Notes under the pieces: model-generated
What the model was told of the DNA's origin: nothing
The model's input: the letters and a program-made list of their open reading frames with translations, nothing else
Database searches by the model: none
Virus record (IMG/VR): IMGVR_UViG_3300047483_000184
Coordinates: 1 to 55,015 of that record
Source of the DNA: a virus
Lineage: Duplodnaviria; Caudoviricetes
Strand: one strand, 5' to 3'
Length of the DNA: 55,015 nucleotides
Shown here: one piece after another, positions 1-55,015 of the stretch
How the letters are laid out: the number at the start of each line of letters is the position of its first letter
How positions within the stretch are numbered: position 1 is the stretch's first letter
Made by a program: the position numbers and the translations under genes

Positions 1-830
1 GGTTTCATACCAATTCTTTGCAATGAATTGTTAAATCTGTTTTGAATAAACTGTTGAATTGTGTTTTTTGATAGGAAACTTAATTCACCTTTCTCAAAGA
101 TCCAGTCTAAAATTTTACATTCGGCAATATAAGCTTTCTTACATGCGGAATCAATCAATTGTTCAAACTCTTCGTCGAACCACTCTGGATTTTCTTCTTT
201 GATAATATTAATAAGTTCTGAACCAAAATTACCATGAATTTCTTCTTCTTTTGAAGTAGCTTCAACTACATTTGAGATACCTTTAAATAGGTTTTTCTCT
301 TTATTGAAACTCATCATGATTAAGAATTGACTAAATAAACTCACATGTTCAATGAATAAAGAGAACAAAAGTACTGACTTTGTGTACATTTTATTGTCTT
401 TACTTCTTGTACCGTCTAGATATTTACTTAAATATGCAATTCTATCTTTAATTGCTGGAATTTCTACAACGCTTTGGAATTCTTCTTCAAGTCCTAAAAC
501 TCTTAATAATTGAGCGTATGCATCTTTATGTCTTACTTCTGATTCTGCAAATGTCATACCAACATCTCCAATTTCAGTAATTGGCATTCTCTTATAAAGA
601 TCTGCCCAAAATGTTTTAACGTTAACTTCAATTTGCGCAATAGCTAACATAGAACGTTTGATAACTTCTCTTTCGTTTTCGTCAATTTTAGTTTTAAAAT
701 CATCAATATCAGTTGTGAAGTTAAATTCAGTATGGATCCAATATGAGTGTCTAATTGCATCCTTATACGCTAGTAATGAAGGGTATTCGTATGGTAAAAT
801 ATTTACTCTTTTTTGAAAAATATTGCTCAT
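1..830 (-). CDS. nrdB: Ribonucleotide reductase class I beta subunit (3'-truncated by the window edge)
   Basis: Not in the ORF track; translated by hand from ATG at 830: MSNIFQKRVNILPYEYP...HSYWIHTEF...AESEVRHKDAY...FIEHVSLFSQF...SKEEEIHGNFG. Two ExxH diiron motifs; frame open to the window start. Confidence 0.93.
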   Translation of the reverse strand, partial: MSNIFQKRVNILPYEYPSLLAYKDAIRHSYWIHTEFNFTTDIDDFKTKIDENEREVIKRSMLAIAQIEVNVKTFWADLYKRMPITEIGDVGMTFAESEVRHKDAYAQLLRVLGLEEEFQSVVEIPAIKDRIAYLSKYLDGTRSKDNKMYTKSVLLFSLFIEHVSLFSQFLIMMSFNKEKNLFKGISNVVEATSKEEEIHGNFGSELINIIKEENPEWFDEEFEQLIDSACKKAYIAECKILDWIFEKGELSFLSKNTIQQFIQNRFNNSLQRIGMK

Positions 831-886
831 GTTCTGTAATTTTTTTTTAGTGTTAGTTATATATTATTGTTAAAAATTATATGAGC

Positions 887-2305
887 TTATTGACCTGCTT
901 TTTCAAGTGCTTTTATTTTCTTTTTTAACTCTTCTGCTTTGTGGAAATACTCATAAGACATACCCTTGTATTCCTTTCTTTGCGAATAAAGATCTGATAA
1001 TATTTTTTTAAGAATAGAATCTTCGTTCTTGTACACTACACCGTTTTCACAAACAATAACATTTTTATCTTTGCGTCGTTCTTCTATTTTAGAAGATGGT
1101 ACTTTTTCAATGAATGCATCTGGTGAAACATTAAACTGTCTCATGATCGATGGATATAGTGAAGCGTAGTCAAATGCACTTACTCCTTCATAGAAACCAA
1201 CAATAGGTTCTTTAACGAAAGCTCCAGCAAATTGACCTTCTTTTTTATTATCTTCTCTGGCTTCAGTTCCGATACGTTTACCTTCAGAAGCAATCTTTCT
1301 GGCAATTAATGCTTCGGTTACAGCTACTGGTGAAGCTGCTTTATATAAAGGCATTTTTGTAATAGACGCCAAAGTAATAAGTACATCCATTGATTTTAGT
1401 TTTTTATCAATATAATAAACTAAGATGGAGTCAATTACGTTATAATAGATGTATTTGGTAAAGTTGTCTCTGTATAAATCTTGTAAAGATCCTGTGAATT
1501 TAATCTTATTTGTACCTAATACTTGACTAGAAACATAATCCAAAGAGTTTGATTCTTTAACCTTAACCGATCTATCATACTTGTCATATAATTGCATGTA
1601 ATCCAGAATTCCCATGTGTAATGGTCTACTGTCTTCTGGATCTAATGAGCCTGTTCTGGACGAACCAACTATATCGATCTGTAAATGCTTACATCGATTT
1701 ACAATGTACTGCCAGTCATAGTTGATGAAGTTCCAGCCTGTCATCATAGGAAACTTAGGCATGAATTTATAAACAAAAGTATAAACCATGTCATACTCTG
1801 TTTTAAATTTAATATATTGAAAGGTCCACTCATCACCGAATTTTTTCATGTATTCGTTAGTGTCATCTTCAATCTTTTTAATTTTGTCTGACTCTAAGTC
1901 TTCTAAACCTAATACAATTACCTTTTTGTCAGGCGTAACAATTGAAAATGCTAGAATTCTTGATTTAGCTTCTTCAGCTTTTGGGAAACCATCGACGATT
2001 TCAGTTTCAATATCGACAAAATATGTTCTAGGTGAATTGTATTCATAAATGATTTCTTTATCCTTTTCAGGTAAACCATCCATGAAATACACTAATGAAA
2101 ATTTATTAAATTGTCTAGCTTGTGAAAGCTTCACTGAACGTCCATCCCAGTTTTTAAAATCTCTACTGGCACCAGCCTCTTTAGGATCGCAAACATACCA
2201 ATTTTTAAATTGAGTAATTGGATAACGTTTAAAATCTACAGATCCTTCTTTATTGAAATATGATACAATAATTTCTTTCTCTCTTTGTTCAATGTCTAAT
2301 AGCAT
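887..2305 (-). CDS. Family B DNA polymerase, N-terminal part (3'-5' exonuclease plus motif A) of a split polymerase
   Basis: ExoI DIET, ExoII GWNFINYD, ExoIII YNVID, linker FAGAFVKEP and motif A DYASLYPS. The protein ends shortly after RKEYK with no KxxxNSxYG or YGDTDS. Likely start is ATG at 2305 (MLLDIEQ), just after the upstream stop. Confidence 0.9.
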   Translation of the reverse strand: MLLDIEQREKEIIVSYFNKEGSVDFKRYPITQFKNWYVCDPKEAGASRDFKNWDGRSVKLSQARQFNKFSLVYFMDGLPEKDKEIIYEYNSPRTYFVDIETEIVDGFPKAEEAKSRILAFSIVTPDKKVIVLGLEDLESDKIKKIEDDTNEYMKKFGDEWTFQYIKFKTEYDMVYTFVYKFMPKFPMMTGWNFINYDWQYIVNRCKHLQIDIVGSSRTGSLDPEDSRPLHMGILDYMQLYDKYDRSVKVKESNSLDYVSSQVLGTNKIKFTGSLQDLYRDNFTKYIYYNVIDSILVYYIDKKLKSMDVLITLASITKMPLYKAASPVAVTEALIARKIASEGKRIGTEAREDNKKEGQFAGAFVKEPIVGFYEGVSAFDYASLYPSIMRQFNVSPDAFIEKVPSSKIEERRKDKNVIVCENGVVYKNEDSILKKILSDLYSQRKEYKGMSYEYFHKAEELKKKIKALEKAGQ

Positions 2306-2306
2306 A

Positions 2307-2774
2307 TTAATATCCGCGTTGTTGGCGTGCTTTGTTTTCAGCTGCCTTTGTGAAGTAATAGTTATATGCTGTTTTTGCATCTAAGCCAATAGAAGCTGCG
2401 TAATTGATAAAGAAATGCAGAATGTCAATCCATTCCATGTACAATTCTTTTTTATCGCCTTCAGAAAGATCTGAAACTTTTAAAGTGTCATATTTGGTAA
2501 AGTCTTTTTTCCAGTATTTCCAAACTGCGTTACCGCTGCCATCTTTAATACCACCTAAAGCATCTGTCATTTCGTGAATTTCATCAATTACAGCATGCGT
2601 ATTTACATGCCAAAAATTCATTACTTCGCGAATTGTCATGTCTTCGAATTTGATACCGTAAGTATTTTCTTGCATCTCTTTTTGATGCTCCATTATATCT
2701 GCTAAATGGGTTGTAGATTCATCATAAAAGTCATTAACTTCTAAATCTTTGCATTCGTTGTCTATATTTGCCAT
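2307..2774 (-). CDS. All-alpha NTP pyrophosphatase, T4 gp56-like dCTPase/dUTPase
   Basis: Acidic helix DEIHEM, WKYWK and ELYMEWIDILHFF, typical of the dimeric dUTPase/gp56 family. Confidence 0.8.
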   Translation of the reverse strand: MANIDNECKDLEVNDFYDESTTHLADIMEHQKEMQENTYGIKFEDMTIREVMNFWHVNTHAVIDEIHEMTDALGGIKDGSGNAVWKYWKKDFTKYDTLKVSDLSEGDKKELYMEWIDILHFFINYAASIGLDAKTAYNYYFTKAAENKARQQRGY

Positions 2775-2790
2775 ATTCTTATTTTTCAGG

Positions 2791-2817
2791 TTATATCTAA
2801 AAAGGCTTAATTGTTTC
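2791..2817 (-). promoter_or_regulatory. Bipartite promoter candidate GAAAC-N16-ATATAA
   Basis: Minus strand gaaac-aattaagcctttttag-atataa upstream of the dCTPase/polymerase genes; same spacing as upstream of 26199 and 26494. Confidence 0.5.
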
Positions 2818-2823
2818 TATGAA

Positions 2824-3930
2824 TTATTTAAAAAATAAATTAGTTTTTAAATCTGACAATGCAGATGCTATAACTTGATGCATATCATAATACTTGTATT
2901 CTGCTAATCTACCACCAAAAAATACAGAATCCGTGTTAATTGCAGCTTGTTTGTATTTTTTATAGATATACATGTTGTGTTCATCGTTGACGGGATAATA
3001 TGGCTCTACGCCTCTTTTATAATCCACCGGATATTCCCAAGACACTAATGTATTTTTTTGATTTTTAAAATTAAAGTGTTTGTGTTCTATGCTTCTAGTG
3101 AATTGAATATCTGCTTCTGTGTAATTAACTACTGCATTGCCCTGAAAATCTGTATTTTCAAAAAAGCGTGTTTGAAATTCAACTGTTTTATATTCTAAGT
3201 CGCCGTATTTGTAATCAAAATATGCATCGATGGGACCTGTGTAAATTATTTTATTAGCTTTAGAATTCCAATAATCTTTATCTTTTAAATAATCTACTTC
3301 TAATTCTATTGAAATTCCGTCTAACATTTTTTCAAACAGACTTGTATAGCCATCGACTGGAATCCCTTGATATTTGTCATTGAAATAATTATTATCCCAC
3401 GTAAAACGAACTGGCAATCTTTTGATTATCGAAGCTGGTAAAAGCTTAGCTGATTTCTTCCATTGTTTTTCAGTGTAACCTTTGATTAATTTTTCATAAA
3501 TATCTGTTCCAACTAAAGCTAATGCTTGCTCTTCTAAATTTGTGATTTCTCCAGTGTATCTTTGTGATTCTATAATTTCTTTAGCTTCTTGTGGTTTTGT
3601 AACACCCCATAATTTATTGAAGGTCCACATTGAAAATGGTAAAGAATACATTTCACCACCGTATTTAGCAAGTGGTGAATTTCTAAAGTTATTAAACTCA
3701 CCGAATTGTTGAATCCATTGCCAAATTGTTTTATCATTGGTATGAAATATATGAGCACCGTATACATGAACGTCAATATCTTCTTCTCTTCTGGTATACG
3801 CATTTCCACCTATGTGATTTCTTTTTTCAATCACAAGTACTTTCTTGCCTAAACGGCTCAGTTCGTATGCACAAACTGAGCCGTAAAATCCTGAGCCAAC
3901 TATTAAATAATCGTAATCTTTGTTATGCAT
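2824..3930 (-). CDS. glf: UDP-galactopyranose mutase
   Basis: FAD motif IVGSGFYG, plus IGGN, HVYGAHIFHT, YQGIP, YTGPID, EPYYP and GRLAEYKYYDMHQVI. Confidence 0.95.
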   Translation of the reverse strand: MHNKDYDYLIVGSGFYGSVCAYELSRLGKKVLVIEKRNHIGGNAYTRREEDIDVHVYGAHIFHTNDKTIWQWIQQFGEFNNFRNSPLAKYGGEMYSLPFSMWTFNKLWGVTKPQEAKEIIESQRYTGEITNLEEQALALVGTDIYEKLIKGYTEKQWKKSAKLLPASIIKRLPVRFTWDNNYFNDKYQGIPVDGYTSLFEKMLDGISIELEVDYLKDKDYWNSKANKIIYTGPIDAYFDYKYGDLEYKTVEFQTRFFENTDFQGNAVVNYTEADIQFTRSIEHKHFNFKNQKNTLVSWEYPVDYKRGVEPYYPVNDEHNMYIYKKYKQAAINTDSVFFGGRLAEYKYYDMHQVIASALSDLKTNLFFK

Positions 3931-5071
3931 TTTCTAATTTAGCTTCTAAATTTTTAAAATGATTTAGATTATCTATAAGTCTTGGTTTTGCGTGTTCAAA
4001 TTCTGGATCATTGATGATTTCGTTTATTAATTTAACGCCTTCGTCAACTCTATTAGTCCAAAAACAAGCAACTGATAATTCATCATTGATATATTTACCA
4101 TAACACGTTGCGTTTACAAATAGTAGATATTTGCTTTGCGCATATTTTAAAGAAATTTTCTTAGCTCTACTTAGATAATCATAAGCTAAAGTATGATTTC
4201 CAATTTTATTCAGATAAAGACCTAAATAATAATAAGGTTCGGCTCTATCTGGTGAAAGCGTTATAGCCGTATTCATTTCATCTACAATTAAATTAGGATC
4301 TGAATCTGGCAAAGCCATCAAACATCTAGAAATTCTCATTTGTGCTTCAAATCTTTCTTCACTCCAAGTATCTTTTAATCTTGTATAAAGTCTATTCCAT
4401 TGTAAACCTTCTAACATCATATTAGAATCCATATAACTTTGTGCACAATAGAAAGCTGATCTATGATTTAATCCATCTGGGTCAAAGGCTAATGTATCAA
4501 AGAATTGTTTCTTTAATCTTTCAGCATCGTAAAAATACTTCTTAGGATCAAATGCTCTTGAACCAACAGGATCACAAATAACCCAACCTCTGGTTGATAA
4601 ATCTCCAGTGGAATAATTAGGTCTGTCAATACACTTAATAATCGTATGAGCAGTTCCACAGAATTTCCAACGCAATCTATTATTATAAACAACAGTAGCT
4701 TTATATGTTGCACTACCACGTTTCATTGTCATATAATAACAATCTTCGCCAGCATCTTCATTAGTAAAACTAAAATCACCTGCTAAAATATCATCAGCGT
4801 CTAAATGTAATACGTAATCTGTTTTATCTTTAACGTATTCCATCATTAAATTCTTGTTCTTGTCAAATCCAAACCATTCATCATTATGAATTTCTCCTGG
4901 AATACCAGTACGATCCATAAATTCTCGAACGATTTCTAAAGTTCTATCAGTAGAACCATTATCGGCAACTACAAGATAATCAATATAAGGCGCAACTGCG
5001 TCAAGTACTTGTCCGATGACATGTTCTTCATTTTTACACATAGTTGCAAATGCAAGTGTTGGTCTGTTCAT
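3923..5071 (-). CDS. Family 2 glycosyltransferase with C-terminal TPR repeats
   Basis: N-terminal GT-A motifs (MCKNEE, ADNGSTDRT, LDADD as DxD); helical TPR-like C-terminus (PDRAEPYYYLG). Overlaps glf by 8 nt. Confidence 0.88.
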   Translation of the reverse strand: MNRPTLAFATMCKNEEHVIGQVLDAVAPYIDYLVVADNGSTDRTLEIVREFMDRTGIPGEIHNDEWFGFDKNKNLMMEYVKDKTDYVLHLDADDILAGDFSFTNEDAGEDCYYMTMKRGSATYKATVVYNNRLRWKFCGTAHTIIKCIDRPNYSTGDLSTRGWVICDPVGSRAFDPKKYFYDAERLKKQFFDTLAFDPDGLNHRSAFYCAQSYMDSNMMLEGLQWNRLYTRLKDTWSEERFEAQMRISRCLMALPDSDPNLIVDEMNTAITLSPDRAEPYYYLGLYLNKIGNHTLAYDYLSRAKKISLKYAQSKYLLFVNATCYGKYINDELSVACFWTNRVDEGVKLINEIINDPEFEHAKPRLIDNLNHFKNLEAKLENA

Positions 5072-5078
5072 AATTTTA

Positions 5079-5972
5079 TTATTTTACGTCTATGATTTCG
5101 CCCCATTCTCTTTGGGCATTGATTGATTGTTTAGTGTCTTCATTTTCTGGCTTAGGATTTCCACCGACATTCCAAAACCAAGAACCTGGACTTCCATTCT
5201 TAAGCATTAATTCCCAAGCTTTTGCATCATAATTTAATGCACTTGGAAATGGTGGTTCAAATTCAGTTGCAACATTTTGACTAAATTCTTTTGGATGTGA
5301 CCATATTGTTGCTCGACCTCTTTCGCCCGCTTTAATATTTCTAGCTACTGCAACACCATTAAACTCTGCGTTTGGCCATGCGATTTGTAAAGCTCTTCCT
5401 AAAACTCCAGTTGAAATAGCGTGCCAAACTTCTTTAGGTTCTCCGTGAGTTTGAGCTAAGTCATAAGCTACTTTAACTGCAGCTGCTGTAACTAATTCGT
5501 GTCTTAAACCAAGCGGTATAAAAAAGCCATTGTTTTCTTTGGCCCAATCAGCTGCAATTTTATTAAGATTTGGCATAGCAGCGATTCTACGAAATTTCAT
5601 ATCTGCACCTCTTTCAATACAAATTGCTTGGTGATCTGAAATTTCTTTTTGACTTGGACTAAAAAGAACTAATTTTTTGTTGTATTTCTCAGCTAAATAT
5701 GCCAATGAAATTCCAGCAAAACCATATCTTGGTTGTACATAAACTAAAGTATCTGATTGACATGTTGAAACTAAAATATCACCGAAGCGACACTTAGAAC
5801 CAAAGCCCATTAAATCTTCTCTAACTACATTAAAGCCATCGTGTTCTTTTACTATAGGAGCTGGAAATGGATCTTGCCAATCTCCTGCTAATTCTAGCCA
5901 AGCATCTCTGTTTGGGTAAGCTAAATTTAAGTCTTGATTAAAATTGCTTGTTGTATGATTATTATGTGACAT
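5079..5972 (-). CDS. PLP-dependent enzyme (fold type II-like), probable DNA-modification tailoring enzyme
   Basis: VVREDL..FGSKCR (candidate PLP lysine), FFIPLG, AISTG, YDAKAW and FWNVG. Next to amino-acid:DNA transferase-like genes. Confidence 0.7.
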   Translation of the reverse strand: MSHNNHTTSNFNQDLNLAYPNRDAWLELAGDWQDPFPAPIVKEHDGFNVVREDLMGFGSKCRFGDILVSTCQSDTLVYVQPRYGFAGISLAYLAEKYNKKLVLFSPSQKEISDHQAICIERGADMKFRRIAAMPNLNKIAADWAKENNGFFIPLGLRHELVTAAAVKVAYDLAQTHGEPKEVWHAISTGVLGRALQIAWPNAEFNGVAVARNIKAGERGRATIWSHPKEFSQNVATEFEPPFPSALNYDAKAWELMLKNGSPGSWFWNVGGNPKPENEDTKQSINAQREWGEIIDVK

Positions 5973-6572
5973 TTAATCTTTTTTAAGTTTACAATTATCG
6001 AAATGCCATCTTTTGACATTTGCAGGTTTACCTATAAATTCACAATGAGGACATTGTATATTTTTTCTTTTTTTAAAGCTTTCTTTCATATTCGCAATAT
6101 GCGCTTCACTCTTTGGTCCTTTTTTATTAGATGAATCTTTATTAGGCTTTCTAAGTTTATTCAAATGTTCTTGCGTAAAAATTCTATCTTTCAGTGCTTC
6201 AGATTGTTTTCTTTTGGTTTCATCACTATGTTTTTTACCTTTCATTCCACTTGAACCGCCCAAATGATGTTGTCTAATTTTTTCTCTAACTTCATTTGTA
6301 AATATTATTTCTGAGCCTCTTGCATTATTATAGAATTCATCTGATTTTAAATCTATTTCTTTTAATATTCTTTGTTCTATAACTAAACAAGCTTCTGTAG
6401 TTCCTTCAGCTAATATTCTTCTTTGCCATTTCATATTTGGATTTTTAAAATCTTCCCAAAATATAGAACTAGAAGATGAACAAATATATCCATCGTCTTT
6501 TGAACCTTTATGATAACCAATATATTTTTTATTATTAGTTAAATTTATCCACTCGTATACAAATGCTTCCAT
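5973..6572 (-). CDS. Free-standing GIY-YIG homing endonuclease with NUMOD3 repeat(s)
   Basis: FVY..N..N.KKYIG.H, FYN, GMKGKKHSDETKRKQSEA (NUMOD3) and a C-terminal CPHC...WHFDNCK. Has its own GATATATAG motif at about 6596-6604. Confidence 0.85.
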   Translation of the reverse strand: MEAFVYEWINLTNNKKYIGYHKGSKDDGYICSSSSSIFWEDFKNPNMKWQRRILAEGTTEACLVIEQRILKEIDLKSDEFYNNARGSEIIFTNEVREKIRQHHLGGSSGMKGKKHSDETKRKQSEALKDRIFTQEHLNKLRKPNKDSSNKKGPKSEAHIANMKESFKKRKNIQCPHCEFIGKPANVKRWHFDNCKLKKD

Positions 6573-6633
6573 TGTAATTATTAAACTTGTTTATTCTATA
6601 TATCTATAATTTATGTAGAAAAAACATGTTTTA

Positions 6634-7761
6634 TTAAATGATTATATCTGGATAACTGGGTCTCCAAAGATGTTGTGTTGTTGTTGCATTAAGAATAACA
6701 TTTCCATCCGGGTGTTTAGCTAGATTAAAATCAGCGGGAAATATCCACGTATAAGGTATTCTCTTTGTTGGTGATTTAACGCCATGTGAAATTGCAATAT
6801 GTTTATACATGAAGCATGCTTTATCTTCTATATTTAACCATTTTTGACTAGTCATTGGATTCTTAGGATGATTAACTAAAGTTTCCATTTGTTCTAGCCA
6901 CAGCTCAGCATATTTATTCTCGGCAATAAACTCACCATTTTTACCAATTGTGTATTTGACTTTACCATTAACATTGGGTCCACTAAAAATCTGTTGCATA
7001 CCATCAAAGTGTCCAGTTCCACCATATAAAGGTGTTTCTGGGTCTATTAGGTGCGGATAAGCCATGGCTAAATATCTAGCTGCATTTTTACATGGATATA
7101 AAGGACTTCTAAAATTTTGGTCTTCTTTAAAATACTTTTCCATGATTTTAGCAAATTCCATCATTGTATATGGTCTGTCTAAATTCTCTAGAACATGTGA
7201 CATTTTTTCTGCTGCTCTTTTTGGACCCCATAGAAGCCACTCTTTAACGTCAGTGCCCTTTGGATAGTATATCTGAAACAAATCATTACGTGCGTGTCTA
7301 TTGTCTTTAAAATGCTTTTTGAGAGCTTCTTCACCTTCATTAATCAACATAGTTAAAGTTCCCCAGTGTTCGTTAGTAAATGAAAATACTAAAGTATACC
7401 AAAGTCTTTTCATTGGATCTGTAACATCTTTCATTAAATCACAAAATGGGTGTTCATGCCAGTGTAATCTGTGTGAAAATATCTGATAGTCTTCCGCTAA
7501 TAATTTGTCTTGTCTTTTGTCAAAGGCTTCACAAAACTCAAAGAATTTATCAAAACGTTCTTCTTGAGTCCAATCTTTCATCCAAGATTCGATAGGCTTG
7601 CCATTTTTCATTTTAACATCAGCCGTATTTGGATATTCAATATTTGTATAATGAACGCCTTCATCTTCAAACAATGATTCTGCTTGTTGATATTTCTTTT
7701 TAGACTTCGGCAATTCACATGCATCTGGTCTTATAAAATCTTCTGCTAATAGAGTATTCAT
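6634..7761 (-). CDS. Amino acid:DNA transferase-like protein (aGPT-Pplase / HhH-glycosylase fold), paralog 2
   Basis: C-terminal NIEDKACFMYKH resembles the family's E..xC...K/R motif; YGGTG glycine loop; shares layout with 7761..8984. Confidence 0.55.
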   Translation of the reverse strand: MNTLLAEDFIRPDACELPKSKKKYQQAESLFEDEGVHYTNIEYPNTADVKMKNGKPIESWMKDWTQEERFDKFFEFCEAFDKRQDKLLAEDYQIFSHRLHWHEHPFCDLMKDVTDPMKRLWYTLVFSFTNEHWGTLTMLINEGEEALKKHFKDNRHARNDLFQIYYPKGTDVKEWLLWGPKRAAEKMSHVLENLDRPYTMMEFAKIMEKYFKEDQNFRSPLYPCKNAARYLAMAYPHLIDPETPLYGGTGHFDGMQQIFSGPNVNGKVKYTIGKNGEFIAENKYAELWLEQMETLVNHPKNPMTSQKWLNIEDKACFMYKHIAISHGVKSPTKRIPYTWIFPADFNLAKHPDGNVILNATTTQHLWRPSYPDIII

Positions 7762-8984
7762 TATTTGTATATGTTTTTAACCATTTCTTTATATTGATCC
7801 ACTGTTAAACCAGCTTCTACTAAAATTTTATCATCTGATGGGTGACTAGTCATTCCATTAAAGGTTTTAACTATACCTAAATCTAACATGGCTTTTTGTC
7901 TACCAAATGGATGATCTTTAATTGTACTACTGTTCCAAACAGCGTCCATGTCTACATGGTTGTAATCTTTTCCTGGCCTTAAGTAGTTTTCGATCCATCT
8001 AATATAATCACAGGCCACATCTTCTGCGTTATATGGTAGCGATCCAGTATCTGCGTAGATCTTAGTCATAACTGCATCTAAGAATTCTTCTCCTTTTTTA
8101 TTGCCTTTGCCACCTTCAGGATCTGCTAAATAGCCGATACATTCTACTGCGTTAGTTCCATAGTAAAACATAGATTCTCTAACAACATATTCTGGGTACC
8201 AGTCAGCGATGTCTGCAATAACCGCAGCGTATTGAAAGCGGTATGCTCTTAACCCATTGTCATAGTTCCATTTGAAAAGCCATTCGCCTAATTCTCTAAG
8301 TTGTTTCTTTTCACCGGTTCTTAAATAAGTTGCCAATTCTCTGGCTAATCTCGGTGCAAATTCACATAAGTAATAATCTCCGCCTCTTTTATAAGTATAA
8401 GTAGTTTCATTAGAAAAGCCTGTCATGCCTACGAATAAATCATCTGCATTAGTTTGATTTTCCGGTGGTTTTGGAAAAGCTGGAAATTGATAACCAACTG
8501 AGGTATAAAATGGATATTGATGCGATTTAATAACTTCACACATATCTTCTATCGTATCGCATTCGTGTAAATGAAATAAAATAGTGTTATGATAACCAGA
8601 AGGTTTAGTTGCATAATTAATACCTGAACCTGTAACTCTATGCAAGATAAAAAGATAAAGCCATTCTTCAAGACCAAAAACTTGTTGTTTTCCTGTCCAG
8701 TTTTTAGCTACTTCTACTCTTTGCGAAGTGTGAATTCCGGCATTCATTTTATCCCAATATGGATGTTCTGGAGTCCAACCGTAAAAAATATCGTTTACGA
8801 TTTGAGAAAACCCAGCATATTTTCTTTCTACAACATCATATAATTCTATGTGTTCCATTAAAGAATCGCCCATATTACTTTCCATATAACCAACAGTTCC
8901 TAAATTACAAAGATCTTGCTGTTTTTTGGCAAGATCAAAGTATCTTATAAACTCATCGTAGTATTTGGTAGTTTGAATTTTCAT
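7761..8984 (-). CDS. Amino acid:DNA transferase-like protein (aGPT-Pplase / HhH-glycosylase fold), paralog 1
   Basis: YDVVERKY (cf. FxNxxRxxD), FQYAAVIADI..YP, YYGTNA and NAEDVACDYIRW match the pattern of thymidine hypermodification transferases as I recall it. Confidence 0.62.
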   Translation of the reverse strand: MKIQTTKYYDEFIRYFDLAKKQQDLCNLGTVGYMESNMGDSLMEHIELYDVVERKYAGFSQIVNDIFYGWTPEHPYWDKMNAGIHTSQRVEVAKNWTGKQQVFGLEEWLYLFILHRVTGSGINYATKPSGYHNTILFHLHECDTIEDMCEVIKSHQYPFYTSVGYQFPAFPKPPENQTNADDLFVGMTGFSNETTYTYKRGGDYYLCEFAPRLARELATYLRTGEKKQLRELGEWLFKWNYDNGLRAYRFQYAAVIADIADWYPEYVVRESMFYYGTNAVECIGYLADPEGGKGNKKGEEFLDAVMTKIYADTGSLPYNAEDVACDYIRWIENYLRPGKDYNHVDMDAVWNSSTIKDHPFGRQKAMLDLGIVKTFNGMTSHPSDDKILVEAGLTVDQYKEMVKNIYK

Positions 8985-9238
8985 TATGAACTATGATTTT
9001 CAAAAATGTCGTAATAATCACCTTCAGCTTTTACACCAACAAGACGTTCTAATTCTGTGTTTGATTCATCTACTAAAATAACAGTAGGCACACTTCTAAT
9101 TCCAAATTGAGCTGACAACTCTTCGTTCTCATCTACATTGATTTTTTCAACTTCGTATTTTTGGGCCACTTTTTCCATAATTGGTCCTAACATTCTACAA
9201 GGTCCACACCAAGGTGCAGAAAAATATAAGTATTTCAT
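8984..9238 (-). CDS. trxA: Thioredoxin
   Basis: FSAPWCGPC active site and GIRSVPT. Likely start ATG at 9238 (MKYLYF), giving 84 aa. Confidence 0.92.
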   Translation of the reverse strand: MKYLYFSAPWCGPCRMLGPIMEKVAQKYEVEKINVDENEELSAQFGIRSVPTVILVDESNTELERLVGVKAEGDYYDIFENHSS

Positions 9239-9255
9239 AAATATTGGTTTTAGTC

Positions 9256-10335
9256 CTAAAACAAGGACATTGTTTTCTTTTCTAATCTTTTGTTTGGGCA
9301 ATTCGCTGTCATGTCCCATCTGTAAAATTCTCTAGAGATATGAACTGATTTTGGTTGTTCCATCACATCAAAAGTCAATTCACCTTTATCATTGAAGTAA
9401 ACATCCGAGTGTTTATAAACTTTCCAATTGTTTCTTTTGCACATCTCATCAATGTAGTTATTGATTTCTTTCGACAATTGAGTACGCTCTAACCAAGAAC
9501 CAAAAAATGGTGTGTCTTTATAATAGCCTGTTTTTGGTAAAACTCTTGATTCATTTTCTATAGGTAAAACATGAATCAACTCAATATTGCTAATGCCATT
9601 TTCTTGTAATGCTTTAAGTTGTTGTTCATAATTTTTCATCATGATTTCAACTGCATTTTTAGGATTAGCTTGTCTCATTAAGTGATGCCTAACATCAATA
9701 TTACCCATATAACATGTTAATGTTTTGATCCATGGATAAATGTAAGATTCTAATCCTCTTTTAAGAGCACCGTGCATTGTTAATCCATCATGTCTTTGGC
9801 ACATATAACCTGCTTGATACATTCCAAAAGAGTGAGAATCACCAAAACAAAGCTTGTCTGTTTTTTCAATGTGATCAATCTTAGGAATATCATTAGCACA
9901 AATTGATTTGATTAACTCAATGTCTTGTTCTAAAGTTTTAAATAGATCTGTGCCTGTTTTTAATCGTTGTTCAATCAAAGCGCCAATGCAAGGCATATCA
10001 TGATGCAAGCTATACATCTTAACATTGCTTTTAATACGAATTATTTGATTGTATAAATCATCATTAGCTCCTCCAAAAATATTAAAGTTGCCTTTAAATT
10101 CCATACCATGATCTATCAAAATAATATCGTAATTATTCCAATCAGTTTCGTTTGAAGTAATAACATCAACATCTTTAAAACCTGCATTTGTTAATTGATT
10201 TGCAAGCATAAAACACCACGCTGATTTATGTGAACTGATCTTAGGACTTAATTTACCTACTAATGCTGAAATACCTATTTTAGCATTTTTGTCAGTAACA
10301 TAGTCTGTAAAATAACTAAAGTCTTGATTATTCAT
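9256..10335 (-). CDS. Putative fusion of a T4 beta-glucosyltransferase-like N-terminal domain and an SGNH hydrolase/acyltransferase-like domain
   Basis: N-half KIGI...DVDVI...DWNNYDIILI...NIFGG...KMYSLHHDMP resembles T4 BGT (KIAI...NVDII...DVNDYDRLIV...NFFGG...KIYYLFTD, from memory). C-half has FGDSH, MGNID and SVH. Likely start ATG at 10335. Confidence 0.5.
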   Translation of the reverse strand: MNNQDFSYFTDYVTDKNAKIGISALVGKLSPKISSHKSAWCFMLANQLTNAGFKDVDVITSNETDWNNYDIILIDHGMEFKGNFNIFGGANDDLYNQIIRIKSNVKMYSLHHDMPCIGALIEQRLKTGTDLFKTLEQDIELIKSICANDIPKIDHIEKTDKLCFGDSHSFGMYQAGYMCQRHDGLTMHGALKRGLESYIYPWIKTLTCYMGNIDVRHHLMRQANPKNAVEIMMKNYEQQLKALQENGISNIELIHVLPIENESRVLPKTGYYKDTPFFGSWLERTQLSKEINNYIDEMCKRNNWKVYKHSDVYFNDKGELTFDVMEQPKSVHISREFYRWDMTANCPNKRLEKKTMSLF

Positions 10336-10627
10336 TAGTAACTGGTTTTTCAGTGTCTTTATAACCGAATTTTTCAACATAATTATCAAGAGCGCCTAAG
10401 TAAGCGACTGCGTCTAATAAATTATCTTGTTTGTAGTTGTATGAGTGACGACTTAATTTTAATGCAACTAACGCAGCATACATGTCACTTCCTGTAAAAT
10501 CTTTACCAGTCATACCACTGGCAATTTGTGCGGCTCTGCGCATACCTTCTTCAAATGGACCATATTGACGTTCTTTTTCTTCAGAACGTTCATTTATAAT
10601 CTTGTTGGCTTGGTCTAGTATATTCAT
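10328..10627 (-). CDS. DUF6378-like small phage protein (possible nucleotide pyrophosphohydrolase)
   Basis: ILDQA..II..R..QYG, KLSR and DNLLDAVAY pattern. Confidence 0.7.
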   Translation of the reverse strand: MNILDQANKIINERSEEKERQYGPFEEGMRRAAQIASGMTGKDFTGSDMYAALVALKLSRHSYNYKQDNLLDAVAYLGALDNYVEKFGYKDTEKPVTNE

Positions 10628-10660
10628 AGATTACGTATTTAGATATTATATTTATATAAA

Positions 10661-10924
10661 TTAATTTGTTTCAGCTTTTGGCCAGCCACCGAGCGGCATG
10701 ATTTTACCATTGTCAATTGGACCATTTTCATTAACCCAATCTTCTTTGCCCGATGCAACTCCCATAACTTTGATAAATCCACAGGTAAATGCTTTGACTT
10801 TATCAATAGCCATTTGAGCATCTTCTGCCATCACACAAGCTACGAAATCAGATTTATTGCTCCAATTTGGAATTAATAAGTTTTCATCTTTATAATGCAG
10901 GTAATATATTGTATATGGTTTCAT
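10661..10924 (-). CDS. Hypothetical protein
   Basis: 87-aa ORF coupled (TAATG) to the upstream gene. Confidence 0.6.
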   Translation of the reverse strand: MKPYTIYYLHYKDENLLIPNWSNKSDFVACVMAEDAQMAIDKVKAFTCGFIKVMGVASGKEDWVNENGPIDNGKIMPLGGWPKAETN

Positions 10925-11397
10925 TATCTTTTAATAATTTTAATTTGACAATCGCCGTAACATTTTGCCCAACCGCCTGGTCTATTGGATCTAAACTTAT
11001 TTTTATTTAAAAGATTATCTTCTTCTCTAGTAATCCAACAAACTCCGCTATAATTAGTCAGCTCTAATTCAACTTCGGCTTGAGATTTACATTTAACTAA
11101 TGTTTGATAAAATTCGTTTAGTGGAGTAGTATGTTCCCAAACTATAGAAGCTTTTGCTGCATTTTTATCAAACACATATCTACTCGTCCACATTAAATCA
11201 AATGGATTTATATTATGCTTAAGACCCAACTGATAAACAGATTCTGAAATCATTTTAACAGGTTGATCACTCCATTTTTTTAAGCAATCCTTTAAGGCTT
11301 CTTTAAGTTTCTTTTTAGAATAATCTTCTGTTGCTTTATTATAACATTCTACAGCTGACCATATCAAAGGCGCAAAATCTTTATCTTGTGCAGTCAT
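10924..11397 (-). CDS. Hypothetical protein, possibly His-Me/HNH-like
   Basis: WEHTTP...CWITREEDNLL motif; preceded by an early-type promoter. Confidence 0.55.
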   Translation of the reverse strand: MTAQDKDFAPLIWSAVECYNKATEDYSKKKLKEALKDCLKKWSDQPVKMISESVYQLGLKHNINPFDLMWTSRYVFDKNAAKASIVWEHTTPLNEFYQTLVKCKSQAEVELELTNYSGVCWITREEDNLLNKNKFRSNRPGGWAKCYGDCQIKIIKR

Positions 11398-11423
11398 ATC
11401 TTATTTGTTTTTAATTATACAGT

Positions 11424-11459
11424 AAATATACAAAAAAAATCTCAAATATAAAAATATTT
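11424..11459 (-). promoter_or_regulatory. Candidate early (host sigma) promoter
   Basis: aaatatttt-tatat-ttgag-attttttttg-tatattt aligns without gaps to the region upstream of 18270; contains TATATTTG/TATATTTA, resembling the Bacteroidota -7 element TAnnTTTG. Confidence 0.55.
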
Positions 11460-11520
11460 TAGCAACTTTTTTAATAAATAGTTTGTCGAATAACCGACTT
11501 AAATAAACTACTGATAACCA

Positions 11521-11652
11521 ATGGCTAAAGCTTCTTCTCCGAATGGTGGCGCTTTTCAAAAGACTAAAAAATCTGGTAAAGCTTCAAAAAAAGAATCTAA
11601 CAACAAGCACTCTAAAAACTACAAGAAAAAGTATAGAGGACAAGGTCGTTAA
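11521..11652 (+). CDS. Small basic protein (43 aa) ending KKYRGQGR
   Basis: Not in the ORF track: MAKASSPNGGAFQKTKKSGKASKKESNNKHSKNYKKKYRGQGR*. AATAAATA motif upstream (about 11473) and a terminator directly downstream. Confidence 0.75.
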   Translation: MAKASSPNGGAFQKTKKSGKASKKESNNKHSKNYKKKYRGQGR

Positions 11653-11655
11653 ATG

Positions 11656-11687
11656 AAAAAGTCTAACCGCAGGTTAGACTTTTTTTA
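11656..11687. terminator. Bidirectional intrinsic terminator
   Basis: aaaaagtctaacc-gca-ggttagactttttt at the junction of convergent genes. Confidence 0.8.
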
Positions 11688-11908
11688 GTATTTAAATAAG
11701 TGATTAATAATTTTGATATTTTCTGTAATTCGTCTGCATTAAAATTAGAACTAACAACTGATGCTAATATAAATTGATCTATCATTCTTTTACATGTTAA
11801 AAAATGATCTAATGACGTTGATGTATCTACACATTTAATTATTTTATCAATGGCAGCGTATGACCAATTTTCATAGTCCTCTATTCTAAATATTTTAAAT
11901 ATGTTCAT
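11663..11908 (-). CDS. Hypothetical protein
   Basis: 81-aa ORF convergent with the small basic gene; its stop lies in the terminator. Confidence 0.55.
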   Translation of the reverse strand: MNIFKIFRIEDYENWSYAAIDKIIKCVDTSTSLDHFLTCKRMIDQFILASVVSSNFNADELQKISKLLITYLNTKKSLTCG

Positions 11909-11922
11909 ACTTACATAAAATT

Positions 11923-11954
11923 AAAAAAGCTCAGTTTTTATACTGAGCTTTTTT
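11923..11954 (-). terminator. Intrinsic terminator
   Basis: aaaaaagctcagt-ttttat-actgagctttttt, downstream of the internal-protein cluster. Confidence 0.8.
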
Positions 11955-11964
11955 AATTTGTTTA

Positions 11965-12411
11965 TTATAGATTTCCATACTTTTCAAAGATAAAAGCTTC
12001 GAATGATTTTGCTAGTTTTTTCTCGCGTTTCTTTTTCTTCTTCTTTTCCTTTTCGTATTCGTCATCGGCATCGCCTCTGCCTGCTGGTTTATCGCCTGAA
12101 CCAACAGCACCAGTACCTAAATCTGGTAAAGCTATTTTGCCCATGCCCATACCTGGCATTCCAACTGATTGTGGTCCACCTGAGCCAGTTGCAAAACTCA
12201 TAGATTCGTTAGAATCTGAGTCTACTTCGTCTGGCAAACCTTCATGTGGTGTAGTAGCATAATCTTTAAGTTGTTCAATGCTCATTGAATTAACAAGCTC
12301 TTTAACTTTGTCTTTATACTCTGCACCAACTTGCGCGATGTCCATGTAACCTTGCTTAACTGAATAAGCTAGTCCCATTAATCTTTGTTGTGCTTTTGAT
12401 TTTGCTGGCAT
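11965..12411 (-). CDS. DUF3008-like protein, probable internal virion protein
   Basis: N-terminal MPAKSKAQQRLMG; Gly-rich middle; Lys tract; C-terminal KSFEAFIFEK capsid-targeting-like motif. Confidence 0.65.
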   Translation of the reverse strand: MPAKSKAQQRLMGLAYSVKQGYMDIAQVGAEYKDKVKELVNSMSIEQLKDYATTPHEGLPDEVDSDSNESMSFATGSGGPQSVGMPGMGMGKIALPDLGTGAVGSGDKPAGRGDADDEYEKEKKKKKKREKKLAKSFEAFIFEKYGNL

Positions 12412-12429
12412 GTTTTTGTTTTATTTTAA

Positions 12430-14910
12430 TTACCAGATATAAGAGAATGATTCTATTTTATCAAGTCTGTCTTTAAGTTCTTTGGCTTTTTGTTCAACCT
12501 CTCTTTTGTACCAAGATTCCGCTTCTCCGTATTTTGCAACTGAATCTTCTTGTTGAGCAACAACTCGAACATATCCAGAATAATCATCTAAAATACGTTG
12601 CATGTGATTTGCAACATCTGATAATTTAGCTTCAGCGCCTTTTGCATTCGTACCAACAATAATTTCACCGTAACGTCCTTTGGTTTGTTTAGTTAAACCG
12701 TCTTTGATTTGGTTAGACATAGTTTCAATTGCTTTTGCAACTAAGCTATCCATTGGCATTTGTGTTGCTTTTTTAGCAATGATTTGGTTGTATCTTGCCA
12801 TGTTTTCGGCTTTAAAATCTTTATCTGATTTAAATGCAATTGCACCTTTTTTAGCTGCTGCTCTTTCAGCTCTTTCAGCTTCGGCAGAATATTTCTGTCT
12901 TAATAAAGCAATATTAATTACAATTGCTCTATCAGCTACTTCTGAAATTCTTTTTACATTGTAAAGACCCGTTGCATCCCAGCCGCTGTATTTTTTATTA
13001 ATACCGATTGAATCGCTTGGATTATTATCCACTTGTTTCAACGTTCTGTTTTTTGCATTTCTGTCCCATCTTCCACCGGTCCAAGCATTGTCATAAAACT
13101 TATTATCACCCGAAGCAACTGCTAATAAATAGCCTTCACCTGGAATTGTTTTGCTTGTGTAATATGCATCTGATGGCGCATATGGATTTGACTTTTCTGT
13201 ATCAGAAATATAAAAAATGATCGAATCGTTTTGTTTGTTTTTATAAGCTAATGCAGGAGACGTAGTTAAAAGATCTTCGTCTTCGATTTGATCTAATTTT
13301 AATTTAGTAGCACCATAAAATGCTTTTGCTAAAGGAGCATCAAATGTACCTTGTCTTGTAAATAGACCTGCTAACATCGATGATTTGAATGATTCCGTTA
13401 CTAATTCAAATGATTCATTTATAGAATCAACGAATTCAGAAAATGATTCGTAGATGAATTTGTTTTCCATGTTATTATTTTCGTTTGTTTTTAATTTATA
13501 ATCATTTTGATAAAGAGTAGCTGCTATTCTTTGACCTGTTTTTGTCAAACCAACTTTATCTTCTTGGATATTAAAGAATGTTGAATTTCTTCTTAACCAT
13601 CTTTTAGAATCCTCAGTTAAGCCTGAAACTAAAGTATCGAATTCTTCTTTGGTTAATTCGCCGTCTTTTAAAGCTTCGATGATTTTATTTCTAATAGCTG
13701 CGTGTTTTCCGGCTGTTTTAGCTGGATAATTTTCAGTATATTGTCTTTTTAAAGTGATTTTAGATTCATTAACTTCAAATGTTTCAAAGGCTTTATCCTT
13801 TTTAGGAGCTGGTAAAATATCACCAACCTTTGGTAATTTATCATATTGTTTTAACCAATCTTGGTCTAACATCATACCAAACATAATATGAAATCTTTTA
13901 TCTTCAACTTTCGATACGTCTGGAAAACTTGAATGAATAACTTTATCAACACTAATAACATAGATTTCATTAGCCTTTTTATCAATGGCGTAAGTTACTA
14001 AAGTTTTATCGAAATCTTTTGAACCGAACACTGCTTCAAAAACTTCAGATTCATTAGCTTTAATCATATCATCTGTAATATCTCCTGATTTAACGGCGTT
14101 TTCAATAGCTTTAAAAAGTTTATTTTTATAATCGGCCGGTGCATTTTTAATTTGATCAGGCGTTACTTTGTGATTTCCATATTTTGGGTGTTTAACGCTA
14201 TTTAATGATGTGCCAGTAAACCAAGATGCAAAAGCATTTGAATACGATTCACTCTCACTAATTTCTTCAGATTCTTTAATAGGTTTCTTTAAACCTTTAA
14301 TAAAGTCTTCAACTGAAGAATCCATTTTACCATAAATTTCATTTGGAGTTACTGCATGATTTACAACAGAACCATCATCATAAATATTATATGAACCGCC
14401 ATCGTATTCTTCTCCATCATAATCTAAATCAAATGAATCTTCTTCTAATGTTTTCAAATTAACTGTCACTTTTGCGCCTTCTGCTTTTGACATTGCTTTA
14501 GCTAAAGTTTCTGCAACTTTTTTAGTTTGAGCCTTTGTTAAACTAGCTGGAGCTCCAAAATTAGAAGCTTCATCCAATTCTTCAGATTCGTTAACTGCTT
14601 TTTTAGCAGCGGCAATAATCTTTGATTTGTTATTTTTACCAAAATACCAGTACATTCCTGCTACAACGCTATCTTCAGATTCACCTGCAATGATAGCATC
14701 AGCTGCTTGTCTACCTGCTTTGCTATTTAATAAAGCGACTGCTTCGGTATCTTTAAGACCAAATTCTTTCATTAAGTCTTTTACGGCTGCATCAAATATT
14801 TCATCAGCTATCTTTTCATTATGGTTATCTTCCATGGAACCATAGAAGCCATACGCTGTATTGATGTCATCTTTGGTATATTTTTCATTAAGGAACTTGT
14901 TAAAATTCAT
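12430..14910 (-). CDS. Probable internal head polyprotein with multiple xxE protease-like sites
   Basis: Begins MNFNKFLNEK; internal VNES, LDEA, IKES, VFEA, VNES and IYESFSEFVDSINES; AATATATAG motif upstream. Confidence 0.6.
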   Translation of the reverse strand: MNFNKFLNEKYTKDDINTAYGFYGSMEDNHNEKIADEIFDAAVKDLMKEFGLKDTEAVALLNSKAGRQAADAIIAGESEDSVVAGMYWYFGKNNKSKIIAAAKKAVNESEELDEASNFGAPASLTKAQTKKVAETLAKAMSKAEGAKVTVNLKTLEEDSFDLDYDGEEYDGGSYNIYDDGSVVNHAVTPNEIYGKMDSSVEDFIKGLKKPIKESEEISESESYSNAFASWFTGTSLNSVKHPKYGNHKVTPDQIKNAPADYKNKLFKAIENAVKSGDITDDMIKANESEVFEAVFGSKDFDKTLVTYAIDKKANEIYVISVDKVIHSSFPDVSKVEDKRFHIMFGMMLDQDWLKQYDKLPKVGDILPAPKKDKAFETFEVNESKITLKRQYTENYPAKTAGKHAAIRNKIIEALKDGELTKEEFDTLVSGLTEDSKRWLRRNSTFFNIQEDKVGLTKTGQRIAATLYQNDYKLKTNENNNMENKFIYESFSEFVDSINESFELVTESFKSSMLAGLFTRQGTFDAPLAKAFYGATKLKLDQIEDEDLLTTSPALAYKNKQNDSIIFYISDTEKSNPYAPSDAYYTSKTIPGEGYLLAVASGDNKFYDNAWTGGRWDRNAKNRTLKQVDNNPSDSIGINKKYSGWDATGLYNVKRISEVADRAIVINIALLRQKYSAEAERAERAAAKKGAIAFKSDKDFKAENMARYNQIIAKKATQMPMDSLVAKAIETMSNQIKDGLTKQTKGRYGEIIVGTNAKGAEAKLSDVANHMQRILDDYSGYVRVVAQQEDSVAKYGEAESWYKREVEQKAKELKDRLDKIESFSYIW

Positions 14911-14947
14911 AACTTTTATTATTTTTCTTTATCTATATATTAATATA

Positions 14948-16402
14948 TTATTTCATTTTAAATCCTAGTTTGCCATTGTCTGGACTATACACGGATTGAT
15001 TTGGCGCTTCAAACGTGAATTTAACGCCTTCTGTTGAAAATGATTTAAGATGTAACATCATCTCTTGTTTTTTAGGGGCAAAATCCAAATACAATTGTTT
15101 TACTTCTAATTTAGATAGTAATTCTGTTAAGGATGCTTGATATGTACCATTGCTATTTAAATAATCTGTAACATGGTAGCTCATAGGTCCTATGATTGCT
15201 CCATATAATTTAGTGCTCTTGATTTTATTCCACTCTACCGATTTACCCTGTGGGTATCTTCCAATAGTGCTATAAAAACCATCAAATACTTGCATAAATG
15301 AATCTGGATCTTTAGCTAAAATATCTGTAATGAATTTATTTAAACTTTCAGTGGTTACATTCTTTTCTTTAGTTATTTCAACTAATTTTTGGTAACCTGG
15401 TAAATTAAGTAATTGTGAAATAGCTAAATATCCAGCAGATACTTTATTACTTTCAACTGTATTAAAAATCTGCCAAAGTTCTCTTTGAGCTTGTGTTGTT
15501 AATTGATCTGAATCTACGTTTTTAATAATTCCAGTCAAAGTCGGTGCAGCACCTGATTTATATTTTGAAGATACTCCGTAACCATCTATGTAAAAATCTA
15601 CTAACGGATTATTTCCTGTTGGAAATTCAACTCCTTTTTCATATCCACATGCATTCATCATGTAAATAGCTCCAAGAATTTCACCAAAATCTTTACCAAC
15701 TGTATTTAAATCAGATGGATCGAATTTAGCAACAAATCCTGCAGTATTAGGTGAGTATTTAATAGTTTCTTCAAATGAATCAACATGACCTGCAGATTCA
15801 AAATTATGCTTTGAAGAATGTCCAGCAACATCATCAACCATAGAAGTTAATAAACCTACAATAACTTCTTGATCTGAAAATTTAGATCTTACTGCTTTTT
15901 TTGTAAATTCAACTAGCTGTCCTTTGTTTAAGTACGTCGGTGGTAATCCTAGTCCAGTCGGTGTTAAAATTTTAGAAGTAAATGAACCGCTTGGAACATC
16001 ATCGTTTACTATATGAAACTGTAAACCCATTGGATAATCAATTCCTTTAATAGTAACAGCATCTTCTAATTTAACAATATACGTGTAATATGTACCTGAA
16101 TATGCGCCTGCTTTATAATCTTTTGGTGAGATTGCATCAATAGAATAATTGTTTAATTCTTTTTTAAGAATTGAATTGATATTGTCAAGTGAATCATTAA
16201 CTGATTTTCCCAACATATATCTTAAATGTTTAGGTCTTCTACCTGATTCTATTTTACCATCGTGCCCGTTTTTATCAAAAATAAGTCTTAGATAATTAAT
16301 CAAGCTACTTTCATCACCTGATTTTGATTCATTTAAAGAATCGAATTGTTTATTTAATTCGGCCTGAAATCTAGCTCTAATGTCCCCTGGTGTAATTGCC
16401 AT
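14948..16402 (-). CDS. PD-(D/E)xK restriction-endonuclease-fold protein, possibly virion-packaged
   Basis: DFGEILG...EFPTGNNPLVDFYIDGYGVSSK..GAAP; N-terminal FDSLNES. Confidence 0.5.
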   Translation of the reverse strand: MAITPGDIRARFQAELNKQFDSLNESKSGDESSLINYLRLIFDKNGHDGKIESGRRPKHLRYMLGKSVNDSLDNINSILKKELNNYSIDAISPKDYKAGAYSGTYYTYIVKLEDAVTIKGIDYPMGLQFHIVNDDVPSGSFTSKILTPTGLGLPPTYLNKGQLVEFTKKAVRSKFSDQEVIVGLLTSMVDDVAGHSSKHNFESAGHVDSFEETIKYSPNTAGFVAKFDPSDLNTVGKDFGEILGAIYMMNACGYEKGVEFPTGNNPLVDFYIDGYGVSSKYKSGAAPTLTGIIKNVDSDQLTTQAQRELWQIFNTVESNKVSAGYLAISQLLNLPGYQKLVEITKEKNVTTESLNKFITDILAKDPDSFMQVFDGFYSTIGRYPQGKSVEWNKIKSTKLYGAIIGPMSYHVTDYLNSNGTYQASLTELLSKLEVKQLYLDFAPKKQEMMLHLKSFSTEGVKFTFEAPNQSVYSPDNGKLGFKMK

Positions 16403-18270
16403 TATTTATTATTTAAAAATTGTTCAAAGGTTAATATGTCTGTACTTGCTTCTGTTTCAATAGCTTCTGAAATTTTCAATGAAGTTTCTAACTTTTGTTT
16501 AAGTTCATTGAATAATGGCCCCAACGCTTTAGGTGTCATTTTATCAAAAGTCTTTTTATCATTAGCTAATAATGCTTCTCTAACTTTAGTTGCTGAAATG
16601 TCGTCGTCGTCTCTTTTGATTTCAAATAAACCAAATTCTGGTAAAACACCAAGTTCATCTCTATATTTGTCATTGTTTACTTGATAACCATATGTTTTGA
16701 AACGATCTGTTCCTGTTCCCCATAAAACTGGTTCATATTTAGGTCTCATTTCGTTAAACATCACATCAATACCTGCAGTTGGAATTACAAATATCTCTTT
16801 CAAGAAAGGATATTGTTTTTGAACTTGCATAAACATTTCGATTTGAGTTTCAGTGTCAAATGGTCTTTTAGCAGCATCGTCCTTTTGTGCTTTGGCTGCT
16901 TTAACCAAAAATACTACGACTGGATAACCATTTTGTTTGTGAATTGTTTCTAAAACTTTAGCGTGACCAAGAGTAAATGGTTGGAATCTACCAACAAACA
17001 TGTTTACTTTTTCTTTACCTTGTTCTGAATGATTAATTTTTAATGCTTCATTCATGTTAGTTTTACTAGCTGAAATCTTGTTATGCATTAAAAAATTACT
17101 GAAGTTGTGAATTGCATTTTCGTCTGCATTTTCTACAAATACCTTTTGTTCAATTACATCAATGATCTGATTTAACTGTTCTAAAATATTTGAATTTAAT
17201 AATGCAGATTCTTTTATTTTCTTTTTAGAAAAAGAGCTTAGCATGATTTTATAAAGTTCAGCTAACACTGGATTTTCTAAGTATTCTAATGTCTTTTCAT
17301 TATCAATATACTTGGTATTGATGTTAAACAAGGCTGACTTAGAAAAATCAGCTGCTCCAAAATCAACGCCAACATATTTAGTAGCATTTTCTTTAACATA
17401 TGAATTGTACATTGCTGAAATTAATTCAATATATCTTTTATCAGAAGCTGTTTCTAAAAGCTCAATACTGTCTAAATCTACTGTTGAAAAGAATTCTAAC
17501 AAATCAACCATTGTAATTTGATACATGTGACTTGCTTCTCTATTAGAAGTGTCAGCCTCATTAGCCGTTTTAAATTCTTCTAATTTAAAACTTTTAATTT
17601 GTGTTGAATCCACAAAAGAAACTATTAAACCGTCAATCGGCTTAACTAGATCTTCATTTAAAACTGTTTTATAAGCACCCGGATTAAATAATTTGTAAAT
17701 GTGGTTGGTGAACGCTTCATTTCCAAATCTTTTAGCGTATGCTTCGTTTGACATTGAAAGCAATGTCACTAAATTTCTCTTTTGATCCTCATTTAAAGTA
17801 CCATCAAAAACAATAGATGGTCCTTGTACTTGTAGTTTTTGTGCCCATTCCTTTAGAATTTTAGGATCTGTTAAAACTTTTTTAGCTTTACCATTAGTAC
17901 CTAAAACTTGAATGTGCGTTAATATCATGAAATTGAAAGGCGTTGAATCATATTCAATAGAAGCCATATTGGTTTCTGGTAAATATTCAAATCCAAACTT
18001 CCAATCGCTTGGCATTTGATTCTTTTCGTTTAATGTTAAACTTTGAAAGTGTTTAATGGCATTCTCATATACTGATGTTAACGTTCGATCTATAATATTC
18101 ATAGCTTCGTTATTTCCAGATTTGAAATACTCAAAACCTTCCATTGCTCTTCTAACATGAAATGAAGCTCCTGCAATCTTTTCAGTTACAACAACTCTCA
18201 TCTTTAACATATCGTTAAACTCGTTGGGATTTGTACCTTGGTAAAAATCTCTTAATTTTTGTAATGCCAT
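16402..18270 (-). CDS. Fusion of a degenerate RNA-ligase-fold domain and a HIGH-family (cytidylyltransferase/NMNAT-like) nucleotidyltransferase
   Basis: N-domain VTEKIAG, FEY, IDGLIV and FKL; C-domain GRFQPFTLGH and ISATKVREAL; linker NMNEA; C-terminal LTFEQFLN. Confidence 0.7.
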   Translation of the reverse strand: MALQKLRDFYQGTNPNEFNDMLKMRVVVTEKIAGASFHVRRAMEGFEYFKSGNNEAMNIIDRTLTSVYENAIKHFQSLTLNEKNQMPSDWKFGFEYLPETNMASIEYDSTPFNFMILTHIQVLGTNGKAKKVLTDPKILKEWAQKLQVQGPSIVFDGTLNEDQKRNLVTLLSMSNEAYAKRFGNEAFTNHIYKLFNPGAYKTVLNEDLVKPIDGLIVSFVDSTQIKSFKLEEFKTANEADTSNREASHMYQITMVDLLEFFSTVDLDSIELLETASDKRYIELISAMYNSYVKENATKYVGVDFGAADFSKSALFNINTKYIDNEKTLEYLENPVLAELYKIMLSSFSKKKIKESALLNSNILEQLNQIIDVIEQKVFVENADENAIHNFSNFLMHNKISASKTNMNEALKINHSEQGKEKVNMFVGRFQPFTLGHAKVLETIHKQNGYPVVVFLVKAAKAQKDDAAKRPFDTETQIEMFMQVQKQYPFLKEIFVIPTAGIDVMFNEMRPKYEPVLWGTGTDRFKTYGYQVNNDKYRDELGVLPEFGLFEIKRDDDDISATKVREALLANDKKTFDKMTPKALGPLFNELKQKLETSLKISEAIETEASTDILTFEQFLNNK

Positions 18271-18290
18271 TTCTTTTATTTTTGTTTTAC

Positions 18291-18326
18291 AAATATAATA
18301 AATTTATTTGATATATGAAAATATTT
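18291..18326 (-). promoter_or_regulatory. Candidate early (host sigma) promoter
   Basis: aaatatttt-catat-atcaa-ataaatttat-tatattt(g); gapless match to 11424-11459, with a perfect TAnnTTTG. Confidence 0.55.
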
Positions 18327-18341
18327 GTAGATTTATTTTAT

Positions 18342-19622
18342 TTATCTTCCGTATTTTATAATACCCATAAGCTGATTGATGGCAGCAAATGTTCCAGTAA
18401 GCTTAAATAATTTACCTTTATATTGAAAAACTAAACCTTCTGAAGGTACAATAGATTCAATACCACCAATAGAATCTAACCTAGCTAATTCCTTTTCTAC
18501 TTTAGCCAATTGGGTTAAATCACCGTTTTGTTTGATTTTATCAGCTTCTGTTTTAATTTGTGTATGTAGCCTTTGCATTTCTTGCGCTGGATTAGCAACT
18601 AAAAGATTAGAAACATTCTTTAAAACAACTGAACCTAATTCTAAGAATAAGTTTTCAAATGGTAAAATGTTTTCTTTAAACTTTTTAACTGAATCTTCTT
18701 TGTCGAATTTTTGAAAAGCTTTGTATTCAGCTGGATCCATTTTCTTTGCAAGATCTCTAATATTTAAAGTTTTCTTGTCATTAAAAGCCCATCTTTGTAC
18801 TAAACCTGCTTTATCGATCTCGTCTAATTTAGAAAAATCTTTATCAATAAGTTCTTTCCACCACATTTCGTGATATTTAGAAACTGGTTCTGTATCTTGT
18901 AAATTATATCTCTTTTGTAAAACTTGTACTTTATTTAAGAAATAGCCTTTCTTTTCTTCAAAATCAATTGATTTTCCTATTTGTAATTCTTGGGGTGGAA
19001 TTATTTCAAATGTTTTTTGTATGTGTGTATTAACTGCTTTTAAAGCATTTGCTATTTTACCAGCTAATTTAGAATCTGAACCTGTTTGGTTACCTTCTCC
19101 ATCAGTATGAACCATTCCGTGAAATTGAATAACGTCTTTACCATAAGCAATTACGTTTGAGTTTCCAGAATAAATTAATTCCATATTCATAAATGAAGTA
19201 CCTTCGTTAAAATCTTCTTGATCCTTCTTAGATAATGATTGTAACGCACTGGCTAAATCTTGCGCTGCGAACGTAAATGTATCTCTAACGCCGTCAGACG
19301 GATGGTCCTGAAACATCTGTGTGATTCCGCTAAGGTCTAATGGTTGTTTCATCTGCCCTTTATTTCTAGCAAACATAGCTTGACCATTTTTAACTGTAAC
19401 AAATATGTTTTGTCCATCTGTTTTTTCAGTTGGAGCTGCTTCGAAATCTAAACGACCTTCTAATGCACCGTCAATAATATGTTTGATTTCACCGAATGTA
19501 AGAGTTTCATCATCAAATGGATGCATCATGTGTCCTGCTGCTCCACCTTCTAAGATAATGTCTGGATATTGTTGGTTCCATTTTTCAATAAGGAACTCTG
19601 TATAATTTAAAAGTGCTTTCAT
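18342..19622 (-). CDS. RNA-ligase-fold (covalent nucleotidyltransferase) protein, DUF6267-like
   Basis: LEGGAAGHMMHP, motif I TEKTDG, MEL, motif IV SEGLV and motif V FKLTG; N-terminal LNYTEFLIEK. Confidence 0.65.
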   Translation of the reverse strand: MKALLNYTEFLIEKWNQQYPDIILEGGAAGHMMHPFDDETLTFGEIKHIIDGALEGRLDFEAAPTEKTDGQNIFVTVKNGQAMFARNKGQMKQPLDLSGITQMFQDHPSDGVRDTFTFAAQDLASALQSLSKKDQEDFNEGTSFMNMELIYSGNSNVIAYGKDVIQFHGMVHTDGEGNQTGSDSKLAGKIANALKAVNTHIQKTFEIIPPQELQIGKSIDFEEKKGYFLNKVQVLQKRYNLQDTEPVSKYHEMWWKELIDKDFSKLDEIDKAGLVQRWAFNDKKTLNIRDLAKKMDPAEYKAFQKFDKEDSVKKFKENILPFENLFLELGSVVLKNVSNLLVANPAQEMQRLHTQIKTEADKIKQNGDLTQLAKVEKELARLDSIGGIESIVPSEGLVFQYKGKLFKLTGTFAAINQLMGIIKYGR

Positions 19623-19636
19623 ATTAAAAGAAAAGT

Positions 19637-19664
19637 AAAAGACCCAAATCGATTGGGTCTTTTT
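19637..19664 (-). terminator. Intrinsic terminator
   Basis: aaaagacccaa-atcga-ttgggtcttttt. Confidence 0.75.
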
Positions 19665-19682
19665 AATTTTAGATATTTTAGT

Positions 19683-20120
19683 TTAAAGATTCTCTTCGAT
19701 ATAATCTGCTAAATCTTCATCATCCCATCCATATTCACCATCTGCTAAAACTACTTTAAGATCTTTAACATCTCCTGTTAATCTAACTTCAGGATAACCA
19801 GACGGTCCCTTTTTGTTAATTACTTCCATAGAAACATTGTGTTTCTTTAATAATTTGCCTAAGTTTTTATCCTTAGGATCTACTGCGTCTACTTCAACTG
19901 TAGCTTCGTTAGTAACTGATTCTCCTAAAGAACTTGTTAACATTCCGATAGCTGCGCCGTAATCTCCGTCAACTTTACCAAGAATTCCTTTGATTACATC
20001 ATCTGCTTTAGCTTCATCAAAATCATCTTTGAATGCATCTTTTAAAACTGTCATTGCATATTCTTTAAATTGATCATCTGACTTGATGTCTTCTTCATTG
20101 AATTCTACAGCTTCTTGAAT
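19683..20120 (-). CDS. C-terminal part of an internal head polyprotein, apparently joined to 20105..21967 by a -1 frameshift
   Basis: Frame of the 123-aa ORF is open upstream of its ATG (IQEAVEFNEEDIKSDDQFKEYA-MTVL) as far as the A6 run at 20120-20125. Confidence 0.65.
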   Translation of the reverse strand: MQEAVEFNEEDIKSDDQFKEYAMTVLKDAFKDDFDEAKADDVIKGILGKVDGDYGAAIGMLTSSLGESVTNEATVEVDAVDPKDKNLGKLLKKHNVSMEVINKKGPSGYPEVRLTGDVKDLKVVLADGEYGWDDEDLADYIEENL

Positions 20121-21967
20121 TTTTTAGCAGCTAATTTATCATCTTTCTTTGAAACGTTGTCTGTATAAGAACCATCTCCCCAAAATGCTACAATAGCATT
20201 AGTATCTGCTGTTGAATGAAATCCTGAACCGGCATTAAAAACGTCTACGAATTGTAAACTTTTTTTATTTTTGATTAAGTCTTTTGCAAAATCAATAGCT
20301 TGTTTTTCATTACCGAATTTCTTCATTGCTCTAACACCATCAGAATAATGAACTTCAAAACCTTCATCGACTGAATATAATTTTAAAACCATAGATTCCA
20401 TTGCTAATTCTAAGTCTTTATCTTTATCTGATACGACTGCATCTAATTCAGCTTCTAAAGCTTTCTTTTTAGCTGTCATTTCTTTTAAGGTATTTAATAA
20501 TGCAGTTTTAGCATCTCCTTCAGCCGCTTTCCAACTAGCTGCAGTATCTTTCATTGCGTTAGTAACTTTAGTCCACTCGGTTTGAATCTTATTAATAGAT
20601 CTTGCTTCGTTTACGTCATCGTTTTCAACTGATTCGCTAACAGAATCTTTTAAAGACTTTAATTCTGCTTTTAATTTAGAATCTAAGCTTCTTTCGATAC
20701 CCCAGTTAAATGATGCTTTAACTAACATTTCTAATGGTAAATTACCATTTTTCTTTCCGTATGGAGAAGTTCTAATCCAATCGATAAAATGTTGTGCTAA
20801 TTCTTTTGACATTTTGATACCTTCAGCACTTGAAGAATCGCCATCTACGATACCTTGAAGTAATTTAGTTGCCATTCCATGAGAACCTTCGTTAACTTCT
20901 GATTCGTAAAGACCTTCAAATTTATCATTAATTCTATATGCAATATAACCAATGATTTCGTCTAATTCAAACATTTCATCGCTTAAATCTTCAATTACTA
21001 ATTTTGCGCAATCTAATAAAGCGTTCATTTCTTTGATTGGCACTAATCCGCCCATTCTACTGATAGCAGATCTTGAAACATTATAATTTGCTTCAAACAC
21101 ATCGTCAATTACATCAAATTCAGATGCATTGTCTTCTTTAACTTTGTATGTTTTACCGTCAAATTCAAATTCTTTTTCTCCAGCCTCTTTAGCTTTTGTA
21201 ACTGCTGCACCAAATGCATTACCTTCAGTTAAAAGTGATTCTGCAACTGGCTTTAATTCTTTATCTTCATAAGTGTCAGCCATGTACCATTTACCGTCTC
21301 TTTCGTCGTATAAATAAGCATATTCTGCGCCTGATTGATTTGCAACACCTTTTAAATATTTAGCTACGTTTTTAACGTCGGCTTTAGTAGTCATGTCACC
21401 TTTTTCATTTCTATCTCTTCCGTAAAATAAAGTGATGCCTTTTTCTGGATTACTGAAATCCATTGGTTTATCACCAATTTTAGCATCTAAGTACGAAATA
21501 CCAGCCTTACCCAATTTTAATAATTGATCTACTGATTTTGCGTCTTTATAATTTTTTAACAATGGTACCATATTTTGTGGATAACCATCATAGTGTACAT
21601 AAGTTGATACAATTTTACCAGACTTGTCAATTTTACCAATTTGAGATCTTGTACCTTCGTTGATAACTGCTTCGTTTGTTAATTCTTCACCTTTTTTAGG
21701 ATCTTCTTTTTTAGGCTCACCTAATTTAACAATATCTTTTTCGATTTCTTCTGCTTCATCTTCATTAAAGATTTTAGCAACTAAGGCATTTCTTTTTTCT
21801 TCATCTAATTCTTGTAGTGAAGTAACACCCATTTCTTCAAGAGCTGCACCGATTTTAGATACGATTTCTGCTCTTTTGGCTTTACCTTCTTCGTGAAGTT
21901 GAGCTGCCTTTGTTTGGTTTTTAACCTCAGTAAAGGACTTAAATGATGAAATTTTTTGTACTGACAT
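20105..21967 (-). CDS. Probable internal head polyprotein (contains a YxHxDGYP domain)
   Basis: KISSFKSFTEV N-terminus; sites LTNEA, VINEG, LLTEG, VNEG and VNEA; GTRSQIG..YVHYDGYP..EYAYLY domain; GATATATAA upstream. Confidence 0.65.
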   Translation of the reverse strand: MSVQKISSFKSFTEVKNQTKAAQLHEEGKAKRAEIVSKIGAALEEMGVTSLQELDEEKRNALVAKIFNEDEAEEIEKDIVKLGEPKKEDPKKGEELTNEAVINEGTRSQIGKIDKSGKIVSTYVHYDGYPQNMVPLLKNYKDAKSVDQLLKLGKAGISYLDAKIGDKPMDFSNPEKGITLFYGRDRNEKGDMTTKADVKNVAKYLKGVANQSGAEYAYLYDERDGKWYMADTYEDKELKPVAESLLTEGNAFGAAVTKAKEAGEKEFEFDGKTYKVKEDNASEFDVIDDVFEANYNVSRSAISRMGGLVPIKEMNALLDCAKLVIEDLSDEMFELDEIIGYIAYRINDKFEGLYESEVNEGSHGMATKLLQGIVDGDSSSAEGIKMSKELAQHFIDWIRTSPYGKKNGNLPLEMLVKASFNWGIERSLDSKLKAELKSLKDSVSESVENDDVNEARSINKIQTEWTKVTNAMKDTAASWKAAEGDAKTALLNTLKEMTAKKKALEAELDAVVSDKDKDLELAMESMVLKLYSVDEGFEVHYSDGVRAMKKFGNEKQAIDFAKDLIKNKKSLQFVDVFNAGSGFHSTADTNAIVAFWGDGSYTDNVSKKDDKLAAKKFKKL

Positions 21968-22003
21968 ATTCTTTTTTTATTTTTTAATAAGTTATTATGT
22001 TAA

Positions 22004-23512
22004 TTATATATCTCCTTCAAATTTGACTTTCTTAATATCATATTCAAATTGCTCCTGTCTGTATATACGCTGTCTCTCGAGTGCATGTTTATATAGATAG
22101 TTTTCCCATTCTAAAGTGCATATATTATCTACAAAGTCTATAATAAGTACATCTGTTTTAGATTCATGTTGTCTTAAACCACGACCAATAGACTGTCTAA
22201 TAATTACTTCAGACTTGAATGATTCTGTAAAAAAGATGTTGTGAATTTTCTTAACTGAGATACCTGTCGAGAACGTACCATAAGAAGCTACAATAACGAT
22301 CTCTTCGCCGTTTTCCATCTTCTTTTTATGTTCTTCTCTAATATCAGAGTCTGTTGAGCCATCGACGTAATATACTTTCTTATCGCTATTCTGTCTAAGC
22401 GCGTCGTAAATCTTTTTGCCATGTTCGATTCTGTGGAAAAGTACCAAAGAATTCCTTGGAATTCTGGATATAACAGACACAACAAAATCAAGCCTTGCTT
22501 GATTATTGACAACATAATTTTGTTCAAGTTGAAAAACATCTTTGCTTTCGTATTTATTTTGAGCCAATTCTTGAAAGGCAATTTTAGCTGATTCTGGAGC
22601 ATAGTCCATTTCAATGATTTTAACTTTACATCCTGCAATGTGGCCTTCTTTTTGTAAGAATGAAGCTTTAACTTCAGTAATTACTGGGCCAGTTTGGCTC
22701 ATTAAAGTTAATTTATCAAGTGTTCCATCCTTTGGCAAAGTACCAGAAAGACCGAATTTGTAATGCGCATTTCTACATTTAGCTAAAATGTCTTTAATAG
22801 ATTGTGATTTAGCTTTATGCGTTTCATCGACAATAACAGCGTCGAACTCATCAAAATAATCTTTGTCTTTTTTAACAAGTGACTGATATGTACCTATAAC
22901 TATATTTGCATTTGGTTTTAATTTTTGACCAGCATATATTTGTTGTACTTTAATCTTGATTCTATTTTGCCAGTTATATTCATAAAAATCTTCAGTAGCT
23001 TGAACTACTAAAGATACGTTAGGCACTATAAATAAAATCTTAGTTGCTTTTTGTTTTTCAAGCATATATGAAACGACCATGAAACTAATCATAGTCTTAC
23101 CTGCTGATGTTGCTAATTCAGCTAAACATCTTTTAAATTTAAGTATATTAAAGGCTGCTTCTACTTGATAGTCCCTAGGAACCATCTTTGATCCATTAAA
23201 GAAATCATTAACCCATGCTTCAAAAGATTCCATGGTAATGTTAGGATCAAAAAGTCTTGTGATACCGTTGACTTTTAATTCGAATCTGTATTCTTTGCAA
23301 AGCGTCATGACATATCGCCATAAACCAACTGGGATCCATTTGTCATCTTTTATATAAGAAACATAACCGTCCCATAAGCCTCGCTTTACAAGTGGATTAA
23401 ATCTCCAGCTATCAATTCTTTTTGTTAGTGAAATGTTTAATTGCTCTAACTCAAGTTCATTAGCCTCGTCAATCCTTAAAAATCTGTTATCTTCTGTTAG
23501 GGTTAGAACCAA
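22004..23512 (-). CDS. uvsW: UvsW-like superfamily 2 DNA helicase
   Basis: WDG, PRDYQ, ATSAGKT, VDETH, GLSGT, STGIS and QSIGRGLR; TTG start. Confidence 0.92.
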   Translation of the reverse strand: MVLTLTEDNRFLRIDEANELELEQLNISLTKRIDSWRFNPLVKRGLWDGYVSYIKDDKWIPVGLWRYVMTLCKEYRFELKVNGITRLFDPNITMESFEAWVNDFFNGSKMVPRDYQVEAAFNILKFKRCLAELATSAGKTMISFMVVSYMLEKQKATKILFIVPNVSLVVQATEDFYEYNWQNRIKIKVQQIYAGQKLKPNANIVIGTYQSLVKKDKDYFDEFDAVIVDETHKAKSQSIKDILAKCRNAHYKFGLSGTLPKDGTLDKLTLMSQTGPVITEVKASFLQKEGHIAGCKVKIIEMDYAPESAKIAFQELAQNKYESKDVFQLEQNYVVNNQARLDFVVSVISRIPRNSLVLFHRIEHGKKIYDALRQNSDKKVYYVDGSTDSDIREEHKKKMENGEEIVIVASYGTFSTGISVKKIHNIFFTESFKSEVIIRQSIGRGLRQHESKTDVLIIDFVDNICTLEWENYLYKHALERQRIYRQEQFEYDIKKVKFEGDI

Positions 23513-23528
23513 AACATATTAGATATTT

Positions 23529-23972
23529 TTAAATCTGCTTCATATCCATACGCTGCTTTATTGCAAAGCCCATGTTATCAAGAGTTTTGATAGACGCTGT
23601 TAAAAATTCTTTGTGCGATACTAATAAATCTTGGACTTGTAAGTCTTCAGCCATATCAGCTTCTATGAATTTCTCTCTTTGTTTATCGTTTAATTTGTAT
23701 TCGTATTGGTAATAACGAATCCATGCTTCTTTAAAGTTTTTGTCTACTCTAGCTTTATTAGTTCTGATCTTAGACGAAACAGATGCAATATTTTCAACCA
23801 ATATTTGTCTATAACTTAAAGTATACGAAGCAACTTCATGCAAGTTTTCTCCATGTTTTAAATCTTCCGCTAAATCTTTGATTTTGTTAGTCCACGATAG
23901 TCTTTGTGCTCCAAATAATTCGTCTAATTGTACGACTTTATTAACTACCTTTGATATTGGTGTATCTTGCAT
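23529..23972 (-). CDS. uvsY: UvsY-like recombination mediator
   Basis: Helical 147-aa protein with FIEAD and IKTLDNMGFAIK, adjacent to uvsW as in T4-like phages. Confidence 0.65.
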   Translation of the reverse strand: MQDTPISKVVNKVVQLDELFGAQRLSWTNKIKDLAEDLKHGENLHEVASYTLSYRQILVENIASVSSKIRTNKARVDKNFKEAWIRYYQYEYKLNDKQREKFIEADMAEDLQVQDLLVSHKEFLTASIKTLDNMGFAIKQRMDMKQI

Positions 23973-23982
23973 GTGTTACTTT

Positions 23983-24204
23983 TTAAAATAGTGAGCGCTT
24001 GTTTTTGTCTTCTTTAATATAAACAGATGATTTAATTTTCTGTTTAAACTTTGGTTTAATCTCAAATCCCAAAGCGTTACCGTCATATTGTGTGCTCGTA
24101 GAAGTAAAATCAACAAGAGACTTTAAGCCCTTGCGTTTTTCTCTTTCGTTTTGAAAATCTTCTAGTTCTTCGTCAACCATTTGTAATAATCTTTCTAAAA
24201 TCAT
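23983..24204 (-). CDS. Hypothetical protein
   Basis: 73-aa ORF with ATGA overlap with the primase gene. Confidence 0.55.
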   Translation of the reverse strand: MILERLLQMVDEELEDFQNEREKRKGLKSLVDFTSTSTQYDGNALGFEIKPKFKQKIKSSVYIKEDKNKRSLF

Positions 24205-25277
24205 AAGTAATATGCGTCTAATTGTGAATCACTAAAATATGTTTCTACTTCTTTTAGACACTTGCTCTTTGTTTGAAAAGCAACAATTACCAAGTCATTT
24301 AAGTCTTTTATTTGTTTAGAATATGTATCTAACTTATTTTCGTTTAGAAATTTACTCCAAGTAAATACGCCTTTGCCTTTTTTAAGCTTTTGCATCATTT
24401 TCTTTTTACCTGTTTCATCGTTGTCAAACATATATCTAATGGTTGGTATCTCATCTAATTCTTCAGTGTCTCTGTGAGCTGACGCTAAAGCTAACGAGTT
24501 ATGCATGAATAATCTGTCTAACGGTCCTTCAAAAATGGTAACAGGAATCATCATATTAACTTGCATGATGCCAAATAAGGTTGACATTTTATTAATTGAA
24601 ACTAATTCTTCTTCTGTTAATTCTAAAGGAGTACCTAACCATTCTTTAAGCTTGCTTAAGTCATACGTTAAGTATCTACTATTTGCAGATTTGACCAAAG
24701 TTCTAGATTGCATACCTATAACTTTTTCTTCTGGTCCTATATTTAAAATGTAAAGCCTTTTATCTTTAGGCGAATACATGAAATGTTCTAATTTATTTGA
24801 TAATAATCTCTTTCTTAGATAAAAGAAAGCTGGATCACCTGGCTCGATATCGACAAAACCTAATTTTTGTCTAAGCTCTTGTTTAGTCGGTGCTAATTCT
24901 AATACTTTAGCAAAGGTACCGTGTTGTAAAACTTCTACATCACGAGTTTCTAGCTTATGCTCTTTAACATAATCTATAATTTCAATAGTCTCATCAGTAT
25001 TTAATCTAATACCATGATCCTTTAAAAGTCCATAAACGTCAGTGTGATATGAACAGTTGAAACAGTGATATTGAAGCGTAGCCCAATAAAGATTGCCACG
25101 CTTCTTATTATCATCTGTTGTTGAATCGCCACAATAAGGGCATGCCAGAGTTATTCGCCCTGGCATGTCTTTTAGAGTGTGTTTATTTGGTTGAGCATGT
25201 TCTTTGGTAATAACTTGCTTAACTAATAATTTAATTCTACCTTTAAGTTGTTCTGATATTTTAGATGTCAAGGTCAT
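24201..25277 (-). CDS. DNA primase (T4 gp61-like)
   Basis: Zinc finger CPYCGDS..HCFNC; TOPRIM motifs FEGPLD, FDND and KDLND. Confidence 0.9.
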   Translation of the reverse strand: MTLTSKISEQLKGRIKLLVKQVITKEHAQPNKHTLKDMPGRITLACPYCGDSTTDDNKKRGNLYWATLQYHCFNCSYHTDVYGLLKDHGIRLNTDETIEIIDYVKEHKLETRDVEVLQHGTFAKVLELAPTKQELRQKLGFVDIEPGDPAFFYLRKRLLSNKLEHFMYSPKDKRLYILNIGPEEKVIGMQSRTLVKSANSRYLTYDLSKLKEWLGTPLELTEEELVSINKMSTLFGIMQVNMMIPVTIFEGPLDRLFMHNSLALASAHRDTEELDEIPTIRYMFDNDETGKKKMMQKLKKGKGVFTWSKFLNENKLDTYSKQIKDLNDLVIVAFQTKSKCLKEVETYFSDSQLDAYYL

Positions 25278-26199
25278 TCAAGAATGCATCTAAATCGTCT
25301 GAAGAATCAACACTTGAAGCTGAAGCACTTGTTGCTGGAGCTGATGTAGTATCAAAGTCAAAATCATCTGAACTTTCTTCTACTTGAGCTGCAGCTGGTT
25401 TAGCTTTAGTCGCTGCTTTCTTAGTATTAACAATCTCGTCCATTGCTGAACCTGGATTTAAATACTGACGTAAGATTGAATTAACAAAATCTCTTGCTTC
25501 ATCGTCCCATGGTTTGTACTCATAAGGTTCTAATGATGGCGCTTTGTCTAATTCTGCCTTGATAGTTGACATAACCTCTTTTGTTTTTTCAGCTGTTTTA
25601 CCATCGATGTTGATAGCACTTCTTGAAGCTGAGAATTTAGATTTGTCATAGTTATTGAAGTCACCTTGGCGAGTAATGATCAATTCAAAGTTTTTACCTT
25701 CGAATAAATCGAATACTTGTGTTGGTTCACCGAATGCTGGTTTTAATTCTTCATCAATTTTCTCTTTGATTTTATAACCAAATTTGAAGATTTTGTAAGT
25801 ACCATCATTTTCTGGGAACTGAGGATCTTTGATTACTTTAATAAGAGCGTAATATTGTTCACGTCTTTTTAATTTTTCACTCATTTTACGATCTACTGCT
25901 GAATCAGACTTACGTAGTTTGAAAAATGCATCAGCAATAGGACACTTTTCACCAATAGAAGTTGGAGAGTCAACTAGTTTACCTTCGCCTGAAGCGTCAG
26001 TCAACCAATGTACATACTTTTTAACTAATGAATTACGTGGATTTGCTGGGTTTGGAACAAAACGAATAAGTGCTTTGTAAGTTCCGTCTTTGCCTTGATC
26101 GGCTGTTGGTTTGTAAACATCATTTGTAGATGATGCTGCTGCGGTTTCGTGAGTGTCAACGTCAGTTACACTCAGATTGAAAATGTCAAATTCTGCCAT
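25261..26199 (-). CDS. Single-stranded DNA-binding protein (T4 gp32-like)
   Basis: IRFVP, CPI, FKFGYKI, FDLFEGKNF, NYDKSKF and an acidic tail DDLDAFLNDLDI. Confidence 0.9.
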   Translation of the reverse strand: MAEFDIFNLSVTDVDTHETAAASSTNDVYKPTADQGKDGTYKALIRFVPNPANPRNSLVKKYVHWLTDASGEGKLVDSPTSIGEKCPIADAFFKLRKSDSAVDRKMSEKLKRREQYYALIKVIKDPQFPENDGTYKIFKFGYKIKEKIDEELKPAFGEPTQVFDLFEGKNFELIITRQGDFNNYDKSKFSASRSAINIDGKTAEKTKEVMSTIKAELDKAPSLEPYEYKPWDDEARDFVNSILRQYLNPGSAMDEIVNTKKAATKAKPAAAQVEESSDDFDFDTTSAPATSASASSVDSSDDLDAFLNDLDI

Positions 26200-26281
26200 G
26201 TCTTTAATACTTTAATTACGTTTAAATTGTTTAGTTTACCTCTTCGTGAGGCTGTTTATACCTTTTATATATGATAAAAAA

Positions 26282-26494
26282 TTACTGTTTCAAACTGCCC
26301 ATTGCCAAAACTGAACCATTCACATCTTCGTATACACCGGTTTCTAATTTAGTTAAACCCGATTTAGTTAAGAGATTATCCATTTCTTCTTGAGAAATTT
26401 TATCCATTAACACCATCTTATTTAGTACGTTGTGTAAATCAAAATGATCTGTTGTTGTCATTTCTTGTGTTTGAATATAGTTATTATGAATCAT
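26282..26494 (-). CDS. Hypothetical protein
   Basis: 70-aa ORF with GAAAC-N16-ATATAA upstream. Confidence 0.55.
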   Translation of the reverse strand: MIHNNYIQTQEMTTTDHFDLHNVLNKMVLMDKISQEEMDNLLTKSGLTKLETGVYEDVNGSVLAMGSLKQ

Positions 26495-26643
26495 ATTATC
26501 TTATATATCTCAATGCTTTTTTGTTTCTTTTTAATTTATTTTAAATTATTTTTACTTTTTTTGAAACAAACCGGGGCCAAACCTATATAAGTTAAGTTCT
26601 TTAGCGTCGGTGAAAGGTTATTATGGGAAAGGGTTTAAAAACA

Positions 26644-27291
26644 TCAAAGGGCCCTAAGGTATGACGCTAAAAAATAAGCATCTATAAGATCATCAAAGGG
26701 CTTTGGAACTTTAACGCCAATTTTAAGATTTCTGGCAAAGTCCCACACGGAATTTTCATTTAATAAAGAATCATTAAGTTGGTTTTCAACAAACACATCC
26801 CATAATTCTCTTTTCTTGAGTCTACCATTTCCAGCATGCTTCTTAATTGTAGTGGGAGCAACTGTAACTATATTCACTTCATATTCTCTATAATACAAAA
26901 GAAGAGAATATTTAAAGATAGCAGCCGCTGCAGCTAAATCAATTAAATTATTTGTACCACCTCCACCAGAACCATAAGAAACACCTTCAAACCCAAAAAC
27001 AATAGGTTCATTAAGATCAATGTGCGGTTGAATCATTTCAATCATATCTTTAGCCATGGTTATAAACCTTTTAAGCTTAGATATTTCTTTTTCAGAAAAG
27101 TCTTTTGAAGTTGTAAAAGCGGGTTGTATTTTAAATGATACATCTTTGCATAAAGCAAGTTCTTCATTCATTTTGGTTTCAGCTTTGGTCCCAATTCCAT
27201 CTTTAATATAAGATATAAAGTGAACTGAATCCTTTTTTGAAATTACAATACCAGGAGAATTAAGTGAAAAGTCAATAGCGACTATATTCAT
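26644..27291 (-). CDS. RuvC-like Holliday junction resolvase
   Basis: IVAIDFSLNSPG, FEG, PTTIKK.AG.G and DDLIDAY; likely start ATG at 27291. Confidence 0.8.
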   Translation of the reverse strand: MNIVAIDFSLNSPGIVISKKDSVHFISYIKDGIGTKAETKMNEELALCKDVSFKIQPAFTTSKDFSEKEISKLKRFITMAKDMIEMIQPHIDLNEPIVFGFEGVSYGSGGGGTNNLIDLAAAAAIFKYSLLLYYREYEVNIVTVAPTTIKKHAGNGRLKKRELWDVFVENQLNDSLLNENSVWDFARNLKIGVKVPKPFDDLIDAYFLASYLRAL

Positions 27292-27301
27292 ATTGAGTGT
27301 A

Positions 27302-27670
27302 TTAGAATCTAGTACCAAGCGCAGAACCTACTGCGGCTCCAACTAATCTAGAAGTTAGTAAATCGTATAAAATACCTGATTGAACGCCTAGAGCCTTAGC
27401 TACGATTTTACCAACCGAAGAACCTAAAGCAAATCCTGTTAAACCACCTAAAATAGAACCTAAGAAACCTTCATTAGTAAGATCTTCATTGAATTTAGTA
27501 ATTTCAACTATGCCTTCTTCGTTGGTATACTGAGCCATAAATTCATCAATAGCTCTGTCTATTTTTTCTTCTAATTCTGGAGTAAGTTCAGATGTTAAAG
27601 ATTCCTGTAACATTGTCCATTCTGAACTAGTTATGTTTTTCTCTTCTAAGTATTCTACAAATGTTTTCAT
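27302..27670 (-). CDS. Probable internal virion protein with a glycine-zipper hydrophobic C-terminus
   Basis: MKTFVEYLEEK (cf. T4 internal-protein CTS MKTYQEFIAE); LTNE|GFLGSILGGLTGFALG; AATATATAG upstream. Confidence 0.65.
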   Translation of the reverse strand: MKTFVEYLEEKNITSSEWTMLQESLTSELTPELEEKIDRAIDEFMAQYTNEEGIVEITKFNEDLTNEGFLGSILGGLTGFALGSSVGKIVAKALGVQSGILYDLLTSRLVGAAVGSALGTRF

Positions 27671-27680
27671 ATCCTATATA

Positions 27681-28232
27681 TTAATCTATTTCTAGTTGAA
27701 TATTAAATTTATTATATGTAAATGATAATTCGAAAGTATCGAACTCTGCAACATTAGCACTCATATTCAAATCAATTTCTGAAATTTGGTGTAAGATTGG
27801 TTTTTCAAATACTGCAGAAACTAAGTGAATTCCTTCTGCATCCATGATTTGTAATTTTAAATCGTCTGTATATGGTTGTTTAACAGTTTTTGAATAATAA
27901 TACAAAAGAGTATCTTGCATAATCCAATAGTTGATATAACCATCTAACAATTGCATTTTAACTGTAAACGTTCTGTCAATTACATTTTGAATAGGTATTG
28001 CACCTCTAAAATATCTAGTAGTACCGTCATTATTATTCTGGCTAATAGGATCAAAACTTAAACCAGGCAAATTAATACCTTGAATAGAATAATTAACAAA
28101 GTCAATAGGCTCAGTTATTAAATTTCCAGGAATTCTGTTCAAGTATTTTTTGTACTTGTCAGCAACTTCCTTGGGAATAAAAGTCCTAGGTAACTTAAAG
28201 TTAAATAAATTATTTCTACTGTTTAAAATCAT
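27681..28232 (-). CDS. Tail tube-fold protein (T4 gp3-like tail completion protein)
   Basis: QGINLPGLS, NYWIM, DLKLQIMD and FELSFTY pattern. Confidence 0.6.
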   Translation of the reverse strand: MILNSRNNLFNFKLPRTFIPKEVADKYKKYLNRIPGNLITEPIDFVNYSIQGINLPGLSFDPISQNNNDGTTRYFRGAIPIQNVIDRTFTVKMQLLDGYINYWIMQDTLLYYYSKTVKQPYTDDLKLQIMDAEGIHLVSAVFEKPILHQISEIDLNMSANVAEFDTFELSFTYNKFNIQLEID

Positions 28233-30277
28233 TATATGATATTTACGTTTCCATGATACAACATAGAAGATGTTGAACCATTTTTAATATTTATGTAAAA
28301 TGTATCACTTGACACATTAGCATCTGGTTGATCAAATCTGGTTGCAATTGCTTTATCGATTTTAAATAAAACTTCACCTTTACCCATATCTACGTTTGGA
28401 AACGTAGGATCTGCATATATGATTTGTTCAATGTTTCCGCTTTTTAAGATCAATTCTATCTGTTCAGCATTTACTAATGAAACTTCTTTTAAAGTATCGG
28501 CTTCCTTTTGAGCAATTCTAAATTTAATAAAGTTATCAGAAACTTTAGAAAGTGTAATAGAACCCAATCCCATTCCATAATAAGTCATCTCGTTTAATGC
28601 AGTTACATTTGCTCCGTCTAATTGTACATTTGTATTTGATACATTAATGTTTGTTGTATTTACAGCAACTGGTACATATTTAGTTTCACCAACCGAAGGT
28701 CTAATAGAATTAACAAAATTATTAATAGACGTATTTGCAGTAGTACTTGCTATTTTATTGTAAACTTTTGTAGTTGCCAAAACATTATTTAATTGAACCA
28801 TTCTCTTAGCATACTTACTAGGTTTCTTATAAATCAAAGAAGCTTGCTTTACGATTTGAGTATTGTCAGTTTCGTTGTAAATTCTTAAAGTATAATTAAT
28901 TAAAAAAGAATTTGCAATGTTTGCAGTTTGAATAATAGGTCTATATAAAATAGGTTTGTCTAAATTATCAACTTGAGAATATGTTACATTTGAAGTTTGA
29001 TTAAATGTGTTTCCAGATTGTTCTAAAACCTCTATGTCGTGAAACACTGTAATGTCATCTCCAGAAGTTTGATGTCTTAAGTTTACATATCTAGCAAAGT
29101 TATCAATTGAACCATCTTTTAATCCGTAGATTTTAAAATAATCTCCATCTGCAGCTTCTTCAATTACAGCAGATATATCTTGATATTCATCTTCTTGAGC
29201 TAATGTAACTAATAAAATTTCTGCAGCATCTACGTATTTTACGTTATTAACTTCATAAACACTATCAATTAATTTGAAAACTATTTCATAATTAGAACTA
29301 GGATTTACAGCTGCTTGTGTACCTTGAGCTCCGAAGAAAGCTTCTTGAAAATCTAAGTTTAGTGTATTGTCATACATATCAACCAGCGAAGGCACTTTAA
29401 CTTCTATAAATTTAGAAAATGCAACACCACCTAAAACAAATGGAGTTGGATTTTGAATTTCATAATTTGAATAGTTTAAATATGCTAAAGATGTAAAGTA
29501 GTTATAAATACCTGAATTTTTTTTGGCTTTTACTTGAAATAAGAAACCTTCGTAACCTCTATCGGCAAATGAAAAACCAGTTTTCAAATGCAATCTAACA
29601 GTATCGTAGTTTACCAAATTACTAGTAATAGTCTCATTAGAAATAGATGTACTACCATCCCAATTAGGATCTGCTAAATAACCTAAAGTATTGTCTAACA
29701 GCGCAAATTTGGTTCCGTCTGTATTATACTCAACTGCATAATATCTACCAATTTCACCTGTTCCAGTTTTGATAGTATTTCCAGTTTCTTGATCTGGTGT
29801 TGCAAATAGTGGATTAGCTTTATCACTTACTACAATTGAACCACCTGAATATGTAGTTCCATTATCACTATAAGAATATGAGTAATTTCCATTTGTATTA
29901 GGAACGTAAATAGCTTTAGATCCTATAATAGTAAAACTACCACCTGCATTAATAGAAAAATTAGAAGGCGTAGCTAAGTTAGATAAATCAAATTCGTATG
30001 TTTTACCATTTTGTAATTGTAATTCTCTTCTAGAAAAATTGTTTACAGCAACATAAATACCAGCAGTATCTACAGTAAAGTTTACAACATCTCCGCCTAA
30101 TTCGTGTATTAAGTATCTTGTTGCAGTATTATCTCCGTTAACCGTATTTAAAAATTTAATATGGCTTCCATTATTATCAGTTTCAATAGTAGACAAAGCA
30201 GGATTAGACTGATCGTGGTAAATGAATTCCAGCAATACGTCTTTATCTAATCTTAAAAATTTTGATGATTTAGCCAT
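28232..30277 (-). CDS. Putative virion structural protein
   Basis: 681 aa, beta-rich and rich in N/T/S, in the tail module; AATATATAA immediately upstream. Confidence 0.5.
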   Translation of the reverse strand: MAKSSKFLRLDKDVLLEFIYHDQSNPALSTIETDNNGSHIKFLNTVNGDNTATRYLIHELGGDVVNFTVDTAGIYVAVNNFSRRELQLQNGKTYEFDLSNLATPSNFSINAGGSFTIIGSKAIYVPNTNGNYSYSYSDNGTTYSGGSIVVSDKANPLFATPDQETGNTIKTGTGEIGRYYAVEYNTDGTKFALLDNTLGYLADPNWDGSTSISNETITSNLVNYDTVRLHLKTGFSFADRGYEGFLFQVKAKKNSGIYNYFTSLAYLNYSNYEIQNPTPFVLGGVAFSKFIEVKVPSLVDMYDNTLNLDFQEAFFGAQGTQAAVNPSSNYEIVFKLIDSVYEVNNVKYVDAAEILLVTLAQEDEYQDISAVIEEAADGDYFKIYGLKDGSIDNFARYVNLRHQTSGDDITVFHDIEVLEQSGNTFNQTSNVTYSQVDNLDKPILYRPIIQTANIANSFLINYTLRIYNETDNTQIVKQASLIYKKPSKYAKRMVQLNNVLATTKVYNKIASTTANTSINNFVNSIRPSVGETKYVPVAVNTTNINVSNTNVQLDGANVTALNEMTYYGMGLGSITLSKVSDNFIKFRIAQKEADTLKEVSLVNAEQIELILKSGNIEQIIYADPTFPNVDMGKGEVLFKIDKAIATRFDQPDANVSSDTFYINIKNGSTSSMLYHGNVNII

Positions 30278-30289
30278 TTATATTATTTA

Positions 30290-31093
30290 TTATTTTCCGA
30301 ATTGTAACCATTTAGGTGTCCATAATAAAGATGCACCGATCCATGGCGATAAACTCAAAGTTGAACCGTTTACTAAAGAAACTCCATATCCAACTCCTAC
30401 GCCCATAACCCAACGATCTCTCTTTTTAGGAGCTTCATTCAGTTTATTATTTATCAAATTTATATTTTCAATATCCAAGATATTTAAACCAGGGTAAGAA
30501 GAAGCCATTTTAACTTCTTTATATCCTTTAGATTCATCTATTGAAGCATATAATTTTATGTTCTGTTTAATGTCAAATTGTGTTTGTGTACTATCTAATA
30601 AAAATCTTTTATCAAAATATAAAATCTTAGCTCTACCTGTAAATGATCTAGAATTACCCATTCCAAAATCATCTACTTTTGTAAAATTAATAAAAGCTGA
30701 AGTATCTGTGATTTGTACAAATGTTCCATCTGGTTTTACAGTAGATAGAATCTCTATTTGTGATTTTAACAAAACATTCTGCTTACTTAAGTTCTTACCT
30801 AAATTTAAAGCTGATGCATATTCATTTTTAAGATCTTTGTAATTATTTTCAAATTCATCTATTTTAAAAACAAATGCTCTTCTTTCAGCTATTAATCCAC
30901 CGTTTTCGGCTTTATAATATCTAATAGTATCTTGAGACGCTACATAATTATTATGAGCTCTCTCAGCCTTTAGATTTGTTTTATCATTACATTGTTTTAA
31001 AAATAATAAAACAAATAAAGCTCCTAAAATAAAAACAATAGTATTCTTATTTAAGCCTTTTAAAAAATTATAAATCGAATTAATAAATTTCAT
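30290..31093 (-). CDS. Membrane-anchored protein, possible spanin
   Basis: N-terminal hydrophobic segment followed by KQC, then a coiled coil and C-terminal amphipathic strands (WVMGVGVGYG...WIGASLLW...F). Confidence 0.45.
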   Translation of the reverse strand: MKFINSIYNFLKGLNKNTIVFILGALFVLLFLKQCNDKTNLKAERAHNNYVASQDTIRYYKAENGGLIAERRAFVFKIDEFENNYKDLKNEYASALNLGKNLSKQNVLLKSQIEILSTVKPDGTFVQITDTSAFINFTKVDDFGMGNSRSFTGRAKILYFDKRFLLDSTQTQFDIKQNIKLYASIDESKGYKEVKMASSYPGLNILDIENINLINNKLNEAPKKRDRWVMGVGVGYGVSLVNGSTLSLSPWIGASLLWTPKWLQFGK

Positions 31094-31104
31094 ATTAATT
31101 AATT

Positions 31105-33384
31105 TTATTGAAGTTGAATTCTAGTGTCCCAACTTCCACAGTTAAGGCATGTTGGTCCAAATGCGTTTAGTGTAAATGAATAAGTTCCAGGATTAGATAT
31201 AGTTATAAGTTGTTCATCCTGTTGTCCATTTGCTTCATACGCCGAATAAGATCCTACGTTTTGTATATCTAAAGAACTATCGCAAAAACAATTATTAGAT
31301 AAATATCCGCCAAGTGTTGTATATCTTATAGTAGCAGGCGCAACATTTATTATAATGTAACCGCTAGCAACAGCTGGTGTAGAACAACTTACTACAGTAT
31401 TTCCTGAAATTGTATTTCCTTGAATTGTCATTGTAATTGGTGTAGTTGCATAAAACCATTTACCAACACCAGTACCACTAGGTTCATTTATTTTTACAGT
31501 AACTCTATAATACATTGTGCCAGTGCCAGATTCAGATGTTGTTAAACTAGCTGAAGTAGCTCCTGAAATATCTACCCAATATGCATTATCTGTACTTTTT
31601 TGCCATTGGTACGCGTACGTTGTCGAACCTTTCCATGTTGGAGCAGTAACTGTAGAATTTAAAGTAAAATTGGTGTTTATTAATGTAAGATCGCTTGTAC
31701 CTCCAGTAGATAATGCATTTGTTACTATTAATACTGACAAAGCATCATCACCTTCTTGGAAACCTGTACCGTTATCAAACACTTTACCGTCTGAAGATTT
31801 AATAAATCTTAAGTAGTTATTTTTAATCCATGACCCTTGAGCTACGAATGAATTTAAATTAGAATCTGTGTATAATTTAACATCTTCACCTGCAGTTCCA
31901 GTCCAATATTGTAATGTTGGATTTTTCCAAGCATCATCTAATGTTGATTGTGTCCAAGCTCCTGAATTATAAACAGAATTCCATGCTGAATAAGATGGAT
32001 TATTACCTGGCACAACTAATGTACCCATCGCTGTACCGCCTGAACTAGAAGAACCAGAAGATCCAATGTTAGAAGGTATAAGTGATTGTGTTGGCGTAAT
32101 TACATTATTACCAGCATATTTAAAAGTTATGTCAGTAAATATCAAATCCGAGTTATTACCTGCAATTGTACCATTATCTTGCCAGTATAGGTTATCTTCT
32201 CCTAAAAATACAACGTGTATAAATCTTTGCATTTCTAATTGAGTACCACCTGAACTTGGATTGTATATTGAAACAGATGATGTGTCAAGCGATGATATAA
32301 TGCTGTATTGACTACCTGCGAAAGTAGCAATCATTGTCATATCACTTCCACCAATAATAGTTTGTACATTATCAGATTTACCTGCTACACCTTGACCAGC
32401 TCCAGATGGATTTGCATCAATATGATATGTAAAAGATGATAAATCTGGAACAGGATATGTGTTAGTGGTGTTTGGTTTTATCCAGTTTTCACCGTGACAC
32501 AAATACCAACCTCTATAACTGTTTTTACCTCTACCAAAATAAACTTCTATTGGAGAAGTAGAATTTGGCAAATGAAATCCTTTATCAAAATTGTTTGAAT
32601 CATTAAAAATAGAAGATAAAATTGGAACGATGGTTCCAACTGGAACACCAGCTTGTATTTCTGAAATAGATTTCCAAGCAACAGTTCCTTGATTATCTGT
32701 TGATGTTAAAAGTTTATCGACCGCTGGAGAACCAACGTTGATTTTTAAATTACTACCTTTAAATTCAGAATTACCTTCAAATAAAGAAGACACTTTAACA
32801 TTGAATTGTGTTGCACTTAAATTAGCAAATTCGGTAGTGTTGTTTTTATATACGAATTTGTCAGCAACATATCTTACAGTTCCACCTCCAGAAAGAAAAC
32901 CTTCTGCAAATTTAACTATTCCTCCGCTTTTAAATAATCTAAAAGAAACTTTTGTATTACCACTACTATCGTCAGTTAATTGAAAGTTATCATTGAAAAC
33001 ACTAGATTTTCTATGAATCCATAAAGCAGCATCTTCTGAAACTTGATTATATCTAGGATCTGATTTATCTAAACCTATTATAATAGACGGTGGATTTTGA
33101 TAATTTAAATCATCATGTATTGGTAAAACAGTAGAGCCATTAACTCCAGTATTAATTTTCCATGAAGTATCTCCATCATTACCAGAAGGTCCTTGTGCAC
33201 CTTGAGGTCCTTGTGCACCTTGAGGTCCTTGATCTCCTTGCAAACCAGTAAAACCTTGAGCACCTACTGCACCTTGAGCACCCATAGGACCTGCTCCATT
33301 TGCAATAATCTGATCGAAGTTATAATTAACCTTGTCTAACTTTTCGTTATCTGTGTCAATTACGAATATCTGTTTTAAATTCAT
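31105..33384 (-). CDS. Tail fibre protein with a collagen-like repeat
   Basis: KVNYNFDQI, a (GxQ)n stretch, collar-like VPVGTIVP..GWYLCHG..VPDL and an Ig-like YQWQKSTD. Confidence 0.75.
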   Translation of the reverse strand: MNLKQIFVIDTDNEKLDKVNYNFDQIIANGAGPMGAQGAVGAQGFTGLQGDQGPQGAQGPQGAQGPSGNDGDTSWKINTGVNGSTVLPIHDDLNYQNPPSIIIGLDKSDPRYNQVSEDAALWIHRKSSVFNDNFQLTDDSSGNTKVSFRLFKSGGIVKFAEGFLSGGGTVRYVADKFVYKNNTTEFANLSATQFNVKVSSLFEGNSEFKGSNLKINVGSPAVDKLLTSTDNQGTVAWKSISEIQAGVPVGTIVPILSSIFNDSNNFDKGFHLPNSTSPIEVYFGRGKNSYRGWYLCHGENWIKPNTTNTYPVPDLSSFTYHIDANPSGAGQGVAGKSDNVQTIIGGSDMTMIATFAGSQYSIISSLDTSSVSIYNPSSGGTQLEMQRFIHVVFLGEDNLYWQDNGTIAGNNSDLIFTDITFKYAGNNVITPTQSLIPSNIGSSGSSSSGGTAMGTLVVPGNNPSYSAWNSVYNSGAWTQSTLDDAWKNPTLQYWTGTAGEDVKLYTDSNLNSFVAQGSWIKNNYLRFIKSSDGKVFDNGTGFQEGDDALSVLIVTNALSTGGTSDLTLINTNFTLNSTVTAPTWKGSTTYAYQWQKSTDNAYWVDISGATSASLTTSESGTGTMYYRVTVKINEPSGTGVGKWFYATTPITMTIQGNTISGNTVVSCSTPAVASGYIIINVAPATIRYTTLGGYLSNNCFCDSSLDIQNVGSYSAYEANGQQDEQLITISNPGTYSFTLNAFGPTCLNCGSWDTRIQLQ
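33187..33231. repeat. 18-bp tandem repeat (2.5 copies) encoding GPQGAQ collagen units
   Basis: aggtccttgtgcaccttg twice, followed by aggtccttg. Confidence 0.85.
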
Positions 33385-33435
33385 TATAATACTGGTCTTT
33401 TTATTATCTATTTATCTGTTTTAATTAGCTAAGGT

Positions 33436-35568
33436 TTATCTAAAATTTGTTAAACACGTTCTTCTTTGTTCCAATACACCGACGTTTGCGCATTGTCTAT
33501 ACCATAGGTCGTTTTCAGGGCCATAAAATGCATTATTCTCTATCGTTATGATTGGCTCGTATCCTTCATTACCAGTTGCACTATATAAATTTCTATAAAC
33601 CGGTGATAAAGATGTAGCAGTACTCATAAATGTATCTTCATCAGTATATGCATACATAACTTCATCATATATTTGATTACAGTAATTAAAACTAGAAGAT
33701 GCTTTTGCTATATAATCTCCATTTGGATAGCTTTGAGACGCTAACACATTAAATATGTAATTTCCAAAGAAATCTTCTCCTAGAAAAGAGCCTTGAACTT
33801 GGCTCCAATATCTTCTATATAGACCTACTCTGTACCAACCGTTAGGCGCATAATAAAATGGCGTTGAAGCTGGATTTGTATATAGTTTAGTTGCATTGAC
33901 AAAAAGGTTGCTATCTGAATATAACAATATGCTAGAGCCTGAATACGGAGCATCAGGACCATTTAAGTTAAACATATTAGGTCCTATTGTAGCTGTAAAA
34001 CTATTTACAGTTTGACAATTTTCAACAGCCACGAAGGCTTCAGTAACAAATGTTCTAACTACACCTCCGTTTGAATAATAACCTGATCCAACAACTGCAT
34101 TTCCCGCAGCGTTGTATATTAATTTACTTGCTAAATTGGCACCTAAATTAGTCCAAAGAGCTGGATCAAAATCTATTTTATATGCTGACGTTGGATTTAA
34201 ACAAGCTTCAGCTCTAGTTATAGGGCTAAAAGATAAATTTATATCGTATAATGTTGGCGTAGGTGGAATAATCACACCGCTACCAGCATCTTCCCAATGC
34301 ATACCTGTTTCTTTCAAATAACAAATATAAATTAATTTAGAATCACTTTGGGATAACGGTCCGTCAGAATTAAATATTTCAGTTTGATTTGAAGTTGCAT
34401 GATTTGTATAATTAGAAGTATATGATCCGCCTGATTGTGTAATGTCTAACTTTAAATCTGATCCTCCTAAAATAGATAATTTAGTAACTGATGCACTCGC
34501 ATGTTCTTGACTAGAATTACCAGAAGTATCTTCGGCAATATCATAAGAATATGAATTTAAATTAGGTAATTCAAATGTAATAACACCTTTCTTCCAAGTT
34601 TTACCATTGCATATGTACCAGCCTTGATACATTGTACCTGTTTTACCAGATCCGTTTGTATTTTCTAAATAATCAGGCGTTGCTGTTTTAGTTTCATTTA
34701 ATAAAAAATTGTTATTATTAAATTGATCTGCATTAATAGCAATGATACTACCAATAGGAAAACCAGGAATAACTTTAAGTGGATCAACCCATTTTACTTT
34801 ACCGTTTGAATCAAATGATTGTGCAATCCAATTCGCAACAGGATTTTCAGTATTAAATTTAGTAGAACCTTGTATTTCGTTGGTTTCAGAAGTATCTCCG
34901 AATATAGAATTAATGGTCTTTATATTAAATAAAGATGCATTAAATTTACCAAATGTAGATGTTGCACTAGGATTAACGTTATATGTTAAAACAGCTTCAT
35001 CGCTTATTAATTGAAATTCTGAATCAGCAGCGACATCAAATCCGTACTCTAATATATTGTCTTGGTTTTCTTTAAATAAATTTATAGAAACTATTTGATC
35101 ATTTGCTTCGTCATCTGAAGAAAATACAATATTTTTTTGTAAAGCACCTAATTTAGTATGAATTTTACCTAAAATACCAATTTTAGCTACGTTATATTCA
35201 TTTAAAGGATCTGTGCTATTATTAACGCCGAATAAGAAATTGGTAGGGTTATATTTACCGAACTGATTTATTTTTAGAGTAATATGACTTGAGTTTTCAC
35301 TTTCATTTTTAAGCCAGACGGTTTCACCGTCTGCGCCTTGAGAACCAATTACACCTTGAGAACCGATTAATCCTTGAGGTCCAAGTGGACCTTTTGCTCC
35401 ATCTAAACCTTGATCTCCTGAAAAACCACGAGGTCCTGATGGTCCACCGCCAGATATTAAAATTTGGTCAAAATTAAAATTTAACTTTTCAATTTTTTTA
35501 GATGACCACCAAGCGCTGTTATATTGGTCTAAATCACTTTCAAATAATTCCTTTATTATGATAGACAT
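33436..35568 (-). CDS. Tail fibre protein with a collagen-like repeat (paralog of 31105..33384)
   Basis: KLNFNFDQI, Gly-X-Y stretch and FPIGSII..GWYICNG..LPNL. Confidence 0.75.
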   Translation of the reverse strand: MSIIIKELFESDLDQYNSAWWSSKKIEKLNFNFDQILISGGGPSGPRGFSGDQGLDGAKGPLGPQGLIGSQGVIGSQGADGETVWLKNESENSSHITLKINQFGKYNPTNFLFGVNNSTDPLNEYNVAKIGILGKIHTKLGALQKNIVFSSDDEANDQIVSINLFKENQDNILEYGFDVAADSEFQLISDEAVLTYNVNPSATSTFGKFNASLFNIKTINSIFGDTSETNEIQGSTKFNTENPVANWIAQSFDSNGKVKWVDPLKVIPGFPIGSIIAINADQFNNNNFLLNETKTATPDYLENTNGSGKTGTMYQGWYICNGKTWKKGVITFELPNLNSYSYDIAEDTSGNSSQEHASASVTKLSILGGSDLKLDITQSGGSYTSNYTNHATSNQTEIFNSDGPLSQSDSKLIYICYLKETGMHWEDAGSGVIIPPTPTLYDINLSFSPITRAEACLNPTSAYKIDFDPALWTNLGANLASKLIYNAAGNAVVGSGYYSNGGVVRTFVTEAFVAVENCQTVNSFTATIGPNMFNLNGPDAPYSGSSILLYSDSNLFVNATKLYTNPASTPFYYAPNGWYRVGLYRRYWSQVQGSFLGEDFFGNYIFNVLASQSYPNGDYIAKASSSFNYCNQIYDEVMYAYTDEDTFMSTATSLSPVYRNLYSATGNEGYEPIITIENNAFYGPENDLWYRQCANVGVLEQRRTCLTNFR

Positions 35569-35569
35569 G

Positions 35570-38500
35570 TTATGCTATTATTTTGACAACGACTTTAAAC
35601 TCATAGTTATAAGACGGTTTTTTATTATATATTAATCTAAAATTTAAACGTTCTTGTACAAAACCTTCAATAGAATAATTAGTTTGTTTTTTATGAATGT
35701 CCGTATCAATTAACAATGGATCAATTTGATTTACAAATGTTGTATTGATATTTTTACCTTCTTTGGCATAAATATTTATACTGTGAATAATAAATCTAGG
35801 CACTATATTTTGTTCCGAATATAATTGCAAATCATCTAATGTTGTTGTTAAGTCACCGTATGATTTAGAAGGTGTCACATAACTATTAAATGAAGATTTA
35901 ATACCTCTTTCTAACAATTCGTCTAACACTGCTTTCTTAACATAGAAATCAGCATATATTTTATCATCCACTTCAGTCCAAGCTAGAGAATATGTGTTCT
36001 TATTATTTTCTCTATATTGATTTAATTCATCTATACTATTTAAACGTATTTCACTAAATGAAGAAATGTCGTATGCGTTAGACACTTTCATGATAGTAGA
36101 AGCCATAAATGCTTTTTCTTCAATAGGATTAACAGTACCTGAAACAAATGAATATTCATTATTTGCACCAGATTTAATATAGTAATTCTCTGAATATTTA
36201 GATTGTAAAATATTTAAATCTTTTTTATTAATTGCGATTTCACCGATCTTAGGATATAATGGCAATTTATCAGTACCGCTTGATAATTTTAAAGTACTAT
36301 CGGGTGCTTCAGTATTTACTTTGTGATAAAAATAATTTTTAATTATTCCATAATCATTTAAACCAAGTGTATCGAAGTATGAACTAAATGCAATTCCAGT
36401 TCTATTAAATTTGTTATAAATTAACAATTCTCTAGTTGGAATAGATCCATCTTTTAAAGCTTTGTTTTCTGAATATATGTCAGTAAAATATAAAACGTCT
36501 TTAGTCAATGGTACATAATAACCATTCATTCGTCTTAATATAGTTCTATATGGATTTTCAGTTTGCACTATTTTTTTACCAACTTCGGCTGATGATATTT
36601 TGTAAGATTTTGGTTTGTCTTCGTCTACTGCAGCCTTGATATATGAATCTTTGTAAAACGGTGTTCCATTTTCAATTTCTAAAACAAATGAATTGTTAAT
36701 AACATCACCAGTTTCTGACACATTTACATAGTTTACGCTCTTAGTAAAGTTATTAAAAATCTCTTTAAATGATTTAGCTTTAATATCATCCAGGTTTTGC
36801 TTGAATGCGTCCCAGCCTCCACCATAATAAGTGTATATTAAATTAGATTGATCTGAAGGAGTGATCTCTATTATGTTAGGAGCATCTGCTCCAACAGTAT
36901 CAGTCACAGAGTCCCATAATTTAGGATAACCTATGACACTAATAGAAGTATCACTTAACACTTTAGAAATTTGAAAAGCATACGTGTTACCGTTATAATC
37001 AAATAACAAATAAGAATATGCACCTTTTTCTGTAATACTAATTTGTTTTTCAAAAATAGGTGATTTACCATTAATGTCGTCTATACCATCTATTATTACC
37101 TCAGTCGTTGCTGTTAAGTTTTGTATATTAGCGTATGCTCCATATATGTTTAAAGCACCGTCTATTTTACTATCAGATATTGCACTACCAATATAAGAGT
37201 GTCTTAATTCGTATAAAATTTTATGGGATATTTCTTTTATATTATTATTCTGCAATGAAATATTAACATAAACACAAATGAATTTAAACTTGTCATTTTT
37301 AATAACATCTATTATAGTATTAGTGTCGTTTGTCTCCTTGTCTAAATTTACTAATATTGCAAATTTATAATCATTTGCTAAATTATCGTTTACGTATTCG
37401 GTCGGAATATTCTTTACATTTTCTTTTCTCGATTTGTAAATATATTTTAAGCCTCTAAATATAGTATCTGAAAAGCTATACGCATCACCTTTATTAAATT
37501 TAGTGTATAACTTTTTAAGTTTATTTTTTATAAATTGTACACCGTCGTTGTTGATTTGAAATAAATCACCAACAAAAATAGAATACATTACATCTTGTGT
37601 TTGAATAGTAACAAAACACGTTAATATTGTTTTATCATTATTTAAGAACGGCAAAGTAAGAGGTACAAATACACCATTCTTTTTAGTAACACCAGTATTA
37701 GTTACAATACTTTCATCAATGGCTTTATCAAATGTGATATAAGTTGCACCATTCGCATATGAAATATTAGTTACTTTAGAAAAATCTAAGTAAGCTCCTT
37801 CCCAAACAAAATATTTGCTAAAGTAATCGTTCGTCGTACTCTTAAGATTTTGAATTGTTAATTCTCCATCATTTAAGAAATTAACATAACTCTTAAGTTT
37901 GCTAAAATTAGCAGAGTCATATTTAAATATAGTTGGAATTTGATTAATGTGAAAATATTCCATATTGTAATCTAATGCATTTCTTTCCAAACCAGATTCT
38001 ACATTAGGCGACATATTATCTGAACCGAAAGCTTCGCTTACAGTAAATAAATATGGATTCATTCTTGCATTAAAAGAATCTTTAAGCGCAAATTTATTAA
38101 TATGTGGAACTACTCTACTCAAAAGAGAAGTTTCCTTTAATTCATTTTCATATAATCTATCATATTCTGAATAGATTTTTAAATCTTTTACAGCAATATT
38201 AGAATCTACGTTAAATTTATTACCAACGTCCTCTAATCTATTCACGATATCAGCTTCTGTTAAAGAAACTAAACTTGGATAGTATTCTTCGTGTCCAATT
38301 AAAAACGAAGAAGAGCATGCTAAATCATAATATCTATAATATGTGCCATTAACACTAGATGCCACGATTAAATCGTCTAATGCTAATTCTCCATAATTTG
38401 AGTTAGAAGTATCGTAGAAATCAAAATCAAAATCCTTTAAATTGTATGCGCTAAATTTACCATAGTATGTTACTGGAGATTGATAATAATTTAAATTGGT

Positions 38501-40330
38501 ATATGTGTTTAGTTTATTGATTTTTTTAGATAAACATATTCTGTAAAAGTCAGAATCAAATGCATCTTCTAAAATTTCTAAAACTTCAGATTTTGTATTC
38601 AACACAGGATCTTTAATTATGTGACCTACTTTAAGATTACCTAATTGTTGTTTTTCTAAGTATATGAATCGGTTTTCATCTTTACCACCAGTCATAGAGT
38701 AATTAGTCCAATCATTAAAATTGGTTAAACTACCAACTGGCAAAATAGAATTATTAATGTTTGACAATTTACCAGAAATTACTTGTATAAAATCTGAAAT
38801 ATTACCAGTTCTAATACCAAAGGCAACAGAATTTCTATCATATCCTTGTGCATAATCTTCTATAACAATTGTGTCTGCAACAACAGTAGCGACAAAAGGA
38901 TTATCAGAATGTGTTATACATGAAGCAAGCGCATGCAAAACATGCTTTAAATCACCTAATAATGAATATCTGTTTTGTTCAAATTTACCGACTTGCAAAG
39001 AATTATCTGCCATGTATGTAAATGACGTTAAGTTGAAATCGTCAGCTTTAAATTCAGAAATTGCAGTTAAATATATTTTATCACCATGATGTGGCGTGTC
39101 TATTAATTTGAATTTAATAAAGTCTTTTGCCTCTTTAGATAAAATATTGATTTTTAAAGTTCCGGCCAATACATCGTCAGTGAATTCAGAAATTGTTTTA
39201 TTTTCTAAGCTTACTGGTATATTTTTAGTATTGTCAAAACTAATACCATTTTTAACGTGAAAGAAATTGTTGTATGGTGATCTAATCCAGTTTAATGTTG
39301 GATGACTTAAATCCTTTGTATTTAAAAACATATCTTGGTGAGATATTCCAACTGGTAAATCATAATAAGATAAAACGCCTCCATTTTCAATAATAACACT
39401 TTGATCTGCATCATTATTTACAACGTCGTTTACTTTAAATTCACCTTCATATATTGCATCTGTGTATAATCCAAAATATCTATAAACTTTATAATCTGTT
39501 GCGTGATCATCATCAAATAAAAATTCAATATTGATTAAATTAGCAACAGCTAATTGATTTCTTTCAAAACCATCAGTTATAATTTGATTATTAAGAATTT
39601 CTATTTTATCTACTAATAAATCTCTATTTGTATATTCTCTTTTTTGAACAAATCCACCTTTAACAACATCTATGCCGCAATATGTTGTATGGCTAGACGC
39701 ATCAAAATTTTGAATGATAGGCGCGATTGGAAATGCAGCATCGTTAACATGACTTGTTATGTACTTTCCTAATTTAGAATTATCAGTCATGTCAAATGTT
39801 TTAACAATCGTGGCCTTATTTAAAAGCTGCATTATTCTATTATTTTGAGAAGCTAAGCTATCATCTAATAAAGTGCTATAGTCTGTAGCATCAACTCTGT
39901 ATATTACAAAATGAGATGGCACCTTCTTATCTAACCATATAGGAGCTAAGAATTTGTATTGTTCATCGTATAATTTGGTTGAATTAAAAGAAGCACCGTA
40001 GTTGTATTGATCTTCAAACTGTTTAGAATATTCGCTAAACACAGAAAGATCTGAATTCTTTTTAAGAATATCATATCTCAAGTTTAAAGGGAGATCTTTA
40101 TAGAATCTGGCAATATCTATTGAATATGATCCGGATGGATTGATTGGAAACTTTTTAAACGAAGCATTGGCCAATATAGCATTTGCATCGATAGAATCCA
40201 TGTATAAGGAACCCGATGAGTTAACTACCAATTTTATATTAGTACTTAACTTTGGATTAGTTCTTAAAATACCAAATGACAGATCGTCAATTTGATTATT
40301 TGCAGTGTTAAAATTTGTTGATAAACTCAT
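35570..40330 (-). CDS. Large putative baseplate/virion structural protein
   Basis: 1586-aa ORF within the tail/baseplate module; no enzyme motif recognised. Confidence 0.55.
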   Translation of the reverse strand: MSLSTNFNTANNQIDDLSFGILRTNPKLSTNIKLVVNSSGSLYMDSIDANAILANASFKKFPINPSGSYSIDIARFYKDLPLNLRYDILKKNSDLSVFSEYSKQFEDQYNYGASFNSTKLYDEQYKFLAPIWLDKKVPSHFVIYRVDATDYSTLLDDSLASQNNRIMQLLNKATIVKTFDMTDNSKLGKYITSHVNDAAFPIAPIIQNFDASSHTTYCGIDVVKGGFVQKREYTNRDLLVDKIEILNNQIITDGFERNQLAVANLINIEFLFDDDHATDYKVYRYFGLYTDAIYEGEFKVNDVVNNDADQSVIIENGGVLSYYDLPVGISHQDMFLNTKDLSHPTLNWIRSPYNNFFHVKNGISFDNTKNIPVSLENKTISEFTDDVLAGTLKINILSKEAKDFIKFKLIDTPHHGDKIYLTAISEFKADDFNLTSFTYMADNSLQVGKFEQNRYSLLGDLKHVLHALASCITHSDNPFVATVVADTIVIEDYAQGYDRNSVAFGIRTGNISDFIQVISGKLSNINNSILPVGSLTNFNDWTNYSMTGGKDENRFIYLEKQQLGNLKVGHIIKDPVLNTKSEVLEILEDAFDSDFYRICLSKKINKLNTYTNLNYYQSPVTYYGKFSAYNLKDFDFDFYDTSNSNYGELALDDLIVASSVNGTYYRYYDLACSSSFLIGHEEYYPSLVSLTEADIVNRLEDVGNKFNVDSNIAVKDLKIYSEYDRLYENELKETSLLSRVVPHINKFALKDSFNARMNPYLFTVSEAFGSDNMSPNVESGLERNALDYNMEYFHINQIPTIFKYDSANFSKLKSYVNFLNDGELTIQNLKSTTNDYFSKYFVWEGAYLDFSKVTNISYANGATYITFDKAIDESIVTNTGVTKKNGVFVPLTLPFLNNDKTILTCFVTIQTQDVMYSIFVGDLFQINNDGVQFIKNKLKKLYTKFNKGDAYSFSDTIFRGLKYIYKSRKENVKNIPTEYVNDNLANDYKFAILVNLDKETNDTNTIIDVIKNDKFKFICVYVNISLQNNNIKEISHKILYELRHSYIGSAISDSKIDGALNIYGAYANIQNLTATTEVIIDGIDDINGKSPIFEKQISITEKGAYSYLLFDYNGNTYAFQISKVLSDTSISVIGYPKLWDSVTDTVGADAPNIIEITPSDQSNLIYTYYGGGWDAFKQNLDDIKAKSFKEIFNNFTKSVNYVNVSETGDVINNSFVLEIENGTPFYKDSYIKAAVDEDKPKSYKISSAEVGKKIVQTENPYRTILRRMNGYYVPLTKDVLYFTDIYSENKALKDGSIPTRELLIYNKFNRTGIAFSSYFDTLGLNDYGIIKNYFYHKVNTEAPDSTLKLSSGTDKLPLYPKIGEIAINKKDLNILQSKYSENYYIKSGANNEYSFVSGTVNPIEEKAFMASTIMKVSNAYDISSFSEIRLNSIDELNQYRENNKNTYSLAWTEVDDKIYADFYVKKAVLDELLERGIKSSFNSYVTPSKSYGDLTTTLDDLQLYSEQNIVPRFIIHSINIYAKEGKNINTTFVNQIDPLLIDTDIHKKQTNYSIEGFVQERLNFRLIYNKKPSYNYEFKVVVKIIA

Positions 40331-40332
40331 GT

Positions 40333-40381
40333 ATTAGTCCTTCTATTTATTACTTTATATATCTTAAATAGAAGGACTAAT
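40333..40381. promoter_or_regulatory. 17-bp perfect inverted repeat enclosing a GATATATA promoter motif and pairing with the RBS of 35570..40330
   Basis: attagtccttctattta (40333-40349), a 15-nt loop, then taaatagaaggactaat (40365-40381). Confidence 0.75.
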
Positions 40382-40384
40382 GAA

Positions 40385-43300
40385 TTACATATATCTTAGT
40401 GAAGTTATAGAGCCTGGTGTTGAAAAATCATTTTCAGAATCTACGAATTCTCTACCACCATGCCATCTAGGTACTCTATACGTGTCTATCATTTCTTTAG
40501 TTACGTTAGCTACTGAAGATCCTTCTGGTTTATATTTAGCGTAAACTTCAATATCAAAGGAGAATACGTCGTTTTCACCTTTTAAAATATCTAATCCTAT
40601 CTTTTTAGAATATGTTAGGTTTGTTAAGTTTGTAGATGCAATTCCACCAACTCTTCCAGCGTTATTGGCTGAAGAAACTCCAAAATAATCAGTCATTCTA
40701 TATTGAAATATTAAATCAACTGAAACAGCATTAGTAGCTCCTTGTGCAATTGATTTCTTACCAAATTTATTATCAGCGTCTACTGTTAAACTTGTAGTTT
40801 CAATAGGACTTAAGAATAAGTAAGCTCCGCATGAATGACCTCCTAATAAAAATTGATCTTCAGCATTGAATGACATTTTTAAACTTCTGTATACATCGAT
40901 TGGTGTTGAAGTATTTGACTTCATTTGCCAATGTGCTCTTTTATATGGATTTTGAAATGATCCGTCTGTCATATTAGCTCTTCTAGGTGCATTTTTAGAC
41001 ATAGAAACTAAACCAATTTCTGCAATATTTAATGGCGTTAAAGCACTACCTGTATTTAATAATGGGTGATCTTTGTGTAAATACAATCCATTATCATAAT
41101 CAGTTTTACTAACTTGATTTAAACCTGTACTGATAGCTGTAGTATTAGGCAAACCATTTGTATAATCTCCAGACCAAATAAAATCATCTGTTCCATTATT
41201 AGCAGCATAAGGTGCATCAGTTGCGTTTGCAAAATTCCAATATCTAGAATCACCTGATCCAATTAATGCTGGATTTGTTCCAAATTTATAATTGATACCA
41301 TACTCAAAATCATCTGCACCATTTCCAACAGTCCATGATGTAACACCGTAATCAGTATCTGGTGGAGTCATAGAATAAAGATCTGCATCATTAGCTAAAT
41401 TCTTAGCTCTAGAATACATATATTGACCTCTTAATTGGCCAGATTGGTATGGAGCAACATTCATATAATCAACACCGGTTAAATTAGAACTGATGTTTTG
41501 ATATTGTAATGGAACTAAATCATATCTACCTTCATTTGCATAATAAGTATCGCTCGATACAGTTGGGTCGATAGTTCCTGGAGCTACACCTAAAACTGTA
41601 GATGCTCCAGAACCATAAGCTGGTTTTGTTCTATCTCCTACTAATCTAGATACTAATTCTAAATCTGTAGCTTTACTGTTTGATAATTTAAGTTTGAAAC
41701 TTTTAGTTACAATTGCACCCTTTCTATCGATTTGATTTGTAATTTCATCAACATAATAGCCTGCAAATAATTTAACAGTTGTATGATTAGAAACAGTAGT
41801 TTGTGCTCCTGATTCGTCTTCTATATAAACAACTAATTCTCCAAGAGTTCCAGTGATTTGAGCTCTTAATTTCTCAATTTGAGTTTGCATCTCTACTAAT
41901 TTGTCAAACAAACTAACAGGATTTTGCTCAGTCGTTAAGAAACCAGATGCAATCGAAGTTGCATTGTGTGAAAAGTATTTAGAATTAGCAGTAAATGAAT
42001 CTTCTAAGTGTGTATATAAACCAGCTGTTGTTAAATCTTGTGTGATTTGAATTCTTACAGTCTCTAATGAATTTTCATTGATAGCTTCTAATATAGTATC
42101 ACCTGTGAATTCACCTTCTGGAAATTCATAAGTCATTATATCAGACCAATCAGATTCAATAGAATTAGCAGGGAATCCAGCTTCTGAAAGAGATTTAACC
42201 ATAATCTCTACTTTTTCGCCAGGTTGAATAGCAATGTCTAATGAATTAAAATTAACTGCATTAGCATCTTCTTCGCTATCAGTGCCCCAGTAAAATTTAC
42301 CATTAGCATCTTTAATTCTTTTTCTGATAGGACCATCTACTTCAATCCAATTTGAAAAGGCTGCAGTTTTTGTTGTGTTACCATCTTGAAATGGTATTTG
42401 ATCAATTTGTGAAGTTTTACCATTAGAAGAAACGTAACGGTATCTTATTTTAAATTGAACTATAGCCTGTTCTACAATATCATTTGACTTCTTAGGGTCT
42501 GGAATAGACCAAAAACCTCTAAGTTTATATTTAGGGGCAACGTTTGATAAATTATTAGAATTAGCAATAGATTTAATTTCACTAACAACAGAAGAATACA
42601 GAGCAGACTCAGATGTTCTCTTTTGAGCTAGTGTACTTAATTCGTTAGTGTCTCTATCTCTTTCTACAGTAGACTTATATTTTACGGTATTGATTGCAGA
42701 TTTCTTTTTAGAAATAGCGTCATCTAATTTCTTTAGATTCTGCTCCGATGCAAGTTTATCGTTTTTAAGTTGTTTGATCTTATTAGTCGAATCATTATCA
42801 GTTAAGTGCTTGTTGATTTGAACTACTTTGAAATTTGCAGTATCTAACGCTGGTGCATTTGGTACTAAACCAACAGATGCTGGTGGAATAGAATCAATTT
42901 TAAAACTTTTAATAAATTGACCAAAGTCAGCAACTTCTGATCTGTAATAATCAGCTAAGTTCATAACAGTACCATTCTCTGTTGCAATTTGTAATTCGTT
43001 AGAATAAAATGCAACACCAGGTGAAAAGCTCTCTGACAATATTTTAGATACTGAATCAATAGCTTTAACGAATACAACTTGATATTCATTAAAAGCAACA
43101 TTAACGTCGATATTAACTGCGACGTCAACATCTTTGTATATTTTTAATTCACCAGCTCCAATTCTAATAGGTTCTGAACCTTCAATTAAATCTAATTCAG
43201 CTTGTAAAGTATCGGTATTTAATGCCGTGATTTTATATCTAGTAGAATATTGATTTGAATTAACTACTAAGAAATCTCCAACTTTAAGAGTCTCTGTATT

Positions 43301-44065
43301 TTTTAATGTTTTAGATGAATCTGAGTACGTTAATTGGTTTAACGTAAATAATCTAACGTTTACGGTTTGAGTAGCACCATCGACAACCAGTGTCTTCTCT
43401 GCAGTGTCTATACCTAAAACGTCAAAGTTACCGTAATATGCCATAGATCTTGATGGCATATCAATATCTGAAGCATCTTTTCTATAAACATATTTATTTT
43501 GTACAATGTCTTTTACGAAAGTATCGTAATCAATATTGTTAGATCCTTTGTATACAGAATTAAAAGCTTGAATACTATTTACATCATTACTATCAAACAC
43601 ATATCTTTCAATGTATGCTTTTTCTGTAGTTGTTGGTATTTGACCACTTACATTTAAACTAACTGTTAATAAAGGATTTAAAAAGTCTTCAAAAAATTCA
43701 TTAGCTTTGGTTTTGAATGCAGTTGGTGCCGCTAAATTTGTAATGCTAGGGGCTGGTCCTTGTAATTTAGAAGTAATAATTCTTCTAAAAGAACCATCTT
43801 TTAATTTAACATTAGATGTCGTGCTAGTAGTTCCAGCTAAAGCATCTAGATTACCATTTAATCTTTCAATTTCTCTTTTCAAGAAACCAAACGATGGAAT
43901 CTGAACCGTTTTAACCGAACCTTTTTTAGGATCATAAAGATCTATAGCAACAGTTTCTTTGTCTGTTGTTATAGCTTCGTTAGTTTTTTCAAACGTACTT
44001 AAAGAGTTATTGTAAAGTTCAATAAATTGTTCAAGTAGTTGAGAGATTGAATTATTAGCGCTCAT
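40385..44065 (-). CDS. Putative virion structural protein with a coiled coil and an FN3-like segment
   Basis: 1226 aa; central coiled coil; VEIMVKSLSEAG..ESDWS; tail module context. Confidence 0.5.
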   Translation of the reverse strand: MSANNSISQLLEQFIELYNNSLSTFEKTNEAITTDKETVAIDLYDPKKGSVKTVQIPSFGFLKREIERLNGNLDALAGTTSTTSNVKLKDGSFRRIITSKLQGPAPSITNLAAPTAFKTKANEFFEDFLNPLLTVSLNVSGQIPTTTEKAYIERYVFDSNDVNSIQAFNSVYKGSNNIDYDTFVKDIVQNKYVYRKDASDIDMPSRSMAYYGNFDVLGIDTAEKTLVVDGATQTVNVRLFTLNQLTYSDSSKTLKNTETLKVGDFLVVNSNQYSTRYKITALNTDTLQAELDLIEGSEPIRIGAGELKIYKDVDVAVNIDVNVAFNEYQVVFVKAIDSVSKILSESFSPGVAFYSNELQIATENGTVMNLADYYRSEVADFGQFIKSFKIDSIPPASVGLVPNAPALDTANFKVVQINKHLTDNDSTNKIKQLKNDKLASEQNLKKLDDAISKKKSAINTVKYKSTVERDRDTNELSTLAQKRTSESALYSSVVSEIKSIANSNNLSNVAPKYKLRGFWSIPDPKKSNDIVEQAIVQFKIRYRYVSSNGKTSQIDQIPFQDGNTTKTAAFSNWIEVDGPIRKRIKDANGKFYWGTDSEEDANAVNFNSLDIAIQPGEKVEIMVKSLSEAGFPANSIESDWSDIMTYEFPEGEFTGDTILEAINENSLETVRIQITQDLTTAGLYTHLEDSFTANSKYFSHNATSIASGFLTTEQNPVSLFDKLVEMQTQIEKLRAQITGTLGELVVYIEDESGAQTTVSNHTTVKLFAGYYVDEITNQIDRKGAIVTKSFKLKLSNSKATDLELVSRLVGDRTKPAYGSGASTVLGVAPGTIDPTVSSDTYYANEGRYDLVPLQYQNISSNLTGVDYMNVAPYQSGQLRGQYMYSRAKNLANDADLYSMTPPDTDYGVTSWTVGNGADDFEYGINYKFGTNPALIGSGDSRYWNFANATDAPYAANNGTDDFIWSGDYTNGLPNTTAISTGLNQVSKTDYDNGLYLHKDHPLLNTGSALTPLNIAEIGLVSMSKNAPRRANMTDGSFQNPYKRAHWQMKSNTSTPIDVYRSLKMSFNAEDQFLLGGHSCGAYLFLSPIETTSLTVDADNKFGKKSIAQGATNAVSVDLIFQYRMTDYFGVSSANNAGRVGGIASTNLTNLTYSKKIGLDILKGENDVFSFDIEVYAKYKPEGSSVANVTKEMIDTYRVPRWHGGREFVDSENDFSTPGSITSLRYM

Positions 44066-44066
44066 A

Positions 44067-46037
44067 TTATCTTAATATATCTAGTTCAAATTGTTTATTA
44101 ACAGCATCAGTGCATATTAATTCAACATATGGTTTTGTCGTTATAAAGCTTGAACTGCTTAGTGTTGAAATTAAAGTCCAACCTAAAGTAGAAGATTTTA
44201 AACTCCAAATTTTAACGTTAAAACCAGCAATGTCAATAGTGTTGTTAAATTTAATTTTAACAACTTGACCTTTCTTCCATGTTGTTGATGTGTCGTCTAT
44301 GTATATATTGACATCATTAACAGCCGCATTTGAAGAATTAACGTCGATCGCAATTCTATTAGTATAAGGTTTTAATCTTGACCATATAGCATAATTATTA
44401 GCAAGCGTTGGATCAAATGGAGCAGTAGCTTCTATTTTAGAACTAACAATCCAATTTAAAAATGAAACTGGTGTAACATCAAATAAATAAGGTTCACAAA
44501 TTTCATAACCGTCTACTGTATTAATAATTTTAATAATATTGCTAGTAGATTTATCAATTCCTATACCAGGCCCTGGTTTAATTACGTCTATATTATATTG
44601 AACTGAAGTTGGTACCGTACCGTCTAACATTTGATTAATCTTAAGATTGGTAGATTGAATCAATGATAGTAAAGTATTAGACTGAGACATATTTAATTTA
44701 GCATTAGCTACGTCTTTTTCAACTGCAGCAATTCTATTTTTAACGTCTGCAATATCAGCTGATGTTAAGATCAAGCTTTCAATGTCTGCAACTCTGTTAA
44801 ACATTTCTGTATATTTTGTATCGGCATCTTTTAATAATTTAGTAGCATTACTAAGTGCAGAAACAGTATCTAAAAAGATGTCCATTCCAAATGTACTAAA
44901 ATCATTAATGTTATTTTCAACACCAACGTTATCCATTGAACTGTTGAATTTAACATTCAATTTCAAAGAGAACGCATTACCATTTAAACCAGTAATATCG
45001 TTAGGTTTGTATTTTGTTTGAGTTGGAATAAACCAACCTGATCCATTTGGATCTTCTTTAAAGTTATCTAAAATTAAAACACCGTATAGGTTTGTAGCTC
45101 TATTCGTCGGTGTTGATTTAGAATATAAATCGTAATATACTAGAATAGCGTTAAATGTGAAATCTCCACCTCTTTTAGAATAATCAAAAAGAGAACTCAT
45201 TTCCGCATCGTTTACTATTTTAGCGTATGAAGATGATGTAAAATCAATACCTAAAGCATTTTCAACAATACCAGATTCATTAGGATCAATTATGATTTCT
45301 GAATCTACGGTATCGGTGATACTTTCTAAATTAAGATTAACATCTGGATGAGTTTGTCCAGCACGACCTTCGATAAAACTTCCAGGTACATACTGTAATG
45401 CATTTGTGTTATATGTTGCTGATTTTAATAAAACATTCGGTGTATAACCAACAGCAGATGGTACATTAATGAAAATTTCATTATACACATCACCTTTATA
45501 ATTTTTATCATTAGAAACATCTATATTTCCTAAATACTTAATAACTCTTTCATATTCAGTACCTGTTAGTGACGAATCATCTAACTCGACCATTCTACTT
45601 AAAGAACCAACAGCTTCTTGAGATGTTGCGCTTCTAGCTTGGAATGCTCCAATTCTATTTAAGTATTTAAAGAAAATCTTTTCAGCATCTGAACTAAAAA
45701 TAGTAGAATCAAAATCGTCATCGTTTAAAACCAACTGTTCAAGGTTTAACGCATAGTTTTGAAAAGTTTGTGCGAAATGAATATTTGCATTACCGTTTAA
45801 GGTCGTGTCATCATACGCTGAACCAGATGCATCGAATAATTTATTAAATTGTATGTAGTTATTAGTAGAACCCTGTGAAGGCGCAGTCACAACTGGTACT
45901 TTAACCAAGGCAAACTTTGAAAATTCAAAGTTTAAATCTGGATTATAGTAAGATCTTGTTAAATCTCTTGCTGCTGAAGAAAAGGCATATAGCGTTCCTC
46001 CTTGCTCCTGTGGTATTCTAATTAATGGTGTTGCCAT
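44067..46037 (-). CDS. Putative virion structural protein
   Basis: 656 aa with a coiled-coil segment; tail module context. Confidence 0.5.
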   Translation of the reverse strand: MATPLIRIPQEQGGTLYAFSSAARDLTRSYYNPDLNFEFSKFALVKVPVVTAPSQGSTNNYIQFNKLFDASGSAYDDTTLNGNANIHFAQTFQNYALNLEQLVLNDDDFDSTIFSSDAEKIFFKYLNRIGAFQARSATSQEAVGSLSRMVELDDSSLTGTEYERVIKYLGNIDVSNDKNYKGDVYNEIFINVPSAVGYTPNVLLKSATYNTNALQYVPGSFIEGRAGQTHPDVNLNLESITDTVDSEIIIDPNESGIVENALGIDFTSSSYAKIVNDAEMSSLFDYSKRGGDFTFNAILVYYDLYSKSTPTNRATNLYGVLILDNFKEDPNGSGWFIPTQTKYKPNDITGLNGNAFSLKLNVKFNSSMDNVGVENNINDFSTFGMDIFLDTVSALSNATKLLKDADTKYTEMFNRVADIESLILTSADIADVKNRIAAVEKDVANAKLNMSQSNTLLSLIQSTNLKINQMLDGTVPTSVQYNIDVIKPGPGIGIDKSTSNIIKIINTVDGYEICEPYLFDVTPVSFLNWIVSSKIEATAPFDPTLANNYAIWSRLKPYTNRIAIDVNSSNAAVNDVNIYIDDTSTTWKKGQVVKIKFNNTIDIAGFNVKIWSLKSSTLGWTLISTLSSSSFITTKPYVELICTDAVNKQFELDILR

Positions 46038-46070
46038 TTAGCGAAATTTCTTTTATGTTTTGTAATCCAA

Positions 46071-46631
46071 TTATTGAATAGTAGCTAAGTAATTAGATAC
46101 GATATTCCAAAAACCATCAGCGAATCTAATCGTTAATGTTCCTTTATCTGCTAGAGATATTGAAGTAGCTCCAGAAACATTTGCAGTATCAACGCTTAAT
46201 GTTCCACCAGCCGCAATAATTGTAATTTCTTGTCCGACATTACCAACTTGTAAATTTACACTGTTGATGGTTGACGCATCTACGATATATGTTGCGTGTA
46301 AAAATGCATTAGCTGCAGGTAAATCAGAAGTACCAGTGATTGGTCCTATTTTTCTAACAGAATATGCAACGTCAGCGTTTGCAGTAAAAGTACTATTAAC
46401 AGTTACTGGAACTGCAGAAGTTACTGCTGTTGAATTTGCAATAAATTTGTTAGATGCAATATTTAATGAACCAAATGCACTAGCACCAGCTAATGTAATT
46501 GTTTCGTTTGTAGTGTCTAATACACCAGCAATAGAAGCTAAATCATTGTTGATATTAGCGAAATTGTCATTGATAGTTACTCTAGACGAAGAAACGCTGT
46601 CAGTACCTAAAATTAAAGTTATGTTTGCCAT
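46071..46631 (-). CDS. Putative small structural/fibre protein
   Basis: SRVTINDNF N-terminus typical of fibre anchors; A/T/S-rich; GATATATAA upstream. Confidence 0.55.
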   Translation of the reverse strand: MANITLILGTDSVSSSRVTINDNFANINNDLASIAGVLDTTNETITLAGASAFGSLNIASNKFIANSTAVTSAVPVTVNSTFTANADVAYSVRKIGPITGTSDLPAANAFLHATYIVDASTINSVNLQVGNVGQEITIIAAGGTLSVDTANVSGATSISLADKGTLTIRFADGFWNIVSNYLATIQ

Positions 46632-46727
46632 TTTTGAACAGTTTGTTTGTTATTTTAATGTGATGCTTTATCACGTATTATTGTATTATATATCATCTTT
46701 AAAATTGAACCGGAATCTAAAATAAAA

Positions 46728-49556
46728 TTACATGTACAATTCTTCAGCCTTGACTATAGAAAGCATATTTCTAGTAATTTCATTTTTGTTTCCATTACTA
46801 TCTATTAGTTCCAGTTTTATAGTATAATCGCCTCTTTCTGAGAACAAATATGTTAACCATTGGTTATAGCACACAACTTCTTCAAAAAGTGAATTCGAAG
46901 TATTATTTATAGTCCATTTCCAAGAAATAACACCAGGCATATTTGTTTTTTCAAAAGCAAATGTCAAGTGTGTCATTAATGTTACTTTAGCATGATCATC
47001 AAATACAACAACGTCATTCCAAGTAGGATTGTATGCCGTGTAGTGTATTTTACCTATAACTTCACCTCCTGTTGGACTTTCAAAATAAACATCTTCAAAA
47101 TTGTATGTTGAAGAATAATCTTTACCAACTGCTAAAATATAATAAGTAAAGTCTCCGTTATCATATATTCCATTAGCATCAATATCTATTATAACATGAT
47201 TCCATGTAAATTTAGAGAATATAGGATTAGTATCTGGTGTTAAACTATTTAATTCTGCGGAAATAGCAGCCCAAGCCGTAAGATCGTTTTGATCTACAGG
47301 ATATTGATTTTGAATAGTATATGATTCATAAATAAATTCATGAGTGCCTGGAATTCTCCATTTAATAGTTAACGGTGTTCCATTATAATATCCGCCAGCG
47401 AAGTGATTATTTCTAATGTCTATTTTAAATGAAGCCGCTAAATCAGGACCAATTCTAGTAGAATCCCATGTATTATTTAAAGCGTCATTCCATGTCTGTT
47501 GTTTTAATTTATTCCAAACATATGGTCCAGTAGTTTCACTAAAAGATGTTGGAGAATTAACGTCCAAGTATCTTCTAACTGTTGAAAATTCTAAACCAGC
47601 AGTATCATCGTGTATATAATTATTTCTGTCTAGCGTTAAATACCACGAAGCCATCATATCATCTACTAATACTGGACTATCTTGTGAAAAATCATAGAAT
47701 CCACCCGCTAAATCCCAAGTATAAGATTGATCATTCCAAGATTCGTTATGATTTTTCCATTCGTATAAACCGTAAATTTCAACAGCTTTGTTTTCAATAA
47801 CGATTTCAGAATTCTTAATCGTAAATGATCTAGAATTATATAAGTCATACATATTTAACGTAACGTTATAAATTCCAGTGTATGGCAATACTAAGGCCAT
47901 ATTATATAAATCCTTGACAGCGCCTCTGTAAGTTACTAAATAATCTCTAGGTCCGCTTATGATCCATTCAATTTCATAAACGTCTCTAGACCAAATATTA
48001 TCCCATGTATAAATAGATGCTCCATTATTAGTATAGTCATTCGCTGCTAAGTCTGTATCATTCCACGTATAATCTGCATCTTCATAAAAATCAGACAGCG
48101 TGGTAGCTTCTAAAACAACCGGGCAACCGATAGGTACAGTACTTAGTGTAGTAAACGTATTTAATTCTTTATCATAATAATGATTATAAAAATCTTTAAT
48201 ATCGGCAATAACATTAGTATTTAAAATTGGTTGCAATGGAAAAGAAAGAGTATCAGTTGCTAAGTCTTGGCTAACCAATCTTAAATCTTCTATAAATAAT
48301 CTTCTTTTTGGAAATACGTGAAAATCAACTTCAATACCAGAACTTTGTACCTGTATTGTATTTTGATTATTCCAAACGTTTTGCGTAAACTGACTAAAGA
48401 AATCACCTTCAGCAGTGATGTCTATAATTTTAGCTTGTAAAGGCAAATATTCTGTTTGTAGCTTTCTTTTTAAGCCATATAATTTAATTAAGACCTCATC
48501 TGGCGTAAAATCAAATGTTTCTTTTACAATAGGTAAATCCCACTCGTCTAAAGATTCAGTTGGTTCATTTATTCTATAAACCAATGAAAATCTAGAAGTT
48601 TTCTTGTGATTAGAGTTTGGTAGCTCTATTTTATCTGCTTTAGATGCTAAAAAGCCATGAGTATCTTGGTTTGGTATAGCAACAGCCATTAATTTACCAA
48701 AACCTGGCGTTTGCTCATTTATGTTTAACCAATATTCTTTTATAGTTAAATTATCATAACCATAAAATTTCATAGCATTTAGAAGAGCTTTATATGTACC
48801 GACAAATGGCAATATGTTATGTGCTTCTAAAAGTAATTCCTTTCTTTTATTATTGATAATTTTCCAATCAGTTGAGATTTCATTAATGTCAGAATCTCTA
48901 AATATGATACCGTCTTCTTCTTTAATAGAAGCACCCATATTTGAAAGCAATACACTTAATCGCTCATCTTCGGCTTCTGTTTCACCGTATATTAAGATTT
49001 TTGCAATATGAACGTACGCGCCATCCTCTTTAACAAAGATATTTAAATTTCTTGTGTGAATGCCTTCAATATCAGAACGTAATGCAATATTACACGAAAG
49101 CGGTGTTTTATCAATTGAATCGACAACTTCTTTGTATTCGTGTGTTTCGCCAATAACATTAGTCGTATGGTTAGTTTGCTGATATATTACATTATTTGTT
49201 GAATTAGTTTTAGCTAAAATCTCTTCAGATTTTGTTGTAAATTCAAATACATTATATTCATTATCGATAATATCAACGCTGTATAATTTAATGTCTTCAC
49301 TAAAATCTAAATCTGATTCTAAATTAAAAGCAAATGAATTATCAGTTGCATTTTCTGAAATAGGTCTAACATATTCTAAAACACCAGAAGACGTAACGAC
49401 TTCTTCAAAGACGAATAAATTAGCAGTCTCGTATAAACCAACCGAAACTTTAGGCAGGTATATTGATCCTGTCCAAAGTTCTAGTGTTGAATCATATGAA
49501 AAATCTAATTCACCAGAAGTTCCGTTAAAAAATCTTAAATTTTGATATTTTGTCAT
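46728..49556 (-). CDS. Putative baseplate wedge protein with PKD-like domains
   Basis: VGTYKALLNAMKFYGY, YTGIYNVTL and GDYTIKLEL; downstream of gp25- and gp6-like genes. Confidence 0.55.
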   Translation of the reverse strand: MTKYQNLRFFNGTSGELDFSYDSTLELWTGSIYLPKVSVGLYETANLFVFEEVVTSSGVLEYVRPISENATDNSFAFNLESDLDFSEDIKLYSVDIIDNEYNVFEFTTKSEEILAKTNSTNNVIYQQTNHTTNVIGETHEYKEVVDSIDKTPLSCNIALRSDIEGIHTRNLNIFVKEDGAYVHIAKILIYGETEAEDERLSVLLSNMGASIKEEDGIIFRDSDINEISTDWKIINNKRKELLLEAHNILPFVGTYKALLNAMKFYGYDNLTIKEYWLNINEQTPGFGKLMAVAIPNQDTHGFLASKADKIELPNSNHKKTSRFSLVYRINEPTESLDEWDLPIVKETFDFTPDEVLIKLYGLKRKLQTEYLPLQAKIIDITAEGDFFSQFTQNVWNNQNTIQVQSSGIEVDFHVFPKRRLFIEDLRLVSQDLATDTLSFPLQPILNTNVIADIKDFYNHYYDKELNTFTTLSTVPIGCPVVLEATTLSDFYEDADYTWNDTDLAANDYTNNGASIYTWDNIWSRDVYEIEWIISGPRDYLVTYRGAVKDLYNMALVLPYTGIYNVTLNMYDLYNSRSFTIKNSEIVIENKAVEIYGLYEWKNHNESWNDQSYTWDLAGGFYDFSQDSPVLVDDMMASWYLTLDRNNYIHDDTAGLEFSTVRRYLDVNSPTSFSETTGPYVWNKLKQQTWNDALNNTWDSTRIGPDLAASFKIDIRNNHFAGGYYNGTPLTIKWRIPGTHEFIYESYTIQNQYPVDQNDLTAWAAISAELNSLTPDTNPIFSKFTWNHVIIDIDANGIYDNGDFTYYILAVGKDYSSTYNFEDVYFESPTGGEVIGKIHYTAYNPTWNDVVVFDDHAKVTLMTHLTFAFEKTNMPGVISWKWTINNTSNSLFEEVVCYNQWLTYLFSERGDYTIKLELIDSNGNKNEITRNMLSIVKAEELYM

Positions 49557-49557
49557 G

Positions 49558-49839
49558 TTATCTTACTTTCGTATAGTCTTTTTTGACAGTGTATGATTTG
49601 TAAACTCTAAGAGTCGTTACTGTATTTATAAACTTTATTATCGGTAGCTGTATCAAATTAATAAAGTTAGCTAAGTGTTCATTTTTAAATAATAATGGTG
49701 AAAGATTTTTCTTCATTAGATCTTGTGAAAAATCGTAGCCTGTGTTTAGTCTATCGTCTTTAGCAGAATCAGTCGCATCATAAATACTAGTTTTAGTATT
49801 TTTAAATAAACCTTCTAATATATCGTTACTTTGAGCCAT
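49558..49839 (-). CDS. Hypothetical protein (baseplate module)
   Basis: 93-aa ORF coupled (TAATG) to the gp6-like gene. Confidence 0.55.
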   Translation of the reverse strand: MAQSNDILEGLFKNTKTSIYDATDSAKDDRLNTGYDFSQDLMKKNLSPLLFKNEHLANFINLIQLPIIKFINTVTTLRVYKSYTVKKDYTKVR

Positions 49840-51656
49840 TATATTTTCTTTCTATTTTGAGTTTGTATTGTGGAATAGATTGTATTAGGTCTAGCTGGCT
49901 CATCAAAATAAACTGAAAGTGCCGCTTGTTCTCCTAATAAAGCATTATCTAAAACTGCAACGCCATCTCTATCATCCCAACCACCTCTAAATAAAGCTAC
50001 TTGTTCTTTACCTAAAATAATATCACCAAATGAATCCAAACCAATTACAGATTCTGGTAATGGATCATTAACAGCAAAATTTACTGTATTTTTAGTAACT
50101 GTCTTTTTAAAGAATACAAATTTAGACTTACCATTACCAACATCTTGTAACGTTGGCGTAGATGGTGTAACTGTAGTAGTTGTTACTATATAATAACCAT
50201 TTTTTCTAGCTAATTCTTCTGATTCTGAAACAAATCTAACATTCACAGAATCAACACCTTCAACTGATTCAATTATAGCAATAATATCTGATTTTGGCAA
50301 TCTGTCTCTTCTAGTAATATTCATTAAATAATCTGAAACCTTTGATCTAATTTCAGTGTAAATCTCTTGTTTAGAATAATTTTCAAAATATCTTACTTTA
50401 ATGTCCATTCTAAATCTTAAAACTTCTGGATTTACGATCTGAACTTCAGTAGTTACCATCTGTTGACCAGATTTTTCTAAAGTAGTTAATATAGCATTCT
50501 TCTCATCTTGTGAAAAGAAAAATTCATCAACAGGTAAACTAAAATAATCTTGGTTATTAGTTAATTTTCTTTTAACATCAGGCAACATAAACAAATAAAT
50601 GATGTTATCATCATCTAAAAAACCATCTTCTGTTGTATTATACGCATCTAAATAAGAAAACATTCCGTATTTAGACAAAAAGTATTCATAATTATCTGGT
50701 GTTGCAAGTACAAATGACTTAGAAGCTAATGGAGCAATAAGTTTAGTTAAGCTTAAGTTTTCTTCATCTGCACCCATAATTGGCGCAACAGTACATTGAA
50801 CGTCTAATACATCATTTAAATTATGTGTATTTCCCAATGAATCAAATCCTTTAGTTTCAAATTTAAATGTTAAATCTTTAGAGTGATTTAAGTTTCCCGA
50901 TGCACCTCTAGAAACTAAATATTCAATTTGAATTGAAGCGCCCGTTTGAGGTACAGCTCCAAAATTGCCATTACCAAAATAAAGATCTAATCCACCCGTA
51001 ATTCCAGTTTTGATTAAATAACCTTTAGTTGTTGGTTTCATGTCATATAAAGAATCATACTTCTCCCATTTTTCGCCATTGACAGAAACGGTAATATTGT
51101 CATGATCACATTTTCTAGTTATAATATTAAATGATTGCAGGTCTGTTCCGTTTGAAGTAACCGTTTGTGTTTCGAAAACGCCTTGTATAATAGGAATATG
51201 AATATAATTAGAATTAGATTTTTCAATTCTAAATTGATCTGAATTTGTTCTTAATGTATATTTTAAACCATTTGACTGTGAAGTAATAATTGCATTAGCA
51301 GGAATGTTTAATGAGCTGCCTGCGATGTCGTCTACAGAAGATGTATTCAATCTAATCTTAATTTCACCAATAGCACTGGCGCCTCTATACGCGTCATGTC
51401 CAGCCAATCTAGCTAAACCATACACAGATTCTGGTTGCTGTGCAGTTATAATGTTTTGCTCGACTGTTGAATTTTCAATATAAAAGAATATCAATTCTCC
51501 TAATTCAGAAACCACTTGTATGATTTGTGAAAATGGTGATGCTGTTGTAAACAATTCACCTAAACGACCATACACACGACCAATATAGGTCTTAGTGTCG
51601 TTTAACATCTCAGCTGCTTTAATTCTAGATGTTGATAAAAATTTTAAATTTGCCAT
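49839..51656 (-). CDS. Baseplate wedge subunit (T4 gp6-like)
   Basis: SVYGLARLAG, LYFGNGNFG..P, IEYLVSRGASGN, VLATPDNY and IESVEGVDSV. Confidence 0.8.
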   Translation of the reverse strand: MANLKFLSTSRIKAAEMLNDTKTYIGRVYGRLGELFTTASPFSQIIQVVSELGELIFFYIENSTVEQNIITAQQPESVYGLARLAGHDAYRGASAIGEIKIRLNTSSVDDIAGSSLNIPANAIITSQSNGLKYTLRTNSDQFRIEKSNSNYIHIPIIQGVFETQTVTSNGTDLQSFNIITRKCDHDNITVSVNGEKWEKYDSLYDMKPTTKGYLIKTGITGGLDLYFGNGNFGAVPQTGASIQIEYLVSRGASGNLNHSKDLTFKFETKGFDSLGNTHNLNDVLDVQCTVAPIMGADEENLSLTKLIAPLASKSFVLATPDNYEYFLSKYGMFSYLDAYNTTEDGFLDDDNIIYLFMLPDVKRKLTNNQDYFSLPVDEFFFSQDEKNAILTTLEKSGQQMVTTEVQIVNPEVLRFRMDIKVRYFENYSKQEIYTEIRSKVSDYLMNITRRDRLPKSDIIAIIESVEGVDSVNVRFVSESEELARKNGYYIVTTTTVTPSTPTLQDVGNGKSKFVFFKKTVTKNTVNFAVNDPLPESVIGLDSFGDIILGKEQVALFRGGWDDRDGVAVLDNALLGEQAALSVYFDEPARPNTIYSTIQTQNRKKI

Positions 51657-51671
51657 TTAGTTTTAAATGTT

Positions 51672-52025
51672 TTATATTATTACTTTGATTTGATATTGAG
51701 AATCGATAGTTATGTCTATAAATATAGCATCTCTGTCTTCACCTCTTTCATATGTAGTAGATACATCAGTTTGTAATCTTCTAGCTAATGGACAATATCT
51801 GTCAATTTGTTGGTTTATTTCTCTAGTTAATTGGTAGTCATTATAACTAAATTCAAATATAAGACTTTCTAAATCACAACCAAAATCAGGTTCGCCTAAA
51901 ACTTCTCCTTTTTTTGTAAAAAGAAGAACTTCAAGTTGTGTAATCGCTTGTGCAATGTCACTTTCTGATTGCAATTTGTATTTATCAAAGTGCGGATCGT
52001 CAATAGATTTTATATAGAATTCCAT
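51672..52025 (-). CDS. Baseplate protein, gp25/GPW-like
   Basis: LLFTKKGEVLGEPDFGCDL..LIFE. Confidence 0.85.
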   Translation of the reverse strand: MEFYIKSIDDPHFDKYKLQSESDIAQAITQLEVLLFTKKGEVLGEPDFGCDLESLIFEFSYNDYQLTREINQQIDRYCPLARRLQTDVSTTYERGEDRDAIFIDITIDSQYQIKVII

Positions 52026-52040
52026 TAAGTATATATTTTA

Positions 52041-52874
52041 TTAAGAATGCATCATCCAATCTGTACCTTCGTCAGATTTGATTTCTTCAATAACTGCTTC
52101 TAACTCACTTTCACCTAAACTTTGAATTGCATCAGCGTTAACTGAAATTCCACCAGGTAAATTGTAACCAAAGATTTGCATTTTATTTCCTAAAGATATT
52201 TTAATTTTTGCTGAGCAATATCTAAAGAATGCTTCGTCTGCAAAAAGAGCACATTCAGGAATAGTCTCATATATTTCTAAAACTATATCTTTTTTAGGCA
52301 ATTCTCCAGTAAAACGAATTTCATGTGTTAATTGGTTATAATTAAAACTCAAAGGATTATTTAAAATCTGTCTAGTTAAATCAAAATAACTTTCATTAAT
52401 TACATAATATTGTAAATTTTCTGCACCAGCAACAGCACCTGTACCACCGTAAAGACCACCATATAACATTCTTTCCATTGCGAAATCACCTGTTGTAAAA
52501 GTAACTGAAGTTCCAGAACCAAATCTAGATCCAATTTCACGAACACCGTAAACTGAATATACTTCACCACCGCCAGTTAATGGATCTTCTTTTGGTAAAG
52601 TAAATGATCGCGTTGCTTTAAAATAATCTGTTTTAAAAAGAGCTATTGGTAAAATATAAAAGCTCTCTTTCATAGAGTATTCGTAATTTTTATAAAACCA
52701 TTTCTTAGCACGTTGTACGATGTTATAAACTTCTTTTTTAGGTAAGTTCATAGGAATCATACATGAACCAGTAATATCATCTGCCAACTGATTTAAAAAA
52801 TCATTTGCACATGTACTGTCCCATGATGGTGGTGTAGTAGAACCTGGTATTTGTCCGTCATTAATATTACTCAT
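52041..52874 (-). CDS. Neck protein (T4 gp13-like)
   Basis: C-terminal RYCSAKIK..LG..FGYNLPGGISVNAD. Confidence 0.7.
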   Translation of the reverse strand: MSNINDGQIPGSTTPPSWDSTCANDFLNQLADDITGSCMIPMNLPKKEVYNIVQRAKKWFYKNYEYSMKESFYILPIALFKTDYFKATRSFTLPKEDPLTGGGEVYSVYGVREIGSRFGSGTSVTFTTGDFAMERMLYGGLYGGTGAVAGAENLQYYVINESYFDLTRQILNNPLSFNYNQLTHEIRFTGELPKKDIVLEIYETIPECALFADEAFFRYCSAKIKISLGNKMQIFGYNLPGGISVNADAIQSLGESELEAVIEEIKSDEGTDWMMHS

Positions 52875-52883
52875 AGCGATTAA

Positions 52884-54185
52884 TTATATTTTGTAAGATT
52901 TTATTATTTCAACATCGTCAAATTTAGCAAACTTGGCATCGTATTTACCTTCTCTAAAGATTCCGCCTTGCATCGATCCTTTAAATATAGTATCAGATCC
53001 ATATACATAACAATTTTTAAGCACTGCATTCCATGCTGTTTGGCAAGAACCTACCTTTGAATTGTTAACTTGTGTGTTATAATAAATGTTGCAATTTTTA
53101 ATATCAGATGATTGTATATCACATGTGAAGAAATCACAATATGTAAATTCACCTTGCAGTGAACATCCTATAAATTCATAAGCTTCTAATTGAAAGCAAT
53201 ATGGTAAGTGACCGTTCTCTACTTGAATTCTACCAGCATCTGAATCGTAATTGATATTTCCTTTATCCATTTGACCTTGAGTAAATAACAAAGCAACTCT
53301 TTCTTTGATTTGTGGCCAATATAAATCTAAAACAGTTGGATCATTTGACATATCGACTGTGAATTTACATTTTGGAAAGTTCTTTTCGATATTTCTCCAA
53401 TCTACTCTTAAATCAATTACCTTTTTATTGTCAGCTAAAATCTTTTTAAGTTCGATTTTATTTAACTCAGTGAATGATGTTTGGCTATCACTAGCAGTTG
53501 TCCACAATTGAACTAAGAAATAATCCATAAGATTTAAAATCTTAGCAGATTTTTCATGCCAATTTTCACCACCTAAATATCTAAATTCAAGATAGTTCTT
53601 TTGAAGTTTTTCAAAGTTAACTCCGTAATATTTTGTTCTAGGGAATATAAAATTGTTTGAGCTGATGTGCTCTCCATTGTAAGAATATGTTTCAATTCTT
53701 GGAATAACAAATTTTATTGATTTTGCGTATGTTGAATCTTGTCTATTTGGAAATGCTTTCCAAACTTTATCTTCATTAAAATCTAAGATGAATTTTAATG
53801 GATTCATTTTAGAAAGTAAGTTCTTATTACCAGATAATTCTGGATTAAAACTTAAATTTAAATGAATAGAAGATCTATCAGTAGTGTAACCGTTCTTTTT
53901 GATCCAATCACACATTTTAATAATCATCAGTCTACCAGCAGAATAAGGTACTGCTCCTGTAACTAATTCAATCAATCCAGCTCCACCAGACATATCTGGT
54001 TCCATTTTGAATTCATCCTGCGTTGGTTGAAATTCACTATGAGCCTTCTTTTCTACACGTATTTTTTTGCCAAGTAATTTGCCAACTTCTTTGGCTGTAT
54101 CTTCAATGCTTGTATTAGAATAGAACTCAAATTCTACTCCGACTAGAGCTTTAGATAAAATGTCTGAGTCTTTAAGGTTTATCAT
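52884..54185 (-). CDS. Putative amidoligase (COOH-NH2 ligase) with a C-terminal pentapeptide-like repeat
   Basis: VGVEFEF, ELVT, SSIHLNLS, KYYGVN and LEFRYLGG; Cys-rich repetitive tail. Confidence 0.72.
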   Translation of the reverse strand: MINLKDSDILSKALVGVEFEFYSNTSIEDTAKEVGKLLGKKIRVEKKAHSEFQPTQDEFKMEPDMSGGAGLIELVTGAVPYSAGRLMIIKMCDWIKKNGYTTDRSSIHLNLSFNPELSGNKNLLSKMNPLKFILDFNEDKVWKAFPNRQDSTYAKSIKFVIPRIETYSYNGEHISSNNFIFPRTKYYGVNFEKLQKNYLEFRYLGGENWHEKSAKILNLMDYFLVQLWTTASDSQTSFTELNKIELKKILADNKKVIDLRVDWRNIEKNFPKCKFTVDMSNDPTVLDLYWPQIKERVALLFTQGQMDKGNINYDSDAGRIQVENGHLPYCFQLEAYEFIGCSLQGEFTYCDFFTCDIQSSDIKNCNIYYNTQVNNSKVGSCQTAWNAVLKNCYVYGSDTIFKGSMQGGIFREGKYDAKFAKFDDVEIIKSYKI

Positions 54186-54233
54186 TTATATAATGAATGT
54201 TATTAGTTCACTATATATATCATTGCAAATTAT

Positions 54234-55015
54234 CTATAACATAGAATCTAATTTGGTTTGCAACTTCTTGATTGTCTTCTGATAATCAACTATTGACTTT
54301 CTTTTCCATTCTATATTCATGCCTTTCCAAGATGCAATTCTTTTAGCAATCCCGTTATCACGCTCTGAATTATAGAATGCCTCATCGTTATTATAATTTT
54401 TAGCAGCATCTCGTTTTACAATCTCATTCCAAGTTGGCCATTCGTACCAAGAATCTTTAGGATTATCTTTAATAACTTGAATGATTTCAACAACTGTTAA
54501 TTTAGAATTTGTTTCAACATCTTCAGTTGCTCTTTTAATTTTAATTTCATAGCTCTGAATTTCTTGATTAAGTTTTTCAAGCTTAGACATTTTCTTAATC
54601 TTTTCATTGTATTCCTGAGTTACTGCTTTACTATTAGTTTTAGGAATACTTGTTTTAGTAATATAACGATAATGTAATCTTTGAACATTATAACCGCCAG
54701 CATAAATTACTTCAGTTGAAAAATCATATGTTATTTCGTTTCTTTGTATTTGTGCGGTGATTTGAATATTTCCTTTAGGACTTCCGCTTGCATTGATAGA
54801 AAGTAAAAGATCAGATGGCATTGTATATGATTCTATTGATTTTACCATATCATATATTAACGTAAGTCTAGTAATTTCTCTATCATATTTTGAAAATTCT
54901 CTACCAAATTGTTTAACGTATGCTGTTTCGGCTTGAGATAACATAGTAATAATAGTAGGTTCTAACGCTTCTAATATAATGTCAACTATATTAGTAGAAT
55001 TGGACTCATTTAAAA
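54234..55015 (-). CDS. Hypothetical protein, 5'-truncated by the window edge; possibly another capsid-targeted protein
   Basis: Frame is open upstream of ATG 54944 to the window end and reads ..LNESNSTNIVDIILEALEPTIIT-MLSQ; IYAGGYNVQRLHYRY motif. Confidence 0.6.
   Translation of the reverse strand, partial: LNESNSTNIVDIILEALEPTIITMLSQAETAYVKQFGREFSKYDREITRLTLIYDMVKSIESYTMPSDLLLSINASGSPKGNIQITAQIQRNEITYDFSTEVIYAGGYNVQRLHYRYITKTSIPKTNSKAVTQEYNEKIKKMSKLEKLNQEIQSYEIKIKRATEDVETNSKLTVVEIIQVIKDNPKDSWYEWPTWNEIVKRDAAKNYNNDEAFYNSERDNGIAKRIASWKGMNIEWKRKSIVDYQKTIKKLQTKLDSML

Follow-up and report, generated by a model that had tools for sequence, protein, structure and literature searches.

On balance, positions 2307 to 10627 of the window (the whole analysed stretch of 55,015 nt, a complete viral record that is itself estimated to represent 19% of a genome) probably form a cassette with which an uncultured, T4-like marine myovirus hypermodifies DNA bases after replication, most likely by decorating 5-hydroxymethylcytosine (hmC). 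A preliminary description of this DNA had proposed a hypermodification cassette related to those of phages ViI and M6, and that relationship is supported by proteins with a predicted amino-acid:DNA-transferase (AADT)-like fold and by a PLP enzyme resembling M6 gp52.

Organization of the cassette

The region contains ten tightly packed ORFs, all on the minus strand, and is followed by a DNA polymerase gene:

10328..10627, minus strand: DUF6378 protein, 99 aa (first cassette gene; PF19905)
9256..10335, minus strand: BGT-N-like/SGNH-like protein, 359 aa (proposed activating partner of the transferase-like protein)
8984..9319, minus strand: thioredoxin, 111 aa (accessory; PF00085)
7761..8984, minus strand: transferase-like protein 1 (P0002), 407 aa (predicted AADT/HhH-glycosylase-like fold)
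6634..7761, minus strand: transferase-like protein 2 (P0001), 375 aa (distant paralog, optional)
5973..6572, minus strand: NUMOD3 homing-endonuclease-like ORF, 199 aa (mobile insert, outside the pathway)
5079..5972, minus strand: fold-type-II PLP enzyme (P0004), 297 aa (related to the DNA-conjugate decarboxylase of the M6 gp52 type)
3923..5071, minus strand: GT2 glycosyltransferase of the GT-A type, helical in its C-terminal part, 382 aa (accessory insert)
2824..3930, minus strand: UDP-galactopyranose mutase (glf), 368 aa (accessory insert)
2307..2774, minus strand: T4 gp56-type dCTPase/dUTPase, 155 aa (phrog_173, tblastn)
887..2380, minus strand: split family-B DNA polymerase, N-terminal half (flank, outside the cassette)

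Gaps between successive genes range from -74 to +61 nt, with overlaps of 1-8 nt or abutment at five junctions, in agreement with the co-oriented, mostly coupled run reported earlier. The gene list given then was real but had overlooked the NUMOD3 ORF (PF07460, 24.2 bits; phrog_314, E 3.4e-24), which occurs in 5 of 80 related loci. The run was also said to lead directly into the DNA polymerase gene; the polymerase does adjoin, but its gene is split and the adjoining ORF encodes no more than the N-terminal half (Pfam: PF03104 plus the beginning of PF00136; phrog_2062, E 2.6e-81). In G001, the complete 256-kb genome of a relative, nrdB, nrdA and a 249-aa ORF stand between this half and the C-terminal one, and a Pfam inventory of this genome shows a T4-like core of gp23, gp20, terminase and clamp loader.

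The 80 related loci share one strictly conserved order of genes. The conserved core consists of the DUF6378, SGNH-like, transferase-like, PLP and dCTPase genes, to which the "composite" set described earlier adds optional parts: the second transferase-like gene (a homolog in 42 of the 62 loci having both flanking genes), GT2 and glf (the same 4 of 46 such loci) and the thioredoxin gene (just 7/80). The DUF6378 protein (PF19905, 43.5 bits against a cut-off of 27.1) is encoded in 78/80 loci, with 98-99% identity in the nearest ones, and has homologs in 243 records of unrelated phage types; a sequence search of the PDB returned no match to it. A sigma-70-like site lies upstream of its gene at 10674-10645, a kind of site that is not enriched relative to shuffled sequences. 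The thioredoxin assignment is based on PF00085 (62.5 bits), the TIGR01068 score of 74.9 bits being under the cut-off of 96.8.

Transferase-like proteins and the PLP enzyme

No Pfam, PHROG or NCBIfam model matches either P0002 or P0001, and BLASTP detects no similarity between the two. Alignment of their families by hhalign gives a probability of 82% and an E-value of 1.1e-5 over 130 columns, with the E-D-x-A-C motifs aligned. The structure model of P0002 (pLDDT 82) has as its best match among 48,161 PDB representatives the PaMx11 protein gp46 (8z2m_A; Z 8.4, rmsd 4.2, 211 residues aligned), and the next nine matches are all HhH-glycosylase-superfamily proteins, including DUF2419 and AGOG. For P0001 (pLDDT 81, with the first ~30 residues at low confidence) the best Foldseek match is again gp46 (8z2n_B; E 0.022, probability 0.92), and a second structural comparison with gp46 (VIA) gives Z 9.5 and rmsd 4.1 with 230/288 residues aligned. 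Z-scores of 8-9.5 lie in a range that, by the tool's own warning, is common among helical proteins, and the Foldseek E-values are weak for both proteins, none being ≤0.001. The HhH-glycosylase-like fold, on which the preliminary description had staked its proposal, is present in the models of both large ORFs. The profile comparison with aGPT-Pplase/AADT families that it had suggested came out empty: PF18723 matches neither protein, and hhalign finds no match of either family to 31 true PF18724 members.

A unifying feature of these proteins is a Glu-x-x-x-Cys pair that is invariant in 42/42, 28/28 and 26/26 sequences; Glu321 and Cys325 of P0002 are conserved in all 42 diverse relatives, and E312 and C316 of P0001 in all 26. 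Known AADTs feature E243-T-x-x-C247 (31/31), and the two dyads are equated by motif spacing and rough position. These Glu/Cys residues line the active site of gp46 (PMC11472151), and they are described as essential in M6 gp51 and ViI gp247 (PMC8989533). P0002 and P0001 are, as the structure models predict, distant paralogs with an AADT fold, and the earlier suggestion of two divergent transferase-like paralogs is corroborated by both profile and predicted fold.

P0004 scores below the Pfam cut-off for PF00291 (24.5 bits against 35), and when its family profile is run against the PDB, cysteine synthases are matched (47 sequences at E≤1, the best at 3.8e-4). The same profile picks out one of 50 M6 ORFs, the one directly after the AADT gene (gp51), with an E-value of 1.7e-11. 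Lys60 of P0004 aligns with the M6 ORF in an S-K-x-R motif and is kept in 15/15 sequences, and the two proteins have a common C-terminal signature, PFP..YD.KAW..FWN.G. P0004 is thus a relative of M6 gp52.

The thymidine hypermodification pathways of M6, ViI and PaMx11 comprise a dUMP hydroxymethylase, a 5-hmdU DNA kinase, an AADT and a PLP decarboxylase or FAD lyase. The present cassette resembles them in the predicted transferase fold and the conserved dyad, in having transferase-like genes that are often a paralogous pair (as reported in PMC8989533), in the homologous fold-type-II PLP enzyme adjoining the transferase gene and in the clustering of these genes near replication genes. It differs in lacking detectable sequence-family membership, in the apparent replacement of the 5-HMUDK kinase, of which none was found, by a constant and sometimes fused SGNH-like partner, in nucleotide genes that point to cytosine, and in residing in a T4-like marine myovirus.

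The GT2 and glf genes

The product of glf passes the equivalog cut-off of TIGR00031 (420 bits against 303.75) and matches PF03275 with 252.8 bits, which confirms its identity. The "GT2-TPR" label fits its neighbor in the first part, by PF00535 (46.4 bits) and the DNGSTD and DADD motifs, but the TPR signal is faint (E 0.026-0.079). In the loci that carry the pair, GT2 is 89-91% identical and glf 84%, while the flanking genes are 95-99% identical.

It is quite conceivable, though we lean against it, that the core cassette modifies DNA and that GT2 and glf are an unrelated insert whose targets are virion proteins, such as collagen-like fibres, or a glycan on the host surface. The pair is missing in 42 of the 46 loci with both flanks, including one (L007) at 91-94% identity, and the lower identity of glf relative to its neighbors is typical of a hyperplastic spot. 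Elsewhere G001 carries five or more further glycosyltransferases and sugar enzymes, some beside collagen-like fibre genes; its glycan genes include GT1, two of GT2, GT9 and GT25 as well as an epimerase and a carbamoyltransferase. Given these genes and the rarity of the insert, GT2 and glf may work on a glycan other than one on DNA. The nearest GT2 relatives, moreover, come from huge uncultured phages and have no DNA-related annotation, and the GT2 region is faintly like the peptide S-glycosyltransferase SunS (24 bits, where the cut-off is 350). Against this, the insert lies between the PLP enzyme and the dCTPase on the same strand, overlapping or abutting its neighbors, and an independent pairing exists in the T4-like Aeromonas phage 50AhydR13PP, in which glf is located two genes from an SGNH-like homolog. 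Published precedents also favor a role in DNA glycosylation: phage DNA glycosyltransferases of the GT-A fold are known (bioRxiv 10.1101/2023.12.21.572611), and glf of Rhizobium phage RL38J1 was proposed to feed DNA glycosylation, with UDP-galactofuranose as the proposed donor in the RL38J1/Pootjesviridae clusters (PMC13326640). RL38J1 and other Pootjesviridae, which have glycosylated 5-hydroxycytosine, likewise combine a phage glf (47.6% identical) with DNA-modification genes and a glycosyltransferase; unlike theirs, the sugar genes here are optional and added to an amino-acid-type cassette.

The SGNH-like protein

The SGNH-like gene most likely starts at the ATG at 10335 (359 aa), as judged from relatives, rather than at the TTG at 10389 chosen earlier (a 377-aa reading, P0003). 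Its "BGT-N/SGNH" label is backed by GDSHS, GNID and a C-terminal His that are invariant in 22/22 family members, but the profile matches are all subthreshold: Lipase_GDSL in 7/22 members (best E 0.0038) and T4-Gluco-transf in 1/22 (E 0.078). The full set of invariant motifs is SSHK, FNIFGG, GDSHS, GNID-R-HH and SVH, and the family profile has no match in the PDB. This acyl-type enzyme is no add-on but the constant partner of the transferase-like protein: the gene is directly upstream of the P0002 homolog in 80/80 related loci, and in 7 metagenomic proteins (7 of the 8 long representatives tested) an SGNH-like N-terminus is naturally fused to a P0002-like C-terminus. In Aeromonas phage 44RR, ORF233c combines the same N-terminal domain with a faint C-terminal match to PF18723, and the SGNH-like homolog adjoins a sodium:solute symporter-like gene.

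By analogy, we propose that the SGNH-like protein is a putative activating partner, mirroring the kinase-plus-helical-domain layout of the hmU-DNA kinases. The 5-hmdU DNA kinase unites a P-loop kinase with a PF18723 helical domain, and in both systems a catalytic part accompanies an AADT-related helical domain, fused or in an adjacent gene. PF18723 itself occurs in 11-14% of the members of the Atlas clusters nearest P0002, in addition to its faint trace in ORF233c. The catalytic part here is, however, BGT-N/SGNH-like rather than a P-loop kinase, and P0002 and P0001 themselves fall outside PF18723. Alternatively, the 359-aa protein could be a sugar-handling enzyme with a BGT-derived DNA-binding domain and an SGNH domain that puts O-acyl groups on a sugar carried by DNA or takes them off, in a pathway that is mainly glycosylation and in which the helical proteins are base-flipping scaffolds. 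The N-terminal likeness to T4 beta-glucosyltransferase, including the FNIFGG motif, and the symporter-like and glf neighbors of the homologs in T4-like Aeromonas phages agree with such a role; we nevertheless consider it unlikely, as the BGT signal is far under threshold, no glycosyltransferase gene interrupts the core in 42/46 cassette loci, and the core always includes a relative of the PLP decarboxylase, which needs an amino-acid adduct.

The probable substrate base

The 155-aa protein matches phrog_173 (E 7.9e-14), and tblastn retrieves 1449 phage records, mostly T4-type, that are 33-35% identical across 97% of its length and bear the annotations gp56, dCTP pyrophosphatase or dUTPase; the polymerase gene follows in 44/46 loci. 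The observation that neither a hydroxymethylase nor a DNA kinase is recognizable within the window holds, and of the two enzymes to be sought outside it the first was found in relatives. G001 has an extra TS-like gene whose best PDB match is T4 dCMP hydroxymethylase (gp42; E 2.9e-19) and whose product has Asp at the position of E. coli N177, the residue rule for substrate specificity of TS homologs being that of PMC13326640. The same gene, with Asp at the specificity position, is present in relatives G004 and G008; it is thus seen in relatives alone, in 3 of the 10 records searched, the others being 29-64% complete and the present record less so. D169 is kept in the G001 protein, so that the D169N change marking 5hoC synthases under the same rule (PMC13326640) is missing from it. 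G001 also carries a normal thyA and a dCMP deaminase. The second enzyme, an hmU-DNA kinase, was not found in G001, where the Pfam inventory shows only small nucleotide-kinase-like P-loop proteins, and neither PF18723 nor PF18724 has a match in five records including G001.

Because a gp56-type dCTPase is encoded in the cassette, relatives have a dCMP hydroxymethylase like gp42 and the search for an hmU-DNA kinase gave none, the substrate is, as far as gene content indicates, probably hmC rather than the 5-hydroxymethyluracil (hmU) that had been assumed. The T4 hmC system (gp42, gp1, gp56 and alpha/beta-glucosyltransferases) offers parallels in the gp56 homolog and the hydroxymethylase, and also in a 239-aa P-loop nucleotide-kinase-like protein and the T4-like core genes of G001. 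It differs in that no alpha- or beta-glucosyltransferase was recognized among the scanned G001 ORFs, and the post-replicative step here would be carried out by AADT-like, SGNH-like and PLP enzymes. Hypermodification of hmU as in ViI, M6 and PaMx11, with the hydroxymethylase and kinase encoded elsewhere in the genome, would agree with the thymidine derivatives on which all characterized relatives of the fold and the PLP enzyme act (PMC8989533; PMC11472151), with the annotation of the gp56 family as also hydrolyzing dUTP, and with a dCMP deaminase in G001 that could supply dUMP. It is quite improbable all the same, since the sole extra TS homolog of G001, G004 and G008 has the cytosine-selecting Asp and is closest to the T4 enzyme, canonical thyA is retained, no PF18723 kinase was found in the complete G001, and the cassette lies in a replication module of T4 type, next to a gp56 homolog.

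Proposed pathway

That the helical proteins resemble DNA glycosylases in function and serve repair or anti-defence, in a loose run of replication-associated accessory genes, is very improbable, for although HhH glycosylases and a queuine salvage enzyme share the fold with Z-scores near that of gp46 and no family-level sequence match to AADT exists, this idea runs counter to the strict gene order in 80 loci, the natural SGNH-like/P0002-like fusions, the co-occurrence with a relative of a DNA-conjugate decarboxylase and an invariant Glu/Cys dyad typical of AADT, as opposed to the Asp/Lys of glycosylases.

For the hmC hypermodification that we favor, it is proposed that hm-dCTP would be made as in T4 and dCTP destroyed, so that new DNA would carry hmC. 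The SGNH-like protein, held on a flipped-out base by the helical transferase-like protein, would then esterify the 5-hydroxymethyl group, the ester standing in for the phosphate added by the DNA kinase in the thymidine pathways. The transferase-like Cys would attack C6, the leaving group would depart and an amino acid would add to the exocyclic methylene, after which the PLP enzyme would decarboxylate the appended amino acid. Pfam (E≤1e-5) detected no radical-SAM isomerase in 203 of the 249 G001 ORFs or in the window up to position 16402, the rest of the window having been covered by PHROGs only; the appended amino acid would therefore have to be left with its amine free, as happens with serine in ViI, and this route, if true, predicts an aminoethoxymethyl-type cytosine. 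The second paralog, where present, may handle another co-substrate or sequence context. In the sub-lineage studied here, glf would make UDP-galactofuranose and GT2 would transfer Galf, most plausibly to leftover hmC that has not been modified. Because relatives of AADT-type enzymes are apparently aimed at hmC and are joined, in this lineage only, by two sugar genes, a so far undescribed modified cytosine is probably present in the DNA of this phage.

Organization of the cassette

The window record comprises 55,015 bases with about 31% G+C and an estimated completeness of 19%, and its minus strand carries every sizeable ORF. Pfam and PHROGs matches to baseplate, tail-fibre, helicase, primase, ssDNA-binding and polymerase genes identify it as a fragment of a T4-like myovirus; megablast found no match to the whole region among 50,697 phage records. 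The hypermodification cassette is composed of the following genes.

Genes of the cassette and the adjoining polymerase gene
10627-10328, minus strand: DUF6378 protein, 99 aa
10335-9256, minus strand: SGNH-like protein, 359 aa (10335 is the likeliest start)
9319-8984, minus strand: thioredoxin, 111 aa
8984-7761, minus strand: transferase-like protein P0002, 407 aa
7761-6634, minus strand: transferase-like protein P0001, 375 aa
6572-5973, minus strand: NUMOD3 homing-endonuclease-like ORF, 199 aa
5972-5079, minus strand: PLP enzyme, 297 aa
5071-3923, minus strand: GT2 glycosyltransferase, 382 aa
3930-2824, minus strand: UDP-galactopyranose mutase (glf), 368 aa
2774-2307, minus strand: gp56-type dCTPase, 155 aa
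2380-887, minus strand: N-terminal half of a family-B DNA polymerase, directly after the cassette and followed by nrdB

The co-oriented, mostly coupled gene run claimed in the preliminary description is borne out, all genes being on the minus strand with junction gaps of -74 to +61 nt. Its gene list lacked the NUMOD3 ORF at 6572-5973, which lies between the P0001 and PLP genes and matches longer endonuclease profiles only in their C-terminal, DNA-binding portion. Of the GT2-TPR protein named there the GT2 part holds, with a TPR signal that is only faint, and the run does lead into a DNA polymerase gene, albeit a half gene: the window ORF (887-2380, minus strand) encodes the exonuclease domain together with the beginning of the polymerase domain. 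The closest complete relative, G001, is a genome of 256,444 bases with terminal repeats whose cassette proteins are 95-99% identical to those of the window; there the C-terminal half (398 aa, L095:7930-9126) is located about 4 kb further, past nrdB, nrdA and a 249-aa ORF.

Sigma-70-like promoter sites are not enriched (61 found versus 57.6 +/- 6.9 in shuffles). Two long palindromic hairpins, each followed by a T run, occupy intergenic positions upstream of the cassette (11918-11959, 18 pairs; 11655-11685, 14 pairs) and might act as bidirectional terminators or represent PeSL-like recombination motifs. Also upstream, in most related loci as in the window (16402-18270, minus strand), is a gene for a 622-aa protein with a C-terminal cytidylyl/adenylyltransferase-like domain (45-97% identity). 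DUF6378, for which a PDB sequence search found no match, has homologs in 243 phage records of very different kinds, including 113 mycobacteriophages (often mislabelled phosphofructokinase) and 109 Escherichia siphophages; another is found in Pantoea phage MED16, whose DNA is reported to be deazaguanine-modified.

Two transferase-like proteins with a predicted AADT-type fold and a putative Glu-Cys dyad

P0002 and P0001 are AADT-like (amino-acid:DNA transferase-like), as judged from modelled folds and conserved motifs. Neither has a Pfam (even at E<=10), PHROG or NCBIfam match. The ADDT/aGPT-Pplase clade 2 profile PF18724 matches neither protein at E<=10 and nothing in six-frame searches of the records G000-G005, and PF18723 (HMUDK_hel) matches neither protein; among 66 representatives of the P0002 family, PF18724 gave one subthreshold match (19.3 bits versus a cut-off of 26.2). 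Hhalign comparisons of the family alignments A3 (P0002, 42 diverse relatives) and A2 (P0001) with 31 true PF18724 members yielded a probability of about 1%, and comparisons with single sequences (gp46 of phage PaMx11, ORF233c of Aeromonas phage 44RR) or with an AADT alignment yielded nothing, as did local hmmsearch of both profiles against the ORFs of phage M6. PDB sequence searches with the shallow P0002 alignment A1, with A2 and with the SGNH-like alignment A5 returned no meaningful match. In an atlas of protein-language-model neighbours, both proteins fall near viral clusters that have PF18723 (11-36%) or PF18724 in the smaller part of their members, which we treat as a lead only.

The evidence for an AADT-like nature comes from structure models and invariant residues. 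AlphaFold models built from the family alignments are of good confidence, with pLDDT values of 82 (P0002) and 81 (P0001) and pTM values of 0.83 and 0.80. Foldseek gave no PDB match at E<=0.001 for either model; the top match of P0001 was 8z2n_B, PaMx11 gp46 (E 0.022, probability 0.92), a solved glycinyltransferase in which E243 and C247 line the active site (PMC11472151). In VIA-align, gp46 ranked first of 48,161 representatives for P0002 (Z 8.4, rmsd 4.2, 211 residues) and first of 909 re-aligned chains for P0001 (Z 9.5, rmsd 4.1, 230/288 residues), Z scores of 8.4-9.5 being moderate for helical proteins by the tool's own warning; the rows below gp46 (DUF2419, AGOG, AlkA, EndoIII, MutY) are all of the HhH-glycosylase type. 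The HhH-glycosylase-like fold, on which the preliminary description had staked its reading of the two large ORFs, is thus recovered at the level of predicted models, both of which match the two-helix-bundle fold of gp46 (8Z2M/8Z2N) best.

The models are accompanied by a putative counterpart of the AADT Glu-Cys dyad, with the E-x-x-x-C spacing of gp46: E321/C325 is invariant in 42/42 P0002 relatives, E312/C316 in 26/26 P0001 relatives, and E243-T-x-x-C247 in 31/31 gp46-type AADTs. The alignment A3 has only nine invariant residues, Glu321 and Cys325 among them. Within the structurally aligned range these residues fall close to the C-terminal end, so that the candidate correspondence is one of spacing and rough position. 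A Cys and a nearby Glu are essential in M6 gp51 and ViI gp247, as described in PMC8989533. Because fold and motif match without a match to the Pfam family, we call P0002 and P0001 AADT-like and not members of PF18724.

The two proteins show no similarity to each other in BLASTP, and hhalign with the shallow alignments A1 and A2 reached only E 0.061; their kinship emerged solely with the diverse A3 (probability 82%, E 1.1e-5, 130 columns), in which E-D-V-A-C of P0002 aligns with E-D-K-A-C of P0001. Tblastn of both against 50,697 phage records gave no match at E<=1e-3, indicating that at this sensitivity no isolate carries them as separate genes. Metagenomic relatives are numerous: 954 for P0002 (among 90%-identity clusters) and 470 for P0001 at E<=0.001, 163 in a P0002 profile search of 1.84 billion representatives, and 433 confirmed P0002 stretches in IMG/VR on contigs of up to 256 kb.

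A PLP enzyme akin to DNA-conjugate decarboxylases

The match of the PLP enzyme to PF00291 (PALP) is below cut-off (24.5 versus 35 bits). Its family profile, A6, retrieved 47 PDB sequences at E<=1, nearly all of them cysteine synthases, OASS or CBS (best E 3.8e-4), with the PLP-lysine region aligned. When the 50 ORFs of the phage M6 modification region were searched with A6, a single one matched (E 1.7e-11), and it comes straight after the ORF that the AADT profile picks out (E 2.8e-143). The M6 record is unannotated; by its place in the gene order of PMC8989533, Table 1, the ORF matched by A6 is gp52, which the same article describes as a PLP-dependent decarboxylase acting on amino-acid-nucleobase conjugates in DNA. 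Lys60, kept in 15/15 family members, aligns with the M6 ORF within an S-K-x-R motif, and the two proteins have a distinctive C-terminal signature in common. These similarities identify the enzyme, a predicted decarboxylase, as a relative of the M6 gp52/ViI gp226-type DNA-conjugate decarboxylases. No other sequence evidence ties the window to known hypermodification pathways as firmly as this kinship.

Relatives of the PLP enzyme also occur in Erythrobacter phage R6L, where gp1 (L090) carries one behind a DNA-methylase motif in a single protein, and in Microcystis phage Mae-JY30 (L091:4995-5705), where it stands alone beside two ParB/sulfiredoxin genes. Both are annotated as 'DNA modification methylase' and may represent another undescribed DNA-modification context for this family.

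The SGNH-like protein is a constant partner of P0002

In 80/80 IMG/VR loci, the best 80 of 433, a SGNH-like gene lies directly upstream of the P0002 homolog on the same strand, and DUF6378 is present in 78/80; these loci include near-duplicates and hence are not independent. The two are also found as fusions: seven of eight long P0002-profile representatives tested consist of a SGNH-like N-terminus (30-42% identity) and a P0002-like C-terminus (25-30%), the eighth, P0257, having the P0002-like part only.

The BGT-N/SGNH label of the preliminary description rests on subthreshold matches combined with invariant motifs. PF00657 (SGNH/GDSL) stays below cut-off (16.5 versus 23.6), with 7/22 family members at E<=0.1, and PF09198 (T4 beta-glucosyltransferase) matches 1/22 members at E 0.078 and does not match the window protein. 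GDSHS, DGxT, GNID and a C-terminal SVH are invariant in the family (22/22 for GDSHS, GNID and SVH), in which no Asp is found two residues before the His. The hmU-DNA kinases are built likewise, a catalytic domain being combined with a helical domain related to AADTs, whereas the SGNH-like protein has the GDSHS, GNID and SVH motifs where those kinases have a P-loop. By analogy with this architecture, we infer that the SGNH-like protein may make the leaving group for the transferase-like partner.

The SGNH-like domain was detected in 43 phage records, 38 of them from cultured T4-like Aeromonas phages. In 44RR2.8t it forms the N-terminus of the 795-aa ORF233c, whose C-terminus matches PF18723 only faintly (E 0.0036, 17.2 bits versus a cut-off of 25). 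In Aeromonas phage 50AhydR13PP, a block flanked by motA and asiA (gp130-gp132, L106:6766-10035) encodes glf, the 358-aa gp131 and a SGNH-like homolog. The corresponding site in 44RR, which lacks glf, is taken by ORF233c, with a sodium:solute symporter-like gene as its neighbour. The A1, A2, A3 and A6 profiles matched nothing among seven selected 50AhydR13PP genes.

A sugar insert in a conserved core

Comparison of related loci separates core from accessory genes. P0001 is present in 42/62 loci holding both of its neighbours, thioredoxin in 7/80 and the endonuclease-like ORF in 5/80. GT2 and glf occur in four of the 46 loci holding both flanks (L001, L003, L004, L006) and are absent from L007; the composite look of the window is therefore due to a 2.25-kb two-gene insert between the PLP and dCTPase genes. 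The glf product is, by equivalog match, a bona fide UDP-galactopyranose mutase (TIGR00031, 420 bits versus a cut-off of 303.75; PF03275, 252.8 bits; NAD_binding_8 at the FAD-binding N-terminus, 77 bits), and GT2 matches PF00535 (46.4 versus 23.3 bits) with the DNGSTD and DADD (DxD-type) motifs intact in translation.

We lean, with some reserve, towards a role of the GT2-glf pair in DNA modification. The insert sits inside the cassette; GT-A-fold DNA glycosyltransferases are known in phages, according to a preprint (bioRxiv 10.1101/2023.12.21.572611); the glf of Rhizobium phage RL38J1, 47.6% identical to that of the window, has been proposed as the UDP-galactofuranose source for cytosine glycosylation (PMC13326640); and in 50AhydR13PP glf is followed by the 358-aa gene and then the SGNH-like gene. 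However, the pair is rare among related loci and evolves faster than its neighbours, glf being 84% identical in the four loci versus 95-99% for the flanking genes, and G001 is rich in other glycan genes.

5-Hydroxymethylcytosine as the probable substrate

The predicted dCTPase/dUTPase of the cassette is a T4 gp56 homolog: it matched 1449 phage records, 695 of them over at least 80% of the query, with matches falling in genes annotated as '56: gp56' or dCTP pyrophosphatase. Pfam dUTPase_2 reached only E 0.047. G001 has, besides a normal thyA, a second thymidylate synthase (TS) homolog of 301 aa (PF00303, 75.7 bits) whose best PDB matches are the T4 deoxycytidylate hydroxymethylase structures 6l18 and 1b49 (E 3e-19). 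It shows the TS fold, the catalytic Cys, an Asp at the position of E. coli ThyA Asn177 and Asp169 (...SND......D aligned). D169N is the mark of 5-hydroxycytosine synthases (PMC13326640); since Asp169 is retained and the mark thus lacking, assignment as a 5-hydroxycytosine synthase was dropped. Genes of the dCMP hydroxymethylase type were also found in G004 (split into two ORFs, same motif) and G008 (58% identical, one in-frame TAA), that is, in 3/10 related records searched, the other seven being 29-64% complete; the window record, itself a fragment, holds none.

The kinase that would accompany the rival base hmU is of the PF18723 type, and this profile has no match in five records of the G000-G005 set, the complete G001 included. 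PF18723, PF18724 and radical-SAM domains are absent from the 203/249 G001 ORFs scanned with Pfam; the other 46 form the block shared with the window, where Pfam was applied up to 16402 and PHROGs beyond. G001 also encodes a dCMP deaminase, and the sole kinase-like candidates among its scanned ORFs are small: a 239-aa AAA_33/Zeta-toxin-like P-loop protein and a guanylate-kinase-like protein. We read the gp56 homolog together with the gp42-type gene of the relatives as a predicted T4-style hm-dCTP supply, in which case the target of the cassette would be hmC in DNA.

ClpP and a ClpB-like ATPase flank the hydroxymethylase gene of G001 (L100, L102), with a LOG/SLOG protein nearby. The same genome has genes for anti-defence proteins resembling Acb1 and Tad3 and for several fibre proteins with collagen repeats, along with many glycan genes.

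Proposed pathway

From the observed families, folds, motifs, gene order and fusions, a route of esterification, transfer and decarboxylation can be proposed. The SGNH-like enzyme would esterify hmC in DNA while its helical partner keeps the flipped base in place. Attack of the Cys at C6 would expel the leaving group and let an amino acid join the methylene at C5, following the mechanism that PMC8989533 proposes for AADTs, and the PLP enzyme would then remove the carboxyl group from the adduct. A free amine is required for PLP chemistry, and the ORFs scanned contained no radical-SAM isomerase; an amino acid linked through its side chain, as in the serine route of ViI, is therefore the simplest guess, and the product would be an aminoethoxymethyl-type cytosine. 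P0001 might provide a wider co-substrate or sequence range, and GT2 with glf could add galactofuranose, most plausibly to hmC lacking other modification.

Taken in full, the proposal is speculative and rather unlikely to be correct: marine T4-like phages would activate a DNA nucleobase without ATP, by means of a SGNH-fold enzyme that esterifies hmC while docking on, or being fused to, an AADT-like protein that flips the base, a Cys would swap the ester for an amino acid, PLP-dependent decarboxylation would leave an aminoalkyl ether, the cytosine counterpart of 5-NeOmdU in ViI, and in this sub-lineage GT2 and a phage glf would add galactofuranose, giving two undescribed cytosine hypermodifications at once.

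Implications

To our knowledge, amino-acid-type DNA hypermodification has so far been known for thymine only, always begun by a DNA kinase. The cassette suggests a shift of this transferase chemistry to T4-style hydroxymethylcytosine, activation being left to a different enzyme with an esterase fold. Its core is a variant of known hypermodification systems, and its specific addition is the GT2-glf insert with a parallel in a cultured Aeromonas phage. No description of this cassette or of an amino-acid-modified cytosine was found in the literature searched.

The cultured Aeromonas phages offer a direct experimental entry: 44RR and 31 carry the SGNH-like gene in fused form, and 50AhydR13PP carries it linked to glf. 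The GT2-glf insert is a testable case in which a sugar branch would be stacked on one for amino acids. New transferases, esterases and decarboxylases that act on DNA might also serve as tools for hmC labelling or detection. Since P0002 relatives are common in both the clustered metagenomic proteins and IMG/VR, a sizeable group of abundant ocean phages may carry such a base, one that would be unaccounted for by sequencing, restriction-based methods and studies of defence systems.

What the first reader, a model, noticed from the sequence alone, without database searches (positions are those of the whole stretch)
9256..10335. Apparent fusion of a beta-glucosyltransferase acceptor domain to an SGNH domain: a candidate new DNA acyl-modifying enzyme
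Seen: the N-half reads KIGI...AGFKDVDVI...DWNNYDIILID...NIFGG...KMYSLHHD. The C-half has SGNH-like blocks (FGDSH, MGNID, SVH). Known, from memory: the T4 beta-glucosyltransferase N-domain reads KIAI...GLNVDII...DVNDYDRLIV...NFFGG...KIYYLFTD, where NFFGG is the base-flipping loop and the Asp is the catalytic base. Its C-domain binds UDP-glucose. Inference: the sugar-donor domain has been replaced by an SGNH esterase/acyltransferase. The product could be an enzyme that flips a hydroxymethyl-pyrimidine (or a glycosylated base) and adds or removes an acyl group. It lies inside a hypermodification-like cluster, and I know of no described enzyme with this architecture.
Basis: partly seen in the sequence, partly recalled or inferred. 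Interest (0 to 1): 0.85.

Follow-up and report, generated by a model that had tools for sequence, protein, structure and literature searches.

The report
Glucosyltransferase-like/SGNH enzyme in phage DNA-modification operon
This phage gene joins the DNA-base-binding half of the T4 DNA glucosyltransferase to an esterase/acyltransferase-type domain, and it probably does a still unknown step in decorating hydroxymethylcytosine in phage DNA.

Summary
Window 9256-10335 (minus strand) encodes a 359-aa protein with every quoted motif.

- **C-terminal half:** an SGNH/GDSL fold. The AF2 model has pLDDT 96.9; the best Foldseek PDB hit has E 1.9e-6, and all listed hits are SGNH enzymes.
- **N-terminal half:** homologous to the N-terminal domain of T4 beta-glucosyltransferase by profile-profile comparison (97% probability, E 3e-11; 17 shuffled or reversed controls gave 0.5% or less). 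Foldseek did not single out BGT.
- **Family size:** 407 clusters at 50% identity, with no Pfam family and PHROG function "unknown".
- **Fusions:** in other phages the family is fused to the window's 407-aa neighbour type, or to a 5-hmdU-DNA-kinase-helical-domain-type module.
- **Neighbourhood:** 51 of 51 loci with enough flank carry one of those two modules. Distant relatives place the gene beside a T4-gp42-type dCMP hydroxymethylase. The conserved PLP partner belongs to the phage M6 gp52 family. No P-loop kinase travels with the cassette.

Best reading: a core enzyme of a kinase-less cytosine hypermodification pathway, most likely transferring an acyl group onto 5-hydroxymethylcytosine in DNA. 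The chemistry is untested.

This scan had noted the same gene on other DNA before (e1-5802530, e1-5802543, e1-6092088).

The parts
9256..10335 (-). Target gene: 359-aa BGT-N-like/SGNH two-domain protein (P0001)
   Evidence: Matches phrog_13881 at 1.5e-58 over its full length. AF2 model pLDDT 96.9, pTM 0.93.
9961..10287 (-). Residues 17-125: region homologous to T4 beta-glucosyltransferase residues 1-116 (N-terminal acceptor domain)
   Evidence: hhalign 97.2%, E 2.9e-11; 96.5%; controls; coordinates.
10069..10083 (-). NIFGG loop (85-89), aligned to the BGT NFFGG loop (70-74). This is the one motif conserved in both families.
   Evidence: N85 111/119, G88 102/119, G89 108/119. BGT N70, G73 and G74 are invariant in 36 sequences. 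Alignment.
10228..10233 (-). S35-H36, a family-specific conserved pair in the N-domain with no BGT counterpart
   Evidence: S35 112/119, H36 114/119. They align to non-conserved BGT T17-V18 (my reading of the alignment printed).
9301..9873 (-). Residues ~155-345: SGNH/GDSL-fold domain
   Evidence: Foldseek PDB: 3p94 at E 1.9e-6, TM 0.66 on the target; 43 hits at E<=1e-3; every row shown is an SGNH esterase or acyltransferase. Sub-threshold Pfam hits: Lipase_GDSL 12/119, Lipase_GDSL_2 9/119, SGNH 6/119.
9832..9843 (-). Block I, G165-D166-S167-H168 (putative nucleophile Ser167), directly after strand 161-165
9694..9705 (-). Block III-like G211-N212-I213-D214, followed by the conserved R216-H217-H218-x-x-R221
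   Evidence: G211 115, N212 101 (S in 14), D214 119, R216 119, H217 108, H218 116, R221 115 of 119.
9340..9342 (-). His332 (Block V-like, in SVH). There is no Asp at -3; invariant E326 lies at -6.
   Evidence: H332 117/119, E326 119/119, S330 111/119.
10328..10627 (-). Upstream DUF6378 gene, translationally coupled to the target (8-nt overlap)
   Evidence: PF19905 at 4e-11. A homolog is present in 75 of 80 IMG/VR loci. Overlap shown.
8984..9319 (-). Thioredoxin gene. The likely true start is the ATG at 9238. It is an accessory gene, present in only 4 loci.
   Evidence: PF00085 at 4e-17.
7761..8984 (-). 407-aa partner protein (w407), fused to the target family in other phages
   Evidence: P0128 (740 aa) residues 448-723 match it by BLASTP at 1e-36. 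A homolog is present in 70 of 104 loci. Its ESM Atlas neighbours carry PF18723 in 11-36% of members. No Pfam or PHROG hit.
6634..7761 (-). 375-aa protein (w375), possibly amino acid:DNA transferase-like
   Evidence: ESM Atlas neighbours are named 'putative Amino acid:DNA transferase domain-containing protein' or carry PF18724 in 57% of members. This is a lead only. No Pfam or PHROG hit.
5973..6572 (-). Homing endonuclease inserted in the operon
   Evidence: phrog_314 at 3.4e-24; NUMOD3.
5079..5972 (-). PLP enzyme of the phage M6 gp52 family
   Evidence: phrog_7093 at 2.9e-39. M6 gp52 scores 2.2e-159 on the same PHROG. gp52 is called a PLP-dependent decarboxylase acting on DNA-borne glycinyl-thymine in PMC8989533 (passages).
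2824..5071 (-). GT2 glycosyltransferase (3923-5071) and UDP-galactopyranose mutase (2824-3930). Accessory genes found only in the closest relatives.
   Evidence: present in 2 of 80 IMG/VR loci.
2307..2774 (-). 155-aa NTP pyrophosphohydrolase (MazG/dUTPase-like)
   Evidence: phrog_173 at 7.9e-14.
887..2380 (-). N-terminal part of the family-B DNA polymerase, which marks the T4 gene 41-43 interval
   Evidence: The T4 map shows b-gt and gene 42 in the same interval.

Best explanation
The gene encodes a two-domain cytoplasmic enzyme.

- **Residues ~17-125 (shown)** are a trimmed homolog of the N-terminal domain of T4 beta-glucosyltransferase. By recall, that is BGT's acceptor/DNA-binding domain. 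It keeps BGT's invariant N-x-F-G-G loop.
- **Residues ~155-345 (shown)** are an SGNH-fold domain with the Ser (GDSH) and His kept, surrounded by invariant Arg and His residues. BGT's UDP-glucose domain is absent.
- **Gene context (shown)**: the protein is a core member of a conserved phage cassette. The cassette holds (a) a gp42-type dCMP hydroxymethylase in distant relatives, (b) a helical module of w407 type or HMUDK_hel type that is sometimes fused to it, and (c) either an M6-gp52-type PLP enzyme or a myo-inositol-phosphate-synthase-like enzyme with a HAD-like phosphatase. No P-loop DNA kinase is part of it.

**Inferred mechanism:**
1. The BGT-like domain presents a flipped 5-hydroxymethylcytosine of replicated phage DNA.
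2. Ser167 of the SGNH domain carries an acyl group and passes it to the 5-CH2OH.
3. The resulting ester plays the role that the phosphate put on by 5-hmdU DNA kinase plays in thymidine hypermodification. It is a leaving group that the helical transferase-like partner replaces with an amino acid or other nucleophile, which the PLP enzyme and glycosyltransferases then tailor.

**My odds:** two-domain architecture 0.9; role in DNA cytosine hypermodification 0.7; O-acyl activation of 5hmC specifically 0.3-0.35.
For: **Architecture**
- hhalign of the family against the BGT family gives 97.2% and 96.5%, with reversed and shuffled controls at 0.5% or less.
- PF09198 is touched by 4 of 119 members, and no other glycosyltransferase family appears among the 25 families listed.
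- All listed Foldseek matches are SGNH.
- Ser167 is kept in 118 of 119 members and His332 in 117 of 119.
- The full-length model has pTM 0.93.

**Functional link by fusion**
- P0128 is the family domain plus a w407-type domain (BLASTP 1e-36).
- P0174, the Aeromonas 44RR-type 795-aa protein, is the family domain plus an HMUDK_hel-type module (hhalign 100%, E 1.6e-58).
- P0129 is an FkbM methyltransferase plus PF18723 (4.5e-11) plus the family domain.

**Neighbourhood**
- 96 of 104 loci hold a w407-type or HMUDK_hel-type gene. Among loci with at least 4 kb on both sides it is 51 of 51.
- The PLP or MIPS-like enzyme is present in 48 of those 51.

**Cytosine pathway**
- A divergent TS-family gene sits about 1 kb upstream in 8 of the 9 records tested from the 40-45% identity clade, and within the flank in 16 of 24 MAG loci.
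- All 27 aligned TS-like proteins from these loci carry Asp at both the ThyA-169 and ThyA-177 positions, as T4 gp42 does.
- PMC13326640 section 28 (read) gives N177 as the specificity residue and D169N as the mark of 5-hydroxy-dCMP synthases.
- 44RR2.8t has gene 42. PMC2771037 (passages) says 44RR-type phages have gp42 and Alc homologs. 44RR2.8t has no PF09198 or PF11440 glucosyltransferase, and T4 serves as the positive control.

**Vacant kinase slot**
- None of the 10 long fused forms has a Walker A motif.
- No kinase-like Walker-A ORF recurs within 7 kb; the recurring ones look like replication ATPases and thymidine kinase, by my reading of the motifs, ORF sizes.
- The PLP partner is in the same PHROG as M6 gp52.

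**Position**
- The gene lies in the gp41-gp43 interval, where T4 keeps b-gt and gene 42.
Against: - Foldseek gives no significant structural match of the N-domain to BGT or any GT-B. The best rows are flavodoxin, CheY and amidotransferase-like at E of 0.01 or worse. BFVD returns only family members.
- D113, aligned to BGT Asp100, is not conserved family-wide, so BGT-style base catalysis is not a family trait.
- The SGNH blocks are atypical. Asn212 is shifted by one position and is Ser in 14 of 119 members. There is no Asp three residues before His332. All Pfam GDSL/SGNH hits are below threshold.
- No acyl donor is identified.
- The window has no TS-family gene. Its 91%-identical relative G001 (64% complete) shows only a ThyA-like protein with Asn at position 177. 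Only 9 of 40 well-flanked IMG/VR loci have a TS-like gene nearby. The hmC link for this particular phage is therefore by extension from relatives.
- w407 shows no detectable profile similarity to the HMUDK_hel-type module or to M6 gp51. Its transferase nature rests on language-model neighbours.
- Two cultured exceptions exist. Aeromonas phage 25 has glf, a 358-aa unknown protein, then the family gene. Tenacibaculum phage PTm5 has the gene among RNR genes. Neither has a helical module nearby, which fits a function not tied to that partner.
- Many of the 104 loci are close relatives, so the counts are not independent events.
Confidence: 0.4

Rival explanations
1. A tailoring enzyme rather than an activator. 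The SGNH domain adds or removes an O- or N-acyl group on the group already appended to the base (amino acid, cyclitol or galactofuranose), or hydrolyses an ester intermediate. The BGT-like domain docks the modified base.
For: - The nearest structural matches include sugar O-acetyl esterases and a polymer O-acetyltransferase: sialate O-acetylesterases 7pzh and 6xpg, acetyl xylan esterase 7ddy, and PatB 8tlb.
- The family gene sits beside glf in Aeromonas phage 25 with no helical module. glf plus GT2 is in the window's operon.
- Acetylation as a final tailoring step has a precedent in PaMx11 gp48, though that is a GNAT enzyme (PMC8989533, passages).
- Earlier scan notes e1-5802530 and e1-5802543 read it this way.
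Against: - The gene is a constant member of cassettes whose appended group must differ (PLP type versus MIPS/HAD type), whereas tailoring enzymes usually vary with the group.
- It is fused to the helical module, not to the variable enzymes.
- The conserved motif shared with BGT is the one in the acceptor domain of an enzyme that, by recall, acts on the bare 5-hydroxymethyl group.
Confidence: 0.25
2. It acts before replication on a mononucleotide, for example an ester or acyl derivative of 5hm-dCMP or 5hm-dCTP, as part of nucleotide-pool metabolism rather than on DNA.
For: In the 40-45% clade its immediate neighbours are nucleotide-level enzymes, in the order gp42-like TS, DUF6378, dUTPase, family gene, with thymidine kinase nearby. 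In the window it is coupled to DUF6378, and an NTP pyrophosphohydrolase lies in the operon.
Against: By recall, BGT acts on DNA, not on nucleotides, and its N-terminal domain is the acceptor/DNA domain. That is the domain homologous here. The family is fused to modules named after a DNA kinase domain. PMC8989533 (passages) describes the M6 gp52 reaction as taking place on substrate oligonucleotides.
Confidence: 0.1
3. It is unrelated to DNA. It is an SGNH esterase or acyltransferase for a sugar, lipid or host envelope glycan (an auxiliary metabolic or host-takeover gene), and the BGT likeness reflects only a shared Rossmann-like fold.
For: - Foldseek ranks generic flavodoxin-like folds above BGT.
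- In 44RR2.8t the gene sits next to a sodium:solute symporter-like gene.
- PTm5 has the gene among RNR genes.
- Phage SGNH domains are commonly glycan esterases (established knowledge).
Against: - The profile match to BGT is specific: 97% against 0.5% or less in 17 controls, with the invariant NxFGG motif of both families aligned.
- There are three kinds of fusion to w407-type or HMUDK_hel-type modules.
- 51 of 51 well-flanked loci carry such a module.
- The gene is linked to gp42-type genes.
- By my reading of the sequence, there is no hydrophobic N-terminus or signal-like stretch.
Confidence: 0.07
4. It is a non-catalytic adaptor. The protein only recognises or flips the modified base and recruits the helical transferase, and the SGNH domain is a scaffold.
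For: The family is fused and co-located with the helical modules. The SGNH blocks III and V are atypical.
Against: Conservation of G-D-S-H (117, 119, 118 and 119 of 119), His332 (117 of 119) and E326, R216, R264 and R284 (119 of 119 each), across sequences only 28-40% identical to the query, is the pattern of an active site, not a scaffold.
Confidence: 0.05

Closest known systems
T4 beta-glucosyltransferase (b-gt; Pfam PF09198 T4-Gluco-transf; GT-B fold)
   Same: - The first ~110 residues are homologous (hhalign 97%), including the N-x-F-G-G loop invariant in both families.
- In the window's clade, an Asp aligns with BGT Asp100.
- The genomic position between the helicase/primase genes and the DNA polymerase gene is the same.
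- Both are linked to gp42-type dCMP hydroxymethylase.
   Different: - There is no UDP-glucose-binding C-terminal domain; an SGNH domain stands in its place.
- No member reaches the Pfam threshold.
- The N-domain is shorter, with 5 strands in the model.
- Foldseek does not retrieve BGT.
- The Asp100 equivalent is not conserved family-wide.
- The expected chemistry is acyl transfer or hydrolysis, not glycosyl transfer.
SGNH/GDSL esterases and polymer O-acyltransferases (e.g. 3p94 GDSL-like lipase, sialate O-acetylesterase 7pzh/6xpg, PAF-AH, PatB 8tlb)
   Same: The fold matches, and the conserved residues sit where expected: GDS after strand 1, G-(N/S)-x-D after strand 3, and a C-terminal His.
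   Different: - Sequence identity is 9-20%, and all Pfam hits are sub-threshold.
- The block III Asn is displaced, and there is no DxxH Asp.
- A dense set of invariant Arg and His residues surrounds the site (R216, H217, H218, R221, R264, R284), suggesting an anionic substrate such as DNA or a nucleotide-linked donor (inference).
- The protein is cytoplasmic and fused to a DNA-enzyme domain. I know of no SGNH enzyme acting on DNA, and searches found none.
Thymidine hypermodification clusters of phages M6, ViI, PaMx11, SP10 and PhiW-14 (dUMP hydroxymethylase + 5-hmdU DNA kinase + amino acid:DNA transferase + PLP/rSAM/FAD/acetyltransferase tailoring)
   Same: - The logic is the same: a TS-family hydroxymethylase, a helical transferase-like protein and an M6-gp52-family PLP enzyme, next to replication genes (PMC8989533 and PMC5889632 passages).
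- PF18723 is present in the fused or adjacent partners.
   Different: - The hydroxymethylase is of the cytosine (gp42) type.
- No P-loop kinase is in the cassette.
- The BGT-N/SGNH protein is present instead, and it is absent from the described thymidine clusters: there is no 'SGNH', 'GDSL' or 'esterase' in the text of PMC8989533.
- w407 and the HMUDK_hel-type module show no detectable similarity to M6 gp51.

Membership tests
T4 beta-glucosyltransferase family (PF09198 / GT-B DNA glucosyltransferase) | N-terminal acceptor domain homologous to BGT residues 1-167 | tested here: met
   hhalign of A2 against A4 gives 97.2%, E 2.9e-11, BGT 1-116. A3 against A4 gives 96.5%. Controls are at 0.5% or less.
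T4 beta-glucosyltransferase family (PF09198 / GT-B DNA glucosyltransferase) | Scores above the Pfam gathering threshold for PF09198 | tested here: not met
   P0001 has no hit at E<=10. Only 4 of 119 members hit at E<=1, the best at 0.0024.
T4 beta-glucosyltransferase family (PF09198 / GT-B DNA glucosyltransferase) | Second Rossmann-like domain binding UDP-glucose (BGT invariant G188, R191, R269, E272) | tested here: not met
   hhalign aligns nothing beyond BGT residue 116. The C-half is an SGNH fold.
T4 beta-glucosyltransferase family (PF09198 / GT-B DNA glucosyltransferase) | Catalytic base Asp100 (role recalled from the BGT D100A literature, not read here) | tested here: inconclusive
   D113 aligns with D100 and is D or E in most of the 29 clade sequences. 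Family-wide, the position varies among P, D, E and K.
T4 beta-glucosyltransferase family (PF09198 / GT-B DNA glucosyltransferase) | Structural superposition of the N-domain on BGT | tested here: inconclusive
SGNH/GDSL hydrolase superfamily | Three-layer alpha/beta/alpha SGNH fold | tested here: met
   Foldseek probability 1.00, best E 1.9e-6, 43 hits at E<=1e-3, and all rows shown are SGNH enzymes or designs on that fold.
SGNH/GDSL hydrolase superfamily | Block I GDS with nucleophile Ser | tested here: met
   G165 117, D166 119 and S167 118 of 119, directly after strand 161-165.
SGNH/GDSL hydrolase superfamily | Block II Gly and Block III GxND Asn (oxyanion hole) | tested here: inconclusive
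   G184 is kept in 86 of 119 and T186 in 116 of 119. The block III sequence is G211-N212-I213-D214: the Asn lies one position earlier than canonical, is Ser in 14 of 119, and Ile occupies the canonical Asn position. No coordinates were available to check the geometry.
SGNH/GDSL hydrolase superfamily | Block V DxxH (His plus Asp of the triad) | tested here: inconclusive
   H332 is kept in 117 of 119. Position -3 is R, Q or K, not Asp. Invariant E326 at -6 could serve as the acid.
SGNH/GDSL hydrolase superfamily | Reaches Pfam threshold for a GDSL/SGNH family | tested here: not met
   Lipase_GDSL scores E 0.013 and 16.1 bits against a cut-off of 23.6. The sub-threshold hits are 12, 9 and 6 of 119 members.
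Post-replicative pyrimidine hypermodification cluster (M6/ViI type) | TS-family pyrimidine hydroxymethylase | tested here: inconclusive
   None is found in the window. A gp42-type gene lies next to the family gene in 8 of 9 records of the 40-45% clade and in 16 of 24 MAG loci.
Post-replicative pyrimidine hypermodification cluster (M6/ViI type) | 5-hmdU DNA kinase (P-loop) | tested here: not met
   The fused forms have no Walker A motif. No kinase-like Walker-A ORF recurs within 7 kb. The phrog_800 search was non-specific, so a kinase elsewhere in the genome is not excluded.
Post-replicative pyrimidine hypermodification cluster (M6/ViI type) | Amino acid:DNA transferase (PF18724) or related helical module | tested here: inconclusive
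   w407 and w375 have no Pfam hit; only ESM Atlas neighbours carry PF18723 or PF18724. PF18723 is found above threshold in partners of relatives. There is no similarity to M6 gp51.
Post-replicative pyrimidine hypermodification cluster (M6/ViI type) | PLP enzyme of the M6 gp52 / ViI gp226 type | tested here: met
   The window's 5079-5972 product hits phrog_7093 at 2.9e-39. M6 gp52 scores 2.2e-159 on the same PHROG. Direct BLASTP between them is only 0.007.

The most novel reading that the evidence does not exclude
The family would be the first SGNH enzyme known to act on DNA: a 5-hydroxymethylcytosine O-acyltransferase, built from the base-presenting half of a DNA glucosyltransferase. It would replace the 5-hmdU-type DNA kinase as the activating step of a widespread, kinase-less cytosine hypermodification pathway. 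The ester it makes would then be displaced by amino acids (PLP-type cassette) or cyclitols (MIPS/HAD-type cassette). That would give cytosine derivatives not yet described in marine T4-like phages, jumbo phages and Aeromonas phages.
Probability: 0.3. Interest if true: 0.9.

Novelty: new variant of a known kind. Interest (0 to 1): 0.78.

Why it matters
Known phage DNA hypermodification activates the 5-hydroxymethyl group by phosphorylation (thymidine pathways) or uses it directly as a glycosyl acceptor (T-even phages).

This family points to a third solution on cytosine. It is large: 407 clusters at 50% identity. It is abundant in marine T4-like phages and also present in cultured Aeromonas, Stenotrophomonas and Tenacibaculum phages.

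If the family modifies 5hmC in DNA, three things follow:
- It defines a new enzyme class acting on DNA bases.
- It predicts undescribed cytosine derivatives in very common environmental phages.
- It explains how 44RR-type phages, which have gp42 but no glucosyltransferase, could protect their DNA.

Such enzymes are also candidate tools for selective chemical labelling of 5hmC. The question can be tested directly, because cultured phages and 5hmC-DNA substrates exist.

Tried and rejected
**Sequence searches against solved structures.** phmmer and hmmsearch with P0001, A2, A5 and A6 gave nothing meaningful. P0001 matched USP1 at E 0.0012 over a low-complexity-like stretch, and A2 matched Naa30 at E 0.77.

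**Foldseek on the N-domain alone.**
- PDB gave no significant hit.
- BFVD returned only family members.
- Model coordinates are not exposed, so I could not measure whether Ser167 and His332 face the NxFGG loop.

**Complex prediction.** Complex prediction on the target plus w407 gave 'no answer' with score 0.00. I do not count it either way.

**Homology of the partner proteins.**
- w407 and w375 show no BLASTP similarity to each other.
- w407 against the HMUDK_hel-type module gave hhalign 0.2% with small alignments and again with enlarged ones of 58 and 26 sequences.
- w407 and the HMUDK_hel-type profile against M6 gp51 gave 0.1%.
- The C-terminus of P0174 is not similar to w407 or w375.
- The 358-aa ORF of phage 25 resembles neither the window's GT2 nor w407.

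**Search for a DNA kinase.** phrog_800, the PHROG of M6 gp54, rings in all 14 control genomes, so it is useless as a marker.

**Rejected ideas.**
- That the TS-like neighbours are 5-hydroxy-dCMP synthases: they carry Asp, not Asn, at the ThyA-169 position.
- That the C-half is a degenerate GT-B donor domain: there is no hhalign match beyond BGT 116, and the Foldseek hits are uniformly SGNH.

**Literature limits.**
- The BGT structure papers are not in the library, so Asp100 as the catalytic base and any role of the NFFGG loop are recalled.
- Supplements of PMC8989533, PMC13326640 and PMC8670742 were closed. Their gene tables or domain lists might mention this family.
- PMC8670742 main text has no 'HMUDK', 'DNA kinase', 'GDSL', 'SGNH', 'Inos-1-P' or 'unannotated'.

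Full report
**1. What is there.**
The finding's coordinates hold one ORF on the minus strand. It runs 9256..10335 from the ATG (359 aa, P0001); an upstream TTG at 10389 would add 18 residues. Most homologs are 357-360 aa and start at the equivalent of the ATG. The ATG overlaps the stop of the upstream DUF6378 gene by 8 nt (ATGAATAA).

The window is a 31% GC fragment of an uncultured T4-like phage, estimated 19% complete. All genes in the region run on the minus strand. In transcription order they are:
- primase (24201-25277) and helicase (22004-23512);
- a block of unknown genes;
- DUF6378, then the target, then thioredoxin;
- a 407-aa unknown (w407) and a 375-aa unknown (w375);
- a homing endonuclease and a PLP enzyme;
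- GT2, UDP-galactopyranose mutase and an NTP pyrophosphohydrolase;
- the N-terminal part of the DNA polymerase and the RNR small subunit.

In T4 the same helicase-to-polymerase interval holds b-gt and gene 42.

**2. The family.**
Pfam gives no hit at E<=0.01. At E<=10 only Lipase_GDSL appears, at 0.013 and below its cut-off. PHROGs place the protein full-length in phrog_13881, and in the first 341 positions of the 795-position phrog_17781. Both are marked 'unknown function'.

A word-indexed search found 562 relatives. The exhaustive search of 50%-identity representatives found 407 at E<=1e-3 and 181 at E<=1e-30, and nearly all cover query residues ~20-340. The two halves therefore travel together as one old unit.

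In cultured phages the family occurs in 43 records: 38 Aeromonas T4-like phages, 2 Stenotrophomonas and 3 Tenacibaculum. All are annotated hypothetical.

**3. Fold.**
AlphaFold2 on a 119-sequence alignment gave pLDDT 96.9 and pTM 0.93.

*C-terminal half.* Foldseek against the PDB found 43 hits at E<=1e-3. Every row shown is an SGNH/GDSL esterase or acyltransferase, or a design on that fold, aligned over about 190 columns. The best is 3p94 at E 1.9e-6, with TM 0.66 on the target. Conservation across 119 members, which are 28-84% identical to the query, fits an active SGNH site:
- G165 117, D166 119, S167 118 and H168 119, directly after strand 161-165;
- G211 115 and D214 119, after strand 205-209;
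- H332 117.

The site departs from the canon in three ways:
- The block III Asn is one position early (G-N-I-D) and is Ser in 14 members.
- There is no Asp three residues before the His, although E326 is invariant.
- Invariant or near-invariant R216, H217, H218, R221, E260, R264 and R284 surround the motifs. I read this as a pocket for an anionic substrate (inference).

**4. Is the N-half BGT-like?**
I fetched the T4 b-gt gene, collected 42 PF09198 relatives and aligned 36 of them. The profile comparisons were:

| Query | Target | Probability | E-value |
|---|---|---|---|
| Family profile A2 | BGT family profile A4 | 97.2% | 2.9e-11 |
| N-domain profile A3 | BGT family profile A4 | 96.5% | 7.7e-10 |
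| A2 | Single T4 BGT sequence | 79.7% | 1.5e-5 |
| A3 | Single T4 BGT sequence | 12.5% | 0.0023 |

The A2-A4 match covers 102 columns, query 17-125 on BGT 1-116. My local repeat gave 97.1% and 96.8%. Two reversed and 15 column-shuffled query profiles gave at most 0.5%, with scores of 10-19 against 84.8.

As an independent weak echo, each of the 119 members was scanned against Pfam at E<=1. The recurrent families were Lipase_GDSL (12), Lipase_GDSL_2 (9), SGNH PF19040 (6) and T4-Gluco-transf PF09198 (4, best 0.0024). No other glycosyltransferase family is among the 25 listed. PF09198 has 167 positions and covers the N-terminal half of T4 BGT.

The only strongly conserved motif common to both families is N-x-F-G-G: BGT N70, G73 and G74 are invariant, and here N85 is kept in 111, G88 in 102 and G89 in 108 of 119. 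D113 aligns with BGT Asp100, but that position is P, D, E or K across the family. The family's own conserved S35-H36 has no BGT counterpart.

My conclusion is that homology of the N-half to the BGT N-terminal domain is well supported by sequence profiles. It is not confirmed by the structure search available, and BGT's catalytic Asp is not a family trait. That Asp100 is the catalytic base, and any role of the NFFGG loop, are recalled; the BGT structure papers are not in the library.

**5. Fusions.**
Ten long family members were scanned.
- P0129 (981 aa) is an FkbM methyltransferase, then PF18723 HMUDK_hel (4.5e-11), then the family domain.
- P0174 (795 aa, the 44RR2.8t ORF233c type) has a C-terminal 376-777 that matches the stand-alone PF18723-bearing protein of jumbo-phage loci at hhalign 100%, E 1.6e-58.
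- P0128 (740 aa) carries at 448-723 a domain 29% identical to the window's w407, BLASTP 1e-36.
- None of the ten has a Walker A motif.

**6. Neighbourhoods.**
I analysed 80 IMG/VR loci and 24 MAG-contig loci, spanning 29-96% identity to the query, using phmmer and local HMMs.
- Of the 104 loci, 96 hold a w407-type (70) or HMUDK_hel-type (26) gene. The 8 without one are cut within 2.5 kb of the gene on at least one side.
- Among the 51 loci with at least 4 kb on both sides, all 51 hold one (37 plus 14), and 48 hold either the PLP enzyme (34) or a myo-inositol-1-phosphate-synthase-like enzyme (14).

Two cassettes emerge:
- **Type A:** (gp42-like) + w407 + sometimes w375 + PLP + family gene.
- **Type B:** gp42-like + MIPS-like + a small protein with HAD motifs (FDIDGVI, ITGR, FEDD; my reading) + HMUDK_hel-type + family gene. 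In some type B loci an FkbM methyltransferase, a C5-methylase-like gene, an NAD epimerase and thymidine kinase are also present.

Many loci are close relatives, so these counts overstate the number of independent events. There are exceptions. Aeromonas phage 25 has glf, a 358-aa unknown protein and then the family gene. Tenacibaculum phage PTm5 has the gene among RNR genes. Neither has any of my HMM families nearby.

**7. Which base?**
A divergent TS-family gene (E 1e-17 to 1e-24, about 285 aa) lies about 1 kb upstream of the family gene in 8 of the 9 records tested from the 40-45% clade; L078 lacks it. One also lies inside 16 of 24 MAG loci.

All these proteins share the T4 gp42 motif MRSND..FG.(R/K)ND, with Asp at the positions of E. 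coli ThyA D169 and N177. PMC13326640 (section 28 read) names N177 as the substrate-specificity residue and D169N as the signature of 5-hydroxy-dCMP synthases. By that rule these are dCMP hydroxymethylase-type enzymes.

44RR2.8t has gene 42 next to its split polymerase. PMC2771037 (passages) states that 44RR-type phages have gp42 and Alc homologs. 44RR2.8t and four IMG/VR records, one of them complete, have no PF09198 or PF11440 match, while T4 gives both.

There is a gap for the window's own phage:
- No TS-family gene lies in the 55 kb.
- Its 91%-identical relative G001 (64% complete) has only a 435-aa ThyA-like protein with Asn at 177.
- Two records of the wider clade (G005, G015) have a divergent TS-like gene elsewhere on the contig.

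**8. Comparison with thymidine hypermodification.**
In M6, ViI and PaMx11 the cluster is dUMP hydroxymethylase + P-loop 5-hmdU DNA kinase + amino acid:DNA transferase + tailoring enzymes (PMC8989533 and PMC5889632, passages). Against that template:
- The window's PLP enzyme falls in phrog_7093 (2.9e-39), the PHROG of M6 gp52 (2.2e-159), although direct BLASTP between the two is only 0.007.
- The nearest ESM Atlas clusters of w407 and w375 carry PF18723 (11-36% of members) or PF18724 (12-57%), and one is named a putative amino acid:DNA transferase. These are leads, not proof. Profile comparisons of w407 with the HMUDK_hel-type module or with M6 gp51 find nothing.
- No P-loop kinase travels with the cassette. 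The recurrent Walker-A ORFs look like helicase, clamp-loader-like ATPases and thymidine kinase (my reading of motifs and sizes).
- A genome-wide kinase search was not informative.

By subtraction, the BGT-N/SGNH protein is the constant member standing where the kinase stands in thymidine clusters. It is also fused to the same kind of helical domain that Pfam names after that kinase.

**9. Mechanism.**
*Shown:* the domain homologies, the conserved Ser and His, the fusions, and the cassette.

*Inferred:* the BGT-like domain presents 5hmC of DNA. Ser167 carries an acyl group and transfers it to the 5-CH2OH. The ester then serves as the leaving group for the helical transferase-like partner, and tailoring follows (PLP enzyme; GT2 and Glf in this phage). 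The odds and the rival readings (tailoring esterase or acyltransferase, nucleotide-level enzyme, non-DNA esterase, adaptor) are given in their own sections.

The phage 25 context and the sugar-esterase structural neighbours keep the tailoring reading alive. No acyl donor is identified. The CitG-family gene inserted next to the family gene in some relatives hints at dephospho-CoA-type thioester chemistry, but that is a lead only.

**10. Novelty.**
The family has no Pfam family and an unknown-function PHROG, and all database names are 'hypothetical'. Full-text searches for SGNH + hypermodified + phage returned one unrelated paper, and beta-glucosyltransferase + SGNH + bacteriophage returned none. 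The thymidine-pathway paper does not mention SGNH, GDSL or esterase.

The scan itself had already noted the same gene on other DNA (e1-5802530, e1-5802543), and a follow-up had described a kinase-less cytosine hypermodification operon (e1-6092088). My results agree, and they add the BGT homology, the fusions and the type B cassette.

I class this as a new variant of a known kind of system (post-replicative pyrimidine hypermodification) containing a new enzyme architecture.

Noticed in passing
window 2824-5071; L114 3764-5942 (Aeromonas phage 25): UDP-galactopyranose mutase (glf) recurs next to the family gene in two very distant contexts. In the window it is paired with a GT2 gene. In Aeromonas phage 25 the order is glf, a 358-aa unknown, then the family gene. 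PMC13326640 (section 28) proposes phage Glf as the source of UDP-Galf for DNA glycosylation in Rhizobium phage RL38JI. These phages may therefore carry galactofuranose on a modified cytosine.
   Followed up: partly
L026 9207-10004, L054 2529-3326, L035 9077-9913: The slot between the family gene and w407 takes optional inserts. L026 and L054 carry a CitG-family gene (PF01874, 8.2e-11, above cut-off). L035 carries a Galactosyl_T/Fringe-like glycosyltransferase. The window carries thioredoxin there. CitG makes the dephospho-CoA-derived prosthetic-group precursor of acyl carrier proteins (established knowledge), which may bear on the acyl donor.
   Followed up: partly
L072 6454-15546 and MAG loci L095-L099, L103, L106, L109: Type B cassette: gp42-like TS, DUF6378, dUTPase, family gene, myo-inositol-1-phosphate-synthase-like enzyme, FkbM methyltransferase, a small HAD-motif protein, an HMUDK_hel-type protein, a C5-DNA-methylase-like gene, an NAD epimerase and thymidine kinase. 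This suggests a cyclitol- or sugar-derived cytosine modification in jumbo phages.
   Followed up: partly
protein P0129 (981 aa, metagenomic): A triple fusion: FkbM methyltransferase (58-205), PF18723 HMUDK_hel (431-556) and the family domain (649-980).
   Followed up: no
window 3-830 and 887-2380: The family-B DNA polymerase ORF (497 aa) holds only the exonuclease domain and the start of the polymerase domain. The next ORF downstream is an RNR small subunit (phrog_86, 4.5e-59), not the rest of the polymerase. 44RR2.8t also has a split gene 43.
   Followed up: no
window 5973-6572: A homing endonuclease (phrog_314, NUMOD3) is inserted between w375 and the PLP gene. It is present at that place in only 3 other loci.
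   Followed up: no
L084 1486-2793 (record G001, 91%-identical relative of the window's phage): A 435-aa ThyA-like protein with the TS motifs (PPCH, QRSVD, PFN) plus large insertions and a C-terminal extension. Whether it is a thymidylate synthase or a dUMP hydroxymethylase is open.
   Followed up: no
window 8984-9319: The thioredoxin ORF as listed starts at 9319, inside the target gene. The thioredoxin domain begins near residue 28, and an ATG at 9238 (MKYLYFSAPWCGPC) lies 17 nt after the target's stop, so 9238 is the likelier start.
   Followed up: partly
window 12430-21967: A run of large ORFs has almost no family hits (826, 484, 426 and 620 aa). A 622-aa protein has a C-terminal cytidylyltransferase-like domain (PF01467, 1.7e-9).
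   Followed up: no
L001 5366-6889 (Aeromonas phage 44RR2.8t): A sodium:solute symporter-like gene lies directly upstream of the fused family gene ORF233c in 44RR2.8t (annotation). This is an odd neighbour for a DNA-modification enzyme.
   Followed up: no
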